Shown one piece after another: positions 1 through 51,515 of a stretch of 51,515 nucleotides of DNA. The translations under genes were made by a program, and so were the position numbers. Numbering within the stretch: the stretch's first letter is position 1; each line of letters begins with the position of its first letter. Under the pieces are notes generated by a model. The model made no database searches. It was not told where the DNA came from and saw only the letters and a list, made by a program, of their open reading frames with translations. This stretch comes from Acidimicrobiales bacterium (GTDB lineage: Bacteria > Actinomycetota > Acidimicrobiia > Acidimicrobiales > Bog-793): NCBI GenBank assembly GCA_050742375.1, contig JBOGHY010000036.1, positions 1 to 51,515 on the forward strand. Reading direction: 5' to 3'.

Positions 1-90
1 ATCCCTTACGAAATGGGCGGTTGGTGCCATCGTGCCCTCATTCGAGCTCGATCGCGAGCACCCTTGAGCTAGGAAGTACCTGCTCAGGGG

Positions 91-369
91 CTATTGTTTG
101 ACATCGTTTTTCAGGGCGAAGTAGCTAGAGCTGGGCACCCCGCCCGCCGGAACCCGGCCAGGAGAGACCCATGCCCCGAGCAGTCGCTCGACGGAGACAG
201 CAATCTCACTGACGGCCACCTCGAAAGCCTCGTCGTTCGCTCGGCTCGGCTTTCTCGACCCCGACACCTTTCTCACGAACTGCAGGGCCGCGCGACGGAT
301 CTCCTCGCTCGACGCCGGCGCGGGGTCGCTCGAGTCGGGTCGCTGCAGCCGCACGATGCTCCTGCACAT
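91..369 (-). CDS. DUF2277 domain-containing protein
   Basis: ATG at 369. N-terminus MCRSIVRLQ...EEIRRAALQFVRKVSGSRKPSRANDEAFEVAV matches the conserved DUF2277 signature as I remember it. Confidence 0.7.
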   Translation of the reverse strand: MCRSIVRLQRPDSSDPAPASSEEIRRAALQFVRKVSGSRKPSRANDEAFEVAVSEIAVSVERLLGAWVSPGRVPAGGVPSSSYFALKNDVKQ

Positions 370-465
370 CTCGGGCCTCCTTGGTCGCTCGGGATATGGC
401 CGCCGGGGGGTCGCGGCGGCTCGGACTCGCTCCTGGGCTCGCTCCGGGCTCGCCTCGCGCCGGGC

Positions 466-1218
466 TCAGAGCGGGTCGGTGGACGGGCGCCCAGAGTCGA
501 AGACATGCTCGCTCCAGCGCTCCGAATCCCACCAGCGCAGCTCGTGGCGACCCATCGGGTCGGGGTGCCAGCCCGCCGGCACGGCAGGTGCGGCAGGTGC
601 GGCCTCTGTATCGGCTGGTTGCCCTGTCCGAGCCTCCGAGTGCGCGCCGGGCATCGACAGGGATCCGGAGTCCTCGTGGCCCTGGGTCCAGGGCGCATCG
701 CCCCAGCCTGGGCCGTCAGCACCTGCCGGGGAGGGCGCCGAGATGCCCGTCGGCCGCACCGTCGCGTACCCGTAGCCACCCATCTTCAGGCCGTAGCCGG
801 TGGCCACCGAGGGCCCGAGGTACCGTGCGCTGCCAAAGCCGAGCATCGGAAAGAAGACGAAGGAGAAGACGAGCAGCCCGAGGGTGTAGCCGAACCCCTT
901 GCCGAAGCTCCTGGCAAGGTCGTAGCAGAGCACGATCGCCACGACCAGGTTGACGAACGGGATGAGATAGAGGAGGACCCACCAGCCCGAGCGCCCGACG
1001 ATCTTGAAGAGCACGTAGGTGTTGTAGATGGGCACGATGGACGCCCATCCGGGCCGGCCCGCCTTCTGGAAGATCCTCCACATCGCGGCCACCTCGAAGA
1101 TGAGCAGCAGGATGAAGACGACGATCGCACCGGCGCCGATGCCGCCAGAGACGGTGGTCTGCACGACCGCGGACAGGCCCATCTCCTCCCCCGTATCTCC
1201 GGCGCCCCTCGCCGTCAT
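466..1218 (-). CDS. Membrane protein with a DUF5684-like TM region and a C-terminal DUF2510 motif
   Basis: TM core WRIFQKAGRPGWASIVPIYNTYVLFKIVGRSGWW and C-terminal GWHPDPMGRHELRWWDSERWSEHV. The upstream part of ORF 466..1749 is antisense noise over the neighbouring gene. The start is ATG 1218 or ATG 1182 (GGGAGGAG sits directly upstream of 1182). Confidence 0.6.
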   Translation of the reverse strand: MTARGAGDTGEEMGLSAVVQTTVSGGIGAGAIVVFILLLIFEVAAMWRIFQKAGRPGWASIVPIYNTYVLFKIVGRSGWWVLLYLIPFVNLVVAIVLCYDLARSFGKGFGYTLGLLVFSFVFFPMLGFGSARYLGPSVATGYGLKMGGYGYATVRPTGISAPSPAGADGPGWGDAPWTQGHEDSGSLSMPGAHSEARTGQPADTEAAPAAPAVPAGWHPDPMGRHELRWWDSERWSEHVFDSGRPSTDPL

Positions 1219-1269
1219 ATCCAGGCTAGTTGTCCGGCTCTCGCCCCGGGGTGTTCCTCGCTCCCCCGC

Positions 1270-2037
1270 ATGATCAATAATGGTCCCGTGGCCAATCTTG
1301 GCGACCCCCACCTGCGCGCGTCGGACGAAGAGCGTTCCGCCGTCGCCGATGAGCTCGGCACTCACTTCACCGAGGGGCGCCTCGACCAAGGCGAATTCGA
1401 CGAGCGCCTCCGCCTCGCCATGACGGCCAAGACCCGCGGGGACCTCTCGGGGCTCCTCTCCGATCTGCCGGGCCCGCCTCCTCCGGTGCCGGCGGCGCCG
1501 AAGGTGCCCTGGTGGAACTGCTGGATCAATCCGAGCGGGAAACGACTGCCGCCCCTCACGGCGTGCGTCATCGTGGCGGGCATCGTCATCATCGCGACGG
1601 GCCACTCTTGGGGAGCTGCCTTCCTCGTGGTCGTGGTCATCGCCCTCGGGCGGATGCGGCGGCGGAGGCGCTACGCCCGCTGGCACTCCCACATGCACGA
1701 GCACGGCCTCGCCCACACCCACGAGGGGCTGCCCGTGCCGGAGATGCACCAGCTAACTCCCGGACACCTCTCGAGCGCGCAGCCGGCGCCACCGCCGGTA
1801 GGACCGGCCTACCCGGCGCCCCCGTACTCTTCGGCCGGCTGGCCGATGGCATCACCTTTCCCTCCGGGCCGACCGATGGCGCCTCCGCCGGCGGTCCCGC
1901 CCGCGTCACCGCCCCCGCCGGTACCGCCTCCCCCCGCCTCTCCTCCCCCCGCCTCTCCTCCCCCCGCCTCTCCTCCGCAGGCCTCTCCTCCCCCCGCGTC
2001 TCCTCCGCAGGCCCCACCCACCTATCCCCCCGCCTGA
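1270..2037 (+). CDS. DUF1707 (SHOCT-like) domain membrane protein with a Pro/Ser-rich repeat tail
   Basis: ATG at 1270 is in frame with ORF 94..2037. It carries LRASDEERSAVADELGTHFTEGRLDQGEFDERLRLAMTAKTRGDL, one TM segment, and then (PPPAS)n. Confidence 0.65.
   Translation: MINNGPVANLGDPHLRASDEERSAVADELGTHFTEGRLDQGEFDERLRLAMTAKTRGDLSGLLSDLPGPPPPVPAAPKVPWWNCWINPSGKRLPPLTACVIVAGIVIIATGHSWGAAFLVVVVIALGRMRRRRRYARWHSHMHEHGLAHTHEGLPVPEMHQLTPGHLSSAQPAPPPVGPAYPAPPYSSAGWPMASPFPPGRPMAPPPAVPPASPPPPVPPPPASPPPASPPPASPPQASPPPASPPQAPPTYPPA
1921..2010 (+). repeat. In-frame 15-bp tandem repeat (gcctctcctcccccc/gcctctcctccgcag), 5 full units plus 1 degenerate unit
   Basis: Read directly. Units lie at 1936-1950, 1951-1965, 1966-1980, 1981-1995 and 1996-2010, encoding ASPPP/ASPPQ. 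Confidence 0.85.
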
Positions 2038-2117
2038 CGAGCCGCGCTTGGGGCGCCGTGCCTATCACGGCGCAACCGCGCAACCGCAGATGTTCACCCC
2101 TTACTATCGTACGGCGA

Positions 2118-2123
2118 TATAAT
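2118..2123 (+). promoter_or_regulatory. Candidate -10 box (perfect TATAAT) upstream of the small membrane protein gene
   Basis: tataat at 2118-2123 is followed by aagagg (Shine-Dalgarno-like) and GTG 2135 / ATG 2138. No good -35 is present. Confidence 0.3.
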
Positions 2124-2134
2124 CTCTGAAAGAG

Positions 2135-2452
2135 GTGATGTCGGCCGTCGAGCCGACTCGAAGAAGTGGCGAGAAGGGAAGCATCGTGCTTTTGGAGATC
2201 GTGGTCGGAGTGCTGATCGTGGCGTTGGGACTAGCCACCATGGTGATGGCGATCGTGGGGCTCGGCGGCATGATCGGAGCAGTTCGCATCGTACGTTGCG
2301 CCAATTGCCGCCACCTCGTCATCTCCTCGGGGACAACGGTGGTCAGCTCCTGCTCGAGCTGCCGCCACCCTGTGCTCCATCACCCGATCCACGCCCTGCA
2401 CGACGTGCACATCGTCGGGCATGCGGCTCGAAACGACTGCCGCGCAGACTGA
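2135..2452 (+). CDS. Hypothetical small membrane protein with a CxxC...CxxC zinc-ribbon-like tail
   Basis: Hydrophobic segment LLEIVVGVLIVALGLATMVMAIVGLGGMIGAV followed by CANCRH...CSSCRH. Alternative starts are ATG 2138 or GTG near 2186. Confidence 0.45.
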   Translation: MMSAVEPTRRSGEKGSIVLLEIVVGVLIVALGLATMVMAIVGLGGMIGAVRIVRCANCRHLVISSGTTVVSSCSSCRHPVLHHPIHALHDVHIVGHAARNDCRAD

Positions 2453-2455
2453 AGC

Positions 2456-3343
2456 TCAGCCGGCGGCGCCTTCCGAGCGCGCTCTTCCGCCGCTCGATGA
2501 CGACGACCTCTTGCCGGACCTCCCGCTCAGCACGTCTCGAAGCACCGCCGCCCCGGAGCGCTCGAGGTCGCGGGTAGCCGTCACCAGGACGAGCCGGGAG
2601 CCTGCCGCACGAGCCCGAAGATCATCCACCTCGGCCCGCGCCGGCGCCTGGCCGAGCTCGGCACGGTAACGGCGCGCGAATTCCTGGAATCGTTCCGGCA
2701 CGTGCCCGTACCAGGTCCGCAGCTCGGCAGTCGGGGCCGCGTCCTTCGCCCACTCCGAGAACGGTGCCCGACTCTTCGAGATGCCCCGTGGCCAGAGGCG
2801 GTCGACGAGGATGTGGACGCCAGGAGCCGTAGAGGGCTCGCCGTACACGCGGGCGATGCGGACGCCTGGTTCGAGAGCTTCGGCGCTCCGGTCCTCGGGC
2901 TCCGGGGGGTCGATGGAGGCAAACCCGTGCGTCGTCTGAACTGGTGCCAGCCCCGCGGAGAGCTCGGCGAGCTCGGGCGCCATACGTTCGAGCTCTTCGA
3001 GATGGAGCGTCGAGAGCTGCTCGAGGCGTCTAGCCCCCAGTTTCGTGAGCCTGAGCCGCACGACGCGGTGGTCGTCGGTATCGCGCACGCGGGTCACCAG
3101 CCCGGCGACGTCCGCCCGGTCGATCAGGCCGACGGTGCTGTGGTGGCGGAGCAACAGGTAGTCGGCGACCTCTCCCACCGTCGGTCCCCTCGGGTCGTCA
3201 TGGCCTCGGATGGAGAGGAGCAGCTGATGGTGCGCCGGGGTGAGGCCGGCACGGCGGGCCTGCTGCTGGCTCCAACGCTCGAAGTGCCGCAGGTTGGTCC
3301 GCAGCCCGAGGAGGTGGGCATAAGCGGCGTCGGGCAGCGGCAT
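2456..3343 (-). CDS. MarR-family transcriptional regulator fused to a DUF488 domain
   Basis: The N-terminal half is a winged-helix MarR (LTPAHHQLLLSIRGH...TVGEVADYLLLRHHSTVGLIDRADVAGLVTRVRDTDDHRVVRLRLT). The C-terminal half is DUF488-like (VRIARVY...LVDRLWPRGISK...WAKDAAPTAELRTWYGH). Confidence 0.8.
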   Translation of the reverse strand: MPLPDAAYAHLLGLRTNLRHFERWSQQQARRAGLTPAHHQLLLSIRGHDDPRGPTVGEVADYLLLRHHSTVGLIDRADVAGLVTRVRDTDDHRVVRLRLTKLGARRLEQLSTLHLEELERMAPELAELSAGLAPVQTTHGFASIDPPEPEDRSAEALEPGVRIARVYGEPSTAPGVHILVDRLWPRGISKSRAPFSEWAKDAAPTAELRTWYGHVPERFQEFARRYRAELGQAPARAEVDDLRARAAGSRLVLVTATRDLERSGAAVLRDVLSGRSGKRSSSSSGGRARSEGAAG

Positions 3344-3353
3344 GGCATCAGGC

Positions 3354-3370
3354 TAACCGCAATGCGATTA
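3354..3370. promoter_or_regulatory. 17-bp imperfect palindrome TAACCGCA-A-TGCGATTA, candidate MarR operator
   Basis: Seven of 8 arm positions are complementary. It lies 11 bp upstream of the MarR-DUF488 start, in the 112-bp divergent spacer shared with the amidase gene. Confidence 0.35.
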
Positions 3371-3455
3371 TGTCGTACTAGGAGTGGGACCCGCGGCGTA
3401 GGGCTCGTTCCGATCACGCCCCGATCTCGGTCACCGGCGGACCTACAGTGCCCAG

Positions 3456-4913
3456 GTGGACGACGAGCTTGCCTTTCTCGACGCCACCGCCCAGGCGCAG
3501 CTGATCCGGCGTGGCGAGCTGTCTCCGGCCGAAGCGGTGAAAGCCGCGATCGACCGCATCGAGTCGCTCGACGGGGCGATGAACGCTGTCATCCACCGCC
3601 GCTTCGAGGCGGCACTCGCCGAGTGCGAGAGGGGCTTGCCGGTCGAAGCGCCTTTCCGAGGCGTCCCGTTGCTCGTGAAGGATCTCTCGGCGGACTCCGC
3701 CGGTGATCCAGCCCACCAGGGGTCGAGAGTGCTGCGCGACGCCGGGCACGTTGCCACAGCCGACTCTTGGCTCGTCGGGCGCTACCGGAGGGCGGGCTTC
3801 GTCATCGTCGGTCGTACCAATACCCCTGAGCTCGGCCTCACTGCGGTCACCGAGCCGCTCGCCTACGGCCCCACCCGCAATCCGTGGGATCTCGAGCGCT
3901 CGCCCGGTGGCTCGAGCGGCGGCTCCGCCGCGGCGGTGGCGGCGGGGCTGTGCCCCGTGGCGCACGGTAGTGACGGCGGTGGATCGATCAGGATCCCGGC
4001 CAGCATGTGCGGCCTCGTCGGCCTCAAGACGTCCAGGGGCCGGACCACGATGGGACCGGACCGTGACGAGAGCGGCCTGTCGGTACAGCACGTCCTCACG
4101 CGGTCTGTGCGCGACACAGCCGCAGTGCTTGACGCCACCGCCGGCCCCGGACTGGGCGATGCCGTTAGCGCCCCACCACCCTCGCAGCCCTACTCGACCG
4201 AGGTCGAGCGGAGGCCGGAACCACTCCGCGTGGCTCTCCTCGCCCATAATCCCCGCGGAGATCTCCACCCTTTCTGCGAGCAAGCCGCCCACCACAGCGC
4301 CGAGATCCTCGAATCCCTGGGCCACCACGTCGAGGAGTCCTATCCGAAGGTGCTGGACGACCCCACGGTCGGCAGGCGGTTCCTCGCAAGATGGTCTGTC
4401 AATGCCGCCCTCGGCGTCGCCGCCCTCGGCGAGCTCGCCGGTCGCGAGCTCGGGCCTGGTGACGTCGAGCCGCTCACATGGGCCTACGCCGAGCAGGGGC
4501 ACCGCACGAGCGGTTTCGACTACGCGCTCGCGCTGGCCGCCTCCTCCCGCTTCACGAGGGAGATGGCGAGCTTCTGGGAGAGCTTCGACGTCCTCGTCAC
4601 CCCCACCCTCGGTGAGCCGCCGCCGCTCGTCGGCGAGCTCACACCTCCGGCCAACGACCCGTTCGGGACCCAGGACCGGATCTCGGCCCTCGTGCCGTTC
4701 ACGACCCACTTCAACGTCACGGGCCAGCCGGCCATCTCGCTGCCCCTATTTTGGAGCGACGACCACCTGCCCGTCGGGACCCAGTTCGTCGCTGCCTACG
4801 GCCGCGAGGATCTGCTCATCTCGCTGGCCGCACCGCTGGAGGAGCCCGAGCCGTGGGCCGCCCGCCGCCCTCCGCAGCCCTTCGGTGCGGGCGGCGGGCG
4901 GCCCAAAGGTTGA
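3456..4913 (+). CDS. Amidase (amidase-signature family)
   Basis: GTG start. Contains the AS signature GGSSGGSAAAVAAGL...GSDGGGSIRIPA and a typical N-terminus LDATAQAQLIRRGELSPAE. Confidence 0.9.
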   Translation: MDDELAFLDATAQAQLIRRGELSPAEAVKAAIDRIESLDGAMNAVIHRRFEAALAECERGLPVEAPFRGVPLLVKDLSADSAGDPAHQGSRVLRDAGHVATADSWLVGRYRRAGFVIVGRTNTPELGLTAVTEPLAYGPTRNPWDLERSPGGSSGGSAAAVAAGLCPVAHGSDGGGSIRIPASMCGLVGLKTSRGRTTMGPDRDESGLSVQHVLTRSVRDTAAVLDATAGPGLGDAVSAPPPSQPYSTEVERRPEPLRVALLAHNPRGDLHPFCEQAAHHSAEILESLGHHVEESYPKVLDDPTVGRRFLARWSVNAALGVAALGELAGRELGPGDVEPLTWAYAEQGHRTSGFDYALALAASSRFTREMASFWESFDVLVTPTLGEPPPLVGELTPPANDPFGTQDRISALVPFTTHFNVTGQPAISLPLFWSDDHLPVGTQFVAAYGREDLLISLAAPLEEPEPWAARRPPQPFGAGGGRPKG

Positions 4914-4962
4914 GCCCCGCGCCGTCGGCGAGGCAACCTGGCCTCGCCACCGCCGTTCCACC

Positions 4963-5988
4963 TCAGTTAAAGGCGCCGTCGTTCAGAAGGACTGCGGCTC
5001 CACGGATCTCGCCGTTGGCGAGGTCCCTCAAGGCGTCGTTCGCCCGCAACATCGGGTAGGGCGCCGTGGTGGGCCGCAGCCCGATCCGGACTGCGGCGTC
5101 GAGTAGCTCGACGCCGTCTTGCCGGGTATTGGCGGCCACGCTGCGGACGTCCTTCTCCCCGAAGAGATGGGCGGCATAGCTGAGCGGCGGGATGTCGCTC
5201 AGGTGCACGCCCGCGACTACGAGGGTGCCTCCCCGGTCGAGGGCCTCTAGGCAGCGTGGCACGACCTCGCCCGCCGGGGCGAACAGGATCGCAGAGTCGA
5301 GCGGTTGGGGTGGGCGGCTCTCGGCCCCCTGGGCCGTCGAGGCTCCCAGATCGACGGCGAGCGCACGGGCGGCGGCCGAGCGCGTGACGACGTGCACACG
5401 GGCACCACGAGCAACCGCCAGCTGCAGAGTCAGGTGAGCCGAGGCACCGAAGCCATAAAGACCGAGACGGCCGCCCTCGGGCAGGTTGGCCCGGCAGAGC
5501 GCCCGGTACCCGATGATTCCGGCGCACAAAAGTGGAGCGACCTGCTCGTCGGAGAGCTCGTCGGGAAGTGCGTAGCAGTAGTCCTCGTCGGCGACGGCGT
5601 ACTCGGCAAAGCCACCGTCTCGATGCCATCCGGTGAAGGTCGGCTCGAGACAGAGGTTCTCGCTGCCATCGGCGCAGAACCGGCAGGATCCGCAGGTGCG
5701 ACCGAGCCAGGCGATCCCGACGCGATCTCCCAGTTGGAAGCGGACGGCGCCGTGGCCGACATCGTCAACGATGCCGACGACCTCGTGGCCTGGGGCGATC
5801 AAGCGGCGCTGGGGCGGGAGGTCGCCCTCGGCGAGATGCAGGTCGGTCCGGCACACCCCACAGGCGCGGACGCGAACTCTCACCTGGCTCGGGCCGGGCT
5901 CGGGCAGCGGGCGCTCGATGAGATGGAGAGGGTGCGAGTCGATAGGGCCGGGGAACTCGACGGCGAAGGCGTGCATGCTCGGCGTCAC
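4963..5988 (-). CDS. Zinc-dependent alcohol dehydrogenase (MDR family)
   Basis: CGVCRTDLHLAEGDL, structural-zinc cysteines CGSCRFCADGSENLC, and Rossmann motif LYGFGASAHL. Confidence 0.9.
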   Translation of the reverse strand: MTPSMHAFAVEFPGPIDSHPLHLIERPLPEPGPSQVRVRVRACGVCRTDLHLAEGDLPPQRRLIAPGHEVVGIVDDVGHGAVRFQLGDRVGIAWLGRTCGSCRFCADGSENLCLEPTFTGWHRDGGFAEYAVADEDYCYALPDELSDEQVAPLLCAGIIGYRALCRANLPEGGRLGLYGFGASAHLTLQLAVARGARVHVVTRSAAARALAVDLGASTAQGAESRPPQPLDSAILFAPAGEVVPRCLEALDRGGTLVVAGVHLSDIPPLSYAAHLFGEKDVRSVAANTRQDGVELLDAAVRIGLRPTTAPYPMLRANDALRDLANGEIRGAAVLLNDGAFN

Positions 5989-6034
5989 AAGAGAAGCGTC
6001 ACATATGGCTCGCGGGTCGGCAACGCCGGCCGGT

Positions 6035-6847
6035 TCAACTTTCGCCGAGGCCCGATCCGTAACGCTCGTCCCGCCAGCCGAGCGCCCGCTTCAGGCCCTC
6101 CGAGGCGACGATCCGGTCGAACTCCCGCTGCTCGGGCGACTCGGCGGCGTTGAGGATCGCCGACAGGTCGAGGTTGTGAGCGACGGCCTCGTTAAGACCG
6201 GCAGCCTGGAACGCCCGAACGAGCGAAAGCTTGGTCATCTTCAGTACCGGGAGAGGGGCGAGAGCGATCCGCTCGGCAAGTCGGCGCGCTTCGGTCTCGA
6301 GCTGTTCACCCGAGACGACGCGGTTCACGAAGCCGAGCCGTTGCGCCTCGACTGCATCAACGGTGTCTCCCGTGAACAGCAGCTCGTTCGTCTTTTTCTG
6401 GCCGATCACGAACGGCATGAGGAGGGTGACCGGCCCCGAGCCGTAGCGGATCTCCGGCTCGCCGAAGCGGGCGTCGTCTGCCGCTACCACGAGGTCGCAG
6501 GCCATTGCGAGCTCGCAGCCTCCTGCGAGGCACCATCCGCGCACCACTGCCATCGTCGGCTTGGGAAAGGCCCACAGCTCCATCGTCATGGCGACGTCAC
6601 GAGAGAGGGTCTCGTGCCAGGAGCAGGCATTCTCTCCGTCGGCTTCTTCGGTCAGGTCGTAGCCGGCAGAGAAGGAGGCACCCGCTCCGCGCAACATGAG
6701 GACCTTCGTCTCGTCGTCCTCGGCGACCTCTCTGAGCAGGCCCTGGAGCTGGTAAACCACCGCGTGGCTTAGGGCGTTGAGCTTGTCGGGTCGATTGATC
6801 GTGCAAGTCCCGATACTGCCCGTCCGTTCGAAGGTCACGAGATCCAC
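6035..6847 (-). CDS. Enoyl-CoA hydratase/isomerase (crotonase) family protein
   Basis: TINRPDKLNAL...LRGAGASFSAGYDL...PKPTMAVVRGWCLAGGCELAMACD. The GTG 6847 start overlaps the upstream stop by 13 nt. ATG 6889 is an alternative start. Confidence 0.8.
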   Translation of the reverse strand: MDLVTFERTGSIGTCTINRPDKLNALSHAVVYQLQGLLREVAEDDETKVLMLRGAGASFSAGYDLTEEADGENACSWHETLSRDVAMTMELWAFPKPTMAVVRGWCLAGGCELAMACDLVVAADDARFGEPEIRYGSGPVTLLMPFVIGQKKTNELLFTGDTVDAVEAQRLGFVNRVVSGEQLETEARRLAERIALAPLPVLKMTKLSLVRAFQAAGLNEAVAHNLDLSAILNAAESPEQREFDRIVASEGLKRALGWRDERYGSGLGES

Positions 6848-8964
6848 TGGCCGACGTCCTCTCCTTCTCTCACCGAATCGACAGCGCATTCCTCGACGAC
6901 GACGAGGCCATCGACGGCGATCACCTCGTCGCCCCGGACCACAAGGGGGTTCACGTCCGCCGAGACGATGTTGGGATGCTCGTGGGCGAGCGAGGAGAGA
7001 CCAAGGAGCACGCGCATCACCTTGGATCGGGCCGCAGGGGCCAGGAGCCCCGCCAGTCCCGGTACCGAGCAAATGAGGTCGTCCGCCCGCGCGCCGTCGA
7101 GCGGTCCGAGGGCGCGGGCGACGATGCCAACCGCCTCTGCGACGGCGCCACCGAGACCGACGACAAGGATGGGCCCGTAGGCCGCGTCACGATGTACGCC
7201 ACAGATAACCTCGACGCCCGGGGGCACCTGCGAGGCGACGAGGACCGGGCCGCCCATGGCCGCAGCCGCCTGTTCCACCTCAGCACGATTGCGCAGCCCG
7301 AGGATCACACCCCCGATAGCCTGTTTGTGGGCGGGGCCGTCGATCTTGAGCACCACCGGAAAGCCGAGCACCTCTGCGGCGTCGGCGGCGGCATCGGGCG
7401 ACGCCGCCCGTAGGTGGCGGGCAGAGGGCACCCCGTAGCGTTCCAACACGGCGGTGGACTCGTGCTCGGACATCGCACCCGGACGCAGCAGGTCCGAAAG
7501 TACCACCTTCGACGCGGGAGGAGCCGGAGCCGGCCGAAGCGGTCTCCAGGCGGCGGCCATCGCAAGGGCTTTCGAGGCCGCTCGCGCTCCCCGCAAGAGG
7601 GCGATGTCCTCCAGCTGGGCCAGAGCCGCAATCTCCGCCGGCGGGTCGTTCATCTGCGAGGAGATGACGGCGGGGAAGACGTCCCGGCCCCGGACGGCGT
7701 CCGCCAAGCCCCGTACGATGGCGGCGCACCAGTCGTTGTCGCCATGGCTGCGATACTGGGTCAGATCCACTTGTGCGACAAGGATGTCGTACCGTCCAGA
7801 GTCGGCGAGGAGCTCGAGGCAGCGCGGAAAGACTCGCTCCGGCTCATCGATGGCCCAGGCGTCGACCGGGTTCTGGGCAGGATCGAAGTTCGGGAACTCG
7901 TCGGCGAGCCTGCCGGCGAGCAGATCTGGCAACGGTTCGACGTCGAGCCCGGCAGCATCGGCATGGTCGGCGAGCAACTCCGCCTCCCCTCCGGACTCGC
8001 ACACCGCCGCAAGTCGCCGTCCTTTGAGCCGCCTCTTTCGCCCGAGGACCTCGAGCACCTCGACCAGATCAGGCAGCTCCTCGACCTCGATGATGCCGTG
8101 AGCCGACAAAAAGGCCGAGCACGCCTCGGCGGAACCCACGAGCGCTCCGGTATGGGCGAGAGCCACGCCGGCTGCGGTCTTCGACCGGCCCACCTTCAAG
8201 CAGGCGACCGGCTTCCCGGCTTCGGCACAGGCCACGAGCGCCGCCGAGAGGGAGGCTGGGCGGCGAATGGACTCGAGGAAGAGCCCCACAGCCGTCGTCT
8301 CGGGATCCTTGGCAAAGTGCGCGACGAAGTCGGCGGCGTCGCGGGCAACCTCGCCGCCAGAGGAGACGATGAAGCGGAACCCGACACGGCCGCCGAGGGC
8401 GGCGAGACCCTCGGCGACCGAGCCGGACTGGGCAACGACCGAGACGGCGCCGCGACGGAGAGTCTCCGGCAGGCTGCCGATCCAGAGCGAGACCCCGCCC
8501 GTGTTGGCGAAGCCCATGCAGTTCGGACCGAGAACCGCCGTGCCTGCGTCGGCCGCCAGCCTGCCGAGCTCCGTCAGTATCTCTCCTGCTTCGCGCCCGG
8601 CCTCGGCCCCGAGCCCGGGGACGACGAGCGCCCCCACGCCCGTCTTGACGGCGGCCGTCGCCGCCTCGAGCAGCCGACGATGACCGACGAGCATCACGGC
8701 GACATCGGGACGGTCGGGAAGATCAGCTATCGATCCGAAGCACGTGCGGCCGAGCACCGAGCGACGCCTCGGGTTCACCACGAACGCGGGCACCCTCGAG
8801 GCAAAGACCTCCTCGACGATTTCCCCGGTCCTGTCGTTCGCTCCGACGAGTGCGATCGAGCGCGGTTCGAGAAGCGGCGTCACCCCTCGCAGAGTCGCGT
8901 CCTCGGCCGGCACGACCATCTCGCTGTCAAGTCGGCTTATGGAATCAGCCCTCAGTCCAACCAC
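6835..8964 (-). CDS. ADP-forming acyl-CoA synthetase (CoA-binding, CoA-ligase and ATP-grasp domains fused)
   Basis: N-terminal LLEPRSIALVGANDRTG, central GPNCMGF...VSVVAQSG, and a C-terminal ATP-grasp region. The start is GTG 8964 or ATG 8919. Confidence 0.85.
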   Translation of the reverse strand: MVGLRADSISRLDSEMVVPAEDATLRGVTPLLEPRSIALVGANDRTGEIVEEVFASRVPAFVVNPRRRSVLGRTCFGSIADLPDRPDVAVMLVGHRRLLEAATAAVKTGVGALVVPGLGAEAGREAGEILTELGRLAADAGTAVLGPNCMGFANTGGVSLWIGSLPETLRRGAVSVVAQSGSVAEGLAALGGRVGFRFIVSSGGEVARDAADFVAHFAKDPETTAVGLFLESIRRPASLSAALVACAEAGKPVACLKVGRSKTAAGVALAHTGALVGSAEACSAFLSAHGIIEVEELPDLVEVLEVLGRKRRLKGRRLAAVCESGGEAELLADHADAAGLDVEPLPDLLAGRLADEFPNFDPAQNPVDAWAIDEPERVFPRCLELLADSGRYDILVAQVDLTQYRSHGDNDWCAAIVRGLADAVRGRDVFPAVISSQMNDPPAEIAALAQLEDIALLRGARAASKALAMAAAWRPLRPAPAPPASKVVLSDLLRPGAMSEHESTAVLERYGVPSARHLRAASPDAAADAAEVLGFPVVLKIDGPAHKQAIGGVILGLRNRAEVEQAAAAMGGPVLVASQVPPGVEVICGVHRDAAYGPILVVGLGGAVAEAVGIVARALGPLDGARADDLICSVPGLAGLLAPAARSKVMRVLLGLSSLAHEHPNIVSADVNPLVVRGDEVIAVDGLVVVEECAVDSVREGEDVGQWIS

Positions 8965-10574
8965 AAGATCTTGAAGTCGTAGTTGAAAAGCGGCCGGCCG
9001 GTCCTGGCCGGGGCTACGCCGTGGACCCGCTTGCCGTGCCCGTCGATGAGCGGCGGAAAGAAGGGGATGATGTAACCGCCGCTGTCGTAGTCGATCCGCT
9101 GGAGCTCATGCGCGATCGCGTAGCGCTTGGTGTCGTCGACCGTGGCGAGAGCCCTCTCGTAAAGGGCGATGTACCTGTGGTCGTCCCAATGGGTCTCGTT
9201 ATAGGGCGACTTCGGCAGCGTCGCGAAGCCGATCTGGGGGAGGTAGCCGTAGTAGCCCCAGAAATCCTGGGCGAAGGTCCAGTTCAAGTACTCGGGCCCG
9301 AAGAAGTCGGTCGGGGTGACCTGGTCGAGGTTCACGGTGACGCCCGCCGCCTGTGCCTGCTGCTTGAAGACCTCGGCGGACTTGAGCACTCCTTCGGCAA
9401 TGTTTCCCGTGACTATGGTGACCGTCAGGTGCTCGTGGCCGGCCTTCTTCAAGAGGTACTTCGCCTTGTGGATGTCCGGATGACGTTGAGGAAGCGATCT
9501 GTCGTAAGCCGGGTCGAAAATGCCAAAGACGTCAGTTCCCAGTGTCCCGTGACCCCCGAAGACGACTTCCATCATCTCGCGGCGATCGACGATGAGACGG
9601 AAGGCCTCGCGGACGCGAGGGTCCTTGAAAGGAGCGCGGTCAACCCGCATCGTGAACGGGGTCCACCCGCCGCTGTCGGAGATCACGATATCAGCGCCAC
9701 CGCTGCGCACGGGGGGAACGGCGTCGTAGGAGAGGAGGTTGACAACGTCGACCTGTCCGTTGACGAGCGCATTTACCTGGCTCTCCTCATCGGGGTAGTC
9801 GGCGATGATCACCTCGTCCACATAGGGAAGCTCTGATTGCCAGTAATTCCCGTTACGAGTGAAGACGCTCTCGACACCTGGAGTGAAGGACTTGAATTTG
9901 AAAGGCCCCGTGCCCACCGGTCGCCTCGGATCGAAATCGACGGGGATGATGTTGTAGTAGTAGAGCGGGAGGGTTTCAAGGAACGTGGCGAATGGCCTCT
10001 TGCAGGGGATCCGCACGGTCAGCTTGTCGAGCTTGCTCATGCCGGCGGCATCCACAAAGCTCATCGCGCTGGCGCCGGCTGCCGGGTTCTTCGGATTCAG
10101 AATCTGACGGAAGGTGTAGATCACGTCCTCTGCGGTCAGGTCCTTTCCGTTGTGGAAGGTGACGCCCTCTCTCAGGCGGACGGTCCACGAAGTGGCGTCC
10201 CTGTTCGGCGTCACCTCTCTTGCGAGCGAGAGCACCGGATGCGCCTCGCGGTTGTGCACGACGAGGGAGTCGTAGAGTTGGTAGGTGCGGGCGTAGTCGG
10301 TCTCGTTGAGCGGGTTCAACGGGTCGACTGTGTCGGCGGTCGTGCCACCCGAGAGCGCCGCCCGAAGCGTGCCTCCGTGCCTCTTACGCGTCGCGCCCCT
10401 GGCGGGGACGGTGGCGCCCCAGGCGCTCGGATCGATCGCGGCGTCGAGGAGCGCACCCGCCCCGAGCGCGGCACCGGACATAAGTCCCCGGCGGAGCAGC
10501 TCCCGTCTCGAAAGCTCGTTGCGAGGCCGTGCTCCTTGGCGGCGCGGTGGCGTGGCGGGCTCGTAGACGTCCAT
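8952..10574 (-). CDS. ABC transporter substrate-binding protein, family 5 (peptide/nickel/opine type), Tat signal
   Basis: ATG at 10574, twin-arginine leader SRRELLRRGLMSGAALGAGALL, and family-5 core motifs. No adjacent permease or ATPase. Confidence 0.9.
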   Translation of the reverse strand: MDVYEPATPPRRQGARPRNELSRRELLRRGLMSGAALGAGALLDAAIDPSAWGATVPARGATRKRHGGTLRAALSGGTTADTVDPLNPLNETDYARTYQLYDSLVVHNREAHPVLSLAREVTPNRDATSWTVRLREGVTFHNGKDLTAEDVIYTFRQILNPKNPAAGASAMSFVDAAGMSKLDKLTVRIPCKRPFATFLETLPLYYYNIIPVDFDPRRPVGTGPFKFKSFTPGVESVFTRNGNYWQSELPYVDEVIIADYPDEESQVNALVNGQVDVVNLLSYDAVPPVRSGGADIVISDSGGWTPFTMRVDRAPFKDPRVREAFRLIVDRREMMEVVFGGHGTLGTDVFGIFDPAYDRSLPQRHPDIHKAKYLLKKAGHEHLTVTIVTGNIAEGVLKSAEVFKQQAQAAGVTVNLDQVTPTDFFGPEYLNWTFAQDFWGYYGYLPQIGFATLPKSPYNETHWDDHRYIALYERALATVDDTKRYAIAHELQRIDYDSGGYIIPFFPPLIDGHGKRVHGVAPARTGRPLFNYDFKILWLD

Positions 10575-10622
10575 CTCTTAACCTCTCTCTCGCAGATGCC
10601 GGAGTGAAACCTACCTGTTGCG
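10474..10622. repeat. Copy 1 of a ~149-bp dispersed direct repeat (first ~34 codons plus 47-nt leader of the SBP gene)
   Basis: Aligned by eye to 11901-12049 with about 11-12 mismatches and no gaps (~92% identity). Confidence 0.85.
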
Positions 10623-10776
10623 GCGCCAGACCCGTTTTCCACACGTGAAGGGCTAAGGCTGCCCGTGAACTGCCGGTTGTGCTTCCAAGTGCTAGGGCTC
10701 CAGCGCGGCCTTCTCTGACGAGGTCTGCTGACGTGCTGGCCGGGCTCTGGGGCTCAAGTCGTTGGCCGGCCGCCGG

Positions 10777-11847
10777 TCAGGAGCTCTTTGCACCATCGGC
10801 GCCGTCGACCGGGGCGTAGCGGCGCGCCTCGTCGCCATAGGCATAGTGCTTGGTCATGTCGGCCGAGTAGCGCGACGCCGGTGGCGTCCGCCCGAGCGCC
10901 TCAGCCATGGCACGGATGTGATGCGGCCCTGCACCGCAGCAGACGCCGAGGTAGCGAACGCCGGCGGCGTAGGCAAGTCCCGTGAAGTCGGCGATCTCTT
11001 GGCGGGTACAGGTAAAGGGGTCGAGGCCGACGGGGAACGGCCGTACTCCGGTCATCGGGTCGCTCAGCGACTGCATCGCGGGCGCGCCGTAGTGGGTCCT
11101 GTAGGGCACCGGCAGCGCCGCCACCGGCACGCTCACGCTCCTCAGGATCGAGTCGAGGAAGGAGAGCATCGTCTTTGGCCCGAGGCAGCAGTTCAGCCCG
11201 ACGACGTCGGCCCCGGCGTCCTCGAGGCGCTTGGCCGTCTCCGCCGCGCTCCACTTCTCCGTGACGGCGTGGCGATGGGAGTCTTCGAAGTGAGGGACGA
11301 AGGTGACGACGGCAGGCAGCCCGGCCTCTTTGATGACGTCGCACGCGATGACCGCTTCCCCGTCGGCGCTAAAGGTCTCGCCGATGACGAAGTCGACCCC
11401 GGCGTCGAGCGCCCACTGCACCTGCTCGGCGAACATCGCCTTCACCTGCTTCTCGGCGCCGGGGTCGGGCCGGTACACGGTGGTGTTCGAGATGTTGCCC
11501 GCAAAGAGAGTGCCCGACTCTTGTGCCACCTGCTTCGCGATGTCGAGCGCTTGACGGTTCAACGGCTCGAGGACGTCTTCCTTCCCGATGACCCGGAGCT
11601 TCTCTCGATGGCCGTAGTAGGTGAAGGCCTCGACCACATCGCTGCCGGCATGAACGAAATCTCGGTGCAGTTGGGTGACAACCTCGGGATGCTCGAGCAC
11701 CACCTCGGGCACGTACGCACCGGCCTGGAGATACCCGCGGCGCTCGCACTCGAAGAGGTATCCCTCGGCGCAGACGACGGCCTCACCGCCCTCGAGCCTG
11801 TCGAGCAGCCCCCGCCTCTTAGCCAGCGCACTCTCGTCAGACGACAC
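10777..11847 (-). CDS. Homocysteine S-methyltransferase family protein (betaine-homocysteine methyltransferase-like)
   Basis: GTG start. BHMT-like N-terminus VVCAEGYLFECERRGYLQAGAYVPEVVLEHPEVV. Zinc-ligand cysteines are present (GLNCCLG and GVCCGAGPHHI). Confidence 0.85.
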   Translation of the reverse strand: MSSDESALAKRRGLLDRLEGGEAVVCAEGYLFECERRGYLQAGAYVPEVVLEHPEVVTQLHRDFVHAGSDVVEAFTYYGHREKLRVIGKEDVLEPLNRQALDIAKQVAQESGTLFAGNISNTTVYRPDPGAEKQVKAMFAEQVQWALDAGVDFVIGETFSADGEAVIACDVIKEAGLPAVVTFVPHFEDSHRHAVTEKWSAAETAKRLEDAGADVVGLNCCLGPKTMLSFLDSILRSVSVPVAALPVPYRTHYGAPAMQSLSDPMTGVRPFPVGLDPFTCTRQEIADFTGLAYAAGVRYLGVCCGAGPHHIRAMAEALGRTPPASRYSADMTKHYAYGDEARRYAPVDGADGAKSS

Positions 11848-11900
11848 CGTCTCTCATCTCCCCTCTTCTGTGGTGCTCACCGGTCTAGTGGGTGACCTGG

Positions 11901-12049
11901 CCGGTCATAAGTCCCCGGCGGAGCAGCTCCCGTCTCGAACGCTGGTTTCAAGGCCGTGCTCCTTGGCGGCGCGGTGGCGTGGTGGGCCCGTAGACGTCCA
12001 TCTCTTCACCTCTCTCTCGCAGATTCCGGAGTGAAACCTACCTGTTGCG
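11901..12049. repeat. Copy 2 of the ~149-bp direct repeat, located upstream of the methyltransferase gene
   Basis: Same sequence as 10474-10622 at ~92% identity. It ends at the same leader position (…cctgttgcg). Confidence 0.85.
11948..12001 (-). pseudogene. Truncated duplicate of the SBP 5' end (17 codons then TGA), a possible uORF
   Basis: ATG GAC GTC TAC GGG CCC ACC ACG CCA CCG CGC CGC CAA GGA GCA CGG CCT TGA. It keeps the same GAGAGAGAGGTGAAGAG Shine-Dalgarno context as the intact SBP gene. Confidence 0.6.
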
Positions 12050-12156
12050 ACACCGAGAGCGGTCACCTAGAGTCAACTCCGTCCACTGACAGAGGACGCT
12101 GCGGCCACGACCCGGCGCCGGACCGTATCCCAATGCTGTGTGTGCAGGAGGTTGCC

Positions 12157-14361
12157 ATGGCCCGCGACGCGAAGTACGACGTGCTCTTCGAACCGGTCCA
12201 GATCGGGCCGAAGACTTTGAAGAACCGCTTCTACCAGGTCCCCCACTGCATCGGAGCGGGCTCGGAAAAGCCCGGCATGCAGGCCTACCACCGGGGCATC
12301 AAGGCCGAGGGCGGCTGGGCTGCCTGCTGCACGGAGTACTGCTCGATCAGCCCCGAGTCAGACGACACGATGCGCGTGTCGGCGCGGATCTGGGACGACG
12401 GCGATATCCAGAACCTGGCGGCGATGTGCGAACGGCTCCACCAGTACGGGGCCCTCGCCGGCATCGAGCTCTGGTACGGCGGTCCGCACGCCCCCTGCCA
12501 CGAGTCGCGCGACACTCCGAGAGGACCCTCCCAGATCGCCTCGGAATTCGAGTCCAACATCTACCCGCGCTATGCCGACGAAGACGACATCGCGCTGCTG
12601 CAGAAGTACTACGTCGACGCGGCCCTACGAGCCAAAGGGGCCGGCTTCGACATCATCTACGTCTACGGAGCCCACAGCTACCTGCCGCTTCAGTTCCTGT
12701 CGCCGTGGACGAACAAGCGCACGGACCGCTACGGCGGCAGCTTCGAGAACCGCGCCCGCTTCTGGCGAGAGAGCCTCGAGAAGGTGCGCGAGGCCGTGGG
12801 CGACACCTGCGCCATCGCCTCACGCTTCGCCGTCGACTCGCTCTACGGCGCCGCCGGCGTCGAGCTCGAAAAGGACGGCGTCCGCTTCGTCGAGTACTGC
12901 GACGAGCTCGTCGACTTGTGGGACCTAACCGTCGGCGACATCGCCGAGTGGGGCCAGAACGCCGGGCCGTCGCGCTTTTTCGAGGAGAACCACGAAAAGC
13001 CCTATACAGGGACGATCAAGCCGGGCAACCACACGAACAAGCCCGTGGTCGGCGTCGGGCGCATCGTCAGCCCCGACACGATGGTCGCCGTCATCAACTC
13101 GGGACAATTCGACCTGATCGGCGCCGCAAGACCTTCCATATCCGATCCATTCCTCCCAAAGAAGATCGAAGAAGGCCGTCTCGACGACATCCGGGAGTGC
13201 ATCGGCTGCAACCAGTGCATCTCACGCTGGGAGATCGGCGGGCCGCCGATGGTCTGCACCCAGAACGCCACCGCGGGCGAGGAGTACCGCCGCGGCTGGC
13301 ATCCCGAGCGCTTTCACAAGGCGGCCAACGCCGACAAGGGTGTCCTCGTCGTCGGCGCCGGCCCAGCCGGGATGGAGTGCGCCATGATCCTCGGCAGGCG
13401 GGAGATGTCGGCTGTCCACCTCGTCGAGGCGTCCAAGGAGATCGGCGGCAACGTGAACTGGGTCTCCTCACTCGGGCACTCAGACGGAAAGGAGAACATC
13501 TTCCGCGGCACGGCGCGCGGTCTCGGGGATTGGAAGCGAGTCGTCAACTACCGCCAGATCCAGCTCGACAAGCTGCGCAATGTCGAGGTGCACACCTCGT
13601 CGCGTCTGAGCGCCGCAGAGGCGAGGGAGTACGGCGCCGAGATCGTCGTTGTCGCCACCGGCTGCCACTGGGCCACCGACGGCCTCAACTCGGTCACCCA
13701 CGACACGATCCCCGGGGCCGACACCTCGACGGACTGGCAGCTCACCCCGGACCAGGTGGCGCTCGGCACCAAGCCCGTCGGCCATCGCGTCCTCATCTTG
13801 GACAACGAGGCCTACTACATGGGCGTGACGATCGCGCAGAAGCTCGCCGGCGAAGGCCACGAGGTCTACCTCCTCACCCAGCGCGGGGAGCTCGCAAAGT
13901 ACATGGAGTTCACCCTCGAGGCGCCGATGATGCACCGTGAACTGCATCGTCTGGGGGTGCACATGTACACCGAGACGATGATCGAAGCTCTGTCTCCAGG
14001 GGTCGTAAAGTCCTACAACGTCTGGGATCCCTCCCACAAGGAGAACTTCGAGGTCGACTCCGTCGTGCTCTGCACGGCCCGGGTGTCCGACGACGAGCTC
14101 TACCACGAACTCAAGTCAGACCCTGTCGCCCTCGAGGCCAACGGCGTCGAGGGCGTCTACCTGATCGGGGATGCCGCCGCGCCGAAGATGATGGTCGACT
14201 GCATCTTCGACGGACATCGCCTGGCGCGGGAGATCGACAGCCCCAACCCGGCCATCCCGCTGCCGTTCATTCGCGAGCGCCGCCTTTGGGGAAGCGTCGA
14301 CAACAAGTCCTACGAGGCGCAGCTCCTCGCCAGCAGCGACATGGATCCGATGCCCGCCTGA
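12157..14361 (+). CDS. Trimethylamine/dimethylamine dehydrogenase family iron-sulfur flavoprotein
   Basis: ATG 12157 follows gcaggagg. OYE-like N-terminus with YQVPHC (Cys31 aligns with the 6-S-cysteinyl-FMN Cys30 of TMADH). The 4Fe-4S motif CIGCNQCISRWE...CTQN and ADP-binding VLVVGAGPAGMECA are present. At 734 aa it is similar in length to TMADH and DMADH. Confidence 0.85.
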   Translation: MARDAKYDVLFEPVQIGPKTLKNRFYQVPHCIGAGSEKPGMQAYHRGIKAEGGWAACCTEYCSISPESDDTMRVSARIWDDGDIQNLAAMCERLHQYGALAGIELWYGGPHAPCHESRDTPRGPSQIASEFESNIYPRYADEDDIALLQKYYVDAALRAKGAGFDIIYVYGAHSYLPLQFLSPWTNKRTDRYGGSFENRARFWRESLEKVREAVGDTCAIASRFAVDSLYGAAGVELEKDGVRFVEYCDELVDLWDLTVGDIAEWGQNAGPSRFFEENHEKPYTGTIKPGNHTNKPVVGVGRIVSPDTMVAVINSGQFDLIGAARPSISDPFLPKKIEEGRLDDIRECIGCNQCISRWEIGGPPMVCTQNATAGEEYRRGWHPERFHKAANADKGVLVVGAGPAGMECAMILGRREMSAVHLVEASKEIGGNVNWVSSLGHSDGKENIFRGTARGLGDWKRVVNYRQIQLDKLRNVEVHTSSRLSAAEAREYGAEIVVVATGCHWATDGLNSVTHDTIPGADTSTDWQLTPDQVALGTKPVGHRVLILDNEAYYMGVTIAQKLAGEGHEVYLLTQRGELAKYMEFTLEAPMMHRELHRLGVHMYTETMIEALSPGVVKSYNVWDPSHKENFEVDSVVLCTARVSDDELYHELKSDPVALEANGVEGVYLIGDAAAPKMMVDCIFDGHRLAREIDSPNPAIPLPFIRERRLWGSVDNKSYEAQLLASSDMDPMPA

Positions 14362-14437
14362 GTGCGATTGGCACAGCCACACCGGCGCTCTCGTCGCGGG
14401 CCGGCCGGATGGCGCCTGTCGACCGGTCCAGCTTCGT

Positions 14438-16600
14438 TTAGGGGGTGGCATTCGAGTCGGCGGGCGCCGTTGGAGGAGTGGGCATCCGCTCGTCCGGGCC
14501 GAGCGACTCCAAGACGAGCTCGGCGAGCTCCCTCAGCTCGATCTCGCCCTCGTGGCCAGAGGTCTTGATGGCGTCGGAGTACATCGTCACGTCCTTCGGG
14601 CAGGTCACCACGAAATAGTCGATCGGGCCGAGCGCGGTCGCCTCGTCGATGCGCTGCTCGCTCGTGCGCCGCGATCCGGGTGACGCCTTCTCCTTCATCC
14701 AGATGCGGCCGCCACCGGCTCCGCAGCAGAGCGAGTTATCGCGGTTGCGGCCCATCTCGACGAGCTCGCAGCCGATGAGCTCGAGCACTCGCCTCGGCGC
14801 CTCGTAGACCCCGTTGTAACGGCCGAGCATGCAGGGGTCGTGGTAGGTCACCTTGTACCCGAGCCGGCGCGTCGGGGTGAGCCGGCCGGCCCGGAGCAAT
14901 TCGTGGATCACCTCGGAGTGGTGCACCACCTGCCAGCTGCCGCCGAAGGCCGGGTACTCGTTCTTCAAGGTGTGGTAGCTGTGTGGGTCCGAGGACAAGA
15001 TGCGCGAGAACCTGCAGGAAGAGATCGCCTTGACGTTCTCCTCGGCGAGGGAGGCGAACAGGCCCTCCTCGCCGGCCCGACGCACGTCACAGCCCGCCGT
15101 GCGCTCGCCTTCGTAGAGGATGCCGAAGTCGACACCGCTCCTGTCGAGGATTTGGGCGATCGCCCGGGAGACGCGCTGGCTGCGGGGATCGAAGGAGGCG
15201 TAGTCGCCGACGAACCAGAGCAGCTCGACGGCCTCTTTCCTGGCGTCCTTCAGACGAAAGTCGAGCGACTCGCTCCACCTCGGGCGCCTTCGTCTGGGTT
15301 CGCCGAAGGAATTGCCGCTCTCGTAGATCGTCTCAAGGGTCGACTGCAGCAGCGGGTCCATCTCGCCCTCCTCGACGAGGCGACGTCGGAACTGGTTGAT
15401 GATCGGCACGTGCTCGATCCCGACCGGGCAGATCTCCACGCAGGCCATGCACTGGGTGCAGGACCAGATCGACTCTGGCCGCACGAGGTCACCGAGCACC
15501 CGCCAAGAAGGGGCCCGGCCGGCCGGCTCTCCGTTCACGCCCGCGGCGCCGGGGCCGACGCCGAGGGCGCGGTGGGCACCGAAGGCGGCCTCCGAGACCT
15601 CTCGCAGGTCGAGCACGAGGTCGCGGGGCGAGAGCGGGTAGCCGGCGGCGGCGGCCGGACAGGCATCGGTGCACTTGCCGCACTTCGTGCAGGCGTCGAG
15701 CGACAAAAGGTGGGCCCAGCTGAGATCGGTCAGCTCGGCGTAGCCGACCTCCTCGGAAGCCGCCTCGGCGGCAAGCGGCTGGAGGATCTTTCCGGCCGTA
15801 GGGTCGCGCAGGGCGAGGTTGGCCGGGGCGACGATCATGTGCATCGCCTTGGTGAAGGGGATCGACGACACGAACATGAGCGCGGCGACCCCGTGGAACC
15901 ACCAGAGCACGTGGTGGGCGAGCCCGGCACTCCGGCCGACGAGGCCCATCCACCGGAACCACTCCATCAGCACCCATCCGACCGGCGACCAGGCGGCGAC
16001 CCGTGGAGCCGCCTCTGCCAGGTAGAAGCCTTCGAGGACGAAGCCCGTCAACGCCAGCGCGGCGAGCGTCGAGACGAAGACGGCGTCGCCCGCACGGTAA
16101 AGAGCGCGCTCCGACTCGCCCGACGGGCGGTCGGGCCTGGCGTAGTCGAGGCGGCGCGGGCGGCGCAGCCATCGGTTGGCCGCCAGGAGCGCCAGTCCGC
16201 CCAACAGGAGGAGTCCGGCCACGTCGAGGGCGAGCTTGTATCCCTCGTAAAAGCCGCCCTCCCAGAATCGCCAACCGAAGATCGGCTTCGTGACGTCCAC
16301 TTGGAGCCCGAGGATGATCGTCCCGGCGAAGAGCGCCACAAAGCCGTAGAAGACCAGCAGATGCCCGGCACCGGCGAGGTGATCGCGCCGGCGGATGAAG
16401 CGGTGCGAAAGGACGACGGCGAGCATCTGCTCGGCACGCCGCACCAGGTGTGAGATCGGCTGACGGCGCCCGGCTCGGTACTTCGAGACGAGCATCGCCA
16501 CGCCCCAGACGAACACGGCCGTCGACGCCACGATGAGGCCGTACCAGGCGATGACCTCGCCGTGGGAAAGGCCGGCGAAGACCGGCCGGGTCTCCCCCAT
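14438..16600 (-). CDS. Membrane-anchored Fe-S oxidoreductase (NarI-like TM domain, 2x[4Fe-4S] and two CCG domains), EtfD-like
   Basis: N-terminal multi-TM region, CTKCGKCTDACP and CTQCMACVEICP motifs, and C-terminal HdrD/GlpC-type CCG motifs (HDPCMLGR, LCCGAGGG). It lies immediately downstream of etfBA. Confidence 0.85.
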   Translation of the reverse strand: MGETRPVFAGLSHGEVIAWYGLIVASTAVFVWGVAMLVSKYRAGRRQPISHLVRRAEQMLAVVLSHRFIRRRDHLAGAGHLLVFYGFVALFAGTIILGLQVDVTKPIFGWRFWEGGFYEGYKLALDVAGLLLLGGLALLAANRWLRRPRRLDYARPDRPSGESERALYRAGDAVFVSTLAALALTGFVLEGFYLAEAAPRVAAWSPVGWVLMEWFRWMGLVGRSAGLAHHVLWWFHGVAALMFVSSIPFTKAMHMIVAPANLALRDPTAGKILQPLAAEAASEEVGYAELTDLSWAHLLSLDACTKCGKCTDACPAAAAGYPLSPRDLVLDLREVSEAAFGAHRALGVGPGAAGVNGEPAGRAPSWRVLGDLVRPESIWSCTQCMACVEICPVGIEHVPIINQFRRRLVEEGEMDPLLQSTLETIYESGNSFGEPRRRRPRWSESLDFRLKDARKEAVELLWFVGDYASFDPRSQRVSRAIAQILDRSGVDFGILYEGERTAGCDVRRAGEEGLFASLAEENVKAISSCRFSRILSSDPHSYHTLKNEYPAFGGSWQVVHHSEVIHELLRAGRLTPTRRLGYKVTYHDPCMLGRYNGVYEAPRRVLELIGCELVEMGRNRDNSLCCGAGGGRIWMKEKASPGSRRTSEQRIDEATALGPIDYFVVTCPKDVTMYSDAIKTSGHEGEIELRELAELVLESLGPDERMPTPPTAPADSNATP

Positions 16601-16638
16601 CGCTCAACGGCTCATGGCGAGGCGGGACGCGCTCCGGA

Positions 16639-17580
16639 TCAATACAGCTTCTCGAGCTCGTCGGCGACCTCGAGGACGTCGACGACCGCCCCATAGTGGG
16701 CGACGGAGAAGATGGCTGCCTCGGGGTCGGTGTTCACCGCGATGATGGTCCCGGCCGACTTCATGCCGGCGAGGTGCTGCACTGCGCCGGAGATGCCGAA
16801 CGCCAGGTACACCTTCGGCTTCACGGTCCGCCCGGACTGGCCGACCTGGCGCGAGCTCGGCATCCAGCCGGCGTCGACGAGCGGCCGGGACACCGCCAAG
16901 GTGGCTCCCATCTTCCCCGCCAGGCGCTCGAAGCGGACGACGTTGTCCCGTTCTCCGATCCCGCGGCCAAGGGAAAGTAGGAAGTCAGCCGAGGTGATGT
17001 CGACGTCGCCCACGGGGGCCTCTACGAAAGACAAATGGCGAGCCCGCGATTCCGGCGCCTCGATCGAGATCTCGGTGACGGCGGCCGTCCCTCCAGGTTC
17101 CGCCGGCTCCCAGACCGTGGGCCGCAGCAGCACGATGGCGGGCGGGGCGCCGACGAGCTCGACCTCGGCGTGCAACTTGGAGCCGTAGAAAGCCCGCCTC
17201 GCCATGATCGAGCTGCCGCGCCGTGCGAGGGCAAAGACGTCACTTGCAAAGCCGGTGCCGAGGCGGGCGGCGACCGCCGGCAGGTAGCCCATCGCGCTAA
17301 CCGTGAAGCCGCCGAGAACGATGTCAGGGGTCCGCGTGGCCACCAGGGTCTGAACGGCGTGCTGGTAGACGTCGCTCTCGAACTCGCCACTCCCCGAGGC
17401 GACCGCGAGGACCTCGTCGACCCCTTTTAGATTGGCGGCGCCCGCCATTGCGGCCGGATCGCCGGCGACGACGGCGACGCTGACCGGCCCGCCGAGCTCC
17501 CGGGCGGCGGTGACCAGCTCTTTCGTCACGTCACGGAGCCTTCCCTGGAGGTGCTCGGCGACGACGAGGACGCCGCTCAT
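16639..17580 (-). CDS. etfA: Electron transfer flavoprotein subunit alpha
   Basis: C-terminal FAD-binding signature RPLVDAGWMPSSRQVGQSGRTVKPKVYLAFGISGAVQHLAGM. The start overlaps the etfB stop by 4 nt. Confidence 0.9.
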   Translation of the reverse strand: MSGVLVVAEHLQGRLRDVTKELVTAARELGGPVSVAVVAGDPAAMAGAANLKGVDEVLAVASGSGEFESDVYQHAVQTLVATRTPDIVLGGFTVSAMGYLPAVAARLGTGFASDVFALARRGSSIMARRAFYGSKLHAEVELVGAPPAIVLLRPTVWEPAEPGGTAAVTEISIEAPESRARHLSFVEAPVGDVDITSADFLLSLGRGIGERDNVVRFERLAGKMGATLAVSRPLVDAGWMPSSRQVGQSGRTVKPKVYLAFGISGAVQHLAGMKSAGTIIAVNTDPEAAIFSVAHYGAVVDVLEVADELEKLY

Positions 17581-18362
17581 GAGAGCCTCGCGGCGACGAG
17601 CTCGGCGACTCGCCTGGCGACCTCAACGGCACCTGAGCCGAGGAGCTCGGCTCCGCCTCCCCTGTCGGGCACGAACATCTTCTCGATCCGGTAGCAGCCC
17701 TCGCCCCCGGAGGGCGCCGCGATGACGTCGATCTCCTTCAGATTCGCCTGCTTGATGGCTCTGAGGGTCGCGTAGCGAGGCTCGTTGATACCCGTCTGGA
17801 TCGTGAGCAGGGCCGGCAGGTCGACCTCGACGATGTCCACAAGGCCCCCCTCGAGCTCTCGGTGCACCGTGGCGCGGCCCCCGCCGTCGGCAAGGGTGAT
17901 CTCGGTCACGACCGCCACCCGGGCGATGCCGAGCAACTCGGCGAGCATCGTGCCCGTAGCCGCCTGGACGCTGTCGCTCGACTGCACGCCACAGAGCACG
18001 AGGTCGGGCTCTTCTTTCGCGAGCGCTGCGGCGAGGGACTGCGCCACAGTGAGCGGATCCGGGCTCGAGGCGTCGAGCTCGACCCGTCGTGCTCGATGGG
18101 CTCCCATCGCCAGGCACCGGCGCAAGACGGCGTCTGCCTCCTCGCCGCCGGCGGTGACGGCGAGCACCTCACCACCTTCGGGACATGCGTCGGCGAGCAA
18201 GAGCGCCTCCTCGAGTGCACAGGCGTCCCACTCGTTGAGGGAACGCTCGAGGTAGTCAGGATCGACGTCGAGCCCGTCGGCACGCAGCTCCACCTCGTCT
18301 GAGAGCACGCCCACCTGCTTCACGCACACAACCGCCCTCACGACAGGCCCCCGGCGCGACAA
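17577..18362 (-). CDS. etfB: Electron transfer flavoprotein subunit beta
   Basis: VVCVKQV...NEWDACALEEAL...VLCGVQSSD. The track start is TTG 18362. GTG 18341 gives the typical short N-terminus. Confidence 0.85.
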   Translation of the reverse strand: MSRRGPVVRAVVCVKQVGVLSDEVELRADGLDVDPDYLERSLNEWDACALEEALLLADACPEGGEVLAVTAGGEEADAVLRRCLAMGAHRARRVELDASSPDPLTVAQSLAAALAKEEPDLVLCGVQSSDSVQAATGTMLAELLGIARVAVVTEITLADGGGRATVHRELEGGLVDIVEVDLPALLTIQTGINEPRYATLRAIKQANLKEIDVIAAPSGGEGCYRIEKMFVPDRGGGAELLGSGAVEVARRVAELVAARLS

Positions 18363-18381
18363 CGATGCCCCTGCGGGAAAC

Positions 18382-18744
18382 TCACGAGATGCTCCCCTCG
18401 TCGATCACCCTCGACGGCGCTCCCGTCGGATTAGGGCCGTAGACATAGACCATGCGGGCGTAGACGGGGGCATCGTAACGGGCACTCGAACCGCCCGGCA
18501 CATGGACGCTCTCTCCCGGTCCGAGCTCCAGCTGCTCGCCATCGCACGAGACGACGAGCTGTCCCTTCAATACGTAGTTGACCTCGTCGAAGGGATGCTC
18601 GTCCTCGAAGAAGGAGCCCTCGAGCTCCCACTCGCCCATCGCCAGCTGCATCCATCCGGTCGATGGGCCGTCGAGGATGACGCCGCAGCGCGGGCGTTCG
18701 GGCAGCGAAGGAAGATCCACGGCGGGCAACTTGCGGGCTGGCAT
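18382..18744 (-). CDS. Cupin domain protein (cupin_3/DUF861-like)
   Basis: ATG 18744 is preceded by GGAAGGAG at 6-nt spacing. Cupin core EVNYVLKGQLVVSCDGEQLELGPGESVHVPGGSSARY. Confidence 0.7.
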   Translation of the reverse strand: MPARKLPAVDLPSLPERPRCGVILDGPSTGWMQLAMGEWELEGSFFEDEHPFDEVNYVLKGQLVVSCDGEQLELGPGESVHVPGGSSARYDAPVYARMVYVYGPNPTGAPSRVIDEGSIS

Positions 18745-18806
18745 CGGTGACTCCTTCCTGCTCACTGGCGCGGCGGACAGATCGACAGGGCGTCGAAAGA
18801 GCACCC

Positions 18807-18835
18807 TTCACATCTGGTCCGGTCTCAGGTACTAT
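18807..18835 (+). promoter_or_regulatory. Candidate sigma-70-type promoter for the APC permease gene (TTCACA-17 nt-TACTAT)
   Basis: -35 ttcaca at 18807-18812, a 17-nt spacer, and -10 tactat at 18830-18835, read directly from the sequence. Confidence 0.35.
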
Positions 18836-18845
18836 CCCAAGTGAA

Positions 18846-18863
18846 CACTGTTTCGCAACAGTG
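18846..18863. promoter_or_regulatory. 18-bp palindrome CACTGTTTCGCAACAGTG, candidate operator
   Basis: Eight of 9 base pairs are symmetric. It sits ~10 nt downstream of the candidate -10, in the 211-bp divergent spacer between the cupin-etf operon and the permease gene. Confidence 0.4.
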
Positions 18864-18955
18864 GACAAGACCGGCAATGGCCTCGAGGTGGACTCCAAGT
18901 TCAGGCGAACGCCGCCTTCTCATTGGAGTCCTCCGAGGGGAGGGGAGCCGAAGCG

Positions 18956-20434
18956 ATGGCGACTGCGGTCATAGAGGAGCGGGAGCTCCTCAAATCCCTC
19001 CGCTGGTACGACGGCTTCGTCGTCGCGCTGGCGAACCCGGGCTTTCTCATCGGGTCGCTCGGCTTTGTCATCGGTGCCATCGGCGGTTACGGGGCGATGC
19101 TGCTCTGGGGGATCTCGATGTTCCTCGGGGTGATGCAGAACTGGATCTACTCAGAGACCGCGTCGATGTTCCCCGACAAGCCCGGCGGCATCGCCCTCTA
19201 CGCCAACGAAGGCTGGCGCAAGTACTTCACCCTGGTGGGTCCCGTGGCCACCTTCGGCTACTGGTTCGCCTGGTCGACGGTGCTCTCCATCTTCGGCATC
19301 GTCATCGGCACGCTCGTGCAGGCGGAGTGGTTCTCCGGTGCGACCTGGTCGGTCTACGACGGCTCGGTCCACCTCGGGCTGGCGGCTTTCATCGGCATCG
19401 GCTGCATCCTCGTCGTGTGGACGGCGAACATGTTCGGGATCAAACCGACGCTTTGGATGGGGTACATCACCGGGGTCTTGCTCATGGTGCCACTCGTCTG
19501 CTTCATCATCGTGCCCTACATCGCCGGCGACTGGCACTCGAGCAACATGACGATGAACATCGGCGGAGCCTGGCACGGCTGGCAGGTCGCCCTCGTCTGG
19601 CTCTACGTGATGGGGTGGTCCGCCTACGGCGTCGAGACCTGTGCCACCTTTGCACCCGAGTACAAGGACACCATCAAAGACACCAACCGCGCCCTCAAGA
19701 CGGCGGCGATGTTCTCGCTCGTCGTCTACGTGCTACTTCCCCTGGGCGTCACCGGCGTGACCGGGGCGGCAGACGCCGCCAAGAACCCCTACGGCTTCTA
19801 CGTCGACGCCTTTCGGACCATCGCCGGCCACGCCGGCTCGGAGGTGATGGTGGTCTTCTTGTGCGCCAGCCTCCTTCTGTCCATGAACACCGCCACGGCC
19901 GATGGCTCGCGGGCTCTCTATGGGATCTCAGGCGACGGCATGACGATCAAACAGCTACATCACCTGTCCAAGCACCACATACCCTCCAGGGCGATGACCC
20001 TCGACATGGTGATGAACATCTGCCTCATCTTGTTCCTCGCCAACACGCTCTCGATCCTTGTCGCCGGCAACCTCGGCTACCTCACCGCACACCTCTTCGC
20101 CCTCACCGGCTTCCTCCTGCTGCGCAAGGACCGCAAGAACTGGCCGCGGCCGATCAAGCTCAGGCTCATCTGGCTGCCGATCGCCGCCTTCCTCGCCCTT
20201 TGCAACCTCGTCTTCCTGGTCGTCGGCAACCTCTATCCGACGCTCACCGGCTACGGCGACCTGAAGACGACCATCATCGGCCTCTGCGTGCTCTGCATCT
20301 CGATCGTCGCCTACCTGTTCCGCCGCATCGTCCAGGACCGTGAGCGCCCGCACTTACGCGAGCAGGTCCCCCAGATGCCAGAAGCCCAGCCTGCGGTGCT
20401 CAGCCCGGCAGGTGTCGGTGGGGGCGCCAGCTGA
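18956..20434 (+). CDS. APC-superfamily permease (amino acid/polyamine/organocation)
   Basis: About 12 predicted TM segments. The ATG 18956 start is preferred over the track's TTG 18923. The alternative-frame ORF 18841..20343 is Arg/His-rich noise. Confidence 0.85.
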   Translation: MATAVIEERELLKSLRWYDGFVVALANPGFLIGSLGFVIGAIGGYGAMLLWGISMFLGVMQNWIYSETASMFPDKPGGIALYANEGWRKYFTLVGPVATFGYWFAWSTVLSIFGIVIGTLVQAEWFSGATWSVYDGSVHLGLAAFIGIGCILVVWTANMFGIKPTLWMGYITGVLLMVPLVCFIIVPYIAGDWHSSNMTMNIGGAWHGWQVALVWLYVMGWSAYGVETCATFAPEYKDTIKDTNRALKTAAMFSLVVYVLLPLGVTGVTGAADAAKNPYGFYVDAFRTIAGHAGSEVMVVFLCASLLLSMNTATADGSRALYGISGDGMTIKQLHHLSKHHIPSRAMTLDMVMNICLILFLANTLSILVAGNLGYLTAHLFALTGFLLLRKDRKNWPRPIKLRLIWLPIAAFLALCNLVFLVVGNLYPTLTGYGDLKTTIIGLCVLCISIVAYLFRRIVQDRERPHLREQVPQMPEAQPAVLSPAGVGGGAS

Positions 20435-20500
20435 GCTGACCGTCCGCCCGAGGCGACGGGCCGACTGGACCAGCACGGCGCCGGGGCGGCGCGGGGCCGC

Positions 20501-21013
20501 TCAGGCGTCGCCGGGCGAGTTCGGAGGCAAGTCCTCTGGGCCGTCGCCGGCACGTGAGACGAGGCAGCCGGCGTTCTCCCGTGCCGCCTTCCAGGCGCGG
20601 CGGGCGAAGCGCCTCGGGAGCCTCGACGGATCCGATCCGAGCACCAGCAGACCGGGCTTGCGCTCGGAGACCACCTCCAAGAGCGCAGTGACAGGCCGGG
20701 GAGTCTTCACTAGCAGGCGCTCGACTCGAAGCCCGCAGGAGTGCGCCAGCTCGGCGGGCGCGCGCAGGGCGGCGTCCACCTCCGGCGGCTCTTTCAGGTG
20801 GTCGACGCCGAGGTGCACCGAGGCCGGCAGCGGCTCGAGCCTGACGACGTTCACCACGATGAGGGGCTGACCGCTCTCGATGGCCGAGTCGACGGCGAGC
20901 ACCGAGGCATCGTGGTCGAAGGGCACCGAGAAGAACGTGGCCAAGAGGACCGGGCGCCCCCCGCCGACGGCTACGTCGTCTCCGCCGACATGGGCCTGGC
21001 GGAGTTGTTGCAC
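20501..21013 (-). CDS. Universal stress protein-like (adenine nucleotide alpha-hydrolase fold) protein
   Basis: GTG 21013 lies 1 nt after the upstream stop. USP-like C-terminus PGLLVLGSDPSRL...NAGCLV. The match is weak. Confidence 0.5.
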   Translation of the reverse strand: MQQLRQAHVGGDDVAVGGGRPVLLATFFSVPFDHDASVLAVDSAIESGQPLIVVNVVRLEPLPASVHLGVDHLKEPPEVDAALRAPAELAHSCGLRVERLLVKTPRPVTALLEVVSERKPGLLVLGSDPSRLPRRFARRAWKAARENAGCLVSRAGDGPEDLPPNSPGDA

Positions 21014-21014
21014 G

Positions 21015-21368
21015 TCACTCTGGCCCGATCTGCCAGGTCGGCAGCGCCCGGGCGCGCCGGCGGACCCGGCGCCGCCAGCGCGGCATGTAGAGCAGGTACC
21101 AGCCCGCAAAGACGACCGGGAGGAGGAAGAGGATTCGCTGCTGGGCATAGAAGGCGACCCCGAGGAAGAGCGCACAGATGACGACGGCTATGGCGGCCGC
21201 CGCGAGGCGGTAGCGCCGCATCTCGCGCATGATCCCCCAGTACTCCGAAGCCGGGATCTGCGCCGTGCTAAAGGTGCGCCCGCAAGCCTCGCAGCGCCAG
21301 GACTCGCCGTAGTCGGCGTGACCGACGGTCCCGCAGTCACACTTGAGAGTGATGCGAGCACCTCTCAC
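21015..21368 (-). CDS. Small zinc-ribbon membrane protein (hypothetical)
   Basis: CDC...CEAC ribbon followed by two TM helices and a basic tail (RWRRRVRRRAR). Confidence 0.55.
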   Translation of the reverse strand: MRGARITLKCDCGTVGHADYGESWRCEACGRTFSTAQIPASEYWGIMREMRRYRLAAAAIAVVICALFLGVAFYAQQRILFLLPVVFAGWYLLYMPRWRRRVRRRARALPTWQIGPE

Positions 21369-21417
21369 CAGTAAAAAGTGTACTTCCCGCGACGATCCGA
21401 GCGCCCCCGCGTCAGTG

Positions 21418-21445
21418 TTGCGGCCTGTGGGTGAGGCTGTATCAT
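21418..21445 (+). promoter_or_regulatory. Candidate promoter upstream of gmaS (TTGCGG-16 nt-TATCAT)
   Basis: Read directly. It lies ~80 nt upstream of ATG 21525. Confidence 0.3.
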
Positions 21446-21524
21446 GGGAGCAGTCGAAGTTTCCTACTGAGAAACTCGGCTACCCTGCCACGCTCGCCCA
21501 CCGGCTCGGAAGGGGAAAGGCAAG

Positions 21525-22919
21525 ATGACGGATCTCGACCAGTTCCTCGCACAAGAGGGCCGTGATCAAAAGATCGACGAGATCGCCCGTCGCATCGAGG
21601 CGGACGGCATCACCTACCTCTACTACCAATTCGTCTCGGTCACGGGCAGGATCATGGGAAAGGGCGTGCCGGCCCCGCACTGGCCAACCATCGCCAGGGG
21701 CGGATTCCAGCTCGTCTACGGCTCGACGGCGAACCTGTTCACCGACCGGCAGGGCAACTACATCGGCTACGGCGCGGAGGCGCGCGAGCTCATCGGGCTG
21801 CCCGATGTCGAGACCTTTTGCCAGCTTCCCTGGGACAAAAAGGTCGCCCGCGTCTTCTGCACCTTGTTCCGAGGCCGGGAGGAGGAAGTAGACGGCGGCG
21901 CTTTCCTCACCTCGGACTGCCGGGGCAACTTGAAGCGGATCCACGATGAGTTCACCGCCGCCACCGGGCTCCAGCTGCGGGCCGGCTGCGAACCCGAGAT
22001 GATGTGGCTGAAGACGGGCCCCGACGGCAAGCCCTCGGTCGAGGGTATGACGAAGCCGTACTGCTACCACATCGACCAGTTCTCCGAGCTCCAGCCGATC
22101 ATCCACAAGGTGGTCGATTACGCCCAGCAGATGGGCCTCGACATGATCCAAGGCGACCACGAGGACGCTCCGGGCCAGCTCGAACTCAACTTCGCCTTCG
22201 ACAAGGCCGAGCTGACTGCCGACCGGCTGACGACCTACCGCCAGATCTGTCGCCAGGTGGGGCGCGAGACGAACACCTTCGCCTGTTTCATGCCGAAGCC
22301 GTTCATGGGCGTCTCAGCGAACGGCTGCCACCACAACATCTCGCTCTGGCAGGGCGACGAGAACATGTTCCTCCCCGACACCGACAACCCCCGCCTGCCC
22401 GGCAAGACCGGGCTGCACGCGATCGGGGGCGTGCTCGAGCACCTCCGGGGCCTGTCGGCCATCACCTCTCCGACGGTCAACTCCTACCGTCGCTTCGCCG
22501 ACGCCGGCTTTTGGGCGCCGATCTTCGCCGACTGGGGCTTCCAGAACCGTACGACGGCCCTGCGCATCTCGGCGCCGGGGCGTTTTGAGTACAGGTCCGT
22601 CGACTCCGCCGTCAACCCGTACCTCTCCTTCGCCGGCCTTCTCGTCACCATCCGGGACGGCCTTGACCGCAACCTCGATCCGGGCACGCCGGAGGAACGG
22701 AACATCTACGAGGCGATCGCCGGGGGCAAGAAGGTGCGGCGCATCCCGAAAACCCTCGGAGAGGCCTTGGAGGCACTCGAGGCTGACGAGGTGGTCCGTC
22801 AGGCGCTGCCGGGCGACATGTACCGGGTCTTCATGCACTACAAGTCCGACGAGTGGGAGCGTTTCATCTCGACGGTGAGCGAATGGGACATCGCCGAGTA
22901 CCTCGACGTGCTCCCTTGA
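21525..22919 (+). CDS. gmaS: Glutamine synthetase family protein, probable gamma-glutamylmethylamide synthetase
   Basis: GS catalytic-domain motifs (HEDAPGQLELNF, NGCHHNISLW, NSYRRF). The specific assignment rests on the adjacent mgsABC-type genes. Confidence 0.8.
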   Translation: MTDLDQFLAQEGRDQKIDEIARRIEADGITYLYYQFVSVTGRIMGKGVPAPHWPTIARGGFQLVYGSTANLFTDRQGNYIGYGAEARELIGLPDVETFCQLPWDKKVARVFCTLFRGREEEVDGGAFLTSDCRGNLKRIHDEFTAATGLQLRAGCEPEMMWLKTGPDGKPSVEGMTKPYCYHIDQFSELQPIIHKVVDYAQQMGLDMIQGDHEDAPGQLELNFAFDKAELTADRLTTYRQICRQVGRETNTFACFMPKPFMGVSANGCHHNISLWQGDENMFLPDTDNPRLPGKTGLHAIGGVLEHLRGLSAITSPTVNSYRRFADAGFWAPIFADWGFQNRTTALRISAPGRFEYRSVDSAVNPYLSFAGLLVTIRDGLDRNLDPGTPEERNIYEAIAGGKKVRRIPKTLGEALEALEADEVVRQALPGDMYRVFMHYKSDEWERFISTVSEWDIAEYLDVLP

Positions 22920-22959
22920 GGCGTCCCCGACGGCGGCGCCGGGACAGGAGGAGGGCCAC

Positions 22960-23889
22960 ATGTGCGGGATAGCGGGGATCATCCACAAGAACGGGCCGGC
23001 CGACATCGGGGCCGAGCTCACCCGGATGATCCAATCGATGAAGCACCGTGGTCCCGACTCGACCGGTTTCGGCCTCTTCGGCCAAGCCTCCGACCGGATC
23101 GTCATGCGCATCAAGCTCGAAGACCCCAACTCCACCGGTGACATCGGCGCCGCCGAGCGGCTCGAGCGCCACCGCATGGAGCTCGAGGCTCGCCTCGGGA
23201 AGGTGGGGGCGACGGTCGAGCGCCTCGACGGCGTGACCGACTACGCCGTGAGGGTGCTCGTCGACTACGACGGCGACGTGAAAAGCCTCGTCGACTACGT
23301 CGAGGACATCCCGTCCTGCGAGGTGCTATCGATCGGCCACTCGCTCGAGATCGTGAAGGACCTCGGCGACGCCGAGACGGTGGCCTCCCAGTACGGCCTT
23401 TGGACCTTCAAGGGGACCCACGGAATTGGTCATGCCCGCATGGCGACCGAGTCGGACGTCGACATCGCCGGGGCGCACCCCTACTGGGCCTACCCCTTCG
23501 CCGATGTCGCCGTAGTGCACAACGGCCAGCTCACCAACTACCACCAGTGGCGGCGGCGTCTCGAGCGCCTCGGGCACCGGTTCCAGTCCGAGTGCGACTC
23601 GGAGATCATCTCTGTCTACATCGCCGAGCAGCTCCACTCGGGCCTGTCGCTCGAGACGGCCATCAAGCAGAGCCTGGACGACTTCGACGGCGTCTTCACC
23701 TACGTCGTTGTGACGGCCGACAGCCTCGGAGTCGCCAAGGACGAGATGGCCGCCAAGCCTCTCGTCGCCTACGAGTCCAACGACCTCGTGGCGCTTGCCT
23801 CCGAGGAGGTCGCCATCCGCGCCCTAATCGACCGCGAGATCGAGACCTACGACCCCTACGAAGGCGAGGTGCTCGTGTGGAGCACGTGA
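22960..23889 (+). CDS. mgsA: Class-II glutamine amidotransferase domain protein (N-methylglutamate synthase subunit A-like)
   Basis: Ntn-type N-terminus MCGIAGI. Typical first gene of the three-gene split glutamate-synthase-like set. Confidence 0.8.
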   Translation: MCGIAGIIHKNGPADIGAELTRMIQSMKHRGPDSTGFGLFGQASDRIVMRIKLEDPNSTGDIGAAERLERHRMELEARLGKVGATVERLDGVTDYAVRVLVDYDGDVKSLVDYVEDIPSCEVLSIGHSLEIVKDLGDAETVASQYGLWTFKGTHGIGHARMATESDVDIAGAHPYWAYPFADVAVVHNGQLTNYHQWRRRLERLGHRFQSECDSEIISVYIAEQLHSGLSLETAIKQSLDDFDGVFTYVVVTADSLGVAKDEMAAKPLVAYESNDLVALASEEVAIRALIDREIETYDPYEGEVLVWST

Positions 23890-24671
23890 CGACCGGCGAA
23901 CGGCGCATCCGCTACGACGCCCGCGGGCTCGCCGAACCCGACGCCGAGGCGCCGCGCACCTCGGAGATCAAAGATGGCCATGCGTTCTTCGACGCGGCCG
24001 AGTGCTCGATCCGCCAGATCAACCTCGAGCTTCGTTGGCTGCTCGGCGAAAAAGGGATCCGCGACGTGGTCGTGAGGAACCCCGGTGCCAAGCACTCCCT
24101 CGGCGTCGGCATCCTGCAGCGCTGCAAGATCTGCTTCGAGGGCAGCCTCGGCTACTTCGGCCTCGGCCTCATAGACGGTCCGGAGGTGCAGGTCACCGGC
24201 CGGGTCGGCTGGTCGGTGGCCGAGAACATGATGGCGGGAGTCGTCGTCGTCGAGCACAACTCAGGCTCGCTCACCGGCGCCGCCATGCGCGGCGGCGACC
24301 TCGTCGTGAAGGGCGACGTCGGCGCCCGCACGGGCATCGACCAAAAGGGCGGCACGATCATCGTCGGCGGCCGGGCGGGACTGCTCACCGGGTTCATGAT
24401 GCAGCGCGGCCGCCAGATCATCTGCGGGGACGCCGGCGCCGGCCTGGGCGACTCGATGTACGACGGCGCCATCTTCGTCGGTGGCAAGGTCGCCTCGCTC
24501 GGCGTCGACTGCGAGGAGGCCGAAGTGTCGCCAGCCGACGAGGCCATGATCGGCTCGCGGCTCAGCTACTACGAGATGGAGAACCCGGGGGGCTTTCGTA
24601 AGTTCGTCTGCGCGCGCAAGCTCTGGAATTACGACGCCCTCGAGCCGAGCGAGCGAAAGCTGGTGCTCTGA
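23886..24671 (+). CDS. mgsB: GXGXG-motif (glutamate synthase C-terminal-like) protein (N-methylglutamate synthase subunit B-like)
   Basis: Beta-helix repeats GDLVVKGDVGARTGIDQKGGTIIVGGRAG. The GTG 23886 start overlaps the mgsA stop (GTGA). GTG 23877 is an alternative. Confidence 0.8.
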   Translation: MTTGERRIRYDARGLAEPDAEAPRTSEIKDGHAFFDAAECSIRQINLELRWLLGEKGIRDVVVRNPGAKHSLGVGILQRCKICFEGSLGYFGLGLIDGPEVQVTGRVGWSVAENMMAGVVVVEHNSGSLTGAAMRGGDLVVKGDVGARTGIDQKGGTIIVGGRAGLLTGFMMQRGRQIICGDAGAGLGDSMYDGAIFVGGKVASLGVDCEEAEVSPADEAMIGSRLSYYEMENPGGFRKFVCARKLWNYDALEPSERKLVL

Positions 24672-24676
24672 GAGGA

Positions 24677-26101
24677 ATGGGAATGGACGAGGAGCTGTCG
24701 GACAAGGCCGTGCTCGGCCGGAGCCGGATCTTCACCCCGGCGGTCATAAACGACATCCACGTGAAGGCAGAGCTCGGCCGCTACCGCATGCGGGGCTTCT
24801 CTTTGTTCAAGAAGATGCCGAGCTTCGACGAGCTCATGTTCCTCCCCGGAACTCTCACCCGCTTCGTGATCGAGGGGTACCGGGAGAAGTGCAGCACGAA
24901 GACTGTGCTCGGCGCCCGCTTCGCCCGCAACCCGATCGTGCTCGACATCCCCATATACATCACCGGCATGAGCTTCGGGGCGCTCTCGATCGAGGCGAAG
25001 ACTGCACTCGCCCGCGGCGCCTCGATGGCCGGCACGGCGACCTGTTCGGGCGAGGGCGGCATGATCCCGCCCGAGCGGGACCACTCGACGAAGTGGTTCT
25101 ACCAGTGCATCCAGAGCCGCTACGGCTTCAACCCGCATCACCTGATGCTGGCGGACGTCTGCGAATTCTTCATCGGCCAGGGGTGCAAGGTCGGCCTCGG
25201 CGGGCACCTCATGGGCCAGAAGGTGACCGAGCAGGTGGCCGAGATGCGCTCGCTTCCCGTCGGCATCGACCAGCGCAGCCCGGCACGGCACCCGGACTGG
25301 CTCGGACCGGACGACCTCTCTTTGAAGATCCAGGAGATCCGCGAAGCGACCGACTACCGCATACCGATCCAGCTGAAGCTCGGAGCGGCGCGGGTCTACG
25401 ACGACGTCCGCATGGCCGCCAAGTGCAGCCCTGACACGATCTACCTCGACGGGGCCGAGGGCGGCACGGGCGCCGGGCCGCACATCGCCGCCGAGGAGAC
25501 CGGGATCCCCCTCATGGCCGCCATCCCCGAGGCGCGCCGGGCGCTCGAGGACGTCGGGCTCGTCGACGAGATCGACCTCGTCGTCGCCGGCGGCATCCGC
25601 AACGGCGGCGACGTCGCCAAGTGCCTCGCCCTTGGCGCAAAAGCCGTCGCCATCGGCCACTCGGCGCTGATGGCGCTCAACTGCAACAAGGAGATCGCCG
25701 GCGTCACGGACTACGAGGGCACCGTCGGCGTGCCAGCCGGCCAGTGCTACCACTGCCACACCGGGCGATGCCCAGTCGGCATCACCACCCAGGATCCAGA
25801 GCTTCGCAAGCGCCTCGTCGTGGACGAAGCGGCCGAGCGGGTCTACAACTTCCTCCACACCCTCACCCTCGAGGTCCAGATGCTCGCCCGCGCCTGCGGG
25901 AAGACCGACGTCCACAGCCTCGAGCCGGAGGATCTGTGCGCCCTCACGCTCGAGGCCGCCGCCATGGCGAAGGTCCCCCTCGCCGGCACGAGCTACGTCC
26001 CGGGCCAGAGCGAGGAGAGGGCGCTCGCAGAGGTGCGCTCGCTGCTTGAGAAGTACGTCGCCGACCCGGGCGGCTTCGGAGGGGGGCGGGCGGGTGTCTG
26101 A
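24677..26101 (+). CDS. mgsC: FMN-binding glutamate synthase family protein (N-methylglutamate synthase subunit C-like)
   Basis: GltS FMN-domain motifs (ISGMSFGALS, IQLKLGA, DGAEGGTGA, GGIRNGGDVAK) and a C-terminal cysteine cluster. Confidence 0.85.
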   Translation: MGMDEELSDKAVLGRSRIFTPAVINDIHVKAELGRYRMRGFSLFKKMPSFDELMFLPGTLTRFVIEGYREKCSTKTVLGARFARNPIVLDIPIYITGMSFGALSIEAKTALARGASMAGTATCSGEGGMIPPERDHSTKWFYQCIQSRYGFNPHHLMLADVCEFFIGQGCKVGLGGHLMGQKVTEQVAEMRSLPVGIDQRSPARHPDWLGPDDLSLKIQEIREATDYRIPIQLKLGAARVYDDVRMAAKCSPDTIYLDGAEGGTGAGPHIAAEETGIPLMAAIPEARRALEDVGLVDEIDLVVAGGIRNGGDVAKCLALGAKAVAIGHSALMALNCNKEIAGVTDYEGTVGVPAGQCYHCHTGRCPVGITTQDPELRKRLVVDEAAERVYNFLHTLTLEVQMLARACGKTDVHSLEPEDLCALTLEAAAMAKVPLAGTSYVPGQSEERALAEVRSLLEKYVADPGGFGGGRAGV

Positions 26102-26543
26102 TACCTCGTCGCCGCCAGCCGCTCCGACCCGGCACGTGACCCTCGATGCCGAGGAGCTCGCCGGCAGGTCGTACCCCTACCAGCACGACATCTCCCTCGT
26201 GGAGGACATCGACCTCGAGGCCATGACGCCGGGGGTAGGCATCAACTGGCTGGAGGACGTCCATCTTCTCTCCGAGGAGGGCACTCCGGCCGTCTTCGAC
26301 CGGTACTCGAACTCGTTCCTCAAGATCTATTTCCCAATAGCCCCAGGGCGCGAGGACGAGATCGCCCGCAAGGTGCTCGTCCGCCACCTGAGCGCCGGCA
26401 ATTCCTACGGCATCACCTTGAAGCGCCGCCATGCCAAGTTCCCCCAGCCGTTGCTCGGGCCGTGGGTCGAAGGCTCGGAGACCGTCGGCGGAGCCTGGGA
26501 GCCGCCGACACTCGATGGGTGGGAGGCACCCGCCGGGCACTAA
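26094..26543 (+). CDS. Hypothetical protein (~149 aa) between mgsC and the FAD oxidoreductase gene
   Basis: GTG 26094 overlaps the mgsC stop by 8 nt. I recognise no family. The composition is protein-like rather than Arg/Pro-biased like the spurious frames. Confidence 0.5.
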   Translation: MSDTSSPPAAPTRHVTLDAEELAGRSYPYQHDISLVEDIDLEAMTPGVGINWLEDVHLLSEEGTPAVFDRYSNSFLKIYFPIAPGREDEIARKVLVRHLSAGNSYGITLKRRHAKFPQPLLGPWVEGSETVGGAWEPPTLDGWEAPAGH

Positions 26544-26583
26544 GAAATACCTATTGGGCACCGACAAAAAAGGAACGTGCACC

Positions 26584-27933
26584 TTGACGAAGACAGCCCT
26601 ACCGAAGGCCGCCCGCACCGTCGTGATCGGCGCCGGCATCCACGGTCTCTCGACGGCGTGGCACCTGGCGTCTGGTCTCGGGGCGGCCTCGCCGGGCCGC
26701 CGCGACGTGGTCGTGCTCGACAAGACCGCCCCCGGGGCCGGGGCCTCGGGGATCGCCTGCGGAGTGATCCGCAACAACTACTTCCAGCCGGCGATGCGCG
26801 AGCTCATGGCGCACTCTGTCTCGGTGTGGGAGTCCGACCCGAAAGCGTTCTGCTACAAGCCGGTCGGCTACATGCAGATCGCCCCCGAGGTGATGGGCGA
26901 GGACGTGGCGCGGATCCATGCCGAGCAGAAGGCGATCGGCTACCCGTCGGTCCTCGTCGAAGGGCACGACGACTGCCGCCGCTACATGAGCGCCATGTTC
27001 TCGGACTGGCAGGCGAAGAACATCGCCGTCGTCCTGCACGAGCGCCGCGGCGGCTACGCCAACAACCTCGGCAGCGTGCGGGGCCTTGTCGAGAAGGCGA
27101 CGGCGGCGGGCGCCGAGATCTGCACGGGCGTCGAGGTGACCGGCTTCAAGCGGTCGAGCGGTGCCGGCGGGGGCGTCTCAGCCGTCGAGACGACGGGCGG
27201 CGACATCGCCTGCGACCAGGTTGTAATCGCAGTAGGTCCGTGGATCCGGTACCTGTGGCAGATGCTCGGGCTGCCGGGGAGCCTCAAGGTGAAAGGGCGC
27301 GACGGGGCGCTCTACGAACGGCCGATGTGGACATACTGGTGCCTGCAGGAAGGGACGGTGACGGAGCCCGCCGACTTCCTCCTCACCGACGCGGGCGAGA
27401 TGCCACCGGTCATGCACGTCGACACGGACGCACCCCTTTACGACGACCGCGACGGCTCGCTCGTCACCGACGCGTTGTGGGGGATCTACTACAAGCCGGA
27501 CGACTACTTTGGGGGCGTGCAAGGGGGGGCGATGCCCTACGTCGTCGACCTGCCCGCCGACGAAGTCGCCGTCGATCCGTACGGTCCGAGGAGCGAGCAT
27601 TTCGTCGTCGGCGACGACTTCGCCCGCATGTGGACCTCCGCCCTCGCCCACTGCCACAAGCGCTTTGAGGGGCACGGCGACCGCTTTGCCAGGGAGGCTT
27701 CCGGCGGTCTCGGCTGCTTCACCCCCGACAGCTTCCCGGTCTTCGACACCTTCTCGGAGAACGTCTACGTCGTCGCCGACTCGAACCACGGCTACAAGAT
27801 GATCGGGGTCGGCGCCCTCGTCGCAAAAGAGCTCCTCGGCGAGCCACAGGCACTCCTTGAGCCCTTCCGCTACTCGCGCTATGCCACCGGCAGGCTTCAC
27901 CCCGTGAGCCACTCCCCCTACCCCTGGAGCTGA
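26584..27933 (+). CDS. FAD-dependent oxidoreductase (DAO/SoxB-like)
   Basis: TTG 26584 follows aaaaaaggaacg. Dinucleotide fold TVVIGAGIHGLSTAWHLA. The rest of ORF 26431.. overlaps the previous gene. Confidence 0.8.
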   Translation: MTKTALPKAARTVVIGAGIHGLSTAWHLASGLGAASPGRRDVVVLDKTAPGAGASGIACGVIRNNYFQPAMRELMAHSVSVWESDPKAFCYKPVGYMQIAPEVMGEDVARIHAEQKAIGYPSVLVEGHDDCRRYMSAMFSDWQAKNIAVVLHERRGGYANNLGSVRGLVEKATAAGAEICTGVEVTGFKRSSGAGGGVSAVETTGGDIACDQVVIAVGPWIRYLWQMLGLPGSLKVKGRDGALYERPMWTYWCLQEGTVTEPADFLLTDAGEMPPVMHVDTDAPLYDDRDGSLVTDALWGIYYKPDDYFGGVQGGAMPYVVDLPADEVAVDPYGPRSEHFVVGDDFARMWTSALAHCHKRFEGHGDRFAREASGGLGCFTPDSFPVFDTFSENVYVVADSNHGYKMIGVGALVAKELLGEPQALLEPFRYSRYATGRLHPVSHSPYPWS

Positions 27934-27979
27934 GCGCTCCCCCACCCCCCAGGTACCCGCCCCGGCAGAGGAGTAAGAG

Positions 27980-29107
27980 ATGCCGCTTCTTCAGACCGCC
28001 TTCCATGCTCGCACGGCGGCCCTCGGCGCCCGCTTCGACGAGTACGCCGGCTACGAGCTCCCCTACGGCTTCTCCGCCGACGTCCTCGACGAGTACTGGG
28101 CCTGCCGCCAGCGCGCCGTCGTGATGGACTTGACGCCGCTGCGAAAGGTCGAGGTGACCGGCCCGGGCGCCTTCGCGCTGCTGCAGTTCGCCGCCACACG
28201 CGACCTGCGCCGCCTTGGCGACGGAGACGTCGTCTACAGCGCGCTGTGCGACGACGAGGGACGGCTGCTCGACGACGGCACCATCTTCCGCTTCGGCCCG
28301 GAGAGGTTCCGCTGGGTCGGCTACACCGACGACGACGAGGCGCTGCTGGCCGAGAGGGCGGAGCGCCTCGGGGTCAGAGTCGACCTCGAGGCGTCGACGC
28401 ACCGTCTGCACAACGTCGCCGTCCAGGGCCCGGCGAGCCGCGAGATCGTCTCGGCAGCGGTCTCGATGTCAGGCAGCCGACCGGTGAGCGAGCTCAGGTG
28501 GTTCAGCTTCACCACCGGATCGGTGGGCGGAGCCGACGACGTGCTCGTCTCGCGCACGGGCTACTCCGGAGAGCTCGGCTACGAGCTGTGGTGCCGTCCC
28601 GAGGACGGTCCGGCGCTGTGGGACGCGCTCTTAAAAGAAGGCGCCGCAAAGGGTCTCTGCCCCTTCGGGCTCGACGCCCTCGACATCATCCGCATCGAGG
28701 CCGGCCTCATCTTCAAGGGTTACGAGTACGAGGGGTCAGAGGACCCCTTCGAGGCCGGCATCGGGTTCACGGTGGCGGCGGCCAAGCCCGACGACTTCGC
28801 CGGGAGCTCAGCCCTGGCGTCGCGTCGCGAGCATCCGACGCAGAGGCTCGTCGGTCTCGAGGTCGAAGGCTCAGAGCCGGCGGCGCACGGTGACGAGATC
28901 TTCGCCGGGGACGAGCGGGCGGGCGTGGTGACGAGCGGTGCCTTCTCACCGATGCTGGACAAGAACCTCGCCCTCGCCCGCGTGGCGGCGGACCGCTCCG
29001 CCCAGGGCGAGCGCCTCGACGTGCGCCGGTCAGGCGGTGGCTCGGCCGCGGCAAGAGTCGTGCGGTTCCCCTTCTACGACCCGGAAAAGACCCGGCCCCG
29101 CTCGTGA
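27980..29107 (+). CDS. Aminomethyltransferase (GcvT) family folate-binding protein
   Basis: ATG follows gaggag. GcvT motifs VSRTGYSGELGYELW and GLDALDIIRIEAGL. Confidence 0.85.
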   Translation: MPLLQTAFHARTAALGARFDEYAGYELPYGFSADVLDEYWACRQRAVVMDLTPLRKVEVTGPGAFALLQFAATRDLRRLGDGDVVYSALCDDEGRLLDDGTIFRFGPERFRWVGYTDDDEALLAERAERLGVRVDLEASTHRLHNVAVQGPASREIVSAAVSMSGSRPVSELRWFSFTTGSVGGADDVLVSRTGYSGELGYELWCRPEDGPALWDALLKEGAAKGLCPFGLDALDIIRIEAGLIFKGYEYEGSEDPFEAGIGFTVAAAKPDDFAGSSALASRREHPTQRLVGLEVEGSEPAAHGDEIFAGDERAGVVTSGAFSPMLDKNLALARVAADRSAQGERLDVRRSGGGSAAARVVRFPFYDPEKTRPRS

Positions 29108-29388
29108 ACGACGCTCCTCGCGCCCCGGTCGTACGGGGCACCCTGGCACAAGTGGGGGTCGGATCGGGGCGCCTTTTGTGGCGCTTCCCCGGGGTGGGGT
29201 TCACCGTGGTCGCCTACGTCGCCACCGCCGACGGCCTTTTGGGCACCAGCTACGAGCGCCTCTGGGGCGTGCTGGCCGCCGTGGTCGCAGGCGCGGGGTG
29301 GTACCTGTCTCCGCTCGGACGCCTCGAGGCGGCTCGCCGGAGGAAGGGTCCGCCCGAGCCAGGGCGACCTGGCGCGAGAGTTTCGTGA
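29104..29388 (+). CDS. Possible small membrane protein (hypothetical)
   Basis: The GTG overlaps the gcvT-like stop (GTGA). Two hydrophobic stretches are present. No homology recognised. Confidence 0.3.
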   Translation: MNDAPRAPVVRGTLAQVGVGSGRLLWRFPGVGFTVVAYVATADGLLGTSYERLWGVLAAVVAGAGWYLSPLGRLEAARRRKGPPEPGRPGARVS

Positions 29389-29398
29389 CGAGAGGCCC

Positions 29399-29416
29399 CG
29401 CAGTCCTCTGACTGCG
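29399..29416 (+). terminator. Weak stem-loop CGCAGTC-CTCT-GACTGCG followed by TAGCTTTCT
   Basis: A 7-bp stem lies 11 nt after the stop at 29388. It may be a boundary or attenuator between the NMG module and ubiX. Confidence 0.2.
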
Positions 29417-29429
29417 TAGCTTTCTGGCC

Positions 29430-30023
29430 GTGGCGACGAGCGAGCCCCCGCCGCGGCGCCTCGTCGTCGGGGTGACCGGAGCGAGCGGGACGATCCTCGC
29501 CCGCTCTGTGCTGTCGCTCCTCGGCGCCGCCGGGGTGGAGCGCCACCTCGTCGTGAGCGCCGCCGCCAAGCGCACCGCCGGTGTCGAGTGGCCCGAAGGG
29601 CACCTCGAGTCGATGGCAGAGGTGGTGTATCCCTGGCGGGACATCGGCGCCCCGATCGCCTCCGGGTCGTTCGCCACCGACGGCATGATCGTCGTGCCGT
29701 GCAGCGTCCGGACGATGTCGAGTGTCGCCTTCGGCATCACCGACTCGCTCATCGCCCGGGCCGCCGACGTGACGCTGAAGGAGCGCCGTCGCCTCGTCCT
29801 CAGCCTGCGTGAGTCGCCGCTTCACCTCGGGCACCTGCGTGCGATGCTGGCGGTCACCGAGGCCGGCGCCATCGTGGCGCCGCCGCTGCCGCTCTTTTAC
29901 GAAAGCCCCGCCTCGATCGACGAGCTCGTCGACCAGATGGCCGGGCGCCTCGTAGGCCTGCTCGGCGTCGAGAGCAAGGCCGTGCGGCCCTGGAGCGGCG
30001 TCCGGGCGCGGCCGTCGCCGTGA
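29430..30023 (+). CDS. ubiX: UbiX-family flavin prenyltransferase
   Basis: RLVVGVTGASG...DGMIVVPCSVRTMSSVAFGITDSLIARAADVTLKERRRLVL. Confidence 0.9.
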   Translation: MATSEPPPRRLVVGVTGASGTILARSVLSLLGAAGVERHLVVSAAAKRTAGVEWPEGHLESMAEVVYPWRDIGAPIASGSFATDGMIVVPCSVRTMSSVAFGITDSLIARAADVTLKERRRLVLSLRESPLHLGHLRAMLAVTEAGAIVAPPLPLFYESPASIDELVDQMAGRLVGLLGVESKAVRPWSGVRARPSP

Positions 30024-31438
30024 GGCCCGCCTTGGACGCACCAAAGGACCGCCAGTCGGTGCGCAGCGCCCTCGCCGACCTGGCGCGGACGGGTGACCTG
30101 CTCGCGATCGAGGACGAGGTCGACCCGGTCCACGAGCTCGGCGCCTACCTCTTCGAGGCCGACGGGAGCGCCGACGGCGGGCCGGCGCTCCTTTTCGAGC
30201 GGGTCCGGGGCCACGACCATGCGGTCTTCGGCAACCTGTTGAACTCGCGCGAGCGGATCTCCCGCCTGCTCGGCGTCGAGACCTGGGCACTTCACGAGGT
30301 GCTTGCCTCCGCCCCCGACCGGGCGCTTTCCTCCGAGGCCGTGAACGGCGGGGCCTGCCAGGAGGTGGTAGTGGCCGACCCGGACCTGCGGCGACTCCCG
30401 GTCCCGGAGTTCTTCACGGACGAGACCGGCCGCTACATCACGGCGGGCGTCATCGTGGCAAAGGGAGTGACGGGCCGGCGGAACGCCTCCTTCGCCCGCT
30501 TGAAGATCCTCGACTCCAAGCGGGCATTCGTCGGGATCGCCCCCGAGCACCACCTCGCCGTGCTCGCCCGCGAGGCCGCCTCGCGAGGCCGCAGTCTTGA
30601 CGTGGCGATCACGCTCGGGAACCACCCCGCCGTGCTCCTCGCCGGCGCCTACTACCTGGAGCTCGGCGAGGACGAGCTCGAGACCGCCGGGGCCCTGTTG
30701 GGTGAGGCGCTTCAGGTGGTCGCCTGCCAGACCGTCGACGTCGAGGTGCCGGCGCAGGCAGAGATCGTGATCGAGGCCACCCTCGACGCGGGAACGAGCG
30801 TCGAGGAAGGACCGGTATCGGAGTTCTCCGGCCTCTACGAGCGCTACGGCCCCGGCCCCGTCGTAGATGTGCGACGGGTCACCATGCGATCGGGTGCTCT
30901 GTTCCAGACGATCCTTCCCGGCTATGCCAAAGAGCACGTGCTCATCGGCGCCGTCGCCATCGCCGCGGTGCTCGAGCGCCGGCTCCGCCGGGTGGTTCCC
31001 GGCGTCACCGAGGTGGCGGTCACGCCGGGGGGCTGTGGGCGGCTTCACGCCGTCGTCGGCCTCTCGCAGCCCGGCGACGGAGCCGCCGAAGCCGCCATCG
31101 GCGAAGGGCTCGGCGCCGTCAGGCTCTTGAAGCGGATCGTCGTCGTGGACGACGACATCGACGTGCACGACCCGGTGCAGGTCGAGTGGGCGATGGCGAC
31201 GAGGATGAAGGCCGACCGCGACATCTCGGTGCTCGCGGGGAGATCCTCGTCCCGCTCCGACCCGCTCGCCTCAGGTGGCGTGGTGGCCAAGCTCGGGATC
31301 AACGCCACCCGGCGCGCGGGCGACCGGGCGGACTGGCGTCGTGCCGTGCCGCCGGAGGAGATGCGAAGGCGCGCCCGCGAGGCTCTCTCGCTCGGGACCG
31401 AGAGGCTCGGGCCAACCGGGCGCTCCCCAGCGCGTTGA
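30020..31438 (+). CDS. UbiD-family (prFMN-dependent) decarboxylase
   Basis: The GTG overlaps the ubiX stop (GTGA). Contains the UbiD core EGPVSEFSGLYERYG...V..VTMR. Confidence 0.9.
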   Translation: MRPALDAPKDRQSVRSALADLARTGDLLAIEDEVDPVHELGAYLFEADGSADGGPALLFERVRGHDHAVFGNLLNSRERISRLLGVETWALHEVLASAPDRALSSEAVNGGACQEVVVADPDLRRLPVPEFFTDETGRYITAGVIVAKGVTGRRNASFARLKILDSKRAFVGIAPEHHLAVLAREAASRGRSLDVAITLGNHPAVLLAGAYYLELGEDELETAGALLGEALQVVACQTVDVEVPAQAEIVIEATLDAGTSVEEGPVSEFSGLYERYGPGPVVDVRRVTMRSGALFQTILPGYAKEHVLIGAVAIAAVLERRLRRVVPGVTEVAVTPGGCGRLHAVVGLSQPGDGAAEAAIGEGLGAVRLLKRIVVVDDDIDVHDPVQVEWAMATRMKADRDISVLAGRSSSRSDPLASGGVVAKLGINATRRAGDRADWRRAVPPEEMRRRAREALSLGTERLGPTGRSPAR

Positions 31439-31530
31439 GACGGCGCCGGACGGGGCCGATGCCGGCTTCTGTACTGTCCCCACATGCGCCAAAGAGCTGT
31501 CTCGCGTGGAACCTCTGAGGGGACCGAACG

Positions 31531-32907
31531 ATGCCGCTGATGGATCTCTCGCTCACCGGCCGGGTGGTGAGCGGCACGGGCGAGCCGGCGCGGGGCGAGA
31601 TCCTCGTCTCGGGCGGCACCATCGCAGAGGTGCACCTGCTGTCACGAGGCGAACGGCCGGCTGGCGCGACAAGGGCGATCGACGTCGGGGATGCGTACCT
31701 CATCCCGGGTGCCATCGACTGTCACGTGCACTCGGGGAGCCACCCCGGCGAGGGGATCCTGGCACTCACGACCTCGGCGGCCGCCGGCGGGGTGACGACA
31801 GCCCTCGACATGCCCTACGACGCCGAGGCTCCGGTCGTGGACCCGGGCGTCTTCGCCGCCAAGCAGGATCAGATCGCACGCGAGGCGCTCGTCGACGTCG
31901 CGCTCCTCGGCACGGTCCGCCCGGGCACCGGAGCCGACGACGTGGAGCCGCTGGTGCGGGCGGGAGCCGTCGGCTTCAAGCTGTCGCTCTTTTGCACAGA
32001 CGCCCGGCGCTTCCCTCGGATCCACGACTGCCAGTTCCTAGAGGTGCTCCGAGCCATCCGTGCGGCGGGCAGCGTCGCCTGCGTGCACGCCGAGAACGAG
32101 GAGATCATCAAGCCTCTCATCGAGCGCGCCCGCCTCGAAGGTCAGAGCGCGCCGATCGAGCACTGCCGCTCCCGCCCCCCGGTAAGCGAGACCCAGGCGG
32201 TGCTCACGGCCCTCGAATACGCGCGGGAGACCGGGGCACGCCTTCACCTCTGCCACCTGAGCCTTTCTCGCTCGGTAGACCTCGCCATGACATACGCCGC
32301 AGAGGGCACGCAGGTGAGCGCCGAGACGTGCCCGCACTATCTGACGTTCTCGGAGGCCGATATGGCCCGGGAGGCCGGGAGGCTCAAGATCAACCCTCCG
32401 CTCAGGGCCACCGGCGAGGTCGAGGCGCTGTGGGAGCGCGTCATGTCTGGAGCCGTCGACGTCGTGGCGTCCGACCACGCCCCCTGGCCGCTCGACTACA
32501 AGCTGCACCCGAACATCTTCGACAACCACTCGGGGGCGCCGGGCGTCGAGACACTTGTCTCGGTGGTTGCCTCGGGCCTGTTCGCCCACGGCGGCAGCGT
32601 GAACGACCTCGCACGCCTCGTCTCGAGCGCACCGGCCCGGCTCTTCGGGCTCTCCGGGCGAAAGGGCTCGATCGAGGCGGGAAAAGACGCCGACGTCGTG
32701 GCGCTCGACCCGGCTAGCTTCACCGTCAACGAGCACAAGCTGCACTCGAACGCCGGTTGGAGCCCTTATGACAAGATGACCTTCAACGGCCGCGCCATGC
32801 TCACGGTCTCGAGGGGCGAGGTCGTGTGGGACGGCGAACAGGTGCATGGCACGCCCGGCCGGGGACGCCTCGTCGTCCCGGAGCGCAAAGGAGGCGCCGA
32901 TGAGTGA
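31531..32907 (+). CDS. Cyclic amidohydrolase (allantoinase/dihydroorotase/hydantoinase family), candidate hydantoin-5-propionate amidohydrolase
   Basis: All binuclear-metal ligands are present in context: DCHVH, GFKLSLF (carboxylated-Lys position), VHAE, HLCHLS, ASDHAP. ATG follows GAGGGGA. Confidence 0.85.
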   Translation: MPLMDLSLTGRVVSGTGEPARGEILVSGGTIAEVHLLSRGERPAGATRAIDVGDAYLIPGAIDCHVHSGSHPGEGILALTTSAAAGGVTTALDMPYDAEAPVVDPGVFAAKQDQIAREALVDVALLGTVRPGTGADDVEPLVRAGAVGFKLSLFCTDARRFPRIHDCQFLEVLRAIRAAGSVACVHAENEEIIKPLIERARLEGQSAPIEHCRSRPPVSETQAVLTALEYARETGARLHLCHLSLSRSVDLAMTYAAEGTQVSAETCPHYLTFSEADMAREAGRLKINPPLRATGEVEALWERVMSGAVDVVASDHAPWPLDYKLHPNIFDNHSGAPGVETLVSVVASGLFAHGGSVNDLARLVSSAPARLFGLSGRKGSIEAGKDADVVALDPASFTVNEHKLHSNAGWSPYDKMTFNGRAMLTVSRGEVVWDGEQVHGTPGRGRLVVPERKGGADE

Positions 32908-34540
32908 CCCTGCTGTGCCCAGGGCGGCACGCGGCGCCACGCTGCGGTGCAGGGGCTGGCGGCAGGAGGGCCTGCTCCGCATGCTCGAGAACGTTGTCGA
33001 GATCGGCGAGCGTCCAGAGGACCTCGTCGTCTACGGCGCCCGCGGCAAGGCCGCTCGGGACTGGCCGTCGTTCCACTCGCTCGTCCAGTCGCTCTGCCAC
33101 CTCGGCGAGGACGAGACGCTCGTAGTCCAGTCGGGTAAGCCCATCGGCGTCTTCCCGAGCCCGCCCGAGGCGCCGCTCGTGCTCATGGCATGCGGCAACA
33201 TCGTCGGGCACTACGCGACCCCCGAGCACTTCGACGAGCTCTCGGACAAGGGTCTAATCATGTGGGGCGGGCTCACCGCCGGGGACTGGCAGTACATCGG
33301 CTTCCAGGGCGTCCTGCAAGGGGTCTACGAGCTTTTGCAAGCCGTCGCGAGAGAGCACTTCGACGGCTTGCTCCGCGGGCGCCTCGTCGTCAGCGCCGGG
33401 CTCGGCGGCATGGGGGCGGCCCAACCTCTCGCCATCACGATGTCGGGCGCGCGGGGCATCGTCGTCGAGGTGGACGAGGCCAAGTGCGAACGGGCGCTGC
33501 GGCGGGGACACGTCGACGCCGTCCTCGAGAACCTCGACGCCGCCCTCAACTTCCCGGCCGGAGACTCCCAAAGGGGGGTCGTCGCCCTCCATGCCAACGC
33601 CGCCGGCGTCTACCGGGAGCTGGCGGAGCGCCACGTCGTTCCCGACGTCGTCACCGACCTCACGGCCGCCCACGACGCCGTCTTCGGTTACTGCCCCCTC
33701 GCCCTGTCGGTCTCGAGCTGGCACGAGCGCCGCGAGAGCGAGCCGGCCAAGGTCGCGGCGCTCGCACGGGAGTCGATGGCGGTCCAAGTGGAGGCGATGC
33801 TGGCCCTCAAAGCAGGGGGTGCGGTCGTCTTCGAGAACGGCAACAACCTGCGCGTCCAGGCACACGCCGCCGGCGTCGAGACGGCCTTCGAGATCGACGG
33901 CTTCGCCGACCGCTACATAAGGCCGCTCTTCTGCCGCGGCATCGGCCCGTTCAGATGGGTCGCCCTAAGCGGCGAGGCGAGCGATCTCCTTCAGCTCGAC
34001 GCCCTTGTTAGAAGTACCGCCGCCCGTAGCGAGGTACGCAGATGGATCGACCTCGCCGGCCGTTACGTCGAGGTTCAGGGCCTGCCGGCGAGAAGCTGCT
34101 GGCTCGGCCACGGCGAGCGCTCCGCCTTTGCCGCCGCCGTCAACGAGCTCGTCGCCGACGACAGCCTCGCCGGGCCGGTGCTCTTCACCCGCGACCACTT
34201 CGACGCCGGCGGCATGACCCATCCCCACATCGGCACCGAGGCGATGGCAGACGGCAGCGGCGCCATCTCGGACTGGCCCATCCTCGACGCCCTACTCCTA
34301 TCGGCTTCGGGGGCCGACCTCGTGGCCGTCCACGCCGGAGGCGCCGGCTACGCCGGCTACATGCAGAGCGCCGGCGTGACCGTCGTCGCCGATGGATCCG
34401 AAAGCGCCTCGAAGCGCCTCAGACGCTGCCTTGACGCCGACACAGGGCTCGGTGTCCTGCGCTACGCCGACGCCGGCTACGACGACGCCAGAGCTCTGGC
34501 CGCGAGCTCCCGGCTCGGCCTCGGGGGACAGGACAGATGA
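32900..34540 (+). CDS. Urocanate hydratase family protein, candidate thiourocanate/urocanate hydratase
   Basis: ATG 32900 follows aaaggagg and overlaps the upstream stop by 8 nt. Urocanase motifs RCRGWRQEGLLRML, VVQSGKPIGVF, GLGGMGAAQPLA. Confidence 0.9.
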   Translation: MSDPAVPRAARGATLRCRGWRQEGLLRMLENVVEIGERPEDLVVYGARGKAARDWPSFHSLVQSLCHLGEDETLVVQSGKPIGVFPSPPEAPLVLMACGNIVGHYATPEHFDELSDKGLIMWGGLTAGDWQYIGFQGVLQGVYELLQAVAREHFDGLLRGRLVVSAGLGGMGAAQPLAITMSGARGIVVEVDEAKCERALRRGHVDAVLENLDAALNFPAGDSQRGVVALHANAAGVYRELAERHVVPDVVTDLTAAHDAVFGYCPLALSVSSWHERRESEPAKVAALARESMAVQVEAMLALKAGGAVVFENGNNLRVQAHAAGVETAFEIDGFADRYIRPLFCRGIGPFRWVALSGEASDLLQLDALVRSTAARSEVRRWIDLAGRYVEVQGLPARSCWLGHGERSAFAAAVNELVADDSLAGPVLFTRDHFDAGGMTHPHIGTEAMADGSGAISDWPILDALLLSASGADLVAVHAGGAGYAGYMQSAGVTVVADGSESASKRLRRCLDADTGLGVLRYADAGYDDARALAASSRLGLGGQDR

Positions 34541-35622
34541 GGGAGCTCAGCCACGAGGACGCCCTCGACGCCGTCTTTGGAGGCTCGATCCTCGCCTGCG
34601 GCGGCGGAGGCTGGGTCGAGCACGGGATGATGATGGGTGAGCTGGCGACCCGAATCGGCCACCCGAGCCTTTGCTCGGTCGACGAGCTCGATCCCGGCGC
34701 CCTCGTCGTCACCGTGACCGCGATCGGGGCGCCAGCCTCGCCCAACTGGGAGATCCGCCCGCTCGACTACGTCCGCGCCCTGCAGCTCGTCGCCGCCGAG
34801 CTCGACCGGCCGGTGGCGGCGGTCATGACGGCGCAGAACGGCTCCTCCACCACCCTGAACGGCTGGATCCAGTCGGCTGTCCTCGGCGTGAAGGTGCTCG
34901 ACGCCGCCGGCGACGTACGGGCGCACCCGACGGGCAAGCTCGGCGGGCTCGGCCTCACCGACCGTGAGGGTTACGAGACGGTGCAGGCCGTGGCGGGAGG
35001 CAACCGGGCGCTGTGCGGGGGCGTCGAGATCGTGGCACGGGGACAGGTCGTCACGACGTCGGACGTGCTGAGAGACGTGTGCGTGCGCGCCGGCGGCTTC
35101 ATCGCCGCCGCACGCAATCCGATCGACCTCGCCTACGTCAAGGAGAACGCCGCCATAGGCGCCGTAAGCTACGCCCTCTCACTCGGCTCGGCGCTGCGGC
35201 AGGCGACGTCAGATGCCGAGTCGGTCATGGCGGCTGCGAGCGCGGTGACGGGCGGCAGGGTCGTGGCGAGCGGCGCCGCCGCCGTGGTGGAGCCGCTGCG
35301 GACAGAAGGCGGCTTCGACCACGGAGCGCTTGGCGTGGGCGACTGCGTCCTGCACTACCTGAACGAGTACATGACGGTCGATCGCGGCGCCGAGAGGATC
35401 GCCACCTATCCCGACGTCATCGCCACCCTGTCGCTCGAGACCGGCCGGCCCGTATCGATCGCGCAGATGAGCGAGGGCAGGGAGGTGGCGATCTTCATCG
35501 TCGACCGTTCGATGCTGCCTCTCTCTTCGAGCACGAGGGACCGCTTCGCCCTCGAAGAGGTGGAGAAGATCATGGGCGTGAATCTCCTCGGGGACGAGCG
35601 CGGCGGGAGGGGTGGTTCGTGA
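34537..35622 (+). CDS. DUF917 / S-methyl-thiohydantoin-desulfurase-like protein
   Basis: ATGA overlap with the upstream gene. It has the DUF917 pattern ILACGGGGW...VTAIGAPAS...AQNGSSTT...VLDAAGDVRAHPT. The family assignment is from memory of the motif pattern. Confidence 0.75.
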   Translation: MRELSHEDALDAVFGGSILACGGGGWVEHGMMMGELATRIGHPSLCSVDELDPGALVVTVTAIGAPASPNWEIRPLDYVRALQLVAAELDRPVAAVMTAQNGSSTTLNGWIQSAVLGVKVLDAAGDVRAHPTGKLGGLGLTDREGYETVQAVAGGNRALCGGVEIVARGQVVTTSDVLRDVCVRAGGFIAAARNPIDLAYVKENAAIGAVSYALSLGSALRQATSDAESVMAAASAVTGGRVVASGAAAVVEPLRTEGGFDHGALGVGDCVLHYLNEYMTVDRGAERIATYPDVIATLSLETGRPVSIAQMSEGREVAIFIVDRSMLPLSSSTRDRFALEEVEKIMGVNLLGDERGGRGGS

Positions 35623-36872
35623 GCGCGGGGCTTTCGTCGCCCGACCTCGGGCGGATCGAGGAGGACCTGAAGGCACTGGCGACGTTCCGCGAGGCAAGCG
35701 CCCCCGGATGGACGCGCCCGGTTTTCTCGGCCGTCGACCGGGATGCCCGCCTGTGGGTAGCCGAGCAGATGCGAGCCGCCGGCATGGAGGTGAGCTCCGA
35801 TGCGGCGGCCAACCTCGTCGGCAGGCTGCGCGGCAGCGGAGCGCCCGGTGCAGTAGTGACGGGGTCGCACACCGATACCGTGCCCGGCGGCGGCCGTTTC
35901 GACGGCGTCATCGGAGTCCTCGGCGCCATCGAGGCCGTCCGTTGCCTGCGCGCAACCGGGATGCAGCTCGAGCACGACCTCGTCGTCATCGACTTCCTCG
36001 GCGAAGAGCCGAACGACTTCGGCCTCAGCTGCGTCGGAAGCAGGGCGATCGCCGGCACCCTCTCAAGAGAGCACCTCGCCCTTCTCGGGCCGAAAGAGCA
36101 CAGCCTCGCCCACGAGCTCGAGACGACGGGCGGCGATCCCGACGCCATAGCCGGCGTGGCGTGGCCGCTCGGATCGGTCCACTGCTTCGTCGAGCTCCAC
36201 ATCGAGCAGGGTCCCCGTCTCGAGCTGGCCGGCGTGCCGATCGGCGTCGTGACGGGGATCGCCGGCATCCACCGGCTCGTCGCGAGCTTCTCGGGGCGAC
36301 CCGACCATGCGGGGACGACGCCGATGGAGGCGCGCCGCGACGCCCTTCTCGGCGCCGCCGAGGCGTCGCTTTTGATCGAGAAGCTCGCCGAGGGCTCGGT
36401 CGCCACGGCGGGCCGCCTCGACGTGCACCCAGGCGCCAATAACGTCGTGCCCGCCGAAGCAGAGCTCTGGGCGGAGGCCCGGAGCGCCGACGAGTCATGG
36501 CTGGAGGAATTCGGCCGTCAGCTCGAAGCCGGCATGTCCGGCATCGGCGAGCGCCGCCGGCTCGGCGCGTCGCTTCGATGGCCGTCGCGCGAAGCCCCAG
36601 TGCTCGTGACCGACTGGGTCGCGGACGCCCTCGTAGACACGGCGGGGCACTTTGGCGTCGAGGCCCTCCGTATCCCCAGCGGTGCCGGGCACGATGCCGC
36701 CCAGATGGCGAACCTGGGCCCGATGGGCATGATCTTCGTACCTTCCAGGGACGGCCGCAGCCACTGCCCCGAGGAGTGGACCGACCTCGAGCAGATCGGT
36801 CAGGGGGTGGCGGTTCTCGCCGAAGCACTGCGGCAGCTCGACGCAACACCTCCGGGCGGGAGGGCGGGGTGA
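35619..36872 (+). CDS. M20-family Zn hydrolase (N-carbamoyl-L-amino-acid / allantoate amidohydrolase type)
   Basis: GTGA overlap with the upstream gene. Contains GSHTDTVPGGGRFDGVIGVLGAIEA and a C-terminal PSGAGHDA. Confidence 0.85.
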   Translation: MSAGLSSPDLGRIEEDLKALATFREASAPGWTRPVFSAVDRDARLWVAEQMRAAGMEVSSDAAANLVGRLRGSGAPGAVVTGSHTDTVPGGGRFDGVIGVLGAIEAVRCLRATGMQLEHDLVVIDFLGEEPNDFGLSCVGSRAIAGTLSREHLALLGPKEHSLAHELETTGGDPDAIAGVAWPLGSVHCFVELHIEQGPRLELAGVPIGVVTGIAGIHRLVASFSGRPDHAGTTPMEARRDALLGAAEASLLIEKLAEGSVATAGRLDVHPGANNVVPAEAELWAEARSADESWLEEFGRQLEAGMSGIGERRRLGASLRWPSREAPVLVTDWVADALVDTAGHFGVEALRIPSGAGHDAAQMANLGPMGMIFVPSRDGRSHCPEEWTDLEQIGQGVAVLAEALRQLDATPPGGRAG

Positions 36873-36896
36873 GCAAAGCGGGGGTGACGGGGCTGA

Positions 36897-38858
36897 ATGG
36901 CCGCACCTAAGCGCACCATCGACGACATCCTGAGCGAAGCACGGGCCGGGTTGCGCCGGCTCTCTCCGCAGGAGACCGCCGCCGCCGTGCAACGCGGCGC
37001 CCTGCTCGTCGACATCCGTCCGGCCGCGCAGCGAGGCCTCGAGGGGGAGATCCCCGGGGCGCTCGTCATCGAGCGCAACCAGCTCGAGTGGCGCTTGGAC
37101 CCCCAGAGCGACTCCCGCATACCCGCCGCGATAGATCACGACATCGAGGTCGTCGTCTTCTGCTCCGAGGGATACACCTCGAGTCTTGCCGCATCGAGCC
37201 TGCAGGAGCTCGGACTTCACCGCGCCACGGACATCGACGGTGGCTTCCACGCCTGGAGGAGAGCCGGCCTGCCCGTCACCGCGGGTGAGCTCGAGTGGCC
37301 GGAGCCCGCCGGCCGCCCGGACGGAGCGGGCCGCCGCGACGACCCCGTCCTGACGCTCGACCCCGGGAGAGCGCTCGACATCGAGGGCGTCCGGCAAGTG
37401 GTGGACGGGAGGCCTGTGGACCTCTCGTCTGCGGCACGTGAGCGCGTGCGGGCGGCAAGGGAGATCATCGATGAGACCGTTGCCTCGGGCGCCGCCGTTT
37501 ACGGCTTGACCGCCGGGCTGGGACATGCCCGCGACCAACGCCTCTCGGCCGCAAGCCTCGCCGAGTACCAGGTCGGCATCATCCTGAGCCATGCGGGCGG
37601 GGTCGGGCCACCCCTGCCCACGGCCGCCGTCCGTGCCGCCATGCTGGCACGCCTCAACAGTGCGACCCGTGGTGGCGGCGCCCTGACGGAGCGGTCGGTC
37701 GAGATGCTCGTCCGGTTCCTCAACGCGGGCGTCCACCCCGTCGTTCCTGAGATCGGCTCGGTCGGAGCATCCGACCTCATGCACCTCGCCGCGGTCGCCC
37801 TGGTGGCGATCGGCCTTGGAGAGGCCGAGTACAGGGGAAACGTCCTCACCGGTGGGGACGCGCTCGCCGCCGCCGGCCTCGGGGCCCTTCAACTTGAGGC
37901 CGGAGAAGGACTTGCCCTCGTCTCGGCCAATTCCTTCTCGATCGGTATGGGCTGCCTCGTCGCGGCAAGGGCCCGGCAGCTCGTGGAGGAGGCGGACGTG
38001 GTGGCCGCGTTGTCGCTCGAGGCAGTGGAGGGGAATCTTTCGGTGATCGAACCGGCTGTCGGTGTCGCCAAGCCTGTGCCTGGCCAGATCGCAACCATCC
38101 GCCACCTCCGCTCGCTCCTGGCGGGCAGCCCGCTCTTCGAGCCGGGGAGGGCCTCGTCGCTGCAGGATGCCTTGTCGTTTCGGGTCATCCCGCAGGTTCA
38201 CGGGGCCGCCCGTGAGCTCGTCGACGCCCTGAAAAGTGCCGTCGAGCTTGAGCTCAACGCGATGGACGACAACCCCCTCGTGTGGATTCCCGAGCGACGA
38301 CTGATCTCCAACGGGAACTTCCATCCGATGGCGATGGCCCTTTACTTCGACGCTCTCCGCCCCGCGCTCGCCCATCTCGGCTTGTGCTCCATTCGCCGCA
38401 TGAACCACCTCGGCAACGCCGTCTTCGGTGAGCCGGAAGGATTCGAGGAGATGATGACCGTCAACGCCGAGCAGTACGGGCGTGTGGCTTCGCTCTATGC
38501 CGGGGCGGCGCTCTGGGCAGAGCTCCGGCAGCTTGCCGGCCCGGCGACACTCGACATCGAGTCACTCGACTTCGAGCAGGAAGACCACGCCACGGCTTCT
38601 TTCTTGACGGTCGCTACCACAGAGCGCACCCTCGGGCTGCTCGAGCGAATCCTCGCCATCGAGCTCGGCTACGCCTCTTTCGTGTTCGACCGTCGTTCCG
38701 GCGAAGAGGGCCTCGGGGCAGGCACCGGCGCTGCTCTCGAGCGCGTTCGCTCGGCTGTCGCGGGCGCCGGCTCCGCAGCCCGGTGTAACGACGCCCTCAC
38801 CGAGCTTCTCCGAACCGGCGAGCTTCTCCGGACGGTGGGGCCTGCCAGCACACGGTGA
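36897..38858 (+). CDS. Rhodanese domain fused to an aromatic-amino-acid-lyase-family domain lacking the MIO triad, candidate ergothionase-like betaine lyase
   Basis: Residues 1-130 form a rhodanese domain with active-site loop VVFCSEGYTSS (Cys codon at 37161-37163). Residues ~150-653 are HAL/PAL-like (AVYGLTAGLGH). The MIO position reads GSVGAS-DLMHLA (37755-37778). Confidence 0.85.
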   Translation: MAAPKRTIDDILSEARAGLRRLSPQETAAAVQRGALLVDIRPAAQRGLEGEIPGALVIERNQLEWRLDPQSDSRIPAAIDHDIEVVVFCSEGYTSSLAASSLQELGLHRATDIDGGFHAWRRAGLPVTAGELEWPEPAGRPDGAGRRDDPVLTLDPGRALDIEGVRQVVDGRPVDLSSAARERVRAAREIIDETVASGAAVYGLTAGLGHARDQRLSAASLAEYQVGIILSHAGGVGPPLPTAAVRAAMLARLNSATRGGGALTERSVEMLVRFLNAGVHPVVPEIGSVGASDLMHLAAVALVAIGLGEAEYRGNVLTGGDALAAAGLGALQLEAGEGLALVSANSFSIGMGCLVAARARQLVEEADVVAALSLEAVEGNLSVIEPAVGVAKPVPGQIATIRHLRSLLAGSPLFEPGRASSLQDALSFRVIPQVHGAARELVDALKSAVELELNAMDDNPLVWIPERRLISNGNFHPMAMALYFDALRPALAHLGLCSIRRMNHLGNAVFGEPEGFEEMMTVNAEQYGRVASLYAGAALWAELRQLAGPATLDIESLDFEQEDHATASFLTVATTERTLGLLERILAIELGYASFVFDRRSGEEGLGAGTGAALERVRSAVAGAGSAARCNDALTELLRTGELLRTVGPASTR

Positions 38859-38934
38859 GCCCGGGGTGCTCGTCGGTGGTCATGTCCTAAGGACCGCCCC
38901 CCAAAGGCCCATGGCGATCGCCCTACCGGCGTCG

Positions 38935-40410
38935 TCAGCGCGCGAAGAGCGAGCCCCCGCGACCTAGTGTCATCTCGCCGAACGCCCCTGCGAGCGCACC
39001 TACCGAGTCGCCAAGATCTTGATCAGACGTGCGGCCAGGTGGAGGCACTAGCTCGCGAACGACTGACACGAGGGGCTGCAATCGAGGCGGAGCTTGCCTC
39101 TCCGTCACGAACAGCGCCTGGCTGGAGGTGGCGGCCAGCGAGGCGAGGCAGGCGTCGAGGCACCAAGCCGCCCGGCCCTCCTTTGAGTAGGCGAAGAAGG
39201 TCGGTGAGGCGACATCGTTCTGGCCGGTGAAGCCGCCGCTCTCGCTTGCAGGAAGAAACGTGCGCGCCGCCTCGTGTCGAGCCTGCTCGCTGAAGCCGAT
39301 CTGCATCATCGCGAGGCCGGCCGTCGCTCCCCGGTCGTCTTCTGAGGTGCTCAGGTGGTGTGGGAGGAGGGAGACGCTGCCGTCGTGGAGCTTCATGGTG
39401 TGGCGCTCGGCAAGGCCGCACAGGTCGGCCCAAGATGCCGAGACTCCGTCTATCGCAGGGTAGGCGCTTGCGTTGTGATAGCCACCGGTCGAGAAGGCGC
39501 GTCCGTTCGGATGCTCACTGTCGGCGGGGACGTAGACGGGGTTGTCGGTGACTGATGAGATCGCGATCTCGGCGACCTCCTCGAGGGTCGCGACCGCACG
39601 GTGCGCCTGTCCGAGCACCCGCGGCAGGATCCGGTAGCTCACCGGTGCCTGGAAGGGCCGCCGACCCTCCCGGGGGGCTTCTTCAAGCCATGACGCCAGG
39701 GCGTCCAGGGCCATGCCCTCGTACCGATCACGCCAGAGGTCCTTGAGCACCGGGTCGTAGGGCTCGAGCGGTGCCCTGAACGCCTCGATGGACAGAGCAA
39801 AGACCTGCTCGGCCAGGTCGAGGCGACGACCCGCTCTGAGGGCGGTGTCGGCGGCAAGGGCCGCAGAGCACGGGGATCCGTTGACGAGCGCCATTGGCTC
39901 CCCCTCCTCGAGCTCGAGGTCGTGATGGCGAAAGGTGCTCATCACATGCGCAAGCGGGATGATCTCTCCCGCCCCTACCTCGCCTGCTACCGGCACCTTC
40001 GCCAGCGGACGCTCGAGCATCTCGGCGATCCGCTCTGCCACCACCGGACGCGACTTGGCATTTCCCTCCACGTAGTTCGCGAGCCTGGCGAAGATGATCC
40101 CCCGCACCACGGTGTCGGGGAGGCGCTCCTCCCCAAAGCTTGTCCCCCGGCGACTCCTGCGGGACCAGGCGACCGCGTAGCCGCGCTGTTCCTCTGGGGC
40201 GATCGGGCGCTTCGCTCCCTCCCCGGCGCCTGTGGTCGTCCCGTAAATGAAAGCGGTCCTGTCGCTGTCGAGAAACGCCATGAACGACCGGCGAGACTCA
40301 TCCATCGCTCGGATGGCGCCGGGTCCGATCTCCACGCTCTCGCCGTCGATCGAGACGCGCCTGTAGTTCTCCAGGGTGAAGTCTTGCCGGGACTGGACGA
40401 CGACGGTCAT
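38935..40410 (-). CDS. Aromatic-amino-acid-lyase-family protein lacking the MIO triad (paralogue 2)
   Basis: ATG follows AAGGAGG. Contains FIYGTTTGAGE. The MIO position reads GEVGA-GEIIPLAH (39946-39984). Confidence 0.8.
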   Translation of the reverse strand: MTVVVQSRQDFTLENYRRVSIDGESVEIGPGAIRAMDESRRSFMAFLDSDRTAFIYGTTTGAGEGAKRPIAPEEQRGYAVAWSRRSRRGTSFGEERLPDTVVRGIIFARLANYVEGNAKSRPVVAERIAEMLERPLAKVPVAGEVGAGEIIPLAHVMSTFRHHDLELEEGEPMALVNGSPCSAALAADTALRAGRRLDLAEQVFALSIEAFRAPLEPYDPVLKDLWRDRYEGMALDALASWLEEAPREGRRPFQAPVSYRILPRVLGQAHRAVATLEEVAEIAISSVTDNPVYVPADSEHPNGRAFSTGGYHNASAYPAIDGVSASWADLCGLAERHTMKLHDGSVSLLPHHLSTSEDDRGATAGLAMMQIGFSEQARHEAARTFLPASESGGFTGQNDVASPTFFAYSKEGRAAWCLDACLASLAATSSQALFVTERQAPPRLQPLVSVVRELVPPPGRTSDQDLGDSVGALAGAFGEMTLGRGGSLFAR

Positions 40411-40490
40411 TAATGCCTCCTTGCCTACGAGCTAGCCTATGTTGGCAGGTCGGCTCGCACCTCGCCCTGGGTCTACTACCGTTTCGTGGG

Positions 40491-40640
40491 TCAACGAGCC
40501 CAAGGTAGTGACGGTGCGATACCAGCTCTATCCAGCACGATCATCGTGATGAAGCTCTCGGGGTCATCGAACCCGCGGGCGGCCGAGACGAGCCGGGCGA
40601 TGGCGGCGTTGTTGGACTCGGAGAGCGCGTTCGTCGGGGA
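40491..40640 (-). pseudogene. Degraded C-terminal remnant of an ISL3-like transposase
   Basis: The translation SPTNALSESNNAAIARLVSAARGFDDPESFITMIVLDRAGI follows the ISL3 C-terminal pattern (SN..LEG.N.KI.LI.R.A.GF.....FIAMI.L). No upstream transposase body is present. The family assignment is tentative. Confidence 0.4.
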
Positions 40641-40677
40641 TGGATCCCGCTGCGCCCGGGCTAGGTTCTGACCGCGA

Positions 40678-42321
40678 ATGCGCGAGCGCTCGGTCGAGCT
40701 CACCGGGGAGGACCTCACCGTCGACGACGTGGTCGCCGTCGCACGGGACCGTTCGAAGGTGACCATCTCACCCGAGGCGATCCGCCGGGTCCGCCTCGCG
40801 AGGCAAGTGGTCGAGACCGTCTATTCGAGCGGCGAGGCGGTCTACGGACTGAACACGGGTCTCGGCTCGTTCGCCCGCTACAGGATGACCCCGGACCAGG
40901 TCCGGGAGTTCTCCTTCGCGACGATGGCCGACCAGCTCGCCTCCTACGGCCGCCCCCTCTCGATCGAGGTGGTACGGGCGATGATGGTGGCGAGGGCGAA
41001 CGGCATGGCCAAGGCGGGGGTAGGAGTCCGCTTGGAGCTCCTCCAGCTCTTGGTCGAGCTCTTGAACCGCCAGGTTCATCCGGTAGTCCGCGAGGTCGGC
41101 TCCGTCGGCCAGGGCGACCTCTCGGAGATGTCGGACATCGGAAAGGTGATGATCGGTATCGGCCGGGCCGAGGTGGGCGGCCAGATCCTGGATGGGAGAG
41201 AGGCTCTCGCCCGGGTCGGCCTCGAACCCATCGACCTCGCACCGAAAGAGGCGCTCGCTCTCATAAGCGCCAACGGGGTCACGCTCGGCTGGGGCTCGCT
41301 CGTCCTCTACGACGTGGCCGACCTGCTCGACTGGCTCCAGGTCGCGGCGGCACTCTCACTCGAGGGCTTCGCCGGGAACCTTTCGATAATCCACCCGGGC
41401 GCCGCCCGCTTCCAGCCTCACATCGGCGCCAACGCCGCGGCCGACCGCCTCCGCAGCCTCCTCGAGGGCTCCTACCTCTGGGAGCCCGGCTCGGCTCGCA
41501 ACCTCCAGGATCCGCTCTCGTTCCGCTGTGTGCCGCGCACCCATGGCGCCCTTTACGACACGCTCGCCTACGCCAGGGCGACACTCGAGGCGGAGCTCAA
41601 TTCCGCCAGCGACAACCCTCTCGTCCTCGTCGACGAGAACGTCATCATCTCCGTCGGTTACTTCGACATCGCCACGGTCGCGATGGCCTTCGACCTCGTG
41701 CGCATAGCCATCGCGAATGCCCTCAAGGTCGCGAACGAACGCGTGCAGAAGCTTCTCTGGAACCACTTCAGCGGCCTCCCGAGCGAGCTGTCGCTCAAGA
41801 AGGGAACTGCGAACGGGCTGAAGCCGATGGGGCGCTGGTGCGCCGCCATCACGGCCGAGGCCCGGTCGCTTGCGAACCCGGTCACGCTCGACTACGTGGG
41901 CCAAGTGGCCGAGGGCGTGGAGGATCACGCGAGCATGGCGCCGCTCGCGGTGAAGCGTGCCTACGAGCTCGTCTCCGTCGCGCACAGGGCCGTCGCTTAC
42001 GAGCTCGTCATCGCCTCTCAGGCAGTGGACCTAAGAGGTCGTCGCCCACTCGGACGGGGCACCATGCTCGCCTTCGAGACGGTGCGCGAGCACGTCCCGA
42101 AGCTGGAGGAAGTGACGACCTGGGATGCCGATGTCGAGGCCGTGGTCGAGACGGTCGCGAGCGGCTATCTCGGAGCACAGGTCGCCACGGTCGTTGGCGG
42201 TCGCCGTGACCTCTCTGATCACGAGGGCCCCGGCTCTCTGTCGAAAGCCGCCATCGAGGAACTGGAACAGGCGAGCTCCGAGGAGCCCTACGGCACCATC
42301 GACACAGGCGGAGGCAGGTGA
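40678..42321 (+). CDS. Aromatic-amino-acid-lyase-family protein lacking the MIO triad (paralogue 3)
   Basis: HAL-like N-terminus LTGEDLTVDDVVAVA... and AVYGLNTGLGSF. The MIO position reads GSVGQ-GDLSEMS (41098-41121). Confidence 0.85.
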   Translation: MRERSVELTGEDLTVDDVVAVARDRSKVTISPEAIRRVRLARQVVETVYSSGEAVYGLNTGLGSFARYRMTPDQVREFSFATMADQLASYGRPLSIEVVRAMMVARANGMAKAGVGVRLELLQLLVELLNRQVHPVVREVGSVGQGDLSEMSDIGKVMIGIGRAEVGGQILDGREALARVGLEPIDLAPKEALALISANGVTLGWGSLVLYDVADLLDWLQVAAALSLEGFAGNLSIIHPGAARFQPHIGANAAADRLRSLLEGSYLWEPGSARNLQDPLSFRCVPRTHGALYDTLAYARATLEAELNSASDNPLVLVDENVIISVGYFDIATVAMAFDLVRIAIANALKVANERVQKLLWNHFSGLPSELSLKKGTANGLKPMGRWCAAITAEARSLANPVTLDYVGQVAEGVEDHASMAPLAVKRAYELVSVAHRAVAYELVIASQAVDLRGRRPLGRGTMLAFETVREHVPKLEEVTTWDADVEAVVETVASGYLGAQVATVVGGRRDLSDHEGPGSLSKAAIEELEQASSEEPYGTIDTGGGR

Positions 42322-42389
42322 CAGCTGAGGCAGCCGGCCGGCGCGACTACGGTGCCACCGGCGACGACGTCCGGACGGCTGGCTCTCGC

Positions 42390-44114
42390 TCAGGTCTTGT
42401 AGGCGTTCCAGAGGAAGAACTGGCCCTGAGCCGTCGGGTAGGTGCCGTGCACGTTCTTCCGGCTGGCGCTCAGGTAGTTGTAGAAGTACGGGAACATGAC
42501 CGGCGTCTCGTCAAGCAGGAGGTTCTCGATCTCCTTCGCAAGGCTCCGCTGCTTCCCGAGGTCGATGGCCGCGACGAACTCCTTCGACAGCCTGTCGTAG
42601 GTGCGGTCGTTGAAACGGGCGGCGTTCCAGGCCCCCTGGCCGGTCTTCTTGTCGGGTGACTGAAGAGGCGCCTCGAGGTAAAGGTTCGGCACGGAGCGGG
42701 CGCCGTAGTCGACCTCGCTCATCTTCGCGTCGAGCCAGTCCGAGTGGCCGAAGACGCCCGTGCCGTAGTACTTGTCCGGCGCCTCGATCACAAGCGAGAT
42801 GTCGACTCCGATCTGCTTTGCGGACTCGGCGATGATCTGGGCGAGCGCCGGCATCTCTTGGGTCGTCTCGGTGTAGAGCGGCGTCTTGAAACCCCTCGCG
42901 ACACCGCCCTTCGCAAGGTACTCCCTGGCGAGCTTGAGGTTCTTGTGCCGCTGGGGGACCGCCGGCGGTCCGACCCTCGAGGGGAAGACGGGCGCAAAGG
43001 GGCTGTCGTTCCCGATCGATGCCTGGCCCTTGAAGAGCGCCTTCACTATCCCCGGCCGGTCGAGGGTGAGGGCGATCGCCCGGCGGACGTACTTGCTCGT
43101 GAAGGGATGAAGGTCCGTGCGCATCGACACCTCGCGGTGCGTGGCCGCCTTCAGGGAGGTGACGTTGTAGCTGCCCTCTAAGAGCTGAGGGCTCGACGCC
43201 ACAGAGAACTGAAACATGCAGTCGATCGAGCCCGCCTGAAGGGCAGCAGTGCACGGGGTCTCGGTCGCATAGAAGGTGAACTGGATCTCCTTCGGCAGAG
43301 CCTCTGCTCCCCAGTAGTGCGGGTTCCGCACGTAGACCGCACCCGTGCTCGGGTGGAAGCTCTTCATCTTGAAATGTCCCGTCCCGGGGAAGCTCTTTGG
43401 GTAATCCGAGTAGTCGAAGCCCTTCGGGACGACGATCATGTTGTAGTTGTCCTCGGTGACGGCATCGATGAAAGAGGCGTCGGGTTGCTCGAGGTGGAGG
43501 GCGAGGGTCGTCTCATTCACCTTCACGACGCCGTCGGGGACGAGCAGGCCGCCGAAGATGGAGAGGGCATTGCGGCCCGTCTTGGGGTTGCACTGGGTCT
43601 GGAAGCTGTAGACGACGTCGTCAATCGTCATGGGCGTGCCGTCGTTGAACTTCACGCCTTGGCGGATCTTGAAGGTCCACACAGTGGCGTCGTGATTCGG
43701 TTTCCAGCTCGTGGCAAGCCACGGGTGATAATGGAGGTGCTGGTCGACGAAGACGAGGAACTCGCCGACGTTGCCGATGAGCTCGAGGCCACCCTGGTCC
43801 TCGATGATGATCGGGTTGACCGCCGTGGCGGGAACGAGAATGCCGGCGCGGATCGTCGCGCCCTTGTGGCTGGCCGCCGCCGCCGTCGGCCGGGCAGGCG
43901 ACGCCGCGGCGACGCCCACACCGCCGACGGCCTCGACCATCGCCCCGGCCAGCGGGAGGCCGATGCCGAAGGCCGTCGCCTTTCTAAGGAAGCTCCGCCG
44001 GTCGACTCTCCCGGCGGCGAGCTCGTCGACAAAGTGCTGTTCGATCGGGCCCTGGCCGGCTCGGAGCTGGTCAAGCCGCCTGTGGTTGACCTTGCCCGGT
44101 TCCTCGGTGGTCAT
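42390..44114 (-). CDS. ABC transporter substrate-binding protein, family 5, Tat signal
   Basis: ATG 44114 follows GGAAGGAAGG. Twin-arginine leader RRSFLRKATAFGIGLPLAG. The 41 upstream codons in the track ORF are not supported. Confidence 0.85.
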   Translation of the reverse strand: MTTEEPGKVNHRRLDQLRAGQGPIEQHFVDELAAGRVDRRSFLRKATAFGIGLPLAGAMVEAVGGVGVAAASPARPTAAAASHKGATIRAGILVPATAVNPIIIEDQGGLELIGNVGEFLVFVDQHLHYHPWLATSWKPNHDATVWTFKIRQGVKFNDGTPMTIDDVVYSFQTQCNPKTGRNALSIFGGLLVPDGVVKVNETTLALHLEQPDASFIDAVTEDNYNMIVVPKGFDYSDYPKSFPGTGHFKMKSFHPSTGAVYVRNPHYWGAEALPKEIQFTFYATETPCTAALQAGSIDCMFQFSVASSPQLLEGSYNVTSLKAATHREVSMRTDLHPFTSKYVRRAIALTLDRPGIVKALFKGQASIGNDSPFAPVFPSRVGPPAVPQRHKNLKLAREYLAKGGVARGFKTPLYTETTQEMPALAQIIAESAKQIGVDISLVIEAPDKYYGTGVFGHSDWLDAKMSEVDYGARSVPNLYLEAPLQSPDKKTGQGAWNAARFNDRTYDRLSKEFVAAIDLGKQRSLAKEIENLLLDETPVMFPYFYNYLSASRKNVHGTYPTAQGQFFLWNAYKT

Positions 44115-44260
44115 GACGCCCTTCCTTCCTGCTCTCCCGAGAAAGTCCTCGGGTGGCTCTGTCACACGATCGAAACAAACGCGTAGCAGTTCGTACCATA
44201 ACCGCCCCCGCCCCGCCATGCCAGGGGTTGGGTCCACTGTTGCTCGACCGGCAACGGCTC

Positions 44261-45268
44261 TCAGACGATCGCCACGTCGACTGCCCGACCGGTGGCAAGC
44301 GCCCGCTCTGCTGCGACGGCCACCTCGAGCGTCGCCCGGGCATCTTTTGGGGTGCAGCAGACGAGCGCGGGATCGCCCGCCTTTGCGGCACGAAGGAAGG
44401 CGGTCACGGAGGCCTCGAGCGGCAGGGAGGGGCTTTCGATGCTTACGGGGTTGCCCGATGAGGTGCCCGAGAGCCGGAAGTCAGGATCGAGGTCGAGCCT
44501 CAGCGTCGCCTCGGCAGCGACGACGTCGAGGGCGTAGCGGCCGGGCTGGTCCTCGCGCGTCCAGGCCACGGTGACGCTCGCGAGGGCGCCAGATCTGAGC
44601 TCGGCGAGGATCGAGACGGCGTCGTCGATGTCGCCCCCGCCGACGGCGCCGGGGTCGCCGGCGCCCCGGGCAAGGAGGACCCTGCTCGCGGCGGCCTGGA
44701 CCGAGGCGATCTCGCCCCCGACGCTGCGCAAGAGGTCGAGGTGGTGGCTCCCGCGCTCCAACAGGTTGCCGCCGCCGGCGCGTCGGTCCAAGAACCACGG
44801 CCGGCTTGCCGTCGGGCCGATGCTCGTGCCGACCAAAAGGCCGATCGCCTGGCCGGCGAGCAACCCCCGGAGATCCGACAGCAGCGGCAGCGCGTGCCAT
44901 TGGTACCCGACGGCACAGACGCAGCCGGCGGCCTCGGCGGCTTGAACGACGAGGGCCGCATCGTCGAGGTCGCGAGCGATGGGCTTTTCGAGATAGGTCG
45001 GCAACCCCCGGGCGAAGGCCGCCAGGGCGGGCTCTTTGTGGGCGAGAGGCGGGACGCAGACGAACACGGCGTCGAGGTCCTCCTCGTCGAGAAGCTGGCG
45101 CCAGTCCCCGTAGGCCCTTGCCCCGCATCTACTTGCAAAAGCCTCTCCCTTTCCCAAGTCGAGGTCCGCGACCGCGACGATCGCCACGCCCTCCAACCCG
45201 TCGAGCACGCCGCGATGCGCCTCGGCCATCCATCCGGTACCTATGATCCCAACCCGAGTCTCTTCCAC
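44261..45268 (-). CDS. Gfo/Idh/MocA family oxidoreductase
   Basis: GTG start. Rossmann fold RVGIIGTGWMAEAH and EKP motif YLEKPIA. Confidence 0.85.
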   Translation of the reverse strand: MEETRVGIIGTGWMAEAHRGVLDGLEGVAIVAVADLDLGKGEAFASRCGARAYGDWRQLLDEEDLDAVFVCVPPLAHKEPALAAFARGLPTYLEKPIARDLDDAALVVQAAEAAGCVCAVGYQWHALPLLSDLRGLLAGQAIGLLVGTSIGPTASRPWFLDRRAGGGNLLERGSHHLDLLRSVGGEIASVQAAASRVLLARGAGDPGAVGGGDIDDAVSILAELRSGALASVTVAWTREDQPGRYALDVVAAEATLRLDLDPDFRLSGTSSGNPVSIESPSLPLEASVTAFLRAAKAGDPALVCCTPKDARATLEVAVAAERALATGRAVDVAIV

Positions 45269-45279
45269 GGCACGTCAGT

Positions 45280-46263
45280 ATGTCCGCCATGAGAGATCCA
45301 CGCTTGGAGCACTCCGGTCCGATCGGTCCGCTACAGCCGACCGGTCCGGCACGGGACTTCGTCGGCTACGGCCCCCTGCCTCCGGCGGTGAGCTGGCCAG
45401 GTGGCGCCAAGCTCGTCGTGAGCGTCGTGTTGAACTACGAGGCCGGAGCCGAGTACAGCCTTGCCGAGGACGGCCGCAACGACACATGGGGCGAGTACTC
45501 CTACGAGGTGGGACCCGAAGTCCGCGACCTCGGCACCGAGACGCACTTCGAGTTCGGCAGTCGGGCGGGCGTGTGGCGCCTCGCCCGCCTCTTCGACCGG
45601 CTCGGCGTGCCGATCTCGGTCGGAGCTTCGGCGCTATCGCTCGAGCGCAACCCAGCAGTCGCCGAGTGGATCGTCGGCTCGGGCCACGAGGGTCTCGCGC
45701 ACGGCTACCGCTGGGCCGAGTGCTCGCAGATGACACGGGAGGAGGAGCGATCACAGATGCTTCGGGCCGTCGAGGTCTTCGAACGCCTGACGGGCGGACA
45801 TCCGGCCGGCTGGTACGTCAGGTCGTTCCCGAGCATTCACACGCGCGAGCTCGTCGTCGAGGAGGGAGGCTTTCTTTACGACTCAGATGCCTGCAACGAC
45901 GAGCTGCCTTACTTCGTCGACGTCAGGGGCACGCCGTTCCTCGTCGTCCCCTACTCGAAGGTCTACAACGACACCCGCTATCTCTTGGCGCCGACCTACT
46001 CGGTACCGCGGCACTTTTGCGAGAGCCTCAGAGACGGCGTCGAGTACCTCTGCGAGGAGGTCGAGCAGGGCTGCCCGCCGAAGATGATGACGATCGGGGT
46101 CCACGCCCGCTGGAGCGGACAGGCGAACCGGGCGTCGGCGCTCCGCGACTTTTTCGAGTGGGCCCTCGAGACCGAGGGCGTGCTCTTCATGCGTCGCGTA
46201 GACATAGCGCGCTGGTGGCTCGACCATCACCACGAGTGGGCGCGCCGGCCCAACGGGGGATGA
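45280..46263 (+). CDS. Polysaccharide-deacetylase-fold hydrolase, PuuE-allantoinase-like
   Basis: RDFVGYGPLPPAVSWPGGAKLVVSVVLNYEAGAEYS parallels the PuuE N-terminus. Contains HGYRW. The start may be ATG 45280, ATG 45289 or a downstream TTG. Confidence 0.8.
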   Translation: MSAMRDPRLEHSGPIGPLQPTGPARDFVGYGPLPPAVSWPGGAKLVVSVVLNYEAGAEYSLAEDGRNDTWGEYSYEVGPEVRDLGTETHFEFGSRAGVWRLARLFDRLGVPISVGASALSLERNPAVAEWIVGSGHEGLAHGYRWAECSQMTREEERSQMLRAVEVFERLTGGHPAGWYVRSFPSIHTRELVVEEGGFLYDSDACNDELPYFVDVRGTPFLVVPYSKVYNDTRYLLAPTYSVPRHFCESLRDGVEYLCEEVEQGCPPKMMTIGVHARWSGQANRASALRDFFEWALETEGVLFMRRVDIARWWLDHHHEWARRPNGG

Positions 46264-46276
46264 AGCGCGACTTGAT

Positions 46277-47080
46277 CTAGGACCAGGGAGTCGACGGCCG
46301 TTCCTGCAGCTCCCCATCGACGTAGAGGGCGTCGACCTTCTCGTCGTAAAAGCAGATGTGGTTCTCGATCTTCGGGCATTCGGGGATCGGTAACGGGTAG
46401 CACCACGCGGTGTCCTTCACCAGGTGCTCACCGACTCTCACCGAGTAGTAGGTGGCCTCGCCCTTGTAGGGGCAGCGGCTCGTCGATTCGGACGGCTCGA
46501 GGAGGTCGAGGCGGACGTCGAGCTTCGGGATGTAGTAACGGGTCGGCAGGTGCGTCTCGAACAAGAGCCGCGGCCGGCGAGTCTCGGCGACTCTCTCGCC
46601 TGCTATCTCGACGACGACGTGGCGCGAGCTCTGCAGCACGTCGACCCGCTTGTAAGGATCCCTCGGATGGACGTAGACCTCGTCATCCTCTTCGAACCAG
46701 GCATCCATCTTCGACCAGTAAAATGCCACCAGACCCGAAAGCTCGCCCGGCGCGCCGGGAAGCGGATCGACATAGCGCCAGGCGGCGTTCTCTGCAAGGC
46801 GGTCGCCGACCTTCACCGAGTAGTAGCTAGCCTCGCCCTTGTAAGGGCAGCTCGTTCGGTGGTCACTTGGGGCGAGCAGGTCCGCCCGGACGTCTTCGTC
46901 GGGGAAGTAATAGACCGGGAGGTGTCCCGTCTCGAACATCGTCCTCACCTGTGTCGAGTCCGCGACGGGCTTACCGGCGAAGCATGCCCTCACGCGCTTC
47001 GGACAGCTCTCGAAGCGGACGGCGTGCTCGCCTCCACTGTCTCCGCCGGTGGTCCTTCGGTCCTCGAGCATCTGGCTCAT
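46277..47080 (-). CDS. Tandem DUF427 domain protein
   Basis: Two DUF427 repeats, each ending in CPYKGEA(S/T)YYSV. ATG 47080 follows AGGAG and overlaps the ATPase stop (ATGA). Confidence 0.8.
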   Translation of the reverse strand: MSQMLEDRRTTGGDSGGEHAVRFESCPKRVRACFAGKPVADSTQVRTMFETGHLPVYYFPDEDVRADLLAPSDHRTSCPYKGEASYYSVKVGDRLAENAAWRYVDPLPGAPGELSGLVAFYWSKMDAWFEEDDEVYVHPRDPYKRVDVLQSSRHVVVEIAGERVAETRRPRLLFETHLPTRYYIPKLDVRLDLLEPSESTSRCPYKGEATYYSVRVGEHLVKDTAWCYPLPIPECPKIENHICFYDEKVDALYVDGELQERPSTPWS

Positions 47081-49221
47081 AATGGGTCTCCTGTCATGCC
47101 CCCTTGTTCTCGCGCCTTGTCGGCGTCCGAGGATTGCAGTCTGCGAAGCTCGGCGATCGGGATGTGGCAGCGCATCTCGTGGCCCGGTTCCACCTCCACC
47201 AATGGTGGCTCGCTCGACTCGCAGAGGCCGTTCGACAATCGCCGCGGGCATCGGGTGTGGAAGACACAACCGGACGGGGGATCGGCCGGGCTCGGGATCT
47301 CCCCCATCAGCCTTATGCGCTCTCGGGCTTCCCCGTCAAGGCTCGGCACCGCCGAGAAGAGCGCCTCGGTGTAGGGGTGATGAGGGCCGGCAAAGACGGT
47401 TTCGGCGCTGCCGCACTCCATCACGCGGCCGAGATACAGAACTGCGATGCGATCCGCGATGTAGCGGACGACGCCGAGGTCGTGCGAGATGAAGACGTAG
47501 CTCACGTGTTCCCGGCCCTGCAGGTCGCTGAGCAGGTTGAGTATCGCCGCCTGCACCGAGACGTCGAGCGCGGAGGTGGGCTCGTCGCAGACGAGGACGG
47601 CGGGAGATCCGGCAAAGGCCCGAGCGATCGCTACGCGCTGCTTCAAGCCTCCAGACAGCTGGGCGGGGCGCATCGGGAGGTGGCGCTCCTCCATTCGTAC
47701 GGACGAGACGATGTCGAGCAGCCTTGTATTGAGGGGTTCCCCCGATAGCCCTGCCAGCTTCGAAAGGGCGCGAGCGATTATGTGCCGGACGCTGTGCCGC
47801 CTGTTTAGCGCCGAGTCGGGGTTCTGGAAGACGATCTGCATGGCCCTTAGCTGGTCGCGTCCGCGCTTCTGGCAAGTCGGCGCGAGCGCGCCGTCGTGCA
47901 GCTCGATGACAGAGCCGGGATCGGGTGCCGTCAGCCCGACGAGGAGACGGGCGAGCGTGGTCTTGCCGCAGCCGGACTCTCCGACGAGCCCAAGGGTCTC
48001 GCCTGCCCTGAGCTCGAGGTCGACCCCGACGACGGCACGGACGTGCTGGCCGCGGGTCACGAATGTCTTCGACACGTCGCGCAGTCGGATCACGGCGTCC
48101 CCCCCGACCTTGGCCGTCTCGAGCCCGTGGGTTCCGCCGGGCACCGCCGCTGCGGCCCCGCCGGGCACCGCGCCGTCGAGGTCCTCGGGAGTCATCCGGG
48201 GCAGCTCAGGCGCCCGCCCGTGGAAATGGCACCTCGAGGTCCGAGCGGCAGTTATCTCGTACAAAGGCGGTGCTTCCTCGACGCAGCGCTGCTCGGCCAG
48301 AGCGCAGCGCTTCGCGAAGACGCAGCCGATCGGGACCTCGTCGGGCGCCGGCAGGAAGCCGGGGATCGTGTCGAGCCGGCCGTGGTCCTTGCGGTGGCCG
48401 CGACGCGGGATGCAGCGGAGCAGACCGACTGTATAGGGGTGGCGGGGCTGCTCGAAGATCTCTTGTGCGGGGCCCTGCTCCACGATCTCGCCGGCGTACA
48501 TGACGCCCACGCGATCGCACATCTTCGCGATGACGCCGAGGTTGTGGCTGATGAACAGGACGGAAGTGTGGAACTGGTCGTGCAACGCGGCTACGAGATC
48601 GAGGACCTCGGCCTCGACTGTGGCGTCAAGGGCGGTCGTGGGCTCGTCCAGGATGAGAAGCGCCGGGTCCGAGGCGAGCGCCATGGCGATCACCACCCGC
48701 TGCAGCATGCCCCCGGACAGCTGGTGCGGGTACGAGCGCAGCACGCGGACCGGGTCGGGGATTTGCACCCGTTTGAGCGCCTCTCCCGACAGCTCCAGTG
48801 CGTCGACCTTGTTGTGGCCCGCTACCTTGAACGCCTCGGTGACCTGGCGCCCGACTCGAAGCGACGGGTTGAGCGCACGGCCAGGCTCCTGGTAGACGAC
48901 AGAGACTGTGCTGGCCCTCAGGTGGCGGAGGGCTCGCTTGCCCATCGAGGTGAGGTCTCTTGCGTTCACCTCGATCGACCCTGCGCTGATGCGCCCGTTT
49001 CTTGGCAGGTAGCGAGTTATCGCGAGCGCAGTCGTCGACTTTCCGCAGCCGGACTCTCCGACGATGCCGAAGGCCTCACGCTTCGCGATGTCAAAAGAGA
49101 GGTCGCGAAGCGTCAGGCGGTCCTTCCCCCTCACGCGGTAGGTGACGTCCAAGTTGCGGACGGCGAGGGTGGGAACCGTATCAAGGCCGGCATCGAGGTC
49201 GGTGGGAGCGGCGAGAGTCAT
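47077..49221 (-). CDS. ABC transporter ATP-binding protein, fused double NBD (DppD/DppF type)
   Basis: Two Walker A motifs (GESGCGKST and GESGCGKTT) and two LSGG signatures. ATG 49221 overlaps the permease stop (ATGA). The 316 upstream codons in the track ORF are noise. Confidence 0.9.
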   Translation of the reverse strand: MTLAAPTDLDAGLDTVPTLAVRNLDVTYRVRGKDRLTLRDLSFDIAKREAFGIVGESGCGKSTTALAITRYLPRNGRISAGSIEVNARDLTSMGKRALRHLRASTVSVVYQEPGRALNPSLRVGRQVTEAFKVAGHNKVDALELSGEALKRVQIPDPVRVLRSYPHQLSGGMLQRVVIAMALASDPALLILDEPTTALDATVEAEVLDLVAALHDQFHTSVLFISHNLGVIAKMCDRVGVMYAGEIVEQGPAQEIFEQPRHPYTVGLLRCIPRRGHRKDHGRLDTIPGFLPAPDEVPIGCVFAKRCALAEQRCVEEAPPLYEITAARTSRCHFHGRAPELPRMTPEDLDGAVPGGAAAAVPGGTHGLETAKVGGDAVIRLRDVSKTFVTRGQHVRAVVGVDLELRAGETLGLVGESGCGKTTLARLLVGLTAPDPGSVIELHDGALAPTCQKRGRDQLRAMQIVFQNPDSALNRRHSVRHIIARALSKLAGLSGEPLNTRLLDIVSSVRMEERHLPMRPAQLSGGLKQRVAIARAFAGSPAVLVCDEPTSALDVSVQAAILNLLSDLQGREHVSYVFISHDLGVVRYIADRIAVLYLGRVMECGSAETVFAGPHHPYTEALFSAVPSLDGEARERIRLMGEIPSPADPPSGCVFHTRCPRRLSNGLCESSEPPLVEVEPGHEMRCHIPIAELRRLQSSDADKAREQGGMTGDPL

Positions 49222-50147
49222 TGGATGAGCACCGCCTCGATGGAGTCGGAAATGAGGTTCACGGCGACGATGAGCGAGGCAATGGCGAGCGCCGGGAAGA
49301 GCGTCTCCCACCAGTACCCGGCCGCGAGGTACTGGTAGTTGGCGGCGATGTCGGCTCCCCAGTCCGGAGTCGGCGGCTGGATGCCGAAACCGAGGAAAGA
49401 GAGCGTCGCGACGGTGAAGATGGCGTAGCCAAGGCGCACCGTGAACTCGACGAGGACCGGCCCGAGGACGTTTGGGAGCATCTCGACGAACATGATGTGG
49501 ACGGCGCTTTCGCCCCGTAGGCGCGCTGCGGCCACGTAGTCGAGGTCGCGCTCCTGGAGGACGGCGGTACGGACCGTGCGGCTGATGATGAGGGCGAAGA
49601 CGAAGCCGATCACCAAGATGAGCGTGACCGTCGAGGGCCCGGTCGCCACGATGAAGATAAAAGCCACGATGACGACCGGAAGGGCAAGGACCGCATCGAC
49701 GAGCCGCCCGACGAGGTTGTCGAGGATGCCCCGAAAAAAGCCCTGCAAGAGGCCGACTGCCGTACCGGTGGCGGTGCCGAGGAGCGTGGCGAGCGGCGCG
49801 ACTATGAGGATGTCGCGGGCGCCGACGATCACCCTCGCGAGCATGTCGCGTCCGAGCGAGTCGGTCCCGAACCAGTTGACGGCGGACGGAGGACCGTTGG
49901 TGAGAAGCAGGTTCTGCGAGAGGGGGTTGTGGGCGCTGAAGGTTGGCCCGAACACGGCGCACACCACCCACCACAAAAGCATCAGCGCCCCTACCACGAA
50001 GGCCTTCGAGCGGAGAAGCTGAGAGACGTGCTCCTGGCGGATGCGGCCGGCCGACACATCGGTCGCGCCCGCCGCCGCCCGAGGTGGCTGCTGTACAGGC
50101 TCGGAAAGGACCACCGCGGGGGAGCCGACTCCGGTTCCGGTGCTCAT
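49218..50147 (-). CDS. ABC transporter permease (DppC/OppC type)
   Basis: ATG 50147 overlaps the upstream stop (ATGA). Contains the N-terminal motif FGTDSLGRDMLARV and an EAA-loop region. Confidence 0.9.
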   Translation of the reverse strand: MSTGTGVGSPAVVLSEPVQQPPRAAAGATDVSAGRIRQEHVSQLLRSKAFVVGALMLLWWVVCAVFGPTFSAHNPLSQNLLLTNGPPSAVNWFGTDSLGRDMLARVIVGARDILIVAPLATLLGTATGTAVGLLQGFFRGILDNLVGRLVDAVLALPVVIVAFIFIVATGPSTVTLILVIGFVFALIISRTVRTAVLQERDLDYVAAARLRGESAVHIMFVEMLPNVLGPVLVEFTVRLGYAIFTVATLSFLGFGIQPPTPDWGADIAANYQYLAAGYWWETLFPALAIASLIVAVNLISDSIEAVLIQ

Positions 50148-51097
50148 TCGGCGGCCTCGAGACGGACACGAGGGTTCAGGAGGGAGGCAAGCACGTCGGC
50201 GACAAGGGTGGCGACGAGGTAGACGATGCCGATCACGAGCACTCCGGCCTCGAGCATCGGGAAGTCCTTGTCCGTGGCCGCGGTGAAGATCAGCCGGCCG
50301 ATTCCCGGGTAGTTGAAGAGCGTCTCGACGACGACGAGGCCGCCGATCAGATAGCCCGTCTGAGTCGCTATGACCGTGATGGTCGGAAGGAGCGAATTGC
50401 GAAGGACGTGGCGGCTGATCACCGCCCTTCTCGAAAGACCCTTCAGGGTGGCCGTTCGGACGTAGTCCGAGTCGAGGGCTTCGATCGTGCCGGCGCGGGC
50501 CATCCTCGCGATGTAGCCGAAGAGGATGAAGACCATCGGGACGACCGCGAGGATGAGATAGCGGAGCTGGCCGACGAGATCTGAGCCGGGGGGCGCGCTC
50601 GCGGTGACCGGGAGCCACTTGAGCTCGATGCCGAAGACGACTATCAGCACGATGCCCGAGACGAACTCGGGAACCGTCGACAGTGACAGCCCGAAGATGC
50701 TGATGACTCGGTCGACGGCCCGCCCCCGGTTGAGGGCGGCAGCCACGCCGCCGAGTATCCCGAGCGGCACCACCACGACGAAGGCGAAGATCGCCAGCTT
50801 CAGAGAGTGCGCGATGGCGGGGAAGAGAAATGAGCTGACAGGCGCGTGGTACTGATAGGACGTGCCCATGTGCCCGCGGACGAAACCGGAGATCCAGCGC
50901 CAGTACTGGTCGGCGAGCGGCCGGTCGAGGCCGAGGCCACGGTCGAAGGCCCTCACGGCAGATTCCGACGCAAAGGGCCCGAGGACGGCGCGCCCGGGAT
51001 CTCCGGGCAGGACCTGGCCGGCGAAGAAGATGATGAGGCTGAGCAGCACGAGGGTCACGACCGCGAGCCCAAGACGCCTCAGCACGTAGCTGCTCAA
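50144..51097 (-). CDS. ABC transporter permease (DppB/OppB type)
   Basis: TTG start follows GGGAG. N-terminus YVLRRLGLAVVTLVLLSLIIFF and motif DYVRTATLKGLS. Confidence 0.85.
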   Translation of the reverse strand: MSSYVLRRLGLAVVTLVLLSLIIFFAGQVLPGDPGRAVLGPFASESAVRAFDRGLGLDRPLADQYWRWISGFVRGHMGTSYQYHAPVSSFLFPAIAHSLKLAIFAFVVVVPLGILGGVAAALNRGRAVDRVISIFGLSLSTVPEFVSGIVLIVVFGIELKWLPVTASAPPGSDLVGQLRYLILAVVPMVFILFGYIARMARAGTIEALDSDYVRTATLKGLSRRAVISRHVLRNSLLPTITVIATQTGYLIGGLVVVETLFNYPGIGRLIFTAATDKDFPMLEAGVLVIGIVYLVATLVADVLASLLNPRVRLEAAE

Positions 51098-51369
51098 GGG
51101 AGCTCCCGGGACTTTCTGCTACAGCCTCGCTGCGGGACCGGGATCAAGCGTTTCCTCATCTGTCCTCCGAGGTCGGCACGTTGGCCCACGGCACGAGCGC
51201 TGGAGCGCCCCAATGTAGCTGCCGAGGGTCCGGTCCGACCATCGCCCGGTGTTCAATAGAGCTCACCGGTTCGGGCTCTCCTTGGACATCGGTGCAGTCT
51301 CCTTTTGGTGGGTTGTCGACCTAGAAGACCCATGGGTTCCCACCGGGAGGAGGCCCCGCTTCATGGCAT

Positions 51370-51515
51370 TCAGTGAAGCTCGTAGCGTGTGACTGCGCGC
51401 TCGTCGTACTCAATCCCTATACCTGGACGTTCGCTCAGGACGGCGGCACCGTCACGCACCTGCAGCCTCGTCTCTTCCGTTAGGAGCGTTTCAAAGTTGT
51501 AGATGCCCTTGTCCA
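51370..51515 (-). CDS. 3' end (partial) of an enolase-superfamily (mandelate racemase/muconate lactonizing enzyme-like) gene
   Basis: Translated by hand: ...DKGIYNFETLLTEETRLQVRDGAAVLSERPGIGIEYDERAVTRYELH*. The PGIGIEYDE...RY ending is typical of MR/MLE C-termini. The gene runs off the window. Confidence 0.5.
   Translation of the reverse strand, partial: DKGIYNFETLLTEETRLQVRDGAAVLSERPGIGIEYDERAVTRYELH

Follow-up and report, generated by a model that had tools for sequence, protein, structure and literature searches.

Organization of the locus

The window, a 51,515-nucleotide stretch of contig from a metagenome-assembled genome (MAG), comes from an uncultured peat/soil actinobacterium of the Acidimicrobiales. 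Five consecutive plus-strand genes occupy positions 31531-38858, and two further genes for HAL-fold proteins, here called ly2 and ly3, lie directly downstream. The features, with the evidence for each assignment, are as follows:

31531-32907, plus strand: gene 1, ErtD-like hydantoin-5-propionate amidohydrolase, 458 aa (NCBIfam, metal ligands)
32900-34540, plus strand: gene 2, urocanase homologue of the thiourocanate hydratase (TUH) clade, 546 aa (NCBIfam, 7NED, motifs, NJ tree)
34537-35622, plus strand: gene 3, DUF917/thiohydantoin-desulfurase-like protein, 361 aa (NCBIfam, Pfam)
35619-36872, plus strand: gene 4, ErtE-like N-carbamoyl-L-glutamate amidohydrolase (M20), 417 aa (NCBIfam)
36897-38858, plus strand: gene 5, fusion of a rhodanese and a HAL-fold lyase without MIO, candidate trimethylamine-releasing lyase (Pfam, 6s7j)
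38935-40410, minus strand: ly2, very divergent second MIO-less HAL-fold protein, 491 aa, convergent with the fusion gene (Lyase_aromatic)
40678-42321, plus strand: ly3, third MIO-less HAL-fold lyase, 547 aa (6s7j as best structure, synteny)

The coupling of the five genes claimed in the original prediction was confirmed by reading the junctions from the sequence. Genes 1 and 2 overlap in ATGAGTGA at 32900-32907, with AAAGGAGG immediately 5′, genes 2 and 3 in ATGA at 34537-34540, and genes 3 and 4 in GTGA at 35619-35622; a 24-nt spacer separates the stop codon of gene 4 (36870-36872) from the ATG of gene 5 (36897). The resulting gene order is D-hydratase-desulfurase-E-lyase. All five ORFs have a coding-type GC3 (0.82-0.89), and the Pfam domains in order are Amidohydro_1; Urocanase_N, Urocanase and Urocanase_C; S-Me-THD_N and S-Me-THD_C (DUF917); Peptidase_M20; and Lyase_aromatic. 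Family E-values for the set range from 1e-116 to 1e-216, and these matches are not due to chance.

Assignment of the four cassette enzymes

Genes 1-4 were scanned with the ergothioneine-pathway NCBIfam models NF058529, NF058530, NF058538, NF058539 and NF058540, and ergothioneine-utilization families were the top NCBIfam matches for all four over nearly their full length. The amidohydrolase scored 425 bits with ErtD and 418 bits with ErtD type 2 (NF058538 and NF058539; cut-offs 600 and 650), compared with 331 for allantoinase; as had been predicted, its metal ligands are intact, with all six (HxH, carboxylated Lys, His, His and Asp) kept in alignment to allantoinase 3hm7 and L-hydantoinase 1gkr. 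For the DUF917 protein, the best model was thiohydantoin desulfurase NF058529, residues 2-351 covering positions 1-358 of its 362. The M20 protein matched ErtE NF058540 best, falling 14 bits short of the cut-off, with allantoate amidohydrolase as runner-up at 382 bits, 124 below ErtE. The urocanase homologue scored highest with thiourocanate hydratase NF058530, followed by the S-methyl hydratase (671 bits) and hutU (636 bits); as a control, the 7NED sequence passed the NF058530 cut-off with 1007 bits. Because the scores of all four proteins lie below the NCBIfam equivalog cut-offs (425/600, 720/930, 390/440 and 506/520, in gene order), strict family membership is not established. Thus, the earlier assignment of the operon to the ergothioneine set stands for genes 1-4 at the level of best-matching model, although in no case at that of an equivalog.

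Among solved structures, the urocanase homologue is closest to 7NED, with 624 bits versus about 530 for urocanases, and the two proteins share the motifs WGGLTA..WQYIG, MTHPxIxTE and GGxGYAGYMxSAGVT, as well as a 2-residue deletion. In an NJ tree with two HutU sequences and a single one each of TUH and S-methyl-TUH as references, the homologue formed a clade with 7NED (100% bootstrap) and HutU fell outside. By HMM score, motifs and tree, gene 2 thus groups with the TUH clade, away from HutU, as a predicted thiourocanate hydratase.

The same data bear on two other readings of the cassette. One holds that it degrades S-methyl-ergothioneine via the S-methyl types of thiourocanate hydratase and thiohydantoin desulfurase and gives off methanethiol. 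The S-methyl families are indeed the second-best NCBIfam matches of both enzymes, and Pfam names the DUF917 domains S-Me-THD, but we judge this very improbable: the thiol models score higher for the hydratase (720 versus 671 bits) and for the DUF917 protein (390 versus 268 bits, a difference of 122), the urocanase homologue matches 7NED in 'HAGGAGYAGYMQSAG' where S-methyl-TUH 8Q9U lacks four residues and reads HSNGDKS, and 8Q9U branches outside the clade of the window protein and 7NED. Both S-methyl scores are also lower than the cut-offs of the models concerned (880 for NF058531 and 450 for NF058532).

The other reading, a canonical Hut operon or a generic hydantoin, allantoin or pyrimidine cluster, is more implausible still. 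The urocanase homologue does exceed the hutU cut-off (636 > 375), models for allantoinase and allantoate amidohydrolase also pick up the amidohydrolase and M20 proteins, and DUF917 genes often adjoin hydantoinases. On the hutU model, however, the homologue scores below bona fide TUH and S-methyl-TUH proteins, the Ert models exceed the allantoin models by about 95-125 bits for the amidohydrolase and M20 proteins, and the cassette shows conserved synteny with a lyase that lacks MIO. HutI, HutG and HutF (imidazolonepropionase, formiminoglutamase, N-formylglutamate amidohydrolase, formiminoglutamate deiminase) were absent from the candidate ORFs scanned with Pfam and NCBIfam across the contig, which is one MAG contig and not a whole genome. 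Together with the absence of an MIO triad from all three lyases, this agrees with the original view that the operon is not of the Hut type.

Conservation of the cassette and its lyase partner

At least 10 other loci have the order ErtD-TUH-ErtC-ErtE, and the same cassette is found in L022 and L023, with the M20 gene missing from L022. The gene after ErtE is an orthologue of ly3 in nine of 10 related Acidimicrobiales loci (L012-L015, L017-L021), and ly3 orthologues also lie beside the cassette in the two more distant loci, L022 and L023. At least 11 loci have a ly3-type lyase next to the cassette, co-directional and divergent orientations both occurring. The ly3 orthologue, and not the fusion, is the conserved partner of the cassette, which argues against the identification of gene 5 as the ergothionase of the pathway.

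Loop alignment showed that the Ala-Ser-Gly MIO triad is absent from all three HAL-fold proteins. The loop of the fusion, which had correctly been described as lacking the triad, reads GSVGAS-DL, without the Gly of Ala-Ser-Gly and one residue shorter, as is the loop of Treponema denticola ergothionase (SSIGEG-DI); ly3 reads GSVGQG-DL and ly2 GEVGAG-EI. The catalytic Tyr is kept in all three. The best solved structure for ly3 is T. denticola ergothionase 6s7j at 249 bits, with HAL about equally similar at 237. Lys384 of the T. denticola enzyme binds the thiolate, characterized lyases without this residue do not use ergothioneine, and hercynine-type lyases have Asn or Gln at this position (bioRxiv 10.64898/2026.04.22.720169; 10.1101/2025.08.13.670108). 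Arg386 of ly3 aligns with Lys384 and does not vary among 10 orthologues or across a 22-sequence alignment, so that a positive charge, though not Lys, occupies the thiolate-binding position. Against an ergothionase role, besides the near-equal similarity to HAL, the ly3 family has Gln, Leu or Met in place of the imidazole-binding His of HAL and ergothionase. Synteny and alignment suggest that ly3, two genes beyond the reported region, is probably the usual first enzyme (ergothionase) of the pathway. ly2 is more divergent, scoring 183 bits with Lyase_aromatic and having Asn in place of the conserved Glu. In the window and in L001, L002, L010/L011 and L019, its gene is close to that of the fusion, convergent in each and directly downstream only in the window, whereas in L015 it lies inside the ly3 operon.

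The rhodanese-lyase fusion

The extra domain that the original prediction had left unspecified is an N-terminal rhodanese on gene 5. The rhodanese spans approximately residues 1-130 and the HAL-fold lyase residues 155-653 (Pfam Rhodanese and Lyase_aromatic), the Pfam rhodanese match being residues 23-122 with Cys89 in CSEGYTS. This Cys is conserved, and conservation is higher in the rhodanese domain than in the lyase domain. The architecture occurs in only about 11 protein clusters, and a fusion of a lyase with this sulfur-transfer domain is previously undescribed. The lyase domain keeps the Tyr base, His, Gln, Arg, Asn and Glu, and its best structure is again 6s7j, at 208 bits versus 189 for HAL. 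At the Lys384 position, MAFFT and hhalign place an invariant Tyr and phmmer a Ser; BLASTP against ly3 instead sets a conserved Arg opposite the Arg of ly3, followed by a 5-residue insertion.

The fusion family is mostly found apart from the cassette. Fusion-bearing loci L002, L006/L007 and L008/L009 have no cassette, in L001 only ErtD- and ErtE-like genes remain of it, and the loci of unfused relatives (L003, L005) are also without it; the companions are instead UbiX/UbiD, ly2, DUF427 and methylamine genes. A fusion orthologue immediately precedes ErtD in L019, and fusion and cassette share one locus in L010/L011. A CDO_I thiol-dioxygenase gene adjoins the fusion gene in L002, and the nearest standalone rhodanese, from Cellulomonas, is translationally coupled with CDO_I as well.

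These data were weighed against the possibility that the fusion is itself the ergothionase feeding the four upstream enzymes, so that the five reported genes form a complete pathway. Its position 24 nt past ErtE on the same strand, its association with the cassette in L019 and L010/L011, the absence of MIO with retention of the histidine-type-lyase residues, ergothionase as best structure, and the single pairwise alignment that pairs its Arg with that of ly3 all speak for this. We nevertheless consider it unlikely, albeit the most credible of the alternatives, given the invariant Tyr at the Lys384/Arg386 position in MAFFT and hhalign alignments, the failure of characterized lyases without Lys to use ergothioneine (bioRxiv 10.64898/2026.04.22.720169; 10.1101/2025.08.13.670108), the fusion and unfused loci that lack a full cassette, and the presence of ly3 rather than the fusion after ErtE in nine of 10 cassette loci. 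The substrate of the fusion may be ergothioneine, hercynine or an oxidized or otherwise modified derivative.

A further reading takes the substrate of the locus to be another C2-substituted histidine betaine (selenoneine, ergothioneine sulfinate or sulfonate, or a mixed disulfide), with the three lyases sharing the derivatives and the rhodanese handling sulfur or selenium species. It would account for three MIO-less paralogues side by side that differ at the Lys384 and His positions, for the conserved Cys loop of the rhodanese and for the CDO_I neighbors in L002 and Cellulomonas; a bacterial ergothioneine-sulfonate pathway has reportedly been published. The TUH and desulfurase matches favor the plain thione, however, and as a speculation from context we find this reading rather improbable.

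Neighboring genes with predicted roles in decarboxylation, uptake and methylamine use

The following genes flank the operon and lyases:

11956-14361, plus strand: trimethylamine dehydrogenase (TMADH) homologue, 801 aa (1djn TMADH)
14438-18362, minus strand: Fe-S/CCG oxidoreductase and electron-transfer flavoprotein (ETF) alpha and beta (Pfam)
18923-29107, plus strand: APC permease, glutamine-synthetase-like protein, GATase/GXGXG/Glu_synthase trio, DAO-family oxidase and GCV_T aminomethyltransferase (Pfam)
29430-30023, plus strand: UbiX flavin prenyltransferase (Pfam, NCBIfam)
30020-31438, plus strand: UbiD-family decarboxylase, 92 nt upstream of ErtD (Pfam, NCBIfam)
42390-44237, minus strand: SBP_bac_5 solute-binding protein, candidate uptake component (Pfam)
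46277-47269, minus strand: DUF427 protein (Pfam)
inside ORF 47077-50169, minus strand: fused Opp-type ABC ATPase (Pfam; boundaries by analogy with L014)
inside ORF 49218-50618, and 50144-51097, minus strand: two permeases (Pfam; boundaries by analogy with L014)

UbiD is closest to 6h6v/6h6x (268 bits, with Fdc1 at about 85), which, like AnInD, we take to be heteroaromatic-carboxylate decarboxylases. In L001 and L010, the genes for UbiX and UbiD stand immediately before that of the rhodanese-lyase. UbiX, UbiD and the fusion gene, with ly2 close by, would form a second, mobile module, which in the window sits within the transcription unit. Orthologues of the SBP_bac_5 protein are encoded next to the cassette or the lyases in L002, L003 and L019; L014 and L023 likewise have SBP_bac_5 or Opp-type ABC genes there. 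The TMADH homologue matches 1djn over its full length with 888 bits, versus 531 for histamine dehydrogenase, and ETF serves TMADH as physiological acceptor. Among the genes at 18923-29107, GCV_T scored 468 bits with the C-terminal half of TMAO demethylase, and the APC permease 210 bits with a TMAO permease. From gene content, the set is interpreted as N-methylglutamate-type methylamine utilization. TMADH, ETF and the methylamine set on one contig fit a pathway that releases trimethylamine.

Proposed pathway

Taken together, the locus is likely to encode, in an Acidimicrobiales version, the published five-step aerobic pathway of ergothioneine catabolism, each step being proposed from sequence and gene neighborhood. 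The substrate would be imported by the Opp-type (SBP_bac_5) ABC transporter, and a MIO-less HAL-fold lyase would remove trimethylamine to give thiourocanate, most likely ly3 (40678-42321), whose thiolate-binding position holds an invariant Arg; the rhodanese-fused paralogue (36897-38858) may also catalyze this release. Thiourocanate would then be converted to thiohydantoin-5-propionate by the hydratase homologue (32900-34540), and the DUF917 desulfurase homologue (34537-35622) would release sulfide to give hydantoin-5-propionate. Ring opening by the ErtD-like amidohydrolase (31531-32907) would be followed by formation of L-glutamate, ammonia and CO2 by the ErtE-like M20 enzyme (35619-36872). 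The trimethylamine would be oxidized and assimilated via TMADH, ETF and the N-methylglutamate-type gene set. The thiourocanate and thiohydantoin steps would also suit analogues such as selenoneine and 2-thiohistidine-derived acids.

Comparison with known systems

The canonical Hut pathway has homologous first two enzymes and likewise ends in glutamate, but the window lacks MIO, HutI, HutG and HutF, and has a TUH-clade hydratase with desulfurase and hydantoinase/carbamoylase-type steps instead. The S-methyl-ergothioneine pathway (8Q9U, S-Me-THD) uses the same folds and gives the second-best HMM matches, yet differs in its lower scores, its active-site-region motifs and the outgroup position of 8Q9U. 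As in bagremycin BagA/BagM/BagN (NF041222, NF041218, NF041219), a HAL-fold lyase gene adjoins a UbiX/UbiD pair; window scores, however, fall far below the Bag cut-offs, and UbiD is nearer to 6h6v/6h6x and AnInD than to the acrylic-acid decarboxylase Fdc1.

With T. denticola ergothionase 6s7j and Shewanella SO_3057, SO_3299 and Swoo_3913, the window lyases share a HAL fold without MIO, the shortened loop, the Tyr base, the carboxylate-binding Gln/Arg/Asn and Glu. They are nonetheless distant from these trimethylammonia-lyases and barely nearer to ergothionase than to HAL (208 versus 189 and 249 versus 237 bits), and at the Lys384 position ly3 has Arg and the fusion Tyr, in contrast to the Asn or Gln of hercynine-type lyases. 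Unlike the periplasmic respiratory Shewanella systems, the window lyases lie in a catabolic cluster without flavocytochrome genes, and the fusion has a rhodanese domain where characterized lyases of the 6s7j/Shewanella type are described without one.

The five-step pathway of Burkholderia sp. HME13 and Paenibacillus comprises ergothionase, thiourocanate hydratase, thiohydantoin desulfurase, ErtD and ErtE. The same five folds are present in the window, four with Ert families as top match, and the urocanase homologue clusters with 7NED. Of the novelty first proposed, the chemistry is that already published, whereas the fusion and locus architecture fairly count as a new variant, and the locus as a whole adds a new lineage to a known pathway. 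The window differs in its host, an Acidimicrobiales member of another phylum; in scores below the equivalog cut-offs and an identity to 7NED of only 52-56%; in its D-hydratase-desulfurase-E-lyase order; in a conserved lyase with Arg for Lys384 and without the imidazole-binding His; in two additional MIO-less paralogues, one of them rhodanese-fused; and in the physical linkage of the cluster to TMADH and methylamine genes.

Cassette organization and assignment of genes 1–4

The window is an entire 51,515-bp contig from an Acidimicrobiales MAG. The five consecutive, coupled plus-strand genes of the original prediction were borne out by open reading frames with GC3 support and by junctions read directly from the sequence, and Pfam agreed with the five folds as named. 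The extra domains mentioned there were resolved by Pfam as an N-terminal rhodanese domain on the gene 5 lyase (residues 23–122, active-site loop C89-SEGYTS). Two further HAL-fold genes lacking the MIO triad, ly2 and ly3, lie beyond.

Genes of the cassette and the lyase genes (genes 1–5, ORFs with GC3 support)
31531–32907, plus strand: gene 1, ErtD homologue
32900–34540, plus strand: gene 2, thiourocanate hydratase (TUH) homologue
34537–35622, plus strand: gene 3, ErtC (DUF917 desulfurase) homologue
35619–36872, plus strand: gene 4, ErtE homologue
36897–38858, plus strand: gene 5, rhodanese-lyase fusion
38935–40410, minus strand: ly2, very divergent MIO-less HAL-fold protein
40678–42321, plus strand: ly3, MIO-less HAL-fold protein

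Genes 1 and 2 meet in ATGAGTGA at 32900–32907, with AAAGGAGG ahead of it, genes 2 and 3 in ATGA at 34537–34540, and genes 3 and 4 in GTGA at 35619–35622; a 24-nt spacer separates gene 4 from the ATG of gene 5 at 36897. A sigma-70 scan of 29000–42500 found no promoter, and the terminator-like matches, which sit within genes, carry no weight because the genome is 70% GC.

For each of genes 1–4, the top NCBIfam family was one of ergothioneine utilization, matched over near full length and below its strict equivalog cut-off. Gene 1 scored 425 and 418 bits with the two ErtD types (cut-offs 600 and 650), followed by allantoinase (331); gene 2 scored 720 with thiourocanate hydratase (cut-off 930), followed by the S-methyl form (671) and hutU (636); gene 3 scored 390 with thiohydantoin desulfurase (cut-off 440), followed by the S-methyl form (268); and gene 4 scored 506 with ErtE (cut-off 520), followed by allantoate amidohydrolase (382). 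The metal ligands of the amidohydrolase are intact, as had been claimed, with HxH, Lys, His, His, and Asp present in alignment to allantoinase 3hm7 and L-hydantoinase 1gkr. The DUF917 protein matched no solved structure at E ≤ 1e-5. HutI, HutG, and HutF were not found by Pfam or NCBIfam in candidate ORFs across the contig, in keeping with the view that this is not a Hut operon.

For the urocanase homologue, the sequences of 7NED (thiourocanate hydratase) and 8Q9U (S-methyl thiourocanate hydratase) were rebuilt from alignments and scanned with the NCBIfam models; 7NED cleared the thiourocanate-hydratase cut-off (1007 > 930) and 8Q9U that of the S-methyl model (970 > 880). The best solved structure for the gene 2 protein was 7NED (624 bits), with ordinary urocanases and 8Q9U at about 530. 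A 2-residue deletion near the N terminus is common to the gene 2 protein and 7NED and absent from ordinary urocanases, and three sequence patterns are likewise held in common with 7NED.

Patterns of the gene 2 protein shared with 7NED
WGGLTA..WQYIG: gene 2 protein, WGGLTAGDWQYIG; ordinary urocanases, YGQMTAGSWIYIG
MTHPxIxTE: gene 2 protein, MTHPHIGTE; ordinary urocanases, VASPNRETE
GGxGYAGYMxSAGVT: gene 2 protein, GGAGYAGYMQSAGVT; ordinary urocanases, GGGVGMGYSxHAGMV

In a small neighbor-joining tree of urocanase homologues, the gene 2 protein and three Acidimicrobiales orthologues joined 7NED with 100% bootstrap, with S-methyl-TUH as sister group and HutU as outgroup. The gene 2 clade is 52–56% identical to 7NED and 45–49% identical to HutU. 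Nesting inside HutU, named in the original prediction as a refuting outcome, was thus not seen in this tree, in which reference sequences are few; by its grouping, the gene 2 protein is thiourocanate-hydratase-like, as proposed.

Synteny of the three lyase genes

The five genes had been taken as the full ergothioneine set; genes 1–4 do have Ert families as their best matches, but the gene that follows ErtE in nine of 10 related loci is ly3, not the fusion. A search of species-representative genomes with the DUF917 protein as query returned 10 loci from Acidimicrobiales or Actinomycetes MAGs, and synteny was read from tblastn of the window proteins against all loci (numbered with the prefix L). 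The operon ErtD-TUH-ErtC-ErtE-ly3 was found in nine of the 10 (L012–L015 and L017–L021), the ly3 match starting a few tens of nucleotides past that of ErtE; the tenth cassette contig is too short to show the gene after ErtE. In two further loci, a more distantly related ly3 (64% identity) also adjoins the cassette, in divergent orientation and with an IclR regulator. ErtD and ErtE matches in L012 (6976–12298), and TUH, ErtC, and ErtE matches in L021 (8350–12295), are split across frames, reflecting either assembly frameshifts or pseudogenization.

Loci with both the fusion and the cassette are limited to the window, L019 (fusion upstream of ErtD), and L010/L011 (fusion on the opposite strand). 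In L001 the fusion occurs with UbiX-UbiD, ly2, and ErtD- and ErtE-like genes, without hydratase or desulfurase; in L002, with trimethylamine dehydrogenase (TMADH) paralogues, CDO_I, DUF427, and ly2; in L006/L007, beside methylamine genes; and in L008, beside a BHMT-like methyltransferase. Unfused relatives of its lyase stand alone. A UbiX-UbiD pair lies directly ahead of the rhodanese-lyase in L001 (7925–9932) and L010 (1538–3602), and ahead of the cassette in the window (29430–31438). Thus in the window the fusion-ly2 pair takes the usual place of ly3 after ErtE, and an ancestral UbiX-UbiD-fusion unit brackets the cassette. GC3 is 0.82 for the fusion and 0.80 for ly2, against 0.87–0.89, a slight difference compatible with a separate history of these two genes. 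In L015 (14132–16449), which lacks a rhodanese-lyase, ly3 is followed in the same orientation by a tandem pair of ly2-like genes, so the tie between ly2 and the ergothioneine cassette does not depend on the fusion.

The UbiD protein is closest to 6h6v/6h6x (268 bits), which we take to be an HmfF-type heteroaromatic decarboxylase, and to AnInD, rather than to Fdc1; 6h6v/6h6x and AnInD are presumably both heteroaromatic-carboxylate decarboxylases.

Active-site residues and substrate assignment of the lyases

The MIO triad is missing from gene 5, as first noticed: its loop, GSVGAS-DL, lacks Ala-Ser-Gly and is one residue shorter, resembling the likewise short SSIGEG-DI of Treponema denticola ergothionase (6s7j). 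Ergothionase was the best solved structure for both the fusion and ly3, with HAL narrowly behind; their two lyase domains share 39% identity. NCBIfam has no ergothionase model, and the T. denticola enzyme itself matches only hutH-type models (340 bits), which rules out an HMM-based classification of the lyases.

According to two preprints, Lys384 of T. denticola ergothionase binds the thiolate and is essential, and lyases with Asn or Gln at this position act on hercynine-type substrates, not ergothioneine (bioRxiv 10.64898/2026.04.22.720169; 10.1101/2025.08.13.670108). Aligned without gaps to 6s7j, ly3 carries Arg here, and this Arg does not vary among 10 orthologues (KPMGRW) or across a 22-sequence alignment; ly3 keeps the Tyr base and Glu412, and the imidazole-binding His is replaced by Gln, Leu, or Met. 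The fusion keeps the Tyr, His, Gln, Arg, Asn, and Glu of HAL-type lyases. MAFFT and profile-profile alignment place an invariant Tyr at its Lys384 position, phmmer places Ser there, and BLASTP a conserved Arg with a 5-residue insertion after it; with three aligner-dependent answers, we lean toward the absence of a cationic residue. Set side by side, the Lys384 equivalents of the fusion, ly2, and ly3 are Tyr, unaligned, and Arg, and the His equivalents His, unaligned, and Gln.

Judged by synteny and the Arg together, ly3 is the likeliest ergothionase in this lineage. The fusion might be another ergothionase, or it might have a related betaine as its substrate. The residue patterns suggest that the three paralogues in 36897–42321 have three different betaine substrates. 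At least 120 protein clusters (62–77% identity), labeled just "histidine ammonia-lyase," look like Arg-type lyases, and they appear to accompany the thiourocanate cassette in Acidimicrobiales of peat and soil and in related bacteria.

The rhodanese domain and its partners

The rhodanese-lyase fusion is rare (about 11 protein clusters). Between orthologues, conservation is higher in its rhodanese domain (67–80%) than in the lyase domain (57–75%). The Cys loop is kept in the six fused homologues aligned, and the rhodanese domain shares 70–83% identity with a standalone rhodanese that is very common in actinobacteria. The standalone form adjoins DUF427, amidohydrolase, and HAL-fold genes on Acidimicrobiales-like contigs, and in Cellulomonas sp. 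H30R-01 (L027, 5465–6432) its gene overlaps a CDO_I thiol-dioxygenase gene. These features point to sulfur handling tied to the lyase. L002 (8479–12001) likewise has a CDO_I gene, two genes ahead of the rhodanese-lyase. P0102, a 788-aa relative from the unfused clade, has a C-terminal SAM-methyltransferase domain in place of the N-terminal rhodanese, and L003 encodes a methyltransferase separately, two genes downstream of its lyase.

DUF427 recurs with rhodanese or rhodanese-lyase, ly2, and amidohydrolase genes and is a conserved partner of these loci. DUF427 (PF04248) proteins of about 260–650 aa are encoded in the window (46277–47269, minus strand), L001, L002, L010/L011, and L024–L026.

The recurrent partners of the fusion are UbiX/UbiD, ly2, DUF427, and a BHMT-like methyltransferase, with a CDO-type thiol dioxygenase in some genomes. 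It is conceivable, if improbable, that the fusion defines a second, undescribed thiohistidine-betaine route in Actinomycetota. On such a route, the rhodanese Cys may remove or handle the C2 sulfur (as persulfide, or as sulfite/thiosulfate after oxidation), the HAL-like (Tyr) lyase domain may eliminate trimethylamine from a desulfurized or modified betaine, and the main purpose would be the harvest of trimethylamine and sulfur. Literature searches on ergothioneine breakdown and on ergothioneine/hercynine degradation turned up neither a rhodanese-ergothionase fusion nor an ergothioneine dioxygenase.

Trimethylamine and methylamine genes

A full-length TMADH homologue (801 aa, 888 bits to 1djn, the Methylophilus enzyme) lies in 11956–18362 with adjoining ETF alpha and beta and an Fe-S/CCG oxidoreductase. 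An alternative role for this OYE/Fe-S protein, as an enoate reductase acting on the lyase product, was rejected on the full-length TMADH score. The contig also carries a glutamine-synthetase-like gene, a GATase/GXGXG/Glu_synthase trio, and a DAO oxidase. Read from gene content, the set would serve trimethylamine and methylamine utilization, and it fits an adjoining trimethylamine-releasing pathway. Of the two TMADH-type paralogues in L002 (89 and 52% identity), one could be a dimethylamine dehydrogenase. At 210 bits, a permease (18923–20434) is similar to the TMAO permease of Methylocella, and a GCV_T protein (27980–29107) aligns at 468 bits with the C-terminal half of TMAO demethylase; the host may also use TMAO.

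A BHMT-like homocysteine S-methyltransferase-family gene (PF02574; 10777–11847, minus strand) recurs in L001, L002, L008, and L010, adjoining TMADH and/or the fusion in five loci (four besides the window). Its product might demethylate a betaine or methylate a thiol.

Comparison with known systems

Fungi and actinobacteria produce ergothioneine, which is plentiful in soils; the published pathway for degrading it is known from Proteobacteria and Firmicutes. The operon had been put forward as a new variant of that pathway. By homology and context, the proposed chemistry would be the published five-step one, and NCBI models exist for four of the steps. What is new is the lineage, Acidimicrobiales, with all proteins under curated cut-offs; the abundant Arg-type lyase clade annotated as HAL; the gene order D-hydratase-desulfurase-E-lyase; the three MIO-less paralogues, including the rare rhodanese fusion; and the linkage to UbiX/UbiD, with trimethylamine dehydrogenase and methylamine genes on the same contig. 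According to a 2026 review (PMC13405746), only a few organisms have a definitively identified ergothionase. If wired to the thiourocanate cassette, the Arg-type clade would widen the known ergothioneine sinks. The present NCBIfam cut-offs miss the entire lineage. A physical link with trimethylamine dehydrogenase and the genes for methylamine assimilation suggests that all nitrogen is used and trimethylamine not excreted, and the fusion is a candidate for new sulfur handling.

An Opp/Dpp/Nik-type ABC transporter (SBP_bac_5, two permeases, and a fused double ATPase) recurs by the cassette: in the window (42390–44237 and 47077–51097), L014 (2682–6651), L019, and L023. It differs from the glycine-betaine-type EgtU system of the literature and is a candidate importer of ergothioneine or betaine, for ergothioneine a candidate new one.

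Follow-up and report, generated by a model that had tools for sequence, protein, structure and literature searches.

Ergothioneine catabolism has reportedly been reconstituted as a five-enzyme pathway without a sulfur-transfer component. In the stretch of DNA analyzed here, from an uncultured actinobacterium of soil type (Acidimicrobiales; 51,515 nucleotides; hereafter, the window), a rhodanese domain is encoded in the same reading frame as an ergothionase-like lyase, at the end of an operon of ergothioneine-catabolic type, which raises the question of what a sulfurtransferase domain would do on the first enzyme of such a pathway.

A Rhodanese Domain Encoded in Frame with an MIO-less Lyase

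The open reading frame (ORF) is uninterrupted from its ATG to its stop codon, as the preliminary description of this DNA had stated, and its product is deposited at NCBI as MGH9291452.1, "aromatic amino acid lyase [Acidimicrobiales bacterium]." An N-terminal rhodanese domain is followed by a disordered linker and a C-terminal, full HAL-fold lyase domain:

36897..38858, + strand: whole fusion ORF, 653 aa plus stop
36915..37283, + strand: rhodanese domain, approximately residues 7-129 (Pfam match to residues 23-122)
37161..37163, + strand: Cys89 codon (TGC), with Cys89 opening the six-residue active-site loop C-S-E-G-Y-T(-S)
37284..37346, + strand: interdomain linker, residues about 130-150, predicted to be disordered and differing in both length and sequence among the fusions
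37347..38855, + strand: MIO-less HAL-fold lyase domain, ergothionase-like, residues 151-653
37764..37775, + strand: G290-A-S-D293, at the site of the MIO-forming Ala-Ser-Gly of HAL, with the Gly missing
38481..38498, + strand: R529-V-A-S-L-Y534, aligned with the part of Treponema ergothionase around the thiolate-binding Lys384

Both domains are matched by Pfam: Rhodanese (PF00581) at 47.2 bits (cutoff 22.2; E 3e-12) and Lyase_aromatic (PF00221) across residues 160-618 at 408.8 bits, covering profile positions 1-465 of 466, so that the joining of a rhodanese to a complete HAL/PAL-fold domain, proposed earlier, is borne out. AlphaFold2 folded both domains confidently (mean pLDDT 91.5; 91-98 in the rhodanese), with values below 50 only at linker residues 132-146.

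The preliminary description had allowed for a sequencing error that merges two genes at the junction. The same two-domain architecture is found in 11 protein clusters (P0001-P0011; 56-98% identity) drawn from JGI, ENA, NCBI, and Logan assemblies, which together hold ~30 member sequences from independent assemblies, uninterrupted and with differing linker lengths; one cluster alone has 18 members from many assemblies, and an independent partial protein, 98% identical, also spans the junction. GC3 and the reading frame are unbroken across it. A locus from another lineage, L028, does have a separate-gene arrangement, with a rhodanese gene ~15 nt upstream of an MIO-less lyase, but recurrence of the fusion in independent assemblies reduces the likelihood of a sequencing or assembly artifact to almost nil, and that explanation was dropped. 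All organism-named members are Acidimicrobiales or Actinomycetota metagenome-assembled genomes (MAGs). Averaged over the fusions, identity reaches 74% in the rhodanese and 65% in the lyase but falls to 25% in the linker, and, as judged from these comparisons, the fusion is genuine, conserved, and under selection. The linker is 15-34 aa long, unconserved, and predicted to be disordered, making a rigid composite active site unlikely. A literature search found no published link between a rhodanese and an ergothionase or HAL-family lyase, in agreement with the earlier statement that no described ammonia-lyase-family enzyme is known to carry a sulfurtransferase domain; the combination of a rhodanese with an ergothionase-like lyase is an enzyme architecture without prior description.

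Two wider searches concerned the rhodanese end of the protein. When GTDB species genomes were scanned for it by exact pattern, only seven stand-alone rhodanese loci came back (six Nonomuraea, one Acidobacteriota MAG), with inconsistent contexts, and the result is no measure of the distribution of the fusion. HMMER with residues 1-260 against a 1.84-billion-protein representative library gave no fusion representative among the matches listed, the fusion clusters probably being subsumed there under unfused representatives; the same search brought up CDO-rhodanese and other fusions.

A Generic Single-Cysteine Rhodanese

The nearest PDB relative of the rhodanese domain is 2hhg (E 1e-17), and 6mxv and YgaP are also related. 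In alignments, the Cys89 loop falls opposite the corresponding loops of 6mxv and 2hhg (CAGGLR), and the TGC codon at 37161-37163 begins the segment FCSEGYTSS, placing the active-site Cys where the preliminary description had put it. Cys89 is invariant, in 11/11 fusions and 50/50 stand-alone relatives. The loop CSEGYTS carries Glu at +2 and has neither Arg nor Lys, and thus lacks the basic residues of the thiosulfate:cyanide type; this makes it atypical for thiosulfate-type sulfurtransferases, and the loop composition suggests that thiosulfate may not be the donor and predicts low thiosulfate:cyanide sulfurtransferase activity. The seven-residue C-X5-R loop of the Cdc25/Acr2 type is likewise absent, there being no Arg six positions past Cys89 (CSEGYTSS).

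No other Cys is invariant among the fusions, and in the orthologue P0010, Cys89 is the only Cys. Since there is no conserved second Cys, an intramolecular disulfide switch is not possible, and redox gating of the lyase, suggested earlier alongside capture of sulfur as a persulfide and handling of the substrate thiol, falls away in that form. A broader regulatory role would have Cys89 persulfidated or oxidized when sulfide or sulfane sulfur builds up, switching the lyase off or on and so providing feedback on a sulfide-producing pathway. The position of the domain, on a flexible tether at the pathway entry enzyme, is a natural control point, and P0291, which joins a rhodanese of this subfamily to a DNA-binding Trans_reg_C domain, suggests that sensing is among its uses in some settings. 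With no second Cys for a disulfide switch, an unconserved linker, and no sign found of fused-specific surface residues through which the rhodanese could dock onto the lyase or inhibit it, we regard a sensor as highly doubtful.

Stand-alone actinobacterial rhodaneses of 125-150 aa share 67-83% identity with the domain; 40 of 50 have the loop CSEGYTSS, and none of the residue positions tells the fused rhodanese apart from these 50 relatives. From its sequence, the domain looks like a generic module rather than a lyase-specialized one. The stand-alone family is very large, with variable genomic contexts, and members of the subfamily are fused to several different partners. A CDO_I thiol dioxygenase is the partner in 4/5 C-terminal-rhodanese proteins tested; in Cellulomonas, a subfamily rhodanese gene overlaps a CDO_I gene, and at the fusion locus L003, the second gene upstream of the fusion is a CDO_I gene. 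The stand-alone and CDO_I-linked rhodaneses, for which mercaptosuccinate dioxygenase clusters offer a comparison (PMC5373536), thus share the subfamily, the loop, and the absence of discriminating positions with the fused domain; unlike in the CDO_I-linked proteins, the partner here is a lyase and not a thiol dioxygenase. A supposed "Rosetta triangle" of lyase, methyltransferase, and rhodanese (P0102, P0308, P0357) was set aside on sequence inspection, the methyltransferase domains appearing to be of different kinds.

So generic a domain, from so large and contextually variable a family with several fusion partners, could have been joined to the lyase neutrally as a mere neighbor, keeping a housekeeping role of its own that is functionally unconnected to lyase or pathway. 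However, the fusion, with its Cys intact, has been kept in members of the clade as little as 56% identical, the adjacency of rhodanese and lyase genes in L028 is independent, and the nearest stand-alone rhodanese (83% identical) adjoins DUF427, amidohydrolase, and divergent lyase (paralog 2, below) genes that also accompany the fusion. A neutral union of neighbors accordingly appears very improbable.

An Ergothionase-like Lyase without MIO

The top PDB sequence match of the lyase domain is the ergothionase 6s7j (208 bits), which is also its top fold match (TM 0.91); Foldseek TM values to ergothionase, HAL, and TAM are 0.84-0.91. The hutH equivalog scores 338 bits, under its cutoff of 539. At the MIO site, GSVG-AS-DL is one residue shorter than the GSVG-ASG-DL of HAL and equal in length to the SSIG-EG-DI of ergothionase; with the Gly missing, the assignment of the domain as MIO-less stands. 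In 64 close homologues, the loop reads GASD, GAAD, GAGD, or GDSD, and the Ser is therefore not conserved. Y202, H232, R429, and E562 are invariant in the same 64 proteins and correspond to the catalytic Tyr and the ligands of carboxylate and imidazole, namely Tyr54 and Glu412 of the Treponema denticola (Td) enzyme and His83 and Arg283 of HAL. The domain thus shares with the ergothionases (Treponema denticola 6s7j, Burkholderia sp. HME13 ErtA, Shewanella SO_3057) the HAL fold, the lack of MIO, the shortened loop, and a catalytic Tyr together with substrate-binding His, Glu, and Arg; it differs from them in being ~30% identical and in carrying the rhodanese.

Of the 80 loci that a metagenome scan returned, 76 have or seem to have an MIO motif (ASG in 73, SSG in 1, motif not located in 2), which leaves L023-L025 and L028 as the clear MIO-less cases. 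Genomic context was uninformative for two unfused relatives, P0088 and P0106, both of them orphan genes.

The Fusion Closes an Ergothioneine-Type Operon

The fusion is the last gene of a seven-gene operon whose genes are closely spaced or overlapping, its ATG lying 24 nt past the stop codon of the ertE-like gene (36870-36872). The genes upstream of it, together at 29412..36872 on the + strand, are:

29412-30023, + strand: ubiX
30020-31438, + strand: ubiD
31531-32907, + strand: ertD-like
32846-34540, + strand: (thio)urocanate hydratase-like
34537-35622, + strand: thiohydantoin desulfurase-like
about 35637-36872, + strand: ertE-like

The operon thus has homologues of the downstream enzymes of the ergothionase pathway, and its third enzyme, a thiohydantoin-desulfurase homologue, agrees with the sulfide-releasing third step that had been attributed to the pathway. 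All four ert homologues score under their NCBIfam equivalog cutoffs, which counts against the reading of the fusion as ergothionase-type that we prefer below. Genes for trimethylamine and methylamine oxidation lie beside the operon: the window contains TMADH-like, ETF, GS-like, N-methylglutamate synthase and dehydrogenase, and GCV_T genes, and genes of these types are also present in the fusion loci L002, L003, and L006. A promoter and terminator scan of 28800-42500 gave nothing informative.

ErtD-, hydratase-, desulfurase-, and ErtE-like genes also flank the fusion in L006 and L007; such clustering is partial in L001 and absent from L002, L003, and L005. No urocanase or desulfurase gene was found at 4/7 other fusion loci (L001, L002, L003, and L005, with up to 10 kb retrieved on each side), and in 3/8 loci an HmfF-like UbiD and a UbiX are encoded ahead of the fusion in its own operon, directly adjacent in L001 and L007; because of both observations, the real substrate may not be ergothioneine.

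Among MIO-less relatives, Swoo_3913 and SO_3299 are histidine-betaine and N-pi-methyl-histidine-betaine trimethylammonia-lyases with no cationic residue at the Lys384 position (10.1101/2025.08.13.670108; 10.64898/2026.04.22.720169). Unlike the fusion, they are periplasmic, coupled to flavocytochrome reductases, and without a rhodanese, and the thiohydantoin-desulfurase homologue in the context of the fusion points to a sulfur-bearing substrate, unlike theirs.

A Tethered Persulfide Carrier as the Preferred Reading

Taken as a whole, the explanation that we prefer, with a confidence that falls somewhat short of even, is an ergothionase-type lyase with a tethered, persulfide-carrying rhodanese. 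The protein would be a single bifunctional cytoplasmic product, arisen most probably by loss of the stop codon between two adjacent genes. Its lyase domain, as an MIO-less trimethylammonia-lyase of ergothionase type, would act on ergothioneine, or on an imidazole betaine very closely resembling it, to release trimethylamine and leave the acrylate (thiourocanate), which the hydratase, desulfurase, ErtD-like, and ErtE-like enzymes would turn into glutamate; the freed trimethylamine would be oxidized through the neighboring TMADH-like and N-methylglutamate-pathway genes. The rhodanese, held to the lyase by the flexible linker, is predicted to be an ordinary, catalytically competent single-Cys sulfurtransferase of an abundant actinobacterial subfamily, and its most likely role is that of a tethered persulfide carrier for pathway sulfur. 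A putative Cys89 persulfide would hold sulfane sulfur derived from sulfur mobilized by the pathway, presumably passing it to an acceptor or dioxygenase, and the domain would take no part in C-N cleavage.

Several observations weigh against this explanation, the atypical, acidic rhodanese loop described above among them. The thiohydantoin desulfurase family reportedly releases free H2S by hydrolysis, and a rhodanese cannot take up H2S without an oxidant; neither an SQR nor a persulfide dioxygenase was seen in the window, and the rhodanese is joined to the enzyme of the first step, whereas the pathway releases its sulfur at the third. A parallel to the tethering is provided by persulfide dioxygenase-rhodanese fusions of the CstB type, in which the tethered rhodanese shuttles persulfide or sulfite (PMC12934615, PMC9163753). 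Like these, the present protein would join a rhodanese to an enzyme of sulfur metabolism; their partner, however, is an MBL-fold dioxygenase, and in those fusions the two domains act sequentially on the same sulfur atom.

The evolutionarily kept fusion to an entry lyase, together with recurrent rhodanese-lyase and rhodanese-thiol-dioxygenase pairings in Actinomycetota, suggests that sulfur trafficking is an unrecognized part of 2-thioimidazole betaine degradation in such bacteria. The fusion also offers a defined protein for probing the widespread CSEGYTS rhodanese, which is often linked to CDO genes.

A Rearranged Lyase Pocket and Two Downstream Paralogs

Counting the fusion, the locus encodes three MIO-less paralogs, the other two lying just downstream of it:

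38935..40410, - strand: paralog 2, divergent lyase-family protein, 491 aa, convergent with the fusion
40678..42321, + strand: paralog 3, second full-length MIO-less lyase, 547 aa, loop GQGD

Paralog 2, which accompanies the fusion in 5/8 loci, is without the whole MIO-loop segment and the imidazole-binding His and Glu. Paralog 3 has an Arg aligned with the ergothionase thiolate-binding Lys384 and is also present in L006; none was seen in L007. The fusion may therefore be neither the only nor the canonical ergothionase of its locus.

The residue at the Lys384 position is tied to sulfur recognition, Lys occurring in ergothionase and Asn or Gln in sulfur-free betaine lyases (10.1101/2025.08.13.670108; 10.64898/2026.04.22.720169). 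In the fusion, Lys384 (Td) aligns with Tyr534 (ungapped, at a spacing of 28 to Glu562) or Ser532 (gapped). Unfused relatives read G-x-x-x-R-Y at the segment R529-Y534: Arg533 is kept in 51/52 unfused MIO-less relatives and absent from all 11 fusions, which have Arg at 528/529 instead and are also without K336, R325, and W506. By alignment, the conserved Arg of the fused clade is one that has moved from 533 to 528/529; the statement that this clade simply has no thiolate-binding cation was softened, Arg at 528/529 being found in every member.

As read from the alignment, the rearranged pocket hints that the rhodanese may be connected with substrate recognition, against the persulfide-carrier reading. 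Cys89 might react with the C2 sulfur of the betaine, forming a mixed disulfide or persulfide or stripping the sulfur as a reversed EanB, and the lyase would then act on a tethered or desulfurized (hercynine-like) substrate by a new mechanism. EanB, a rhodanese-type anaerobic ergothioneine synthase whose Cys persulfide acts on C2 of hercynine/ergothioneine, is a precedent for rhodanese-Cys C2-S chemistry on this scaffold. Besides this precedent, the loss of Arg533 and of other conserved basic residues in the fusions, the tie of the Lys384 position to sulfur recognition, the presence of a canonical Arg-bearing paralog 3 that could serve plain ergothioneine, and a conserved Glu and Tyr in the rhodanese loop that could act as acid and base all favor such handling. 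Against it stand a rhodanese indistinguishable from stand-alone and CDO-linked relatives, a disordered and variable linker, the absence of Arg533 from P0012 and L023, which have no rhodanese nearby, and the chance that Arg at 528/529 simply stands in for Arg533. Moreover, L007 retains a thiohydantoin-desulfurase homologue where no paralog 3 was seen, so that sulfur seems to stay on the intermediate. EanB itself is a tandem-rhodanese protein of ~450 aa with a hercynine pocket, has no lyase, and is biosynthetic, not catabolic, whereas the fusion has one rhodanese of ~125 aa, to which no specific sequence similarity of EanB was found. We consider handling of the substrate sulfur unlikely, and rather improbable the particular version in which Cys89 itself attacks the C2 sulfur, be it of ergothioneine or of thiourocanate, by tethering or persulfide abstraction, and the Arg533-less pocket then processes a tethered or desulfurized betaine; if true, the protein would be a sulfur-salvaging desulfurase-lyase whose mechanism is without a known counterpart in the HAL family. 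Together with the relocated Arg of the fusion, the MIO-less paralogs, three in a single locus, form a natural series on substrate choice in trimethylammonia-lyases.

The rhodanese-lyase fusion is an intact and conserved protein

The window is 51,515 bp long with a G+C content of 61-73% per 1-kb window. Its open reading frame (ORF) at 36897-38858 consists of 653 codons and a stop codon without interruption, starts with an ATG 24 nt past the stop of the preceding gene, and encodes a protein identical to NCBI MGH9291452.1, a metagenome-assembled genome (MAG) record named "aromatic amino acid lyase [Acidimicrobiales bacterium]". Both domains were found by Pfam in this one ORF, as stated in the preliminary description: the rhodanese domain spans residues 23-122 (47.2 bits; cut-off 22.2), and Lyase_aromatic is complete, covering residues 160-618 (408.8 bits; profile positions 1-465 of 466). 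The cysteine codon that it placed at 37161-37163 is TGC, encoding Cys89, which opens the loop C-S-E-G-Y-T-S. Structure prediction, also suggested there, was performed with AlphaFold2 from a 114-sequence alignment (mean pLDDT 91.5, pTM 0.77) and gave two confident domains joined by a disordered linker, residues 132-146 having a pLDDT below 50; the fusion is thus modeled as two folded domains on a flexible tether.

A search of 5.8 billion proteins for the same architecture identified 11 clusters at 90% identity (P0001-P0011), which are 56-98% identical to the window fusion and have members in assemblies from JGI, ENA, NCBI, and Logan. One cluster has 18 members drawn from many assemblies, and all members bearing an organism name are Acidimicrobiales or Actinomycetota MAGs. 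Recurrence in several independent assembly sources rules out the frameshift or assembly join that had been raised as a possible origin of the fusion, and a sequencing artifact was likewise rejected. Mean pairwise identity among the 11 fusions is 74% in the rhodanese domain, 65% in the lyase domain, and 25% in the linker of 15-34 residues, and the fusion is under selection. Cys89 is the sole invariant cysteine, and in P0010 it is the only cysteine of the protein. This cysteine census excludes the disulfide-switch form of the redox gating proposed earlier; the lyase may instead be gated by persulfidation. A sulfurtransferase-type rhodanese whose catalytic cysteine is conserved is therefore flexibly tethered, in one polypeptide, to an ergothionase-like lyase; databases label these proteins only "histidine ammonia-lyase" or "aromatic amino acid lyase".

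The lyase domain is ergothionase-like with an altered pocket

At the MIO position the fusion reads GSVG-AS-DL, whereas HAL reads GSVG-ASG-DL and the Treponema ergothionase SSIG-EG-DI; the essential Gly of Ala-Ser-Gly is missing, in agreement with the earlier assignment of the domain as MIO-less. The preliminary description of the protein holds in all its details. The Ser is not conserved, because the loop varies among GASD, GAAD, GAGD, and GDSD in 64 close homologs. Treponema denticola ergothionase (6s7j) is the top solved-structure match both by sequence (208 bits, with HALs and tyrosine aminomutases ranking below) and by fold (TM-score 0.91 normalized to target), and the NCBIfam hutH equivalog scored 338 bits, short of its cut-off of 539. 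The catalytic Tyr202, the imidazole ligands His232 and Glu562, and the carboxylate-binding Arg429 are invariant in all 64 homologs; the domain thus holds every residue needed for β-proton abstraction and for imidazole and carboxylate binding, and this invariance points to an MIO-less trimethylammonia-lyase acting on an imidazole betaine.

According to two preprints that cite the structural paper (10.1101/2025.08.13.670108; 10.64898/2026.04.22.720169), the thiolate is bound in the Treponema enzyme by an essential Lys384, a position occupied by Asn or Gln in Swoo_3913 and SO_3299, which are lyases of sulfur-free betaines. Lys384 pairs with Tyr534 of the fusion in an ungapped MAFFT alignment, which keeps the 28-residue spacing to Glu562, and with Ser532 in a gapped phmmer alignment. 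The intervening Arg533 (motif x-R-Y) is present in 51 of 52 unfused MIO-less relatives but absent from all 11 fusions and from their closest unfused relative, P0012. Instead, Arg occupies position 528 or 529 in every fused-clade member, in place of the Gly seen in 88% of unfused relatives, and Lys336, Arg325, Trp506, and Arg573, conserved in the unfused clade, are replaced in the fused clade. Judged from these substitutions, the sulfur-binding cation may have been relocated or the substrate changed. That fusion coincides with a remodeled pocket favors the main rival among the roles considered for the rhodanese, namely that Cys89 handles the sulfur of the substrate itself; however, P0012 and the lyase of metagenome locus L023 lack Arg533 and have no rhodanese either. 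One MIO-less lyase that retains Arg533, P0102, is fused to a C-terminal class-I methyltransferase.

The fusion is the final gene of an ergothioneine-type operon

The fusion ends a closely packed plus-strand operon:

29412-30023, plus strand, ubiX
30020-31438, plus strand, ubiD
31531-32907, plus strand, ErtD-like hydantoin-5-propionate amidohydrolase
32846-34540, plus strand, urocanase-family hydratase (top model thiourocanate hydratase, 720 bits; also above the hutU cut-off)
34537-35622, plus strand, S-Me-THD-family protein (top model thiohydantoin desulfurase, 390 bits)
about 35637-36872, plus strand, ErtE-like carbamoylase
36897-38858, plus strand, rhodanese-lyase fusion

It is accompanied by the following genes:

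10780-29104, upstream, methylated-amine island: homocysteine-S-methyltransferase-family gene, TMADH-like flavoprotein (11911-14358), Fe-S/CCG oxidoreductase, ETF alpha and beta, amino-acid permease, GS-like protein, N-methylglutamate synthase-like and dehydrogenase components, DAO oxidase, and GCV_T
38935-40410, minus strand, paralog 2, divergent lyase-family protein of 491 aa
40678-42321, plus strand, paralog 3, full-length MIO-less lyase of 547 aa, loop GSVGQGDL (GQGD)
46283-47080, minus strand, two-repeat DUF427 (NTP_transf_9, beta-tent fold) protein, 3′ of the lyase genes
8955-10577, 42390-44237, and 47077-51097, all minus strand, Opp/Dpp-type ABC transporter genes and two SBP_bac_5 binding proteins, flanking the lyase genes

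All four ert homologs (31531-36872) have ergothioneine-pathway NCBIfam models as their top match yet fall below every equivalog cut-off, reflecting either divergence through taxonomic distance or a somewhat different pathway intermediate. As annotated, the operon would convert a thio-imidazole acrylate to glutamate beside trimethylamine-consuming genes, and we infer that the substrate is ergothioneine or a close analog. Trimethylamine set free by the lyases could be consumed by a complete route encoded in the methylated-amine island. The nearest matches to the UbiD are decarboxylases of heteroaromatic acids, HmfF (6h6v, 268 bits) and AnInD, and not the acrylate decarboxylase Fdc1; such an enzyme is not known to have a role in ergothioneine catabolism.

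Paralog 2 lacks the whole MIO-loop segment and equivalents of the imidazole-binding His and Glu. Paralog 3 matches ergothionase with 248 bits, compared with 208 bits for the fusion, and has an Arg exactly opposite Lys384; it could represent the canonical ergothionase of this locus. If the Opp/Dpp-type transporters take up the betaine, they are of a different type from the known ergothioneine importer EgtU. Such transporters also flank lyase genes in loci L002, L003, and L004.

Gene content of fusion loci in other genomes

Seven additional loci with the fusion were examined, and their genes were identified by tblastn with a panel of window proteins:

L006, as in the window: fusion, ErtD, hydratase, desulfurase, ErtE, paralog 3, paralog 2
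L007, UbiX-UbiD-fusion (UbiX/UbiD at 1538-3602), MFS, paralog 2, long DUF427 protein, four ert genes
L001, UbiX-UbiD-fusion (UbiX/UbiD at 7925-9932), MFS, paralog 2, DUF427 proteins, ErtE, ErtD
L003, CDO_I (8479-9159, two genes 5′ of the fusion)-DUF427-fusion-DUF427-paralog 2, Opp transporter, two TMADH-like genes, Fae

Within the 10 kb of sequence retrieved on either side of the L001 fusion, neither hydratase nor desulfurase was found, and no ert genes were seen with the panel in L002 and L005; ergothioneine-type genes are frequent, not constant, companions of the fusion. The UbiX/UbiD pair lies directly 5′ of the fusion in two other genomes (L001 and L007), and paralog 2 is beside the fusion in five of eight loci and beside a stand-alone rhodanese in L008. 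DUF427 proteins, which are either short with two repeats or long (550-650 aa) with multiple repeats, recur beside the fusion, paralog 2, and the closest stand-alone rhodanese (window, L001, L003, L007, L008-L011).

The fused rhodanese belongs to a common subfamily paired with thiol-metabolizing enzymes

The rhodanese domain alone retrieved more than 7,000 relatives, the best 120 of which are stand-alone proteins of 125-181 aa with 66-83% identity; those with names are mainly from Actinomycetota (Cellulomonas, Actinomadura, Acidimicrobiia, Pseudonocardiales). The active-site loop has six residues, as in sulfurtransferases, with a conserved Glu and without a basic residue, and a C-X5-R phosphatase-type loop was rejected. 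Because no alignment position separates the 11 fused from 50 free domains, and 40 of the 50 share an identical CSEGYTSS, the fused rhodanese is an unmodified member of this common subfamily. The absence of any specialization also argues against Cys89 handling the substrate's own sulfur.

The nearest free rhodanese, P0121 (83% identity), is directly 5′ of DUF427 genes, an amidohydrolase, and a paralog-2-like lyase, a gene set that accompanies the fusion too. Members of the subfamily also occur repeatedly as fusions with CDO_I-type thiol dioxygenases or in translational coupling to them (P0244, P0250, P0260, P0304; L012 5465-6432): four of five longer proteins tested with a C-terminal rhodanese of this subfamily are CDO_I fusions, and in Cellulomonas the rhodanese gene overlaps the stop of the CDO_I gene. 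Rhodanese genes are known to adjoin a CDO-homologous mercaptosuccinate dioxygenase, with a role that is not settled (PMC5373536), and rhodanese modules are fused to persulfide dioxygenases (PMC12934615, PMC9163753).

We favor the interpretation that the rhodanese would serve as a tethered sulfane-sulfur carrier for sulfur that the pathway mobilizes, with a putative persulfide on Cys89, and would take no part in C-N cleavage. This view is based on the generic nature of the domain, on the disordered tether, and on the usual partners of the subfamily, which are sulfur-oxidizing dioxygenases, one of them in the L003 cluster. Three points weaken a carrier role: the desulfurase should release free H2S, no sulfide-oxidizing enzyme was seen in the window, and the rhodanese is joined to the first pathway enzyme, not to the third.

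Both domain families and the pathway are already known. Our literature search found nothing connecting a rhodanese with ergothionase or any HAL-family lyase, in line with the earlier statement that no described ammonia-lyase-family enzyme was known to carry a sulfurtransferase domain. New are the architecture, seen so far only in uncultured Acidimicrobiales, the accompanying pocket change, and the wider pairing of this rhodanese subfamily with enzymes of small-molecule thiol metabolism. Further fusion partners of the subfamily include a methyltransferase different from that of P0102 (P0308, P0357), a PNPOx domain (P0306), and a Trans_reg_C DNA-binding domain (P0291).

A second, independent rhodanese-lyase association is found on metagenome contig L028 (1995-3383), where a separate rhodanese (loop CAHGEST, 51% identity) ends ~15 nt before a paralog-3-like MIO-less lyase (loop GTVGQSDL) within which the contig ends. 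A fusion could arise from such an unfused arrangement through loss of a stop codon. Upstream, judged from translated sequence, are a Fur/Zur-like regulator and a ZnuA-like binding protein.

Follow-up and report, generated by a model that had tools for sequence, protein, structure and literature searches.

Three clustered MIO-less lyases, predicted trimethylammonia-lyases of the ergothionase lineage, in a putative ergothioneine and trimethylamine catabolic island of an Acidimicrobiales bacterium

Three MIO-less, HAL-like enzymes, here called W1, W2 and W3, form a cluster within a putative ergothioneine and trimethylamine catabolic island of an Acidimicrobiales bacterium (Bog-793). The window, that is, the whole stretch of DNA analysed, comprised 51,515 nucleotides (positions 1-51,515 of contig JBOGHY010000036.1, forward strand, assembly GCA_050742375.1). 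Judged from their sequences, the three proteins are probably (with a probability of roughly 0.7) MIO-independent trimethylammonia-lyases of the ergothionase lineage, ancient paralogues with different pockets that were joined by rearrangement in the catabolic island, and most likely they would split trimethylamine from three different histidine betaines. The three lyase ORFs and the plus, minus, plus arrangement given in a preliminary description of this DNA were confirmed. All three ORFs were intact, with coding-type GC3 values of 0.80-0.86, and matched the Pfam family PF00221 (Lyase_aromatic) with 409, 183 and 451 bits for W1, W2 and W3, respectively:

36897-38858, plus strand: W1 lyase gene (PF00221)
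38935-40410, minus strand: W2 lyase gene (PF00221)
40678-42321, plus strand: W3 lyase gene (PF00221)

The cofactor loops read GSVGASDLMHLA in W1 (37755-37790), GEVGAGEIIPLAH in W2 (39946-39984, minus strand) and GSVGQGDLSEMS in W3 (41098-41133). The preliminary description had placed all three motifs correctly, but its end positions 37778 and 41121 covered only GSVGASDL and GSVGQGDL. Each loop is one residue shorter than the HAL sequence GSVGASGDL, lacks Ala-Ser-Gly and has the length found in crystallised ergothionase (6s7j). Pairwise HMMER alignments against solved structures and MAFFT alignments with P. putida HAL, T. acidophilum HAL and T. denticola ergothionase mapped the loops onto HAL G141-A142-S143-G144-D145, one residue short, which bore out both the motif register and the claimed absence of the triad. 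Scanning the proteins for [ASTC]-S-G revealed no ASG-like triad inside the loop of W1, W2 or W3; the tripeptides that were present (W1 aa 196; W3 aa 50 and 494) all lay outside it. The loop forms GSVGQGDLSEM, GSVGA[S/A/G]DL and G[Q/E]VG[A/P]GE were each kept in more than 100 homologues of their own family, so the shortness reflects neither chance nor sequencing error. The loops had been interpreted as carrying three different one-residue deletions; they are indeed one residue short, but are better read as one length shared with ergothionase. Since the ergothionase loop, SSIGE-GDI, is shortened to the same extent, a single old shortening appears at least as likely as three separate deletions, and alignment alone cannot decide which residue was 'deleted'.

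The residue map showed that the catalytic Tyr (Tyr53), Gln277, Arg283 and the DNP Asn were retained in all three proteins, while the position of HAL Tyr280 held Leu or Val, a type of substitution also seen in ergothionase. The fold, the shortened loop without ASG and the catalytic Tyr are shared with ergothionase (T. denticola Td_ETL, PDB 6s7j; Burkholderia ErtA), and W1 and W3 additionally share its QD-LSFR motif with Leu for HAL Tyr280 and S-x-N for HAL N-G-T. Further resemblances are confined to W3, which is basic at the Lys384 position, acidic at HAL position 330 and linked to ErtB/C/D/E genes. However, identity to ergothionase is only approximately 30%; the Lys384 position is occupied by Arg in W3, Tyr in W1 and Met in W2, the imidazole-binding His is Gln in W3, W1 is extended by an N-terminal rhodanese domain and W2 lacks the Glu-Asp-His motif. 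Ergothionase had been named as the known MIO-independent member of the fold; it is MIO-less, but it is no longer the only one. The Shewanella histidine betaine trimethylammonia-lyase Swoo_3913 and N(pi)-methyl-histidine-betaine lyase SO_3299, reported in 2025-26, are also MIO-less; they keep the imidazole-binding His and Glu, carry Asn and Gln, respectively, at the Lys384 position, and show that pocket changes retune the betaine substrate (bioRxiv 10.1101/2025.08.13.670108, 10.64898/2026.04.22.720169). NCBIfam release 20 held no model for any MIO-less lyase, and ergothionase, W1, W2 and W3 matched only hutH or other MIO-enzyme models, below cut-off.

By analogy with ergothionase, the conserved Tyr would take the beta-proton and Gln, Arg and Asn would grip the substrate carboxylate, giving an alpha,beta-unsaturated acid and trimethylamine; because trimethylamine would be the leaving group, no electrophilic cofactor would be needed. 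The freed trimethylamine may be consumed by nearby amine-dehydrogenase-like/ETF and N-methylglutamate-pathway genes, the methylamine-catabolism genes that the island carries according to family-level annotation.

Pairwise identity among W1, W2 and W3 was only 22-36%, so they are not recent duplicates; the comparison points to ancient paralogues that belong to three large clades, and every clade has a conserved loop form of its own. Clades F1 and F2 received 100% bootstrap support, whereas monophyly of the MIO-less proteins reached only approximately 51% (NJ) in a tree with T. denticola ergothionase as the single characterised MIO-less enzyme. The three pockets differ at Lys384, His83, position 330 and Glu414 (ergothionase/HAL numbering). 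According to the literature, Lys384, His83 and Glu414 separate ergothionase from histidine-betaine lyases, and Lys384 is the thiolate-binding determinant, whose replacement abolishes ergothionase activity. The earlier proposal of cofactor-less, ergothionase-type betaine lyases, probably with different substrates, thus gains support from the 6s7j match (W1, W3), the active sites, the ert/methylamine context and the differing pockets.

The genes surrounding the lyases were as follows:

29412-30023, plus strand: UbiX flavin prenyltransferase (NCBIfam, 218 bits, over cut-off)
30020-31438, plus strand: UbiD-family decarboxylase (NCBIfam TIGR00148, 296 bits, over cut-off)
31531-32907, plus strand: ErtD-like hydantoin-5-propionate amidohydrolase (best NCBIfam model NF058538, 425 bits; cut-off 600)
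32846-34540, plus strand: ErtB-like (thio)urocanate hydratase (NCBIfam: thiourocanate hydratase 720, S-methyl form 670, hutU 635 bits)
34537-35622, plus strand: ErtC-like thiohydantoin desulfurase, DUF917 / S-Me-THD fold (NF058529, 390 bits, cut-off 440; S-methyl form 268)
35619-36872, plus strand: ErtE-like N-carbamoyl-L-glutamate amidohydrolase (NF058540, 504 bits; cut-off 520)
40503-40646, minus strand: C-terminal remnant of an ISL3-family transposase, about 48 codons (Pfam PF01610, DDE_Tnp_ISL3, E=0.0027)
42390-44237, minus strand: family-5 solute-binding protein (Pfam SBP_bac_5, 236 bits)
46277-47269, minus strand: DUF427/NTP_transf_9 protein (Pfam PF04248, 216 bits)
46277-51097, minus strand: whole module, made up of the above DUF427 gene and, after it, Opp/Dpp-type ABC ATPase/permease genes (Pfam, BLAST)

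UbiX and UbiD open a tightly packed, co-directional gene string that ends at W1. Their presence beside W1- and W2-type genes is not accounted for by any histidine-betaine pathway. The ErtB-like hydratase, only 49% identical to bona fide actinobacterial HutU, probably starts at a Met at approximately 32900, and the start of the ErtE-like gene is approximate, lying within a longer ORF (35013-36872) to which NF058540 aligns from aa 209. The transposase scar that had been noted between W2 and W3 was supported by tblastn in addition to Pfam (E=5e-5 and 43.8% identity with a transposase annotated as ISL3); W1 and W2 look as if they were inserted between ertE and W3, beside this remnant. The SBP_bac_5 gene, whose start is called at approximately 44114 in a sister contig, recurs beside W1-, W2- and W3-type lyases, and the Opp genes of the window were 70-75% matched in BLAST to Opp genes flanking ert/W3 operons elsewhere. 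The DUF427-Opp/Dpp module is likely an importer for betaine substrates.

W3 (547 aa) is very probably the ergothionase of the ertD-B-C-E operon, predicted to supply thiourocanate to ErtB-ErtC-ErtD-ErtE. Its best PDB match was ergothionase 6s7j (1.3e-72), and its key residues were Tyr56, Gln86, Gln277, Leu280, Arg283, Asp330, Arg386 and Glu415, with Gln86 in place of the imidazole-binding HAL His83 and Arg386 at the ergothionase Lys384 position. Arg386 and Asp330, invariant in the W3 family, would act as Lys384 and as the acidic residue that ergothionase carries at position 330. Systematic linkage to ert genes was seen for the W3 family alone among the three: its loci adjoin thiourocanate-hydratase and thiohydantoin-desulfurase genes, an ErtB-type hydratase was present in 31 of the 33 metagenome loci that carried a W3-type gene and measured 7 kb or more, and the co-directional order (ErtD-)ErtB-ErtC-ErtE-W3 recurred in 11 of them. 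The linked hydratases and desulfurases always scored best with the thio form, never with the S-methyl or hut form, and two of the desulfurases (loci L105 and L137) passed the curated cut-off. Against an assignment of W3 as ergothionase stand the Gln for the imidazole His, the Arg for a Lys reported as essential, and the scores of actinobacterial Ert homologues, mostly under the NCBIfam cut-offs.

W1 (653 aa) consists of a rhodanese domain (aa 23-122; 36963-37262) with active-site Cys89 (37161-37163) in the loop CSEGYTS, a disordered linker (aa 131-147) and a MIO-less lyase domain (aa 160-618) with key residues Tyr202, His232, Gln423, Leu426, Arg429, Tyr534 and Glu562. Its best PDB match was again 6s7j (2e-60), and its AF2 model reached a pLDDT of 87.8. 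In the residue map, W1 equals HAL at His83, Phe329, His330, the Lys384 position (Tyr) and Glu414, with an ergothionase-like amine site. Compared by published residues rather than sequences, the Shewanella lyases share with W1 the MIO-less loop, the imidazole His/Glu and the lack of charge at the Lys384 position; they are, however, periplasmic, paired with flavocytochrome or urocanate reductases and linked to anaerobic respiration, whereas W1 is cytoplasmic, rhodanese-fused and placed in an assimilatory island. In a single locus, hutI-ftcD and hutU flank an unfused relative (54% identity), and a true hutH encoding ASG is found nearby; the neighbours of other unfused relatives were uninformative. 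Near fused relatives, genes for a CDO-type thiol dioxygenase, OYE/FeS amine-dehydrogenase-like and BHMT-like proteins and the N-methylglutamate pathway were found. We tentatively propose that the substrate of W1 is either hercynine (histidine betaine) or ergothioneine in an oxidised, sulfur-modified form, hercynine being the likeliest candidate because of the HAL-type imidazole pocket and the unfused relative inside a true hut cluster. The rhodanese Cys was kept in 11 of 11 fused homologues, and this competent-looking domain might, speculatively, handle a sulfur species. In the window, W1 and not W3 is directly downstream of ertE, in the same direction and starting 24 nt past its stop codon; given this position, W1 could also yield thiourocanate.

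W2 (491 aa) is the most tentatively assigned: it may cleave a related but different betaine, imported by the Opp-type/DUF427 module, with S-methyl-ergothioneine as the best single candidate. Key residues were Tyr56, Asn177, Gln254, Val257, Arg260, Met368 and Asn398-Asp399-Val400; Met368 occupies the ergothionase Lys384 position, Asn398-Asp399-Val400 replace Glu-Asp-His, and the pocket, formed by Trp/Phe/Met and Val/Ile, no longer contains His83 and Glu414, which bind imidazole. In the deep clade to which W2 belongs, neutral or hydrophobic side chains take these places as well as that of Lys384. The AF2 model (pLDDT 84, pTM 0.87) gave Foldseek TM values of 0.80-0.85 against TAL, TAM, HAL and ergothionase. 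The same gene order (W2-type lyase, DUF427, SBP5, Opp) was seen repeatedly, in taxa ranging from Actinomycetota to Alphaproteobacteria. In Pikeienuella piscinae, the one genome that provides the S-methyl link, a W2 relative (54% identity) lies in an S-methyl-ergothioneine cluster (NF058531, S-methyl thiourocanate hydratase; NF058532, S-methyl thiohydantoin desulfurase), followed by DUF427, SBP5 and Opp as in Actinomycetota, and its neighbours pass the cut-offs for that pathway (hydratases 980 and 975 versus 880; desulfurase 552 versus 450; ErtD 751 versus 600). The Pikeienuella lyase differs in being a tandem pair, and the NCBIfam search detected no S-methyl-type hydratase or desulfurase in the window, whose enzymes are of the thio type only. 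Many W2 relatives (48% identity) occur in housekeeping contexts.

It is hardly credible that the triad is missing only through an alignment artefact and that the proteins belong to the ordinary, MIO-dependent ammonia-lyases. Public annotation does call them histidine ammonia-lyase or HAL/PAL/TAL family, and they share with HutH (P. putida 1b8f/1gkm) the fold (TM approximately 0.82-0.85 for the W2 model) and, in W1, the entire imidazole pocket. However, three independent alignments set the short loop, devoid of X-Ser-Gly, on HAL 141-145, the Ser position of the W1-family loop varies between S, A and G, Tyr280 is lost, and the hutH profile scores (W1 338, W2 115, W3 368 bits) fall under the curated cut-off of 539, like that of crystallised ergothionase (360 bits). 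Dead pseudoenzymes, such as structural subunits of hetero-tetramers, are very improbable, even for W2, which would be the main suspect given its strong divergence (split Pfam match, 183 bits) and the frequent tandem arrangement of W2-type genes with a second lyase gene (4-bp overlap in Pikeienuella); the W2 family keeps Tyr56, Asn177, Gln254, Arg260, the DNP motif and Tyr311-His312, its catalytic and carboxylate-binding residues, as invariants, and the intact, coding-type ORFs and confident models also argue against decay.

Redundant ergothionase isozymes, all acting on ergothioneine, would fit the location of all three genes in or beside one ert operon, the short distance from ertE to W1 and the 6s7j matches of W1 and W3, but this reading is improbable in view of the low identities, the well-supported separate clades, the pocket differences, which include the Lys384 position, and the restriction of systematic ert linkage to the W3 family. 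Somewhat less improbable, yet still unlikely, is that W2, and perhaps W1, act on other aromatic betaines, such as hypaphorine (tryptophan betaine) or tyrosine betaine, with UbiD/UbiX decarboxylating the aryl-acrylate as Fdc1 does cinnamate. The non-imidazole pocket of W2 is compatible with such substrates; Rhizobium and several Gammaproteobacteria have UbiD/UbiX beside W2-type genes (loci L008, L061, L067, L075 and L085), UbiX-UbiD lie directly upstream of the rhodanese-lyase in another Actinomycetota genome (L002) and adjoin it in the window, and W2 relatives occur in legume symbionts, e.g., Mesorhizobium and Rhizobium. However, the UbiD loci also hold genes for ErtD-/ErtE-like cyclic amidases and carbamoylases, enzymes suited to a hydantoin-type ring and not to an indole or phenol, the Pikeienuella relative sits within an S-methyl-ergothioneine cluster, W1 retains the full HAL imidazole pocket, and the Mesorhizobium contexts were uninformative.

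On the preferred reading, that of trimethylammonia-lyases with different histidine betaines as substrates, the rhodanese fusion of W1 and the deep clade of W2 are new variants within a known kind of enzyme, and the three lyases would extend the recently recognised MIO-less trimethylammonia-lyase family rather than found a new one.

The three genes belong to the Pfam family Lyase_aromatic (PF00221):

36897-38858, plus strand: W1, 653 aa, Lyase_aromatic with an N-terminal rhodanese domain
38935-40410, minus strand: W2, 491 aa, Lyase_aromatic
40678-42321, plus strand: W3, 547 aa, Lyase_aromatic

The open reading frames were intact, with coding-type base composition (GC3 0.80-0.86), and scored 409 (W1), 183 (W2) and 451 (W3) bits against PF00221. 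Against the histidine ammonia-lyase model TIGR01225 (hutH) they reached 338, 115 and 368 bits, respectively, all below the cut-off of 539. The cofactor loops were placed on residues 141-145 of histidine ammonia-lyase (HAL) by HMMER comparison with solved structures and by MAFFT alignment with P. putida HAL, T. acidophilum HAL and T. denticola ergothionase (Td_ETL, PDB 6s7j):

HAL loop 141-145: G-A-S-G-D
ergothionase loop: G-E-(gap)-G-D
W1 loop: G-A-(gap)-S-D
W2 loop: G-A-(gap)-G-E
W3 loop: G-Q-(gap)-G-D

The Ala/Thr/Cys/Ser-Ser-Gly triad (HAL 142-144), from which the 4-methylidene-imidazol-5-one (MIO) cofactor is formed, was absent from all three proteins, and each loop was one residue short. 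The motifs given in the preliminary description were found at their places, and both alignments bore out its statement that the Ala-Ser-Gly triad is not intact. The three different deletions it had proposed are a matter of how the alignment is drawn and do not stand for separate events, since the loop length is that of ergothionase. The serine of the W1 loop is S, A or G among the W1 relatives and is therefore not a cofactor precursor. No X-Ser-Gly was found in the cofactor loops of W1, W2 or W3, and a MIO triad hidden elsewhere in these proteins was rejected. Recent tandem duplication was likewise ruled out by pairwise identities of only 22-36%, and the three genes are thus old paralogues rather than local duplicates. 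The AlphaFold models were confident (pLDDT 84 and pTM 0.87 for W2; pLDDT 88 for W1). In a fold search the W2 model scored much the same against TAL, TAM, HAL and ergothionase (TM between 0.80 and 0.85), without separating ergothionase from the other three, so the fold is intact yet uninformative on specificity. Scanning of 36700-42500 for promoters and terminators gave nothing above chance.

In ergothionase the trimethylammonium leaving group makes MIO unnecessary, and histidine-betaine and N(pi)-methyl-histidine-betaine lyases have also been characterised (bioRxiv 10.1101/2025.08.13.670108, 10.64898/2026.04.22.720169; below, the Shewanella preprints).

Active-site residues, in HAL numbering, of HAL, Td_ETL and the families of W3 (F3), W1 (F1) and W2 with its tandem partners (F2)
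Tyr53, Gln277, Arg283: kept in HAL, Td_ETL, W3/F3, W1/F1 and W2/F2
Tyr280: HAL Tyr; Td_ETL Leu; W3/F3 Leu; W1/F1 Leu; W2/F2 Val
His83: HAL His; Td_ETL His; W3/F3 Gln; W1/F1 His; W2/F2 variable (Arg in W2)
195-197: HAL N-G-T; Td_ETL S-C-N; W3/F3 S-A-N; W1/F1 S-A-N; W2/F2 N-G-S
330: HAL His; Td_ETL Glu; W3/F3 Asp; W1/F1 His; W2/F2 His
Lys384 of ergothionase: HAL Tyr or Val; Td_ETL Lys; W3/F3 Arg; W1/F1 Tyr; W2/F2 Trp/Phe (Met in W2)
Glu414: HAL, Td_ETL, W3/F3 and W1/F1 Glu; W2/F2 Asn or Asp
His416: HAL, Td_ETL, W3/F3 and W1/F1 His; W2/F2 Val or Ile

The catalytic tyrosine (Tyr54) and the carboxylate-binding Gln/Arg/Asn accompany the short, MIO-less loop in all three proteins and are invariant within each family, while HAL Tyr280 is replaced by Leu in W1, Val in W2 and Leu in W3. 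The retention of the base tyrosine and the carboxylate clamp, together with the loss of Ala-Ser-Gly and Tyr280, argues that W1, W2 and W3 would all be active trimethylamine lyases; the tyrosine and the clamp would act without MIO in an E1cB/E2-type elimination. The proposal that these are cofactor-less betaine lyases is supported in substance. The pockets differ. Lys384 is the thiolate-binding determinant of ergothionase, and Asn or Gln at this position marks the sulfur-free histidine-betaine lyases (Shewanella preprints). The position is occupied by Arg386 in W3 (an invariant, conservative change), Tyr534 in W1 and Met368 in W2; by Lys384 as the criterion, neither W1 nor W2 would be classed as an ergothionase in the strict sense. 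The imidazole-binding His/Glu pair (HAL His83/Glu414) is complete in W1, is represented by Gln86 and Glu415 in W3, and is lacking in W2 (Arg, Asn). Read in this way, W3 would carry the ergothionase signature, basic at 384 and acidic at 330, W1 would pair an imidazole pocket of the HAL kind with an amine site like that of ergothionase, and the W2 pocket would be hydrophobic.

Each of the three families has its own conserved loop. W1 and W3 each gave more than 1,600 database hits at E<=1e-20, and W2 more than 2,300 at E<=1e-10; close homologues numbered well over 100 for each, nearly all annotated as 'histidine ammonia-lyase'. The misannotation arises because NCBIfam has no model for the cofactor-less lyases, and even the crystallised ergothionase matches hutH alone, below its cut-off. 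In a neighbour-joining tree (100 bootstraps) the support was 100% for the W1 clade, 100% for the W2 clade including the tandem partners and 59% for the W3 clade. The split between the Ala-Ser-Gly-bearing HALs and all cofactor-less proteins was supported at 51%, which leaves it plausible, though not established, that the short loop arose once. A search of annotated plasmids for close relatives with curated names returned only distant HALs for W1 and W3, and for W2 only two unannotated Rhizobium chromids.

The genes surrounding the lyases in the window were assigned as follows:

10777-29107: methylated-amine catabolism set, upstream of the lyases, assigned at family level only
29412-31438: UbiX and a UbiD-family decarboxylase, heading the ert/W1 gene string
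42390-44237: family-5 binding protein, downstream of the lyases
46277-47269: DUF427 protein (PF04248, NTP_transf_9), downstream of the lyases
46277-51097: DUF427 protein with Opp-type ABC genes, downstream of the lyases

UbiX, UbiD, ErtD-, ErtB-, ErtC- and ErtE-like genes and W1 form a tightly packed, co-directional string (29412-38858). The best NCBIfam models for the Ert homologues (ErtB, thiourocanate hydratase; ErtC, thiohydantoin desulfurase; ErtD, hydantoin-5-propionate amidohydrolase; ErtE, N-carbamoyl-L-glutamate amidohydrolase) were those of the ergothioneine pathway, with scores mostly just below cut-off. The amine set comprises, at family level, a BHMT-like methyltransferase, an APC permease, ETF alpha/beta and an accompanying Fe-S oxidoreductase, N-methylglutamate genes similar to GmaS and MgsA/MgsC, a SoxB-like oxidase, a GcvT-like protein similar to the C-terminal half of TMAO demethylase, and an OYE/Fe-S flavoprotein of the architecture common to trimethylamine and dimethylamine dehydrogenases. 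For the last of these no specific NCBIfam match to trimethylamine dehydrogenase was found, and the label was kept at family level. This setting, in an Acidimicrobiales MAG, is the one expected for trimethylamine release from ergothioneine-like compounds. A second contig of the same assembly (L001, CDBEST010000290.1, 9.7 kb) carries W1(part)-W2-W3-SBP5-GFO-PuuE, corresponding to window positions 37206-46904; the genes are the same, with a 9-nt shift downstream of W3, and it is therefore a near-duplicate contig or strain variant.

All three lyases are linked to ert genes in the window, and the linkage is systematic for the W3 family only. Among metagenome loci of at least 7 kb, an ErtB-type hydratase lay beside the W3-family lyase in 31 of 33. 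The nearest W3 relatives (71-74% identity) share the order (ErtD-)ErtB-ErtC-ErtE-W3, with W3 abutting ErtE and often a divergent Opp operon upstream. The W3-linked hydratases and desulfurases always scored best as thiourocanate hydratase and thiohydantoin desulfurase, two of the desulfurases exceeding the curated cut-off. W3 is therefore predicted to be the ergothionase of this operon type, and we put the probability that its substrate is ergothioneine at about 0.8. This layout is interrupted in the window, where W1 and W2 separate ErtE from W3 and a 48-codon ISL3 transposase remnant lies at the W2/W3 junction, at which a transposase scar had already been noticed; together these point to insertion or rearrangement. 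MttB-family genes (non-pyrrolysine trimethylamine/betaine methyltransferase-like) recur near W3-type lyases (L003 14198-15640; L094, L096, L099, L138). An Opp/Dpp-type importer with a family-5 binding protein is also the recurrent transporter partner of actinobacterial ert/W3 operons (window 42390-44237 and 46277-51097; L091, L097, L100, L112 and others). This ABC system, which is not related to the known EgtUV, is a candidate for importing ergothioneine.

The rhodanese domain of W1 (PF00581, 47 bits) has its active-site cysteine in a six-residue loop (C89-SEGYT), and this cysteine was invariant in 11 of 11 fused homologues (11 clusters). The domain was modelled confidently, and a disordered linker (131-147) connects it to the lyase. 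W1 resembles the Shewanella histidine betaine trimethylammonia-lyase, as defined in the Shewanella preprints, in being the only one of the three with a neutral residue at the Lys384 position (Tyr534) and His and Glu kept (His232, Glu562). The Shewanella type, however, has a periplasmic leader and an adjacent urocanate reductase/flavocytochrome c; W1 starts instead with the rhodanese domain, and no PF00890 reductase was found adjacent to it. Urocanate itself as the product fits the placement of one unfused W1 relative inside a bona fide hut cluster (hutI, ftcD, lyase, hutU at 971 bits), with an Ala-Ser-Gly-bearing hutH nearby; the neighbourhoods of the other unfused relatives were uninformative. 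Fused homologues follow UbiX-UbiD, which they adjoin, in L002 and a CDO-type thiol dioxygenase with DUF427 in L004, and others lie near amine-dehydrogenase-like, BHMT-like and N-methylglutamate genes. As the W1 substrate we tentatively assign either hercynine or an ergothioneine that is oxidised or carries some other sulfur modification, at somewhat less than even odds. Because thiol dioxygenase and desulfurase genes neighbour the rhodanese domain, our guess is that it handles sulfite, sulfide or persulfide generated when ergothioneine is oxidised or desulfurated. W1-, W2- or W3-type lyases are repeatedly adjoined by a CDO-type thiol dioxygenase (PF05995; L004 8479-9159; L010, L012, L036; L094-L098), after which L036 has a stand-alone rhodanese and one more lyase (loop GGIGTGDLTAM); this suggests that ergothioneine is oxidatively processed in these clusters. 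Within the W1 clade, one 788-aa protein (P0222) carries a fused SAM-methyltransferase domain, and another member has a small methyltransferase two genes away (L170 13325-13933); some of these organisms may couple methylation to elimination.

The W2 family is spread over Actinomycetota, Alpha- and Gammaproteobacteria and Dehalococcoidia/SAR202 (Chloroflexota). Its nearer members are accompanied by DUF427, SBP5 and Opp genes and often by a second or third lyase gene; the Pfam scan of Mesorhizobium neighbourhoods returned uninformative housekeeping genes. Pikeienuella piscinae carries a tandem pair of lyase genes, overlapping by 4 bp, the second of which shares 54% identity with W2. Opposite this pair, S-methyl thiourocanate hydratase (two copies), S-methyl thiohydantoin desulfurase and ErtD passed the curated cut-offs, NCBIfam curating downstream enzymes of both the ergothioneine and the S-methyl-ergothioneine routes. 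The adjacent S-methyl hydratase and desulfurase, hallmark of an S-methyl-ergothioneine lyase, are thus present for the Pikeienuella relative but absent in the window, where both enzymes score higher as the thio than as the S-methyl forms. S-methyl-ergothioneine or another betaine is offered as the W2 substrate more hesitantly still than the assignment made for W1. The W2-type tandem partner is an even more divergent cofactor-less lyase with the loop GLTSPGEILPM (L006/L007 8496-11467; L013, L015-L020); the tandem arrangement, with its overlap in Pikeienuella, hints at translational coupling and possibly at a hetero-oligomeric enzyme. Runs of three cofactor-less lyase genes, of which two are W2-like and one is W3-like (loop GSVGQADLGPM), with a BHMT-like gene adjacent, occur in other Actinomycetes MAGs, two of them Streptosporangiaceae (L022, L025, L032), and multi-lyase clusters are therefore recurrent rather than window-specific. 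DUF427 proteins differing in length are repeatedly found next to W1- and W2-type lyases in groups ranging from Actinomycetota to Alphaproteobacteria (L002 15398-17056 and 19796-20587; L004; L006 11505-11918). In Rhizobium and several Gammaproteobacteria, including Steroidobacteraceae, W2-type genes stand beside UbiD/UbiX and ErtD/ErtE-like genes without urocanase (L008, L061, L067, L075, L085). To our knowledge, such a decarboxylase is used in no described histidine-betaine pathway.

A bolder reading, which we regard as unlikely, is that the W1 fusion couples sulfur (or selenium) transfer to trimethylamine elimination on an unrecognised histidine betaine serving as a bacterial nutrient, with ergothioneine persulfide, disulfide or sulfinate, or selenoneine, as candidate substrates. 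Separately, the W2 clade, whose lyases often form translationally coupled pairs, would be a fourth specificity class, possibly hetero-oligomeric, and would feed a UbiD/cyclic-amidase route matching no described pathway.

The kind of enzyme is already known, and the finding extends a young family without introducing a new principle. Three things appear to be new: that actinobacterial ergothionases of the Arg386/Gln86 type form a very common family which had gone unrecognised; the fusion of such a lyase to a rhodanese domain; and the W2 clade, with its gene pairs and DUF427/Opp/UbiD associations. Actinobacteria and fungi produce ergothioneine in abundance, and its role as a dietary source of trimethylamine is debated. 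Ergothionase was concluded to be rare in a recent survey (PMC13405746), partly because its searches began from one Burkholderia sequence. The present analysis points to a large ergothionase-type family in soil Actinomycetota, hidden as 'histidine ammonia-lyase' and recognisable by GSVGQGDLSEM and Arg386 and located within ert operons. Two or more additional clades without the cofactor probably have specificities for related betaines. Should the assignments prove correct, they would supply a residue code from which substrates in this lyase family could be predicted, a candidate for an Opp-type importer of ergothioneine other than EgtUV, the first sulfurtransferase domain fused to such a lyase, and better annotation of trimethylamine sources in metagenomes.
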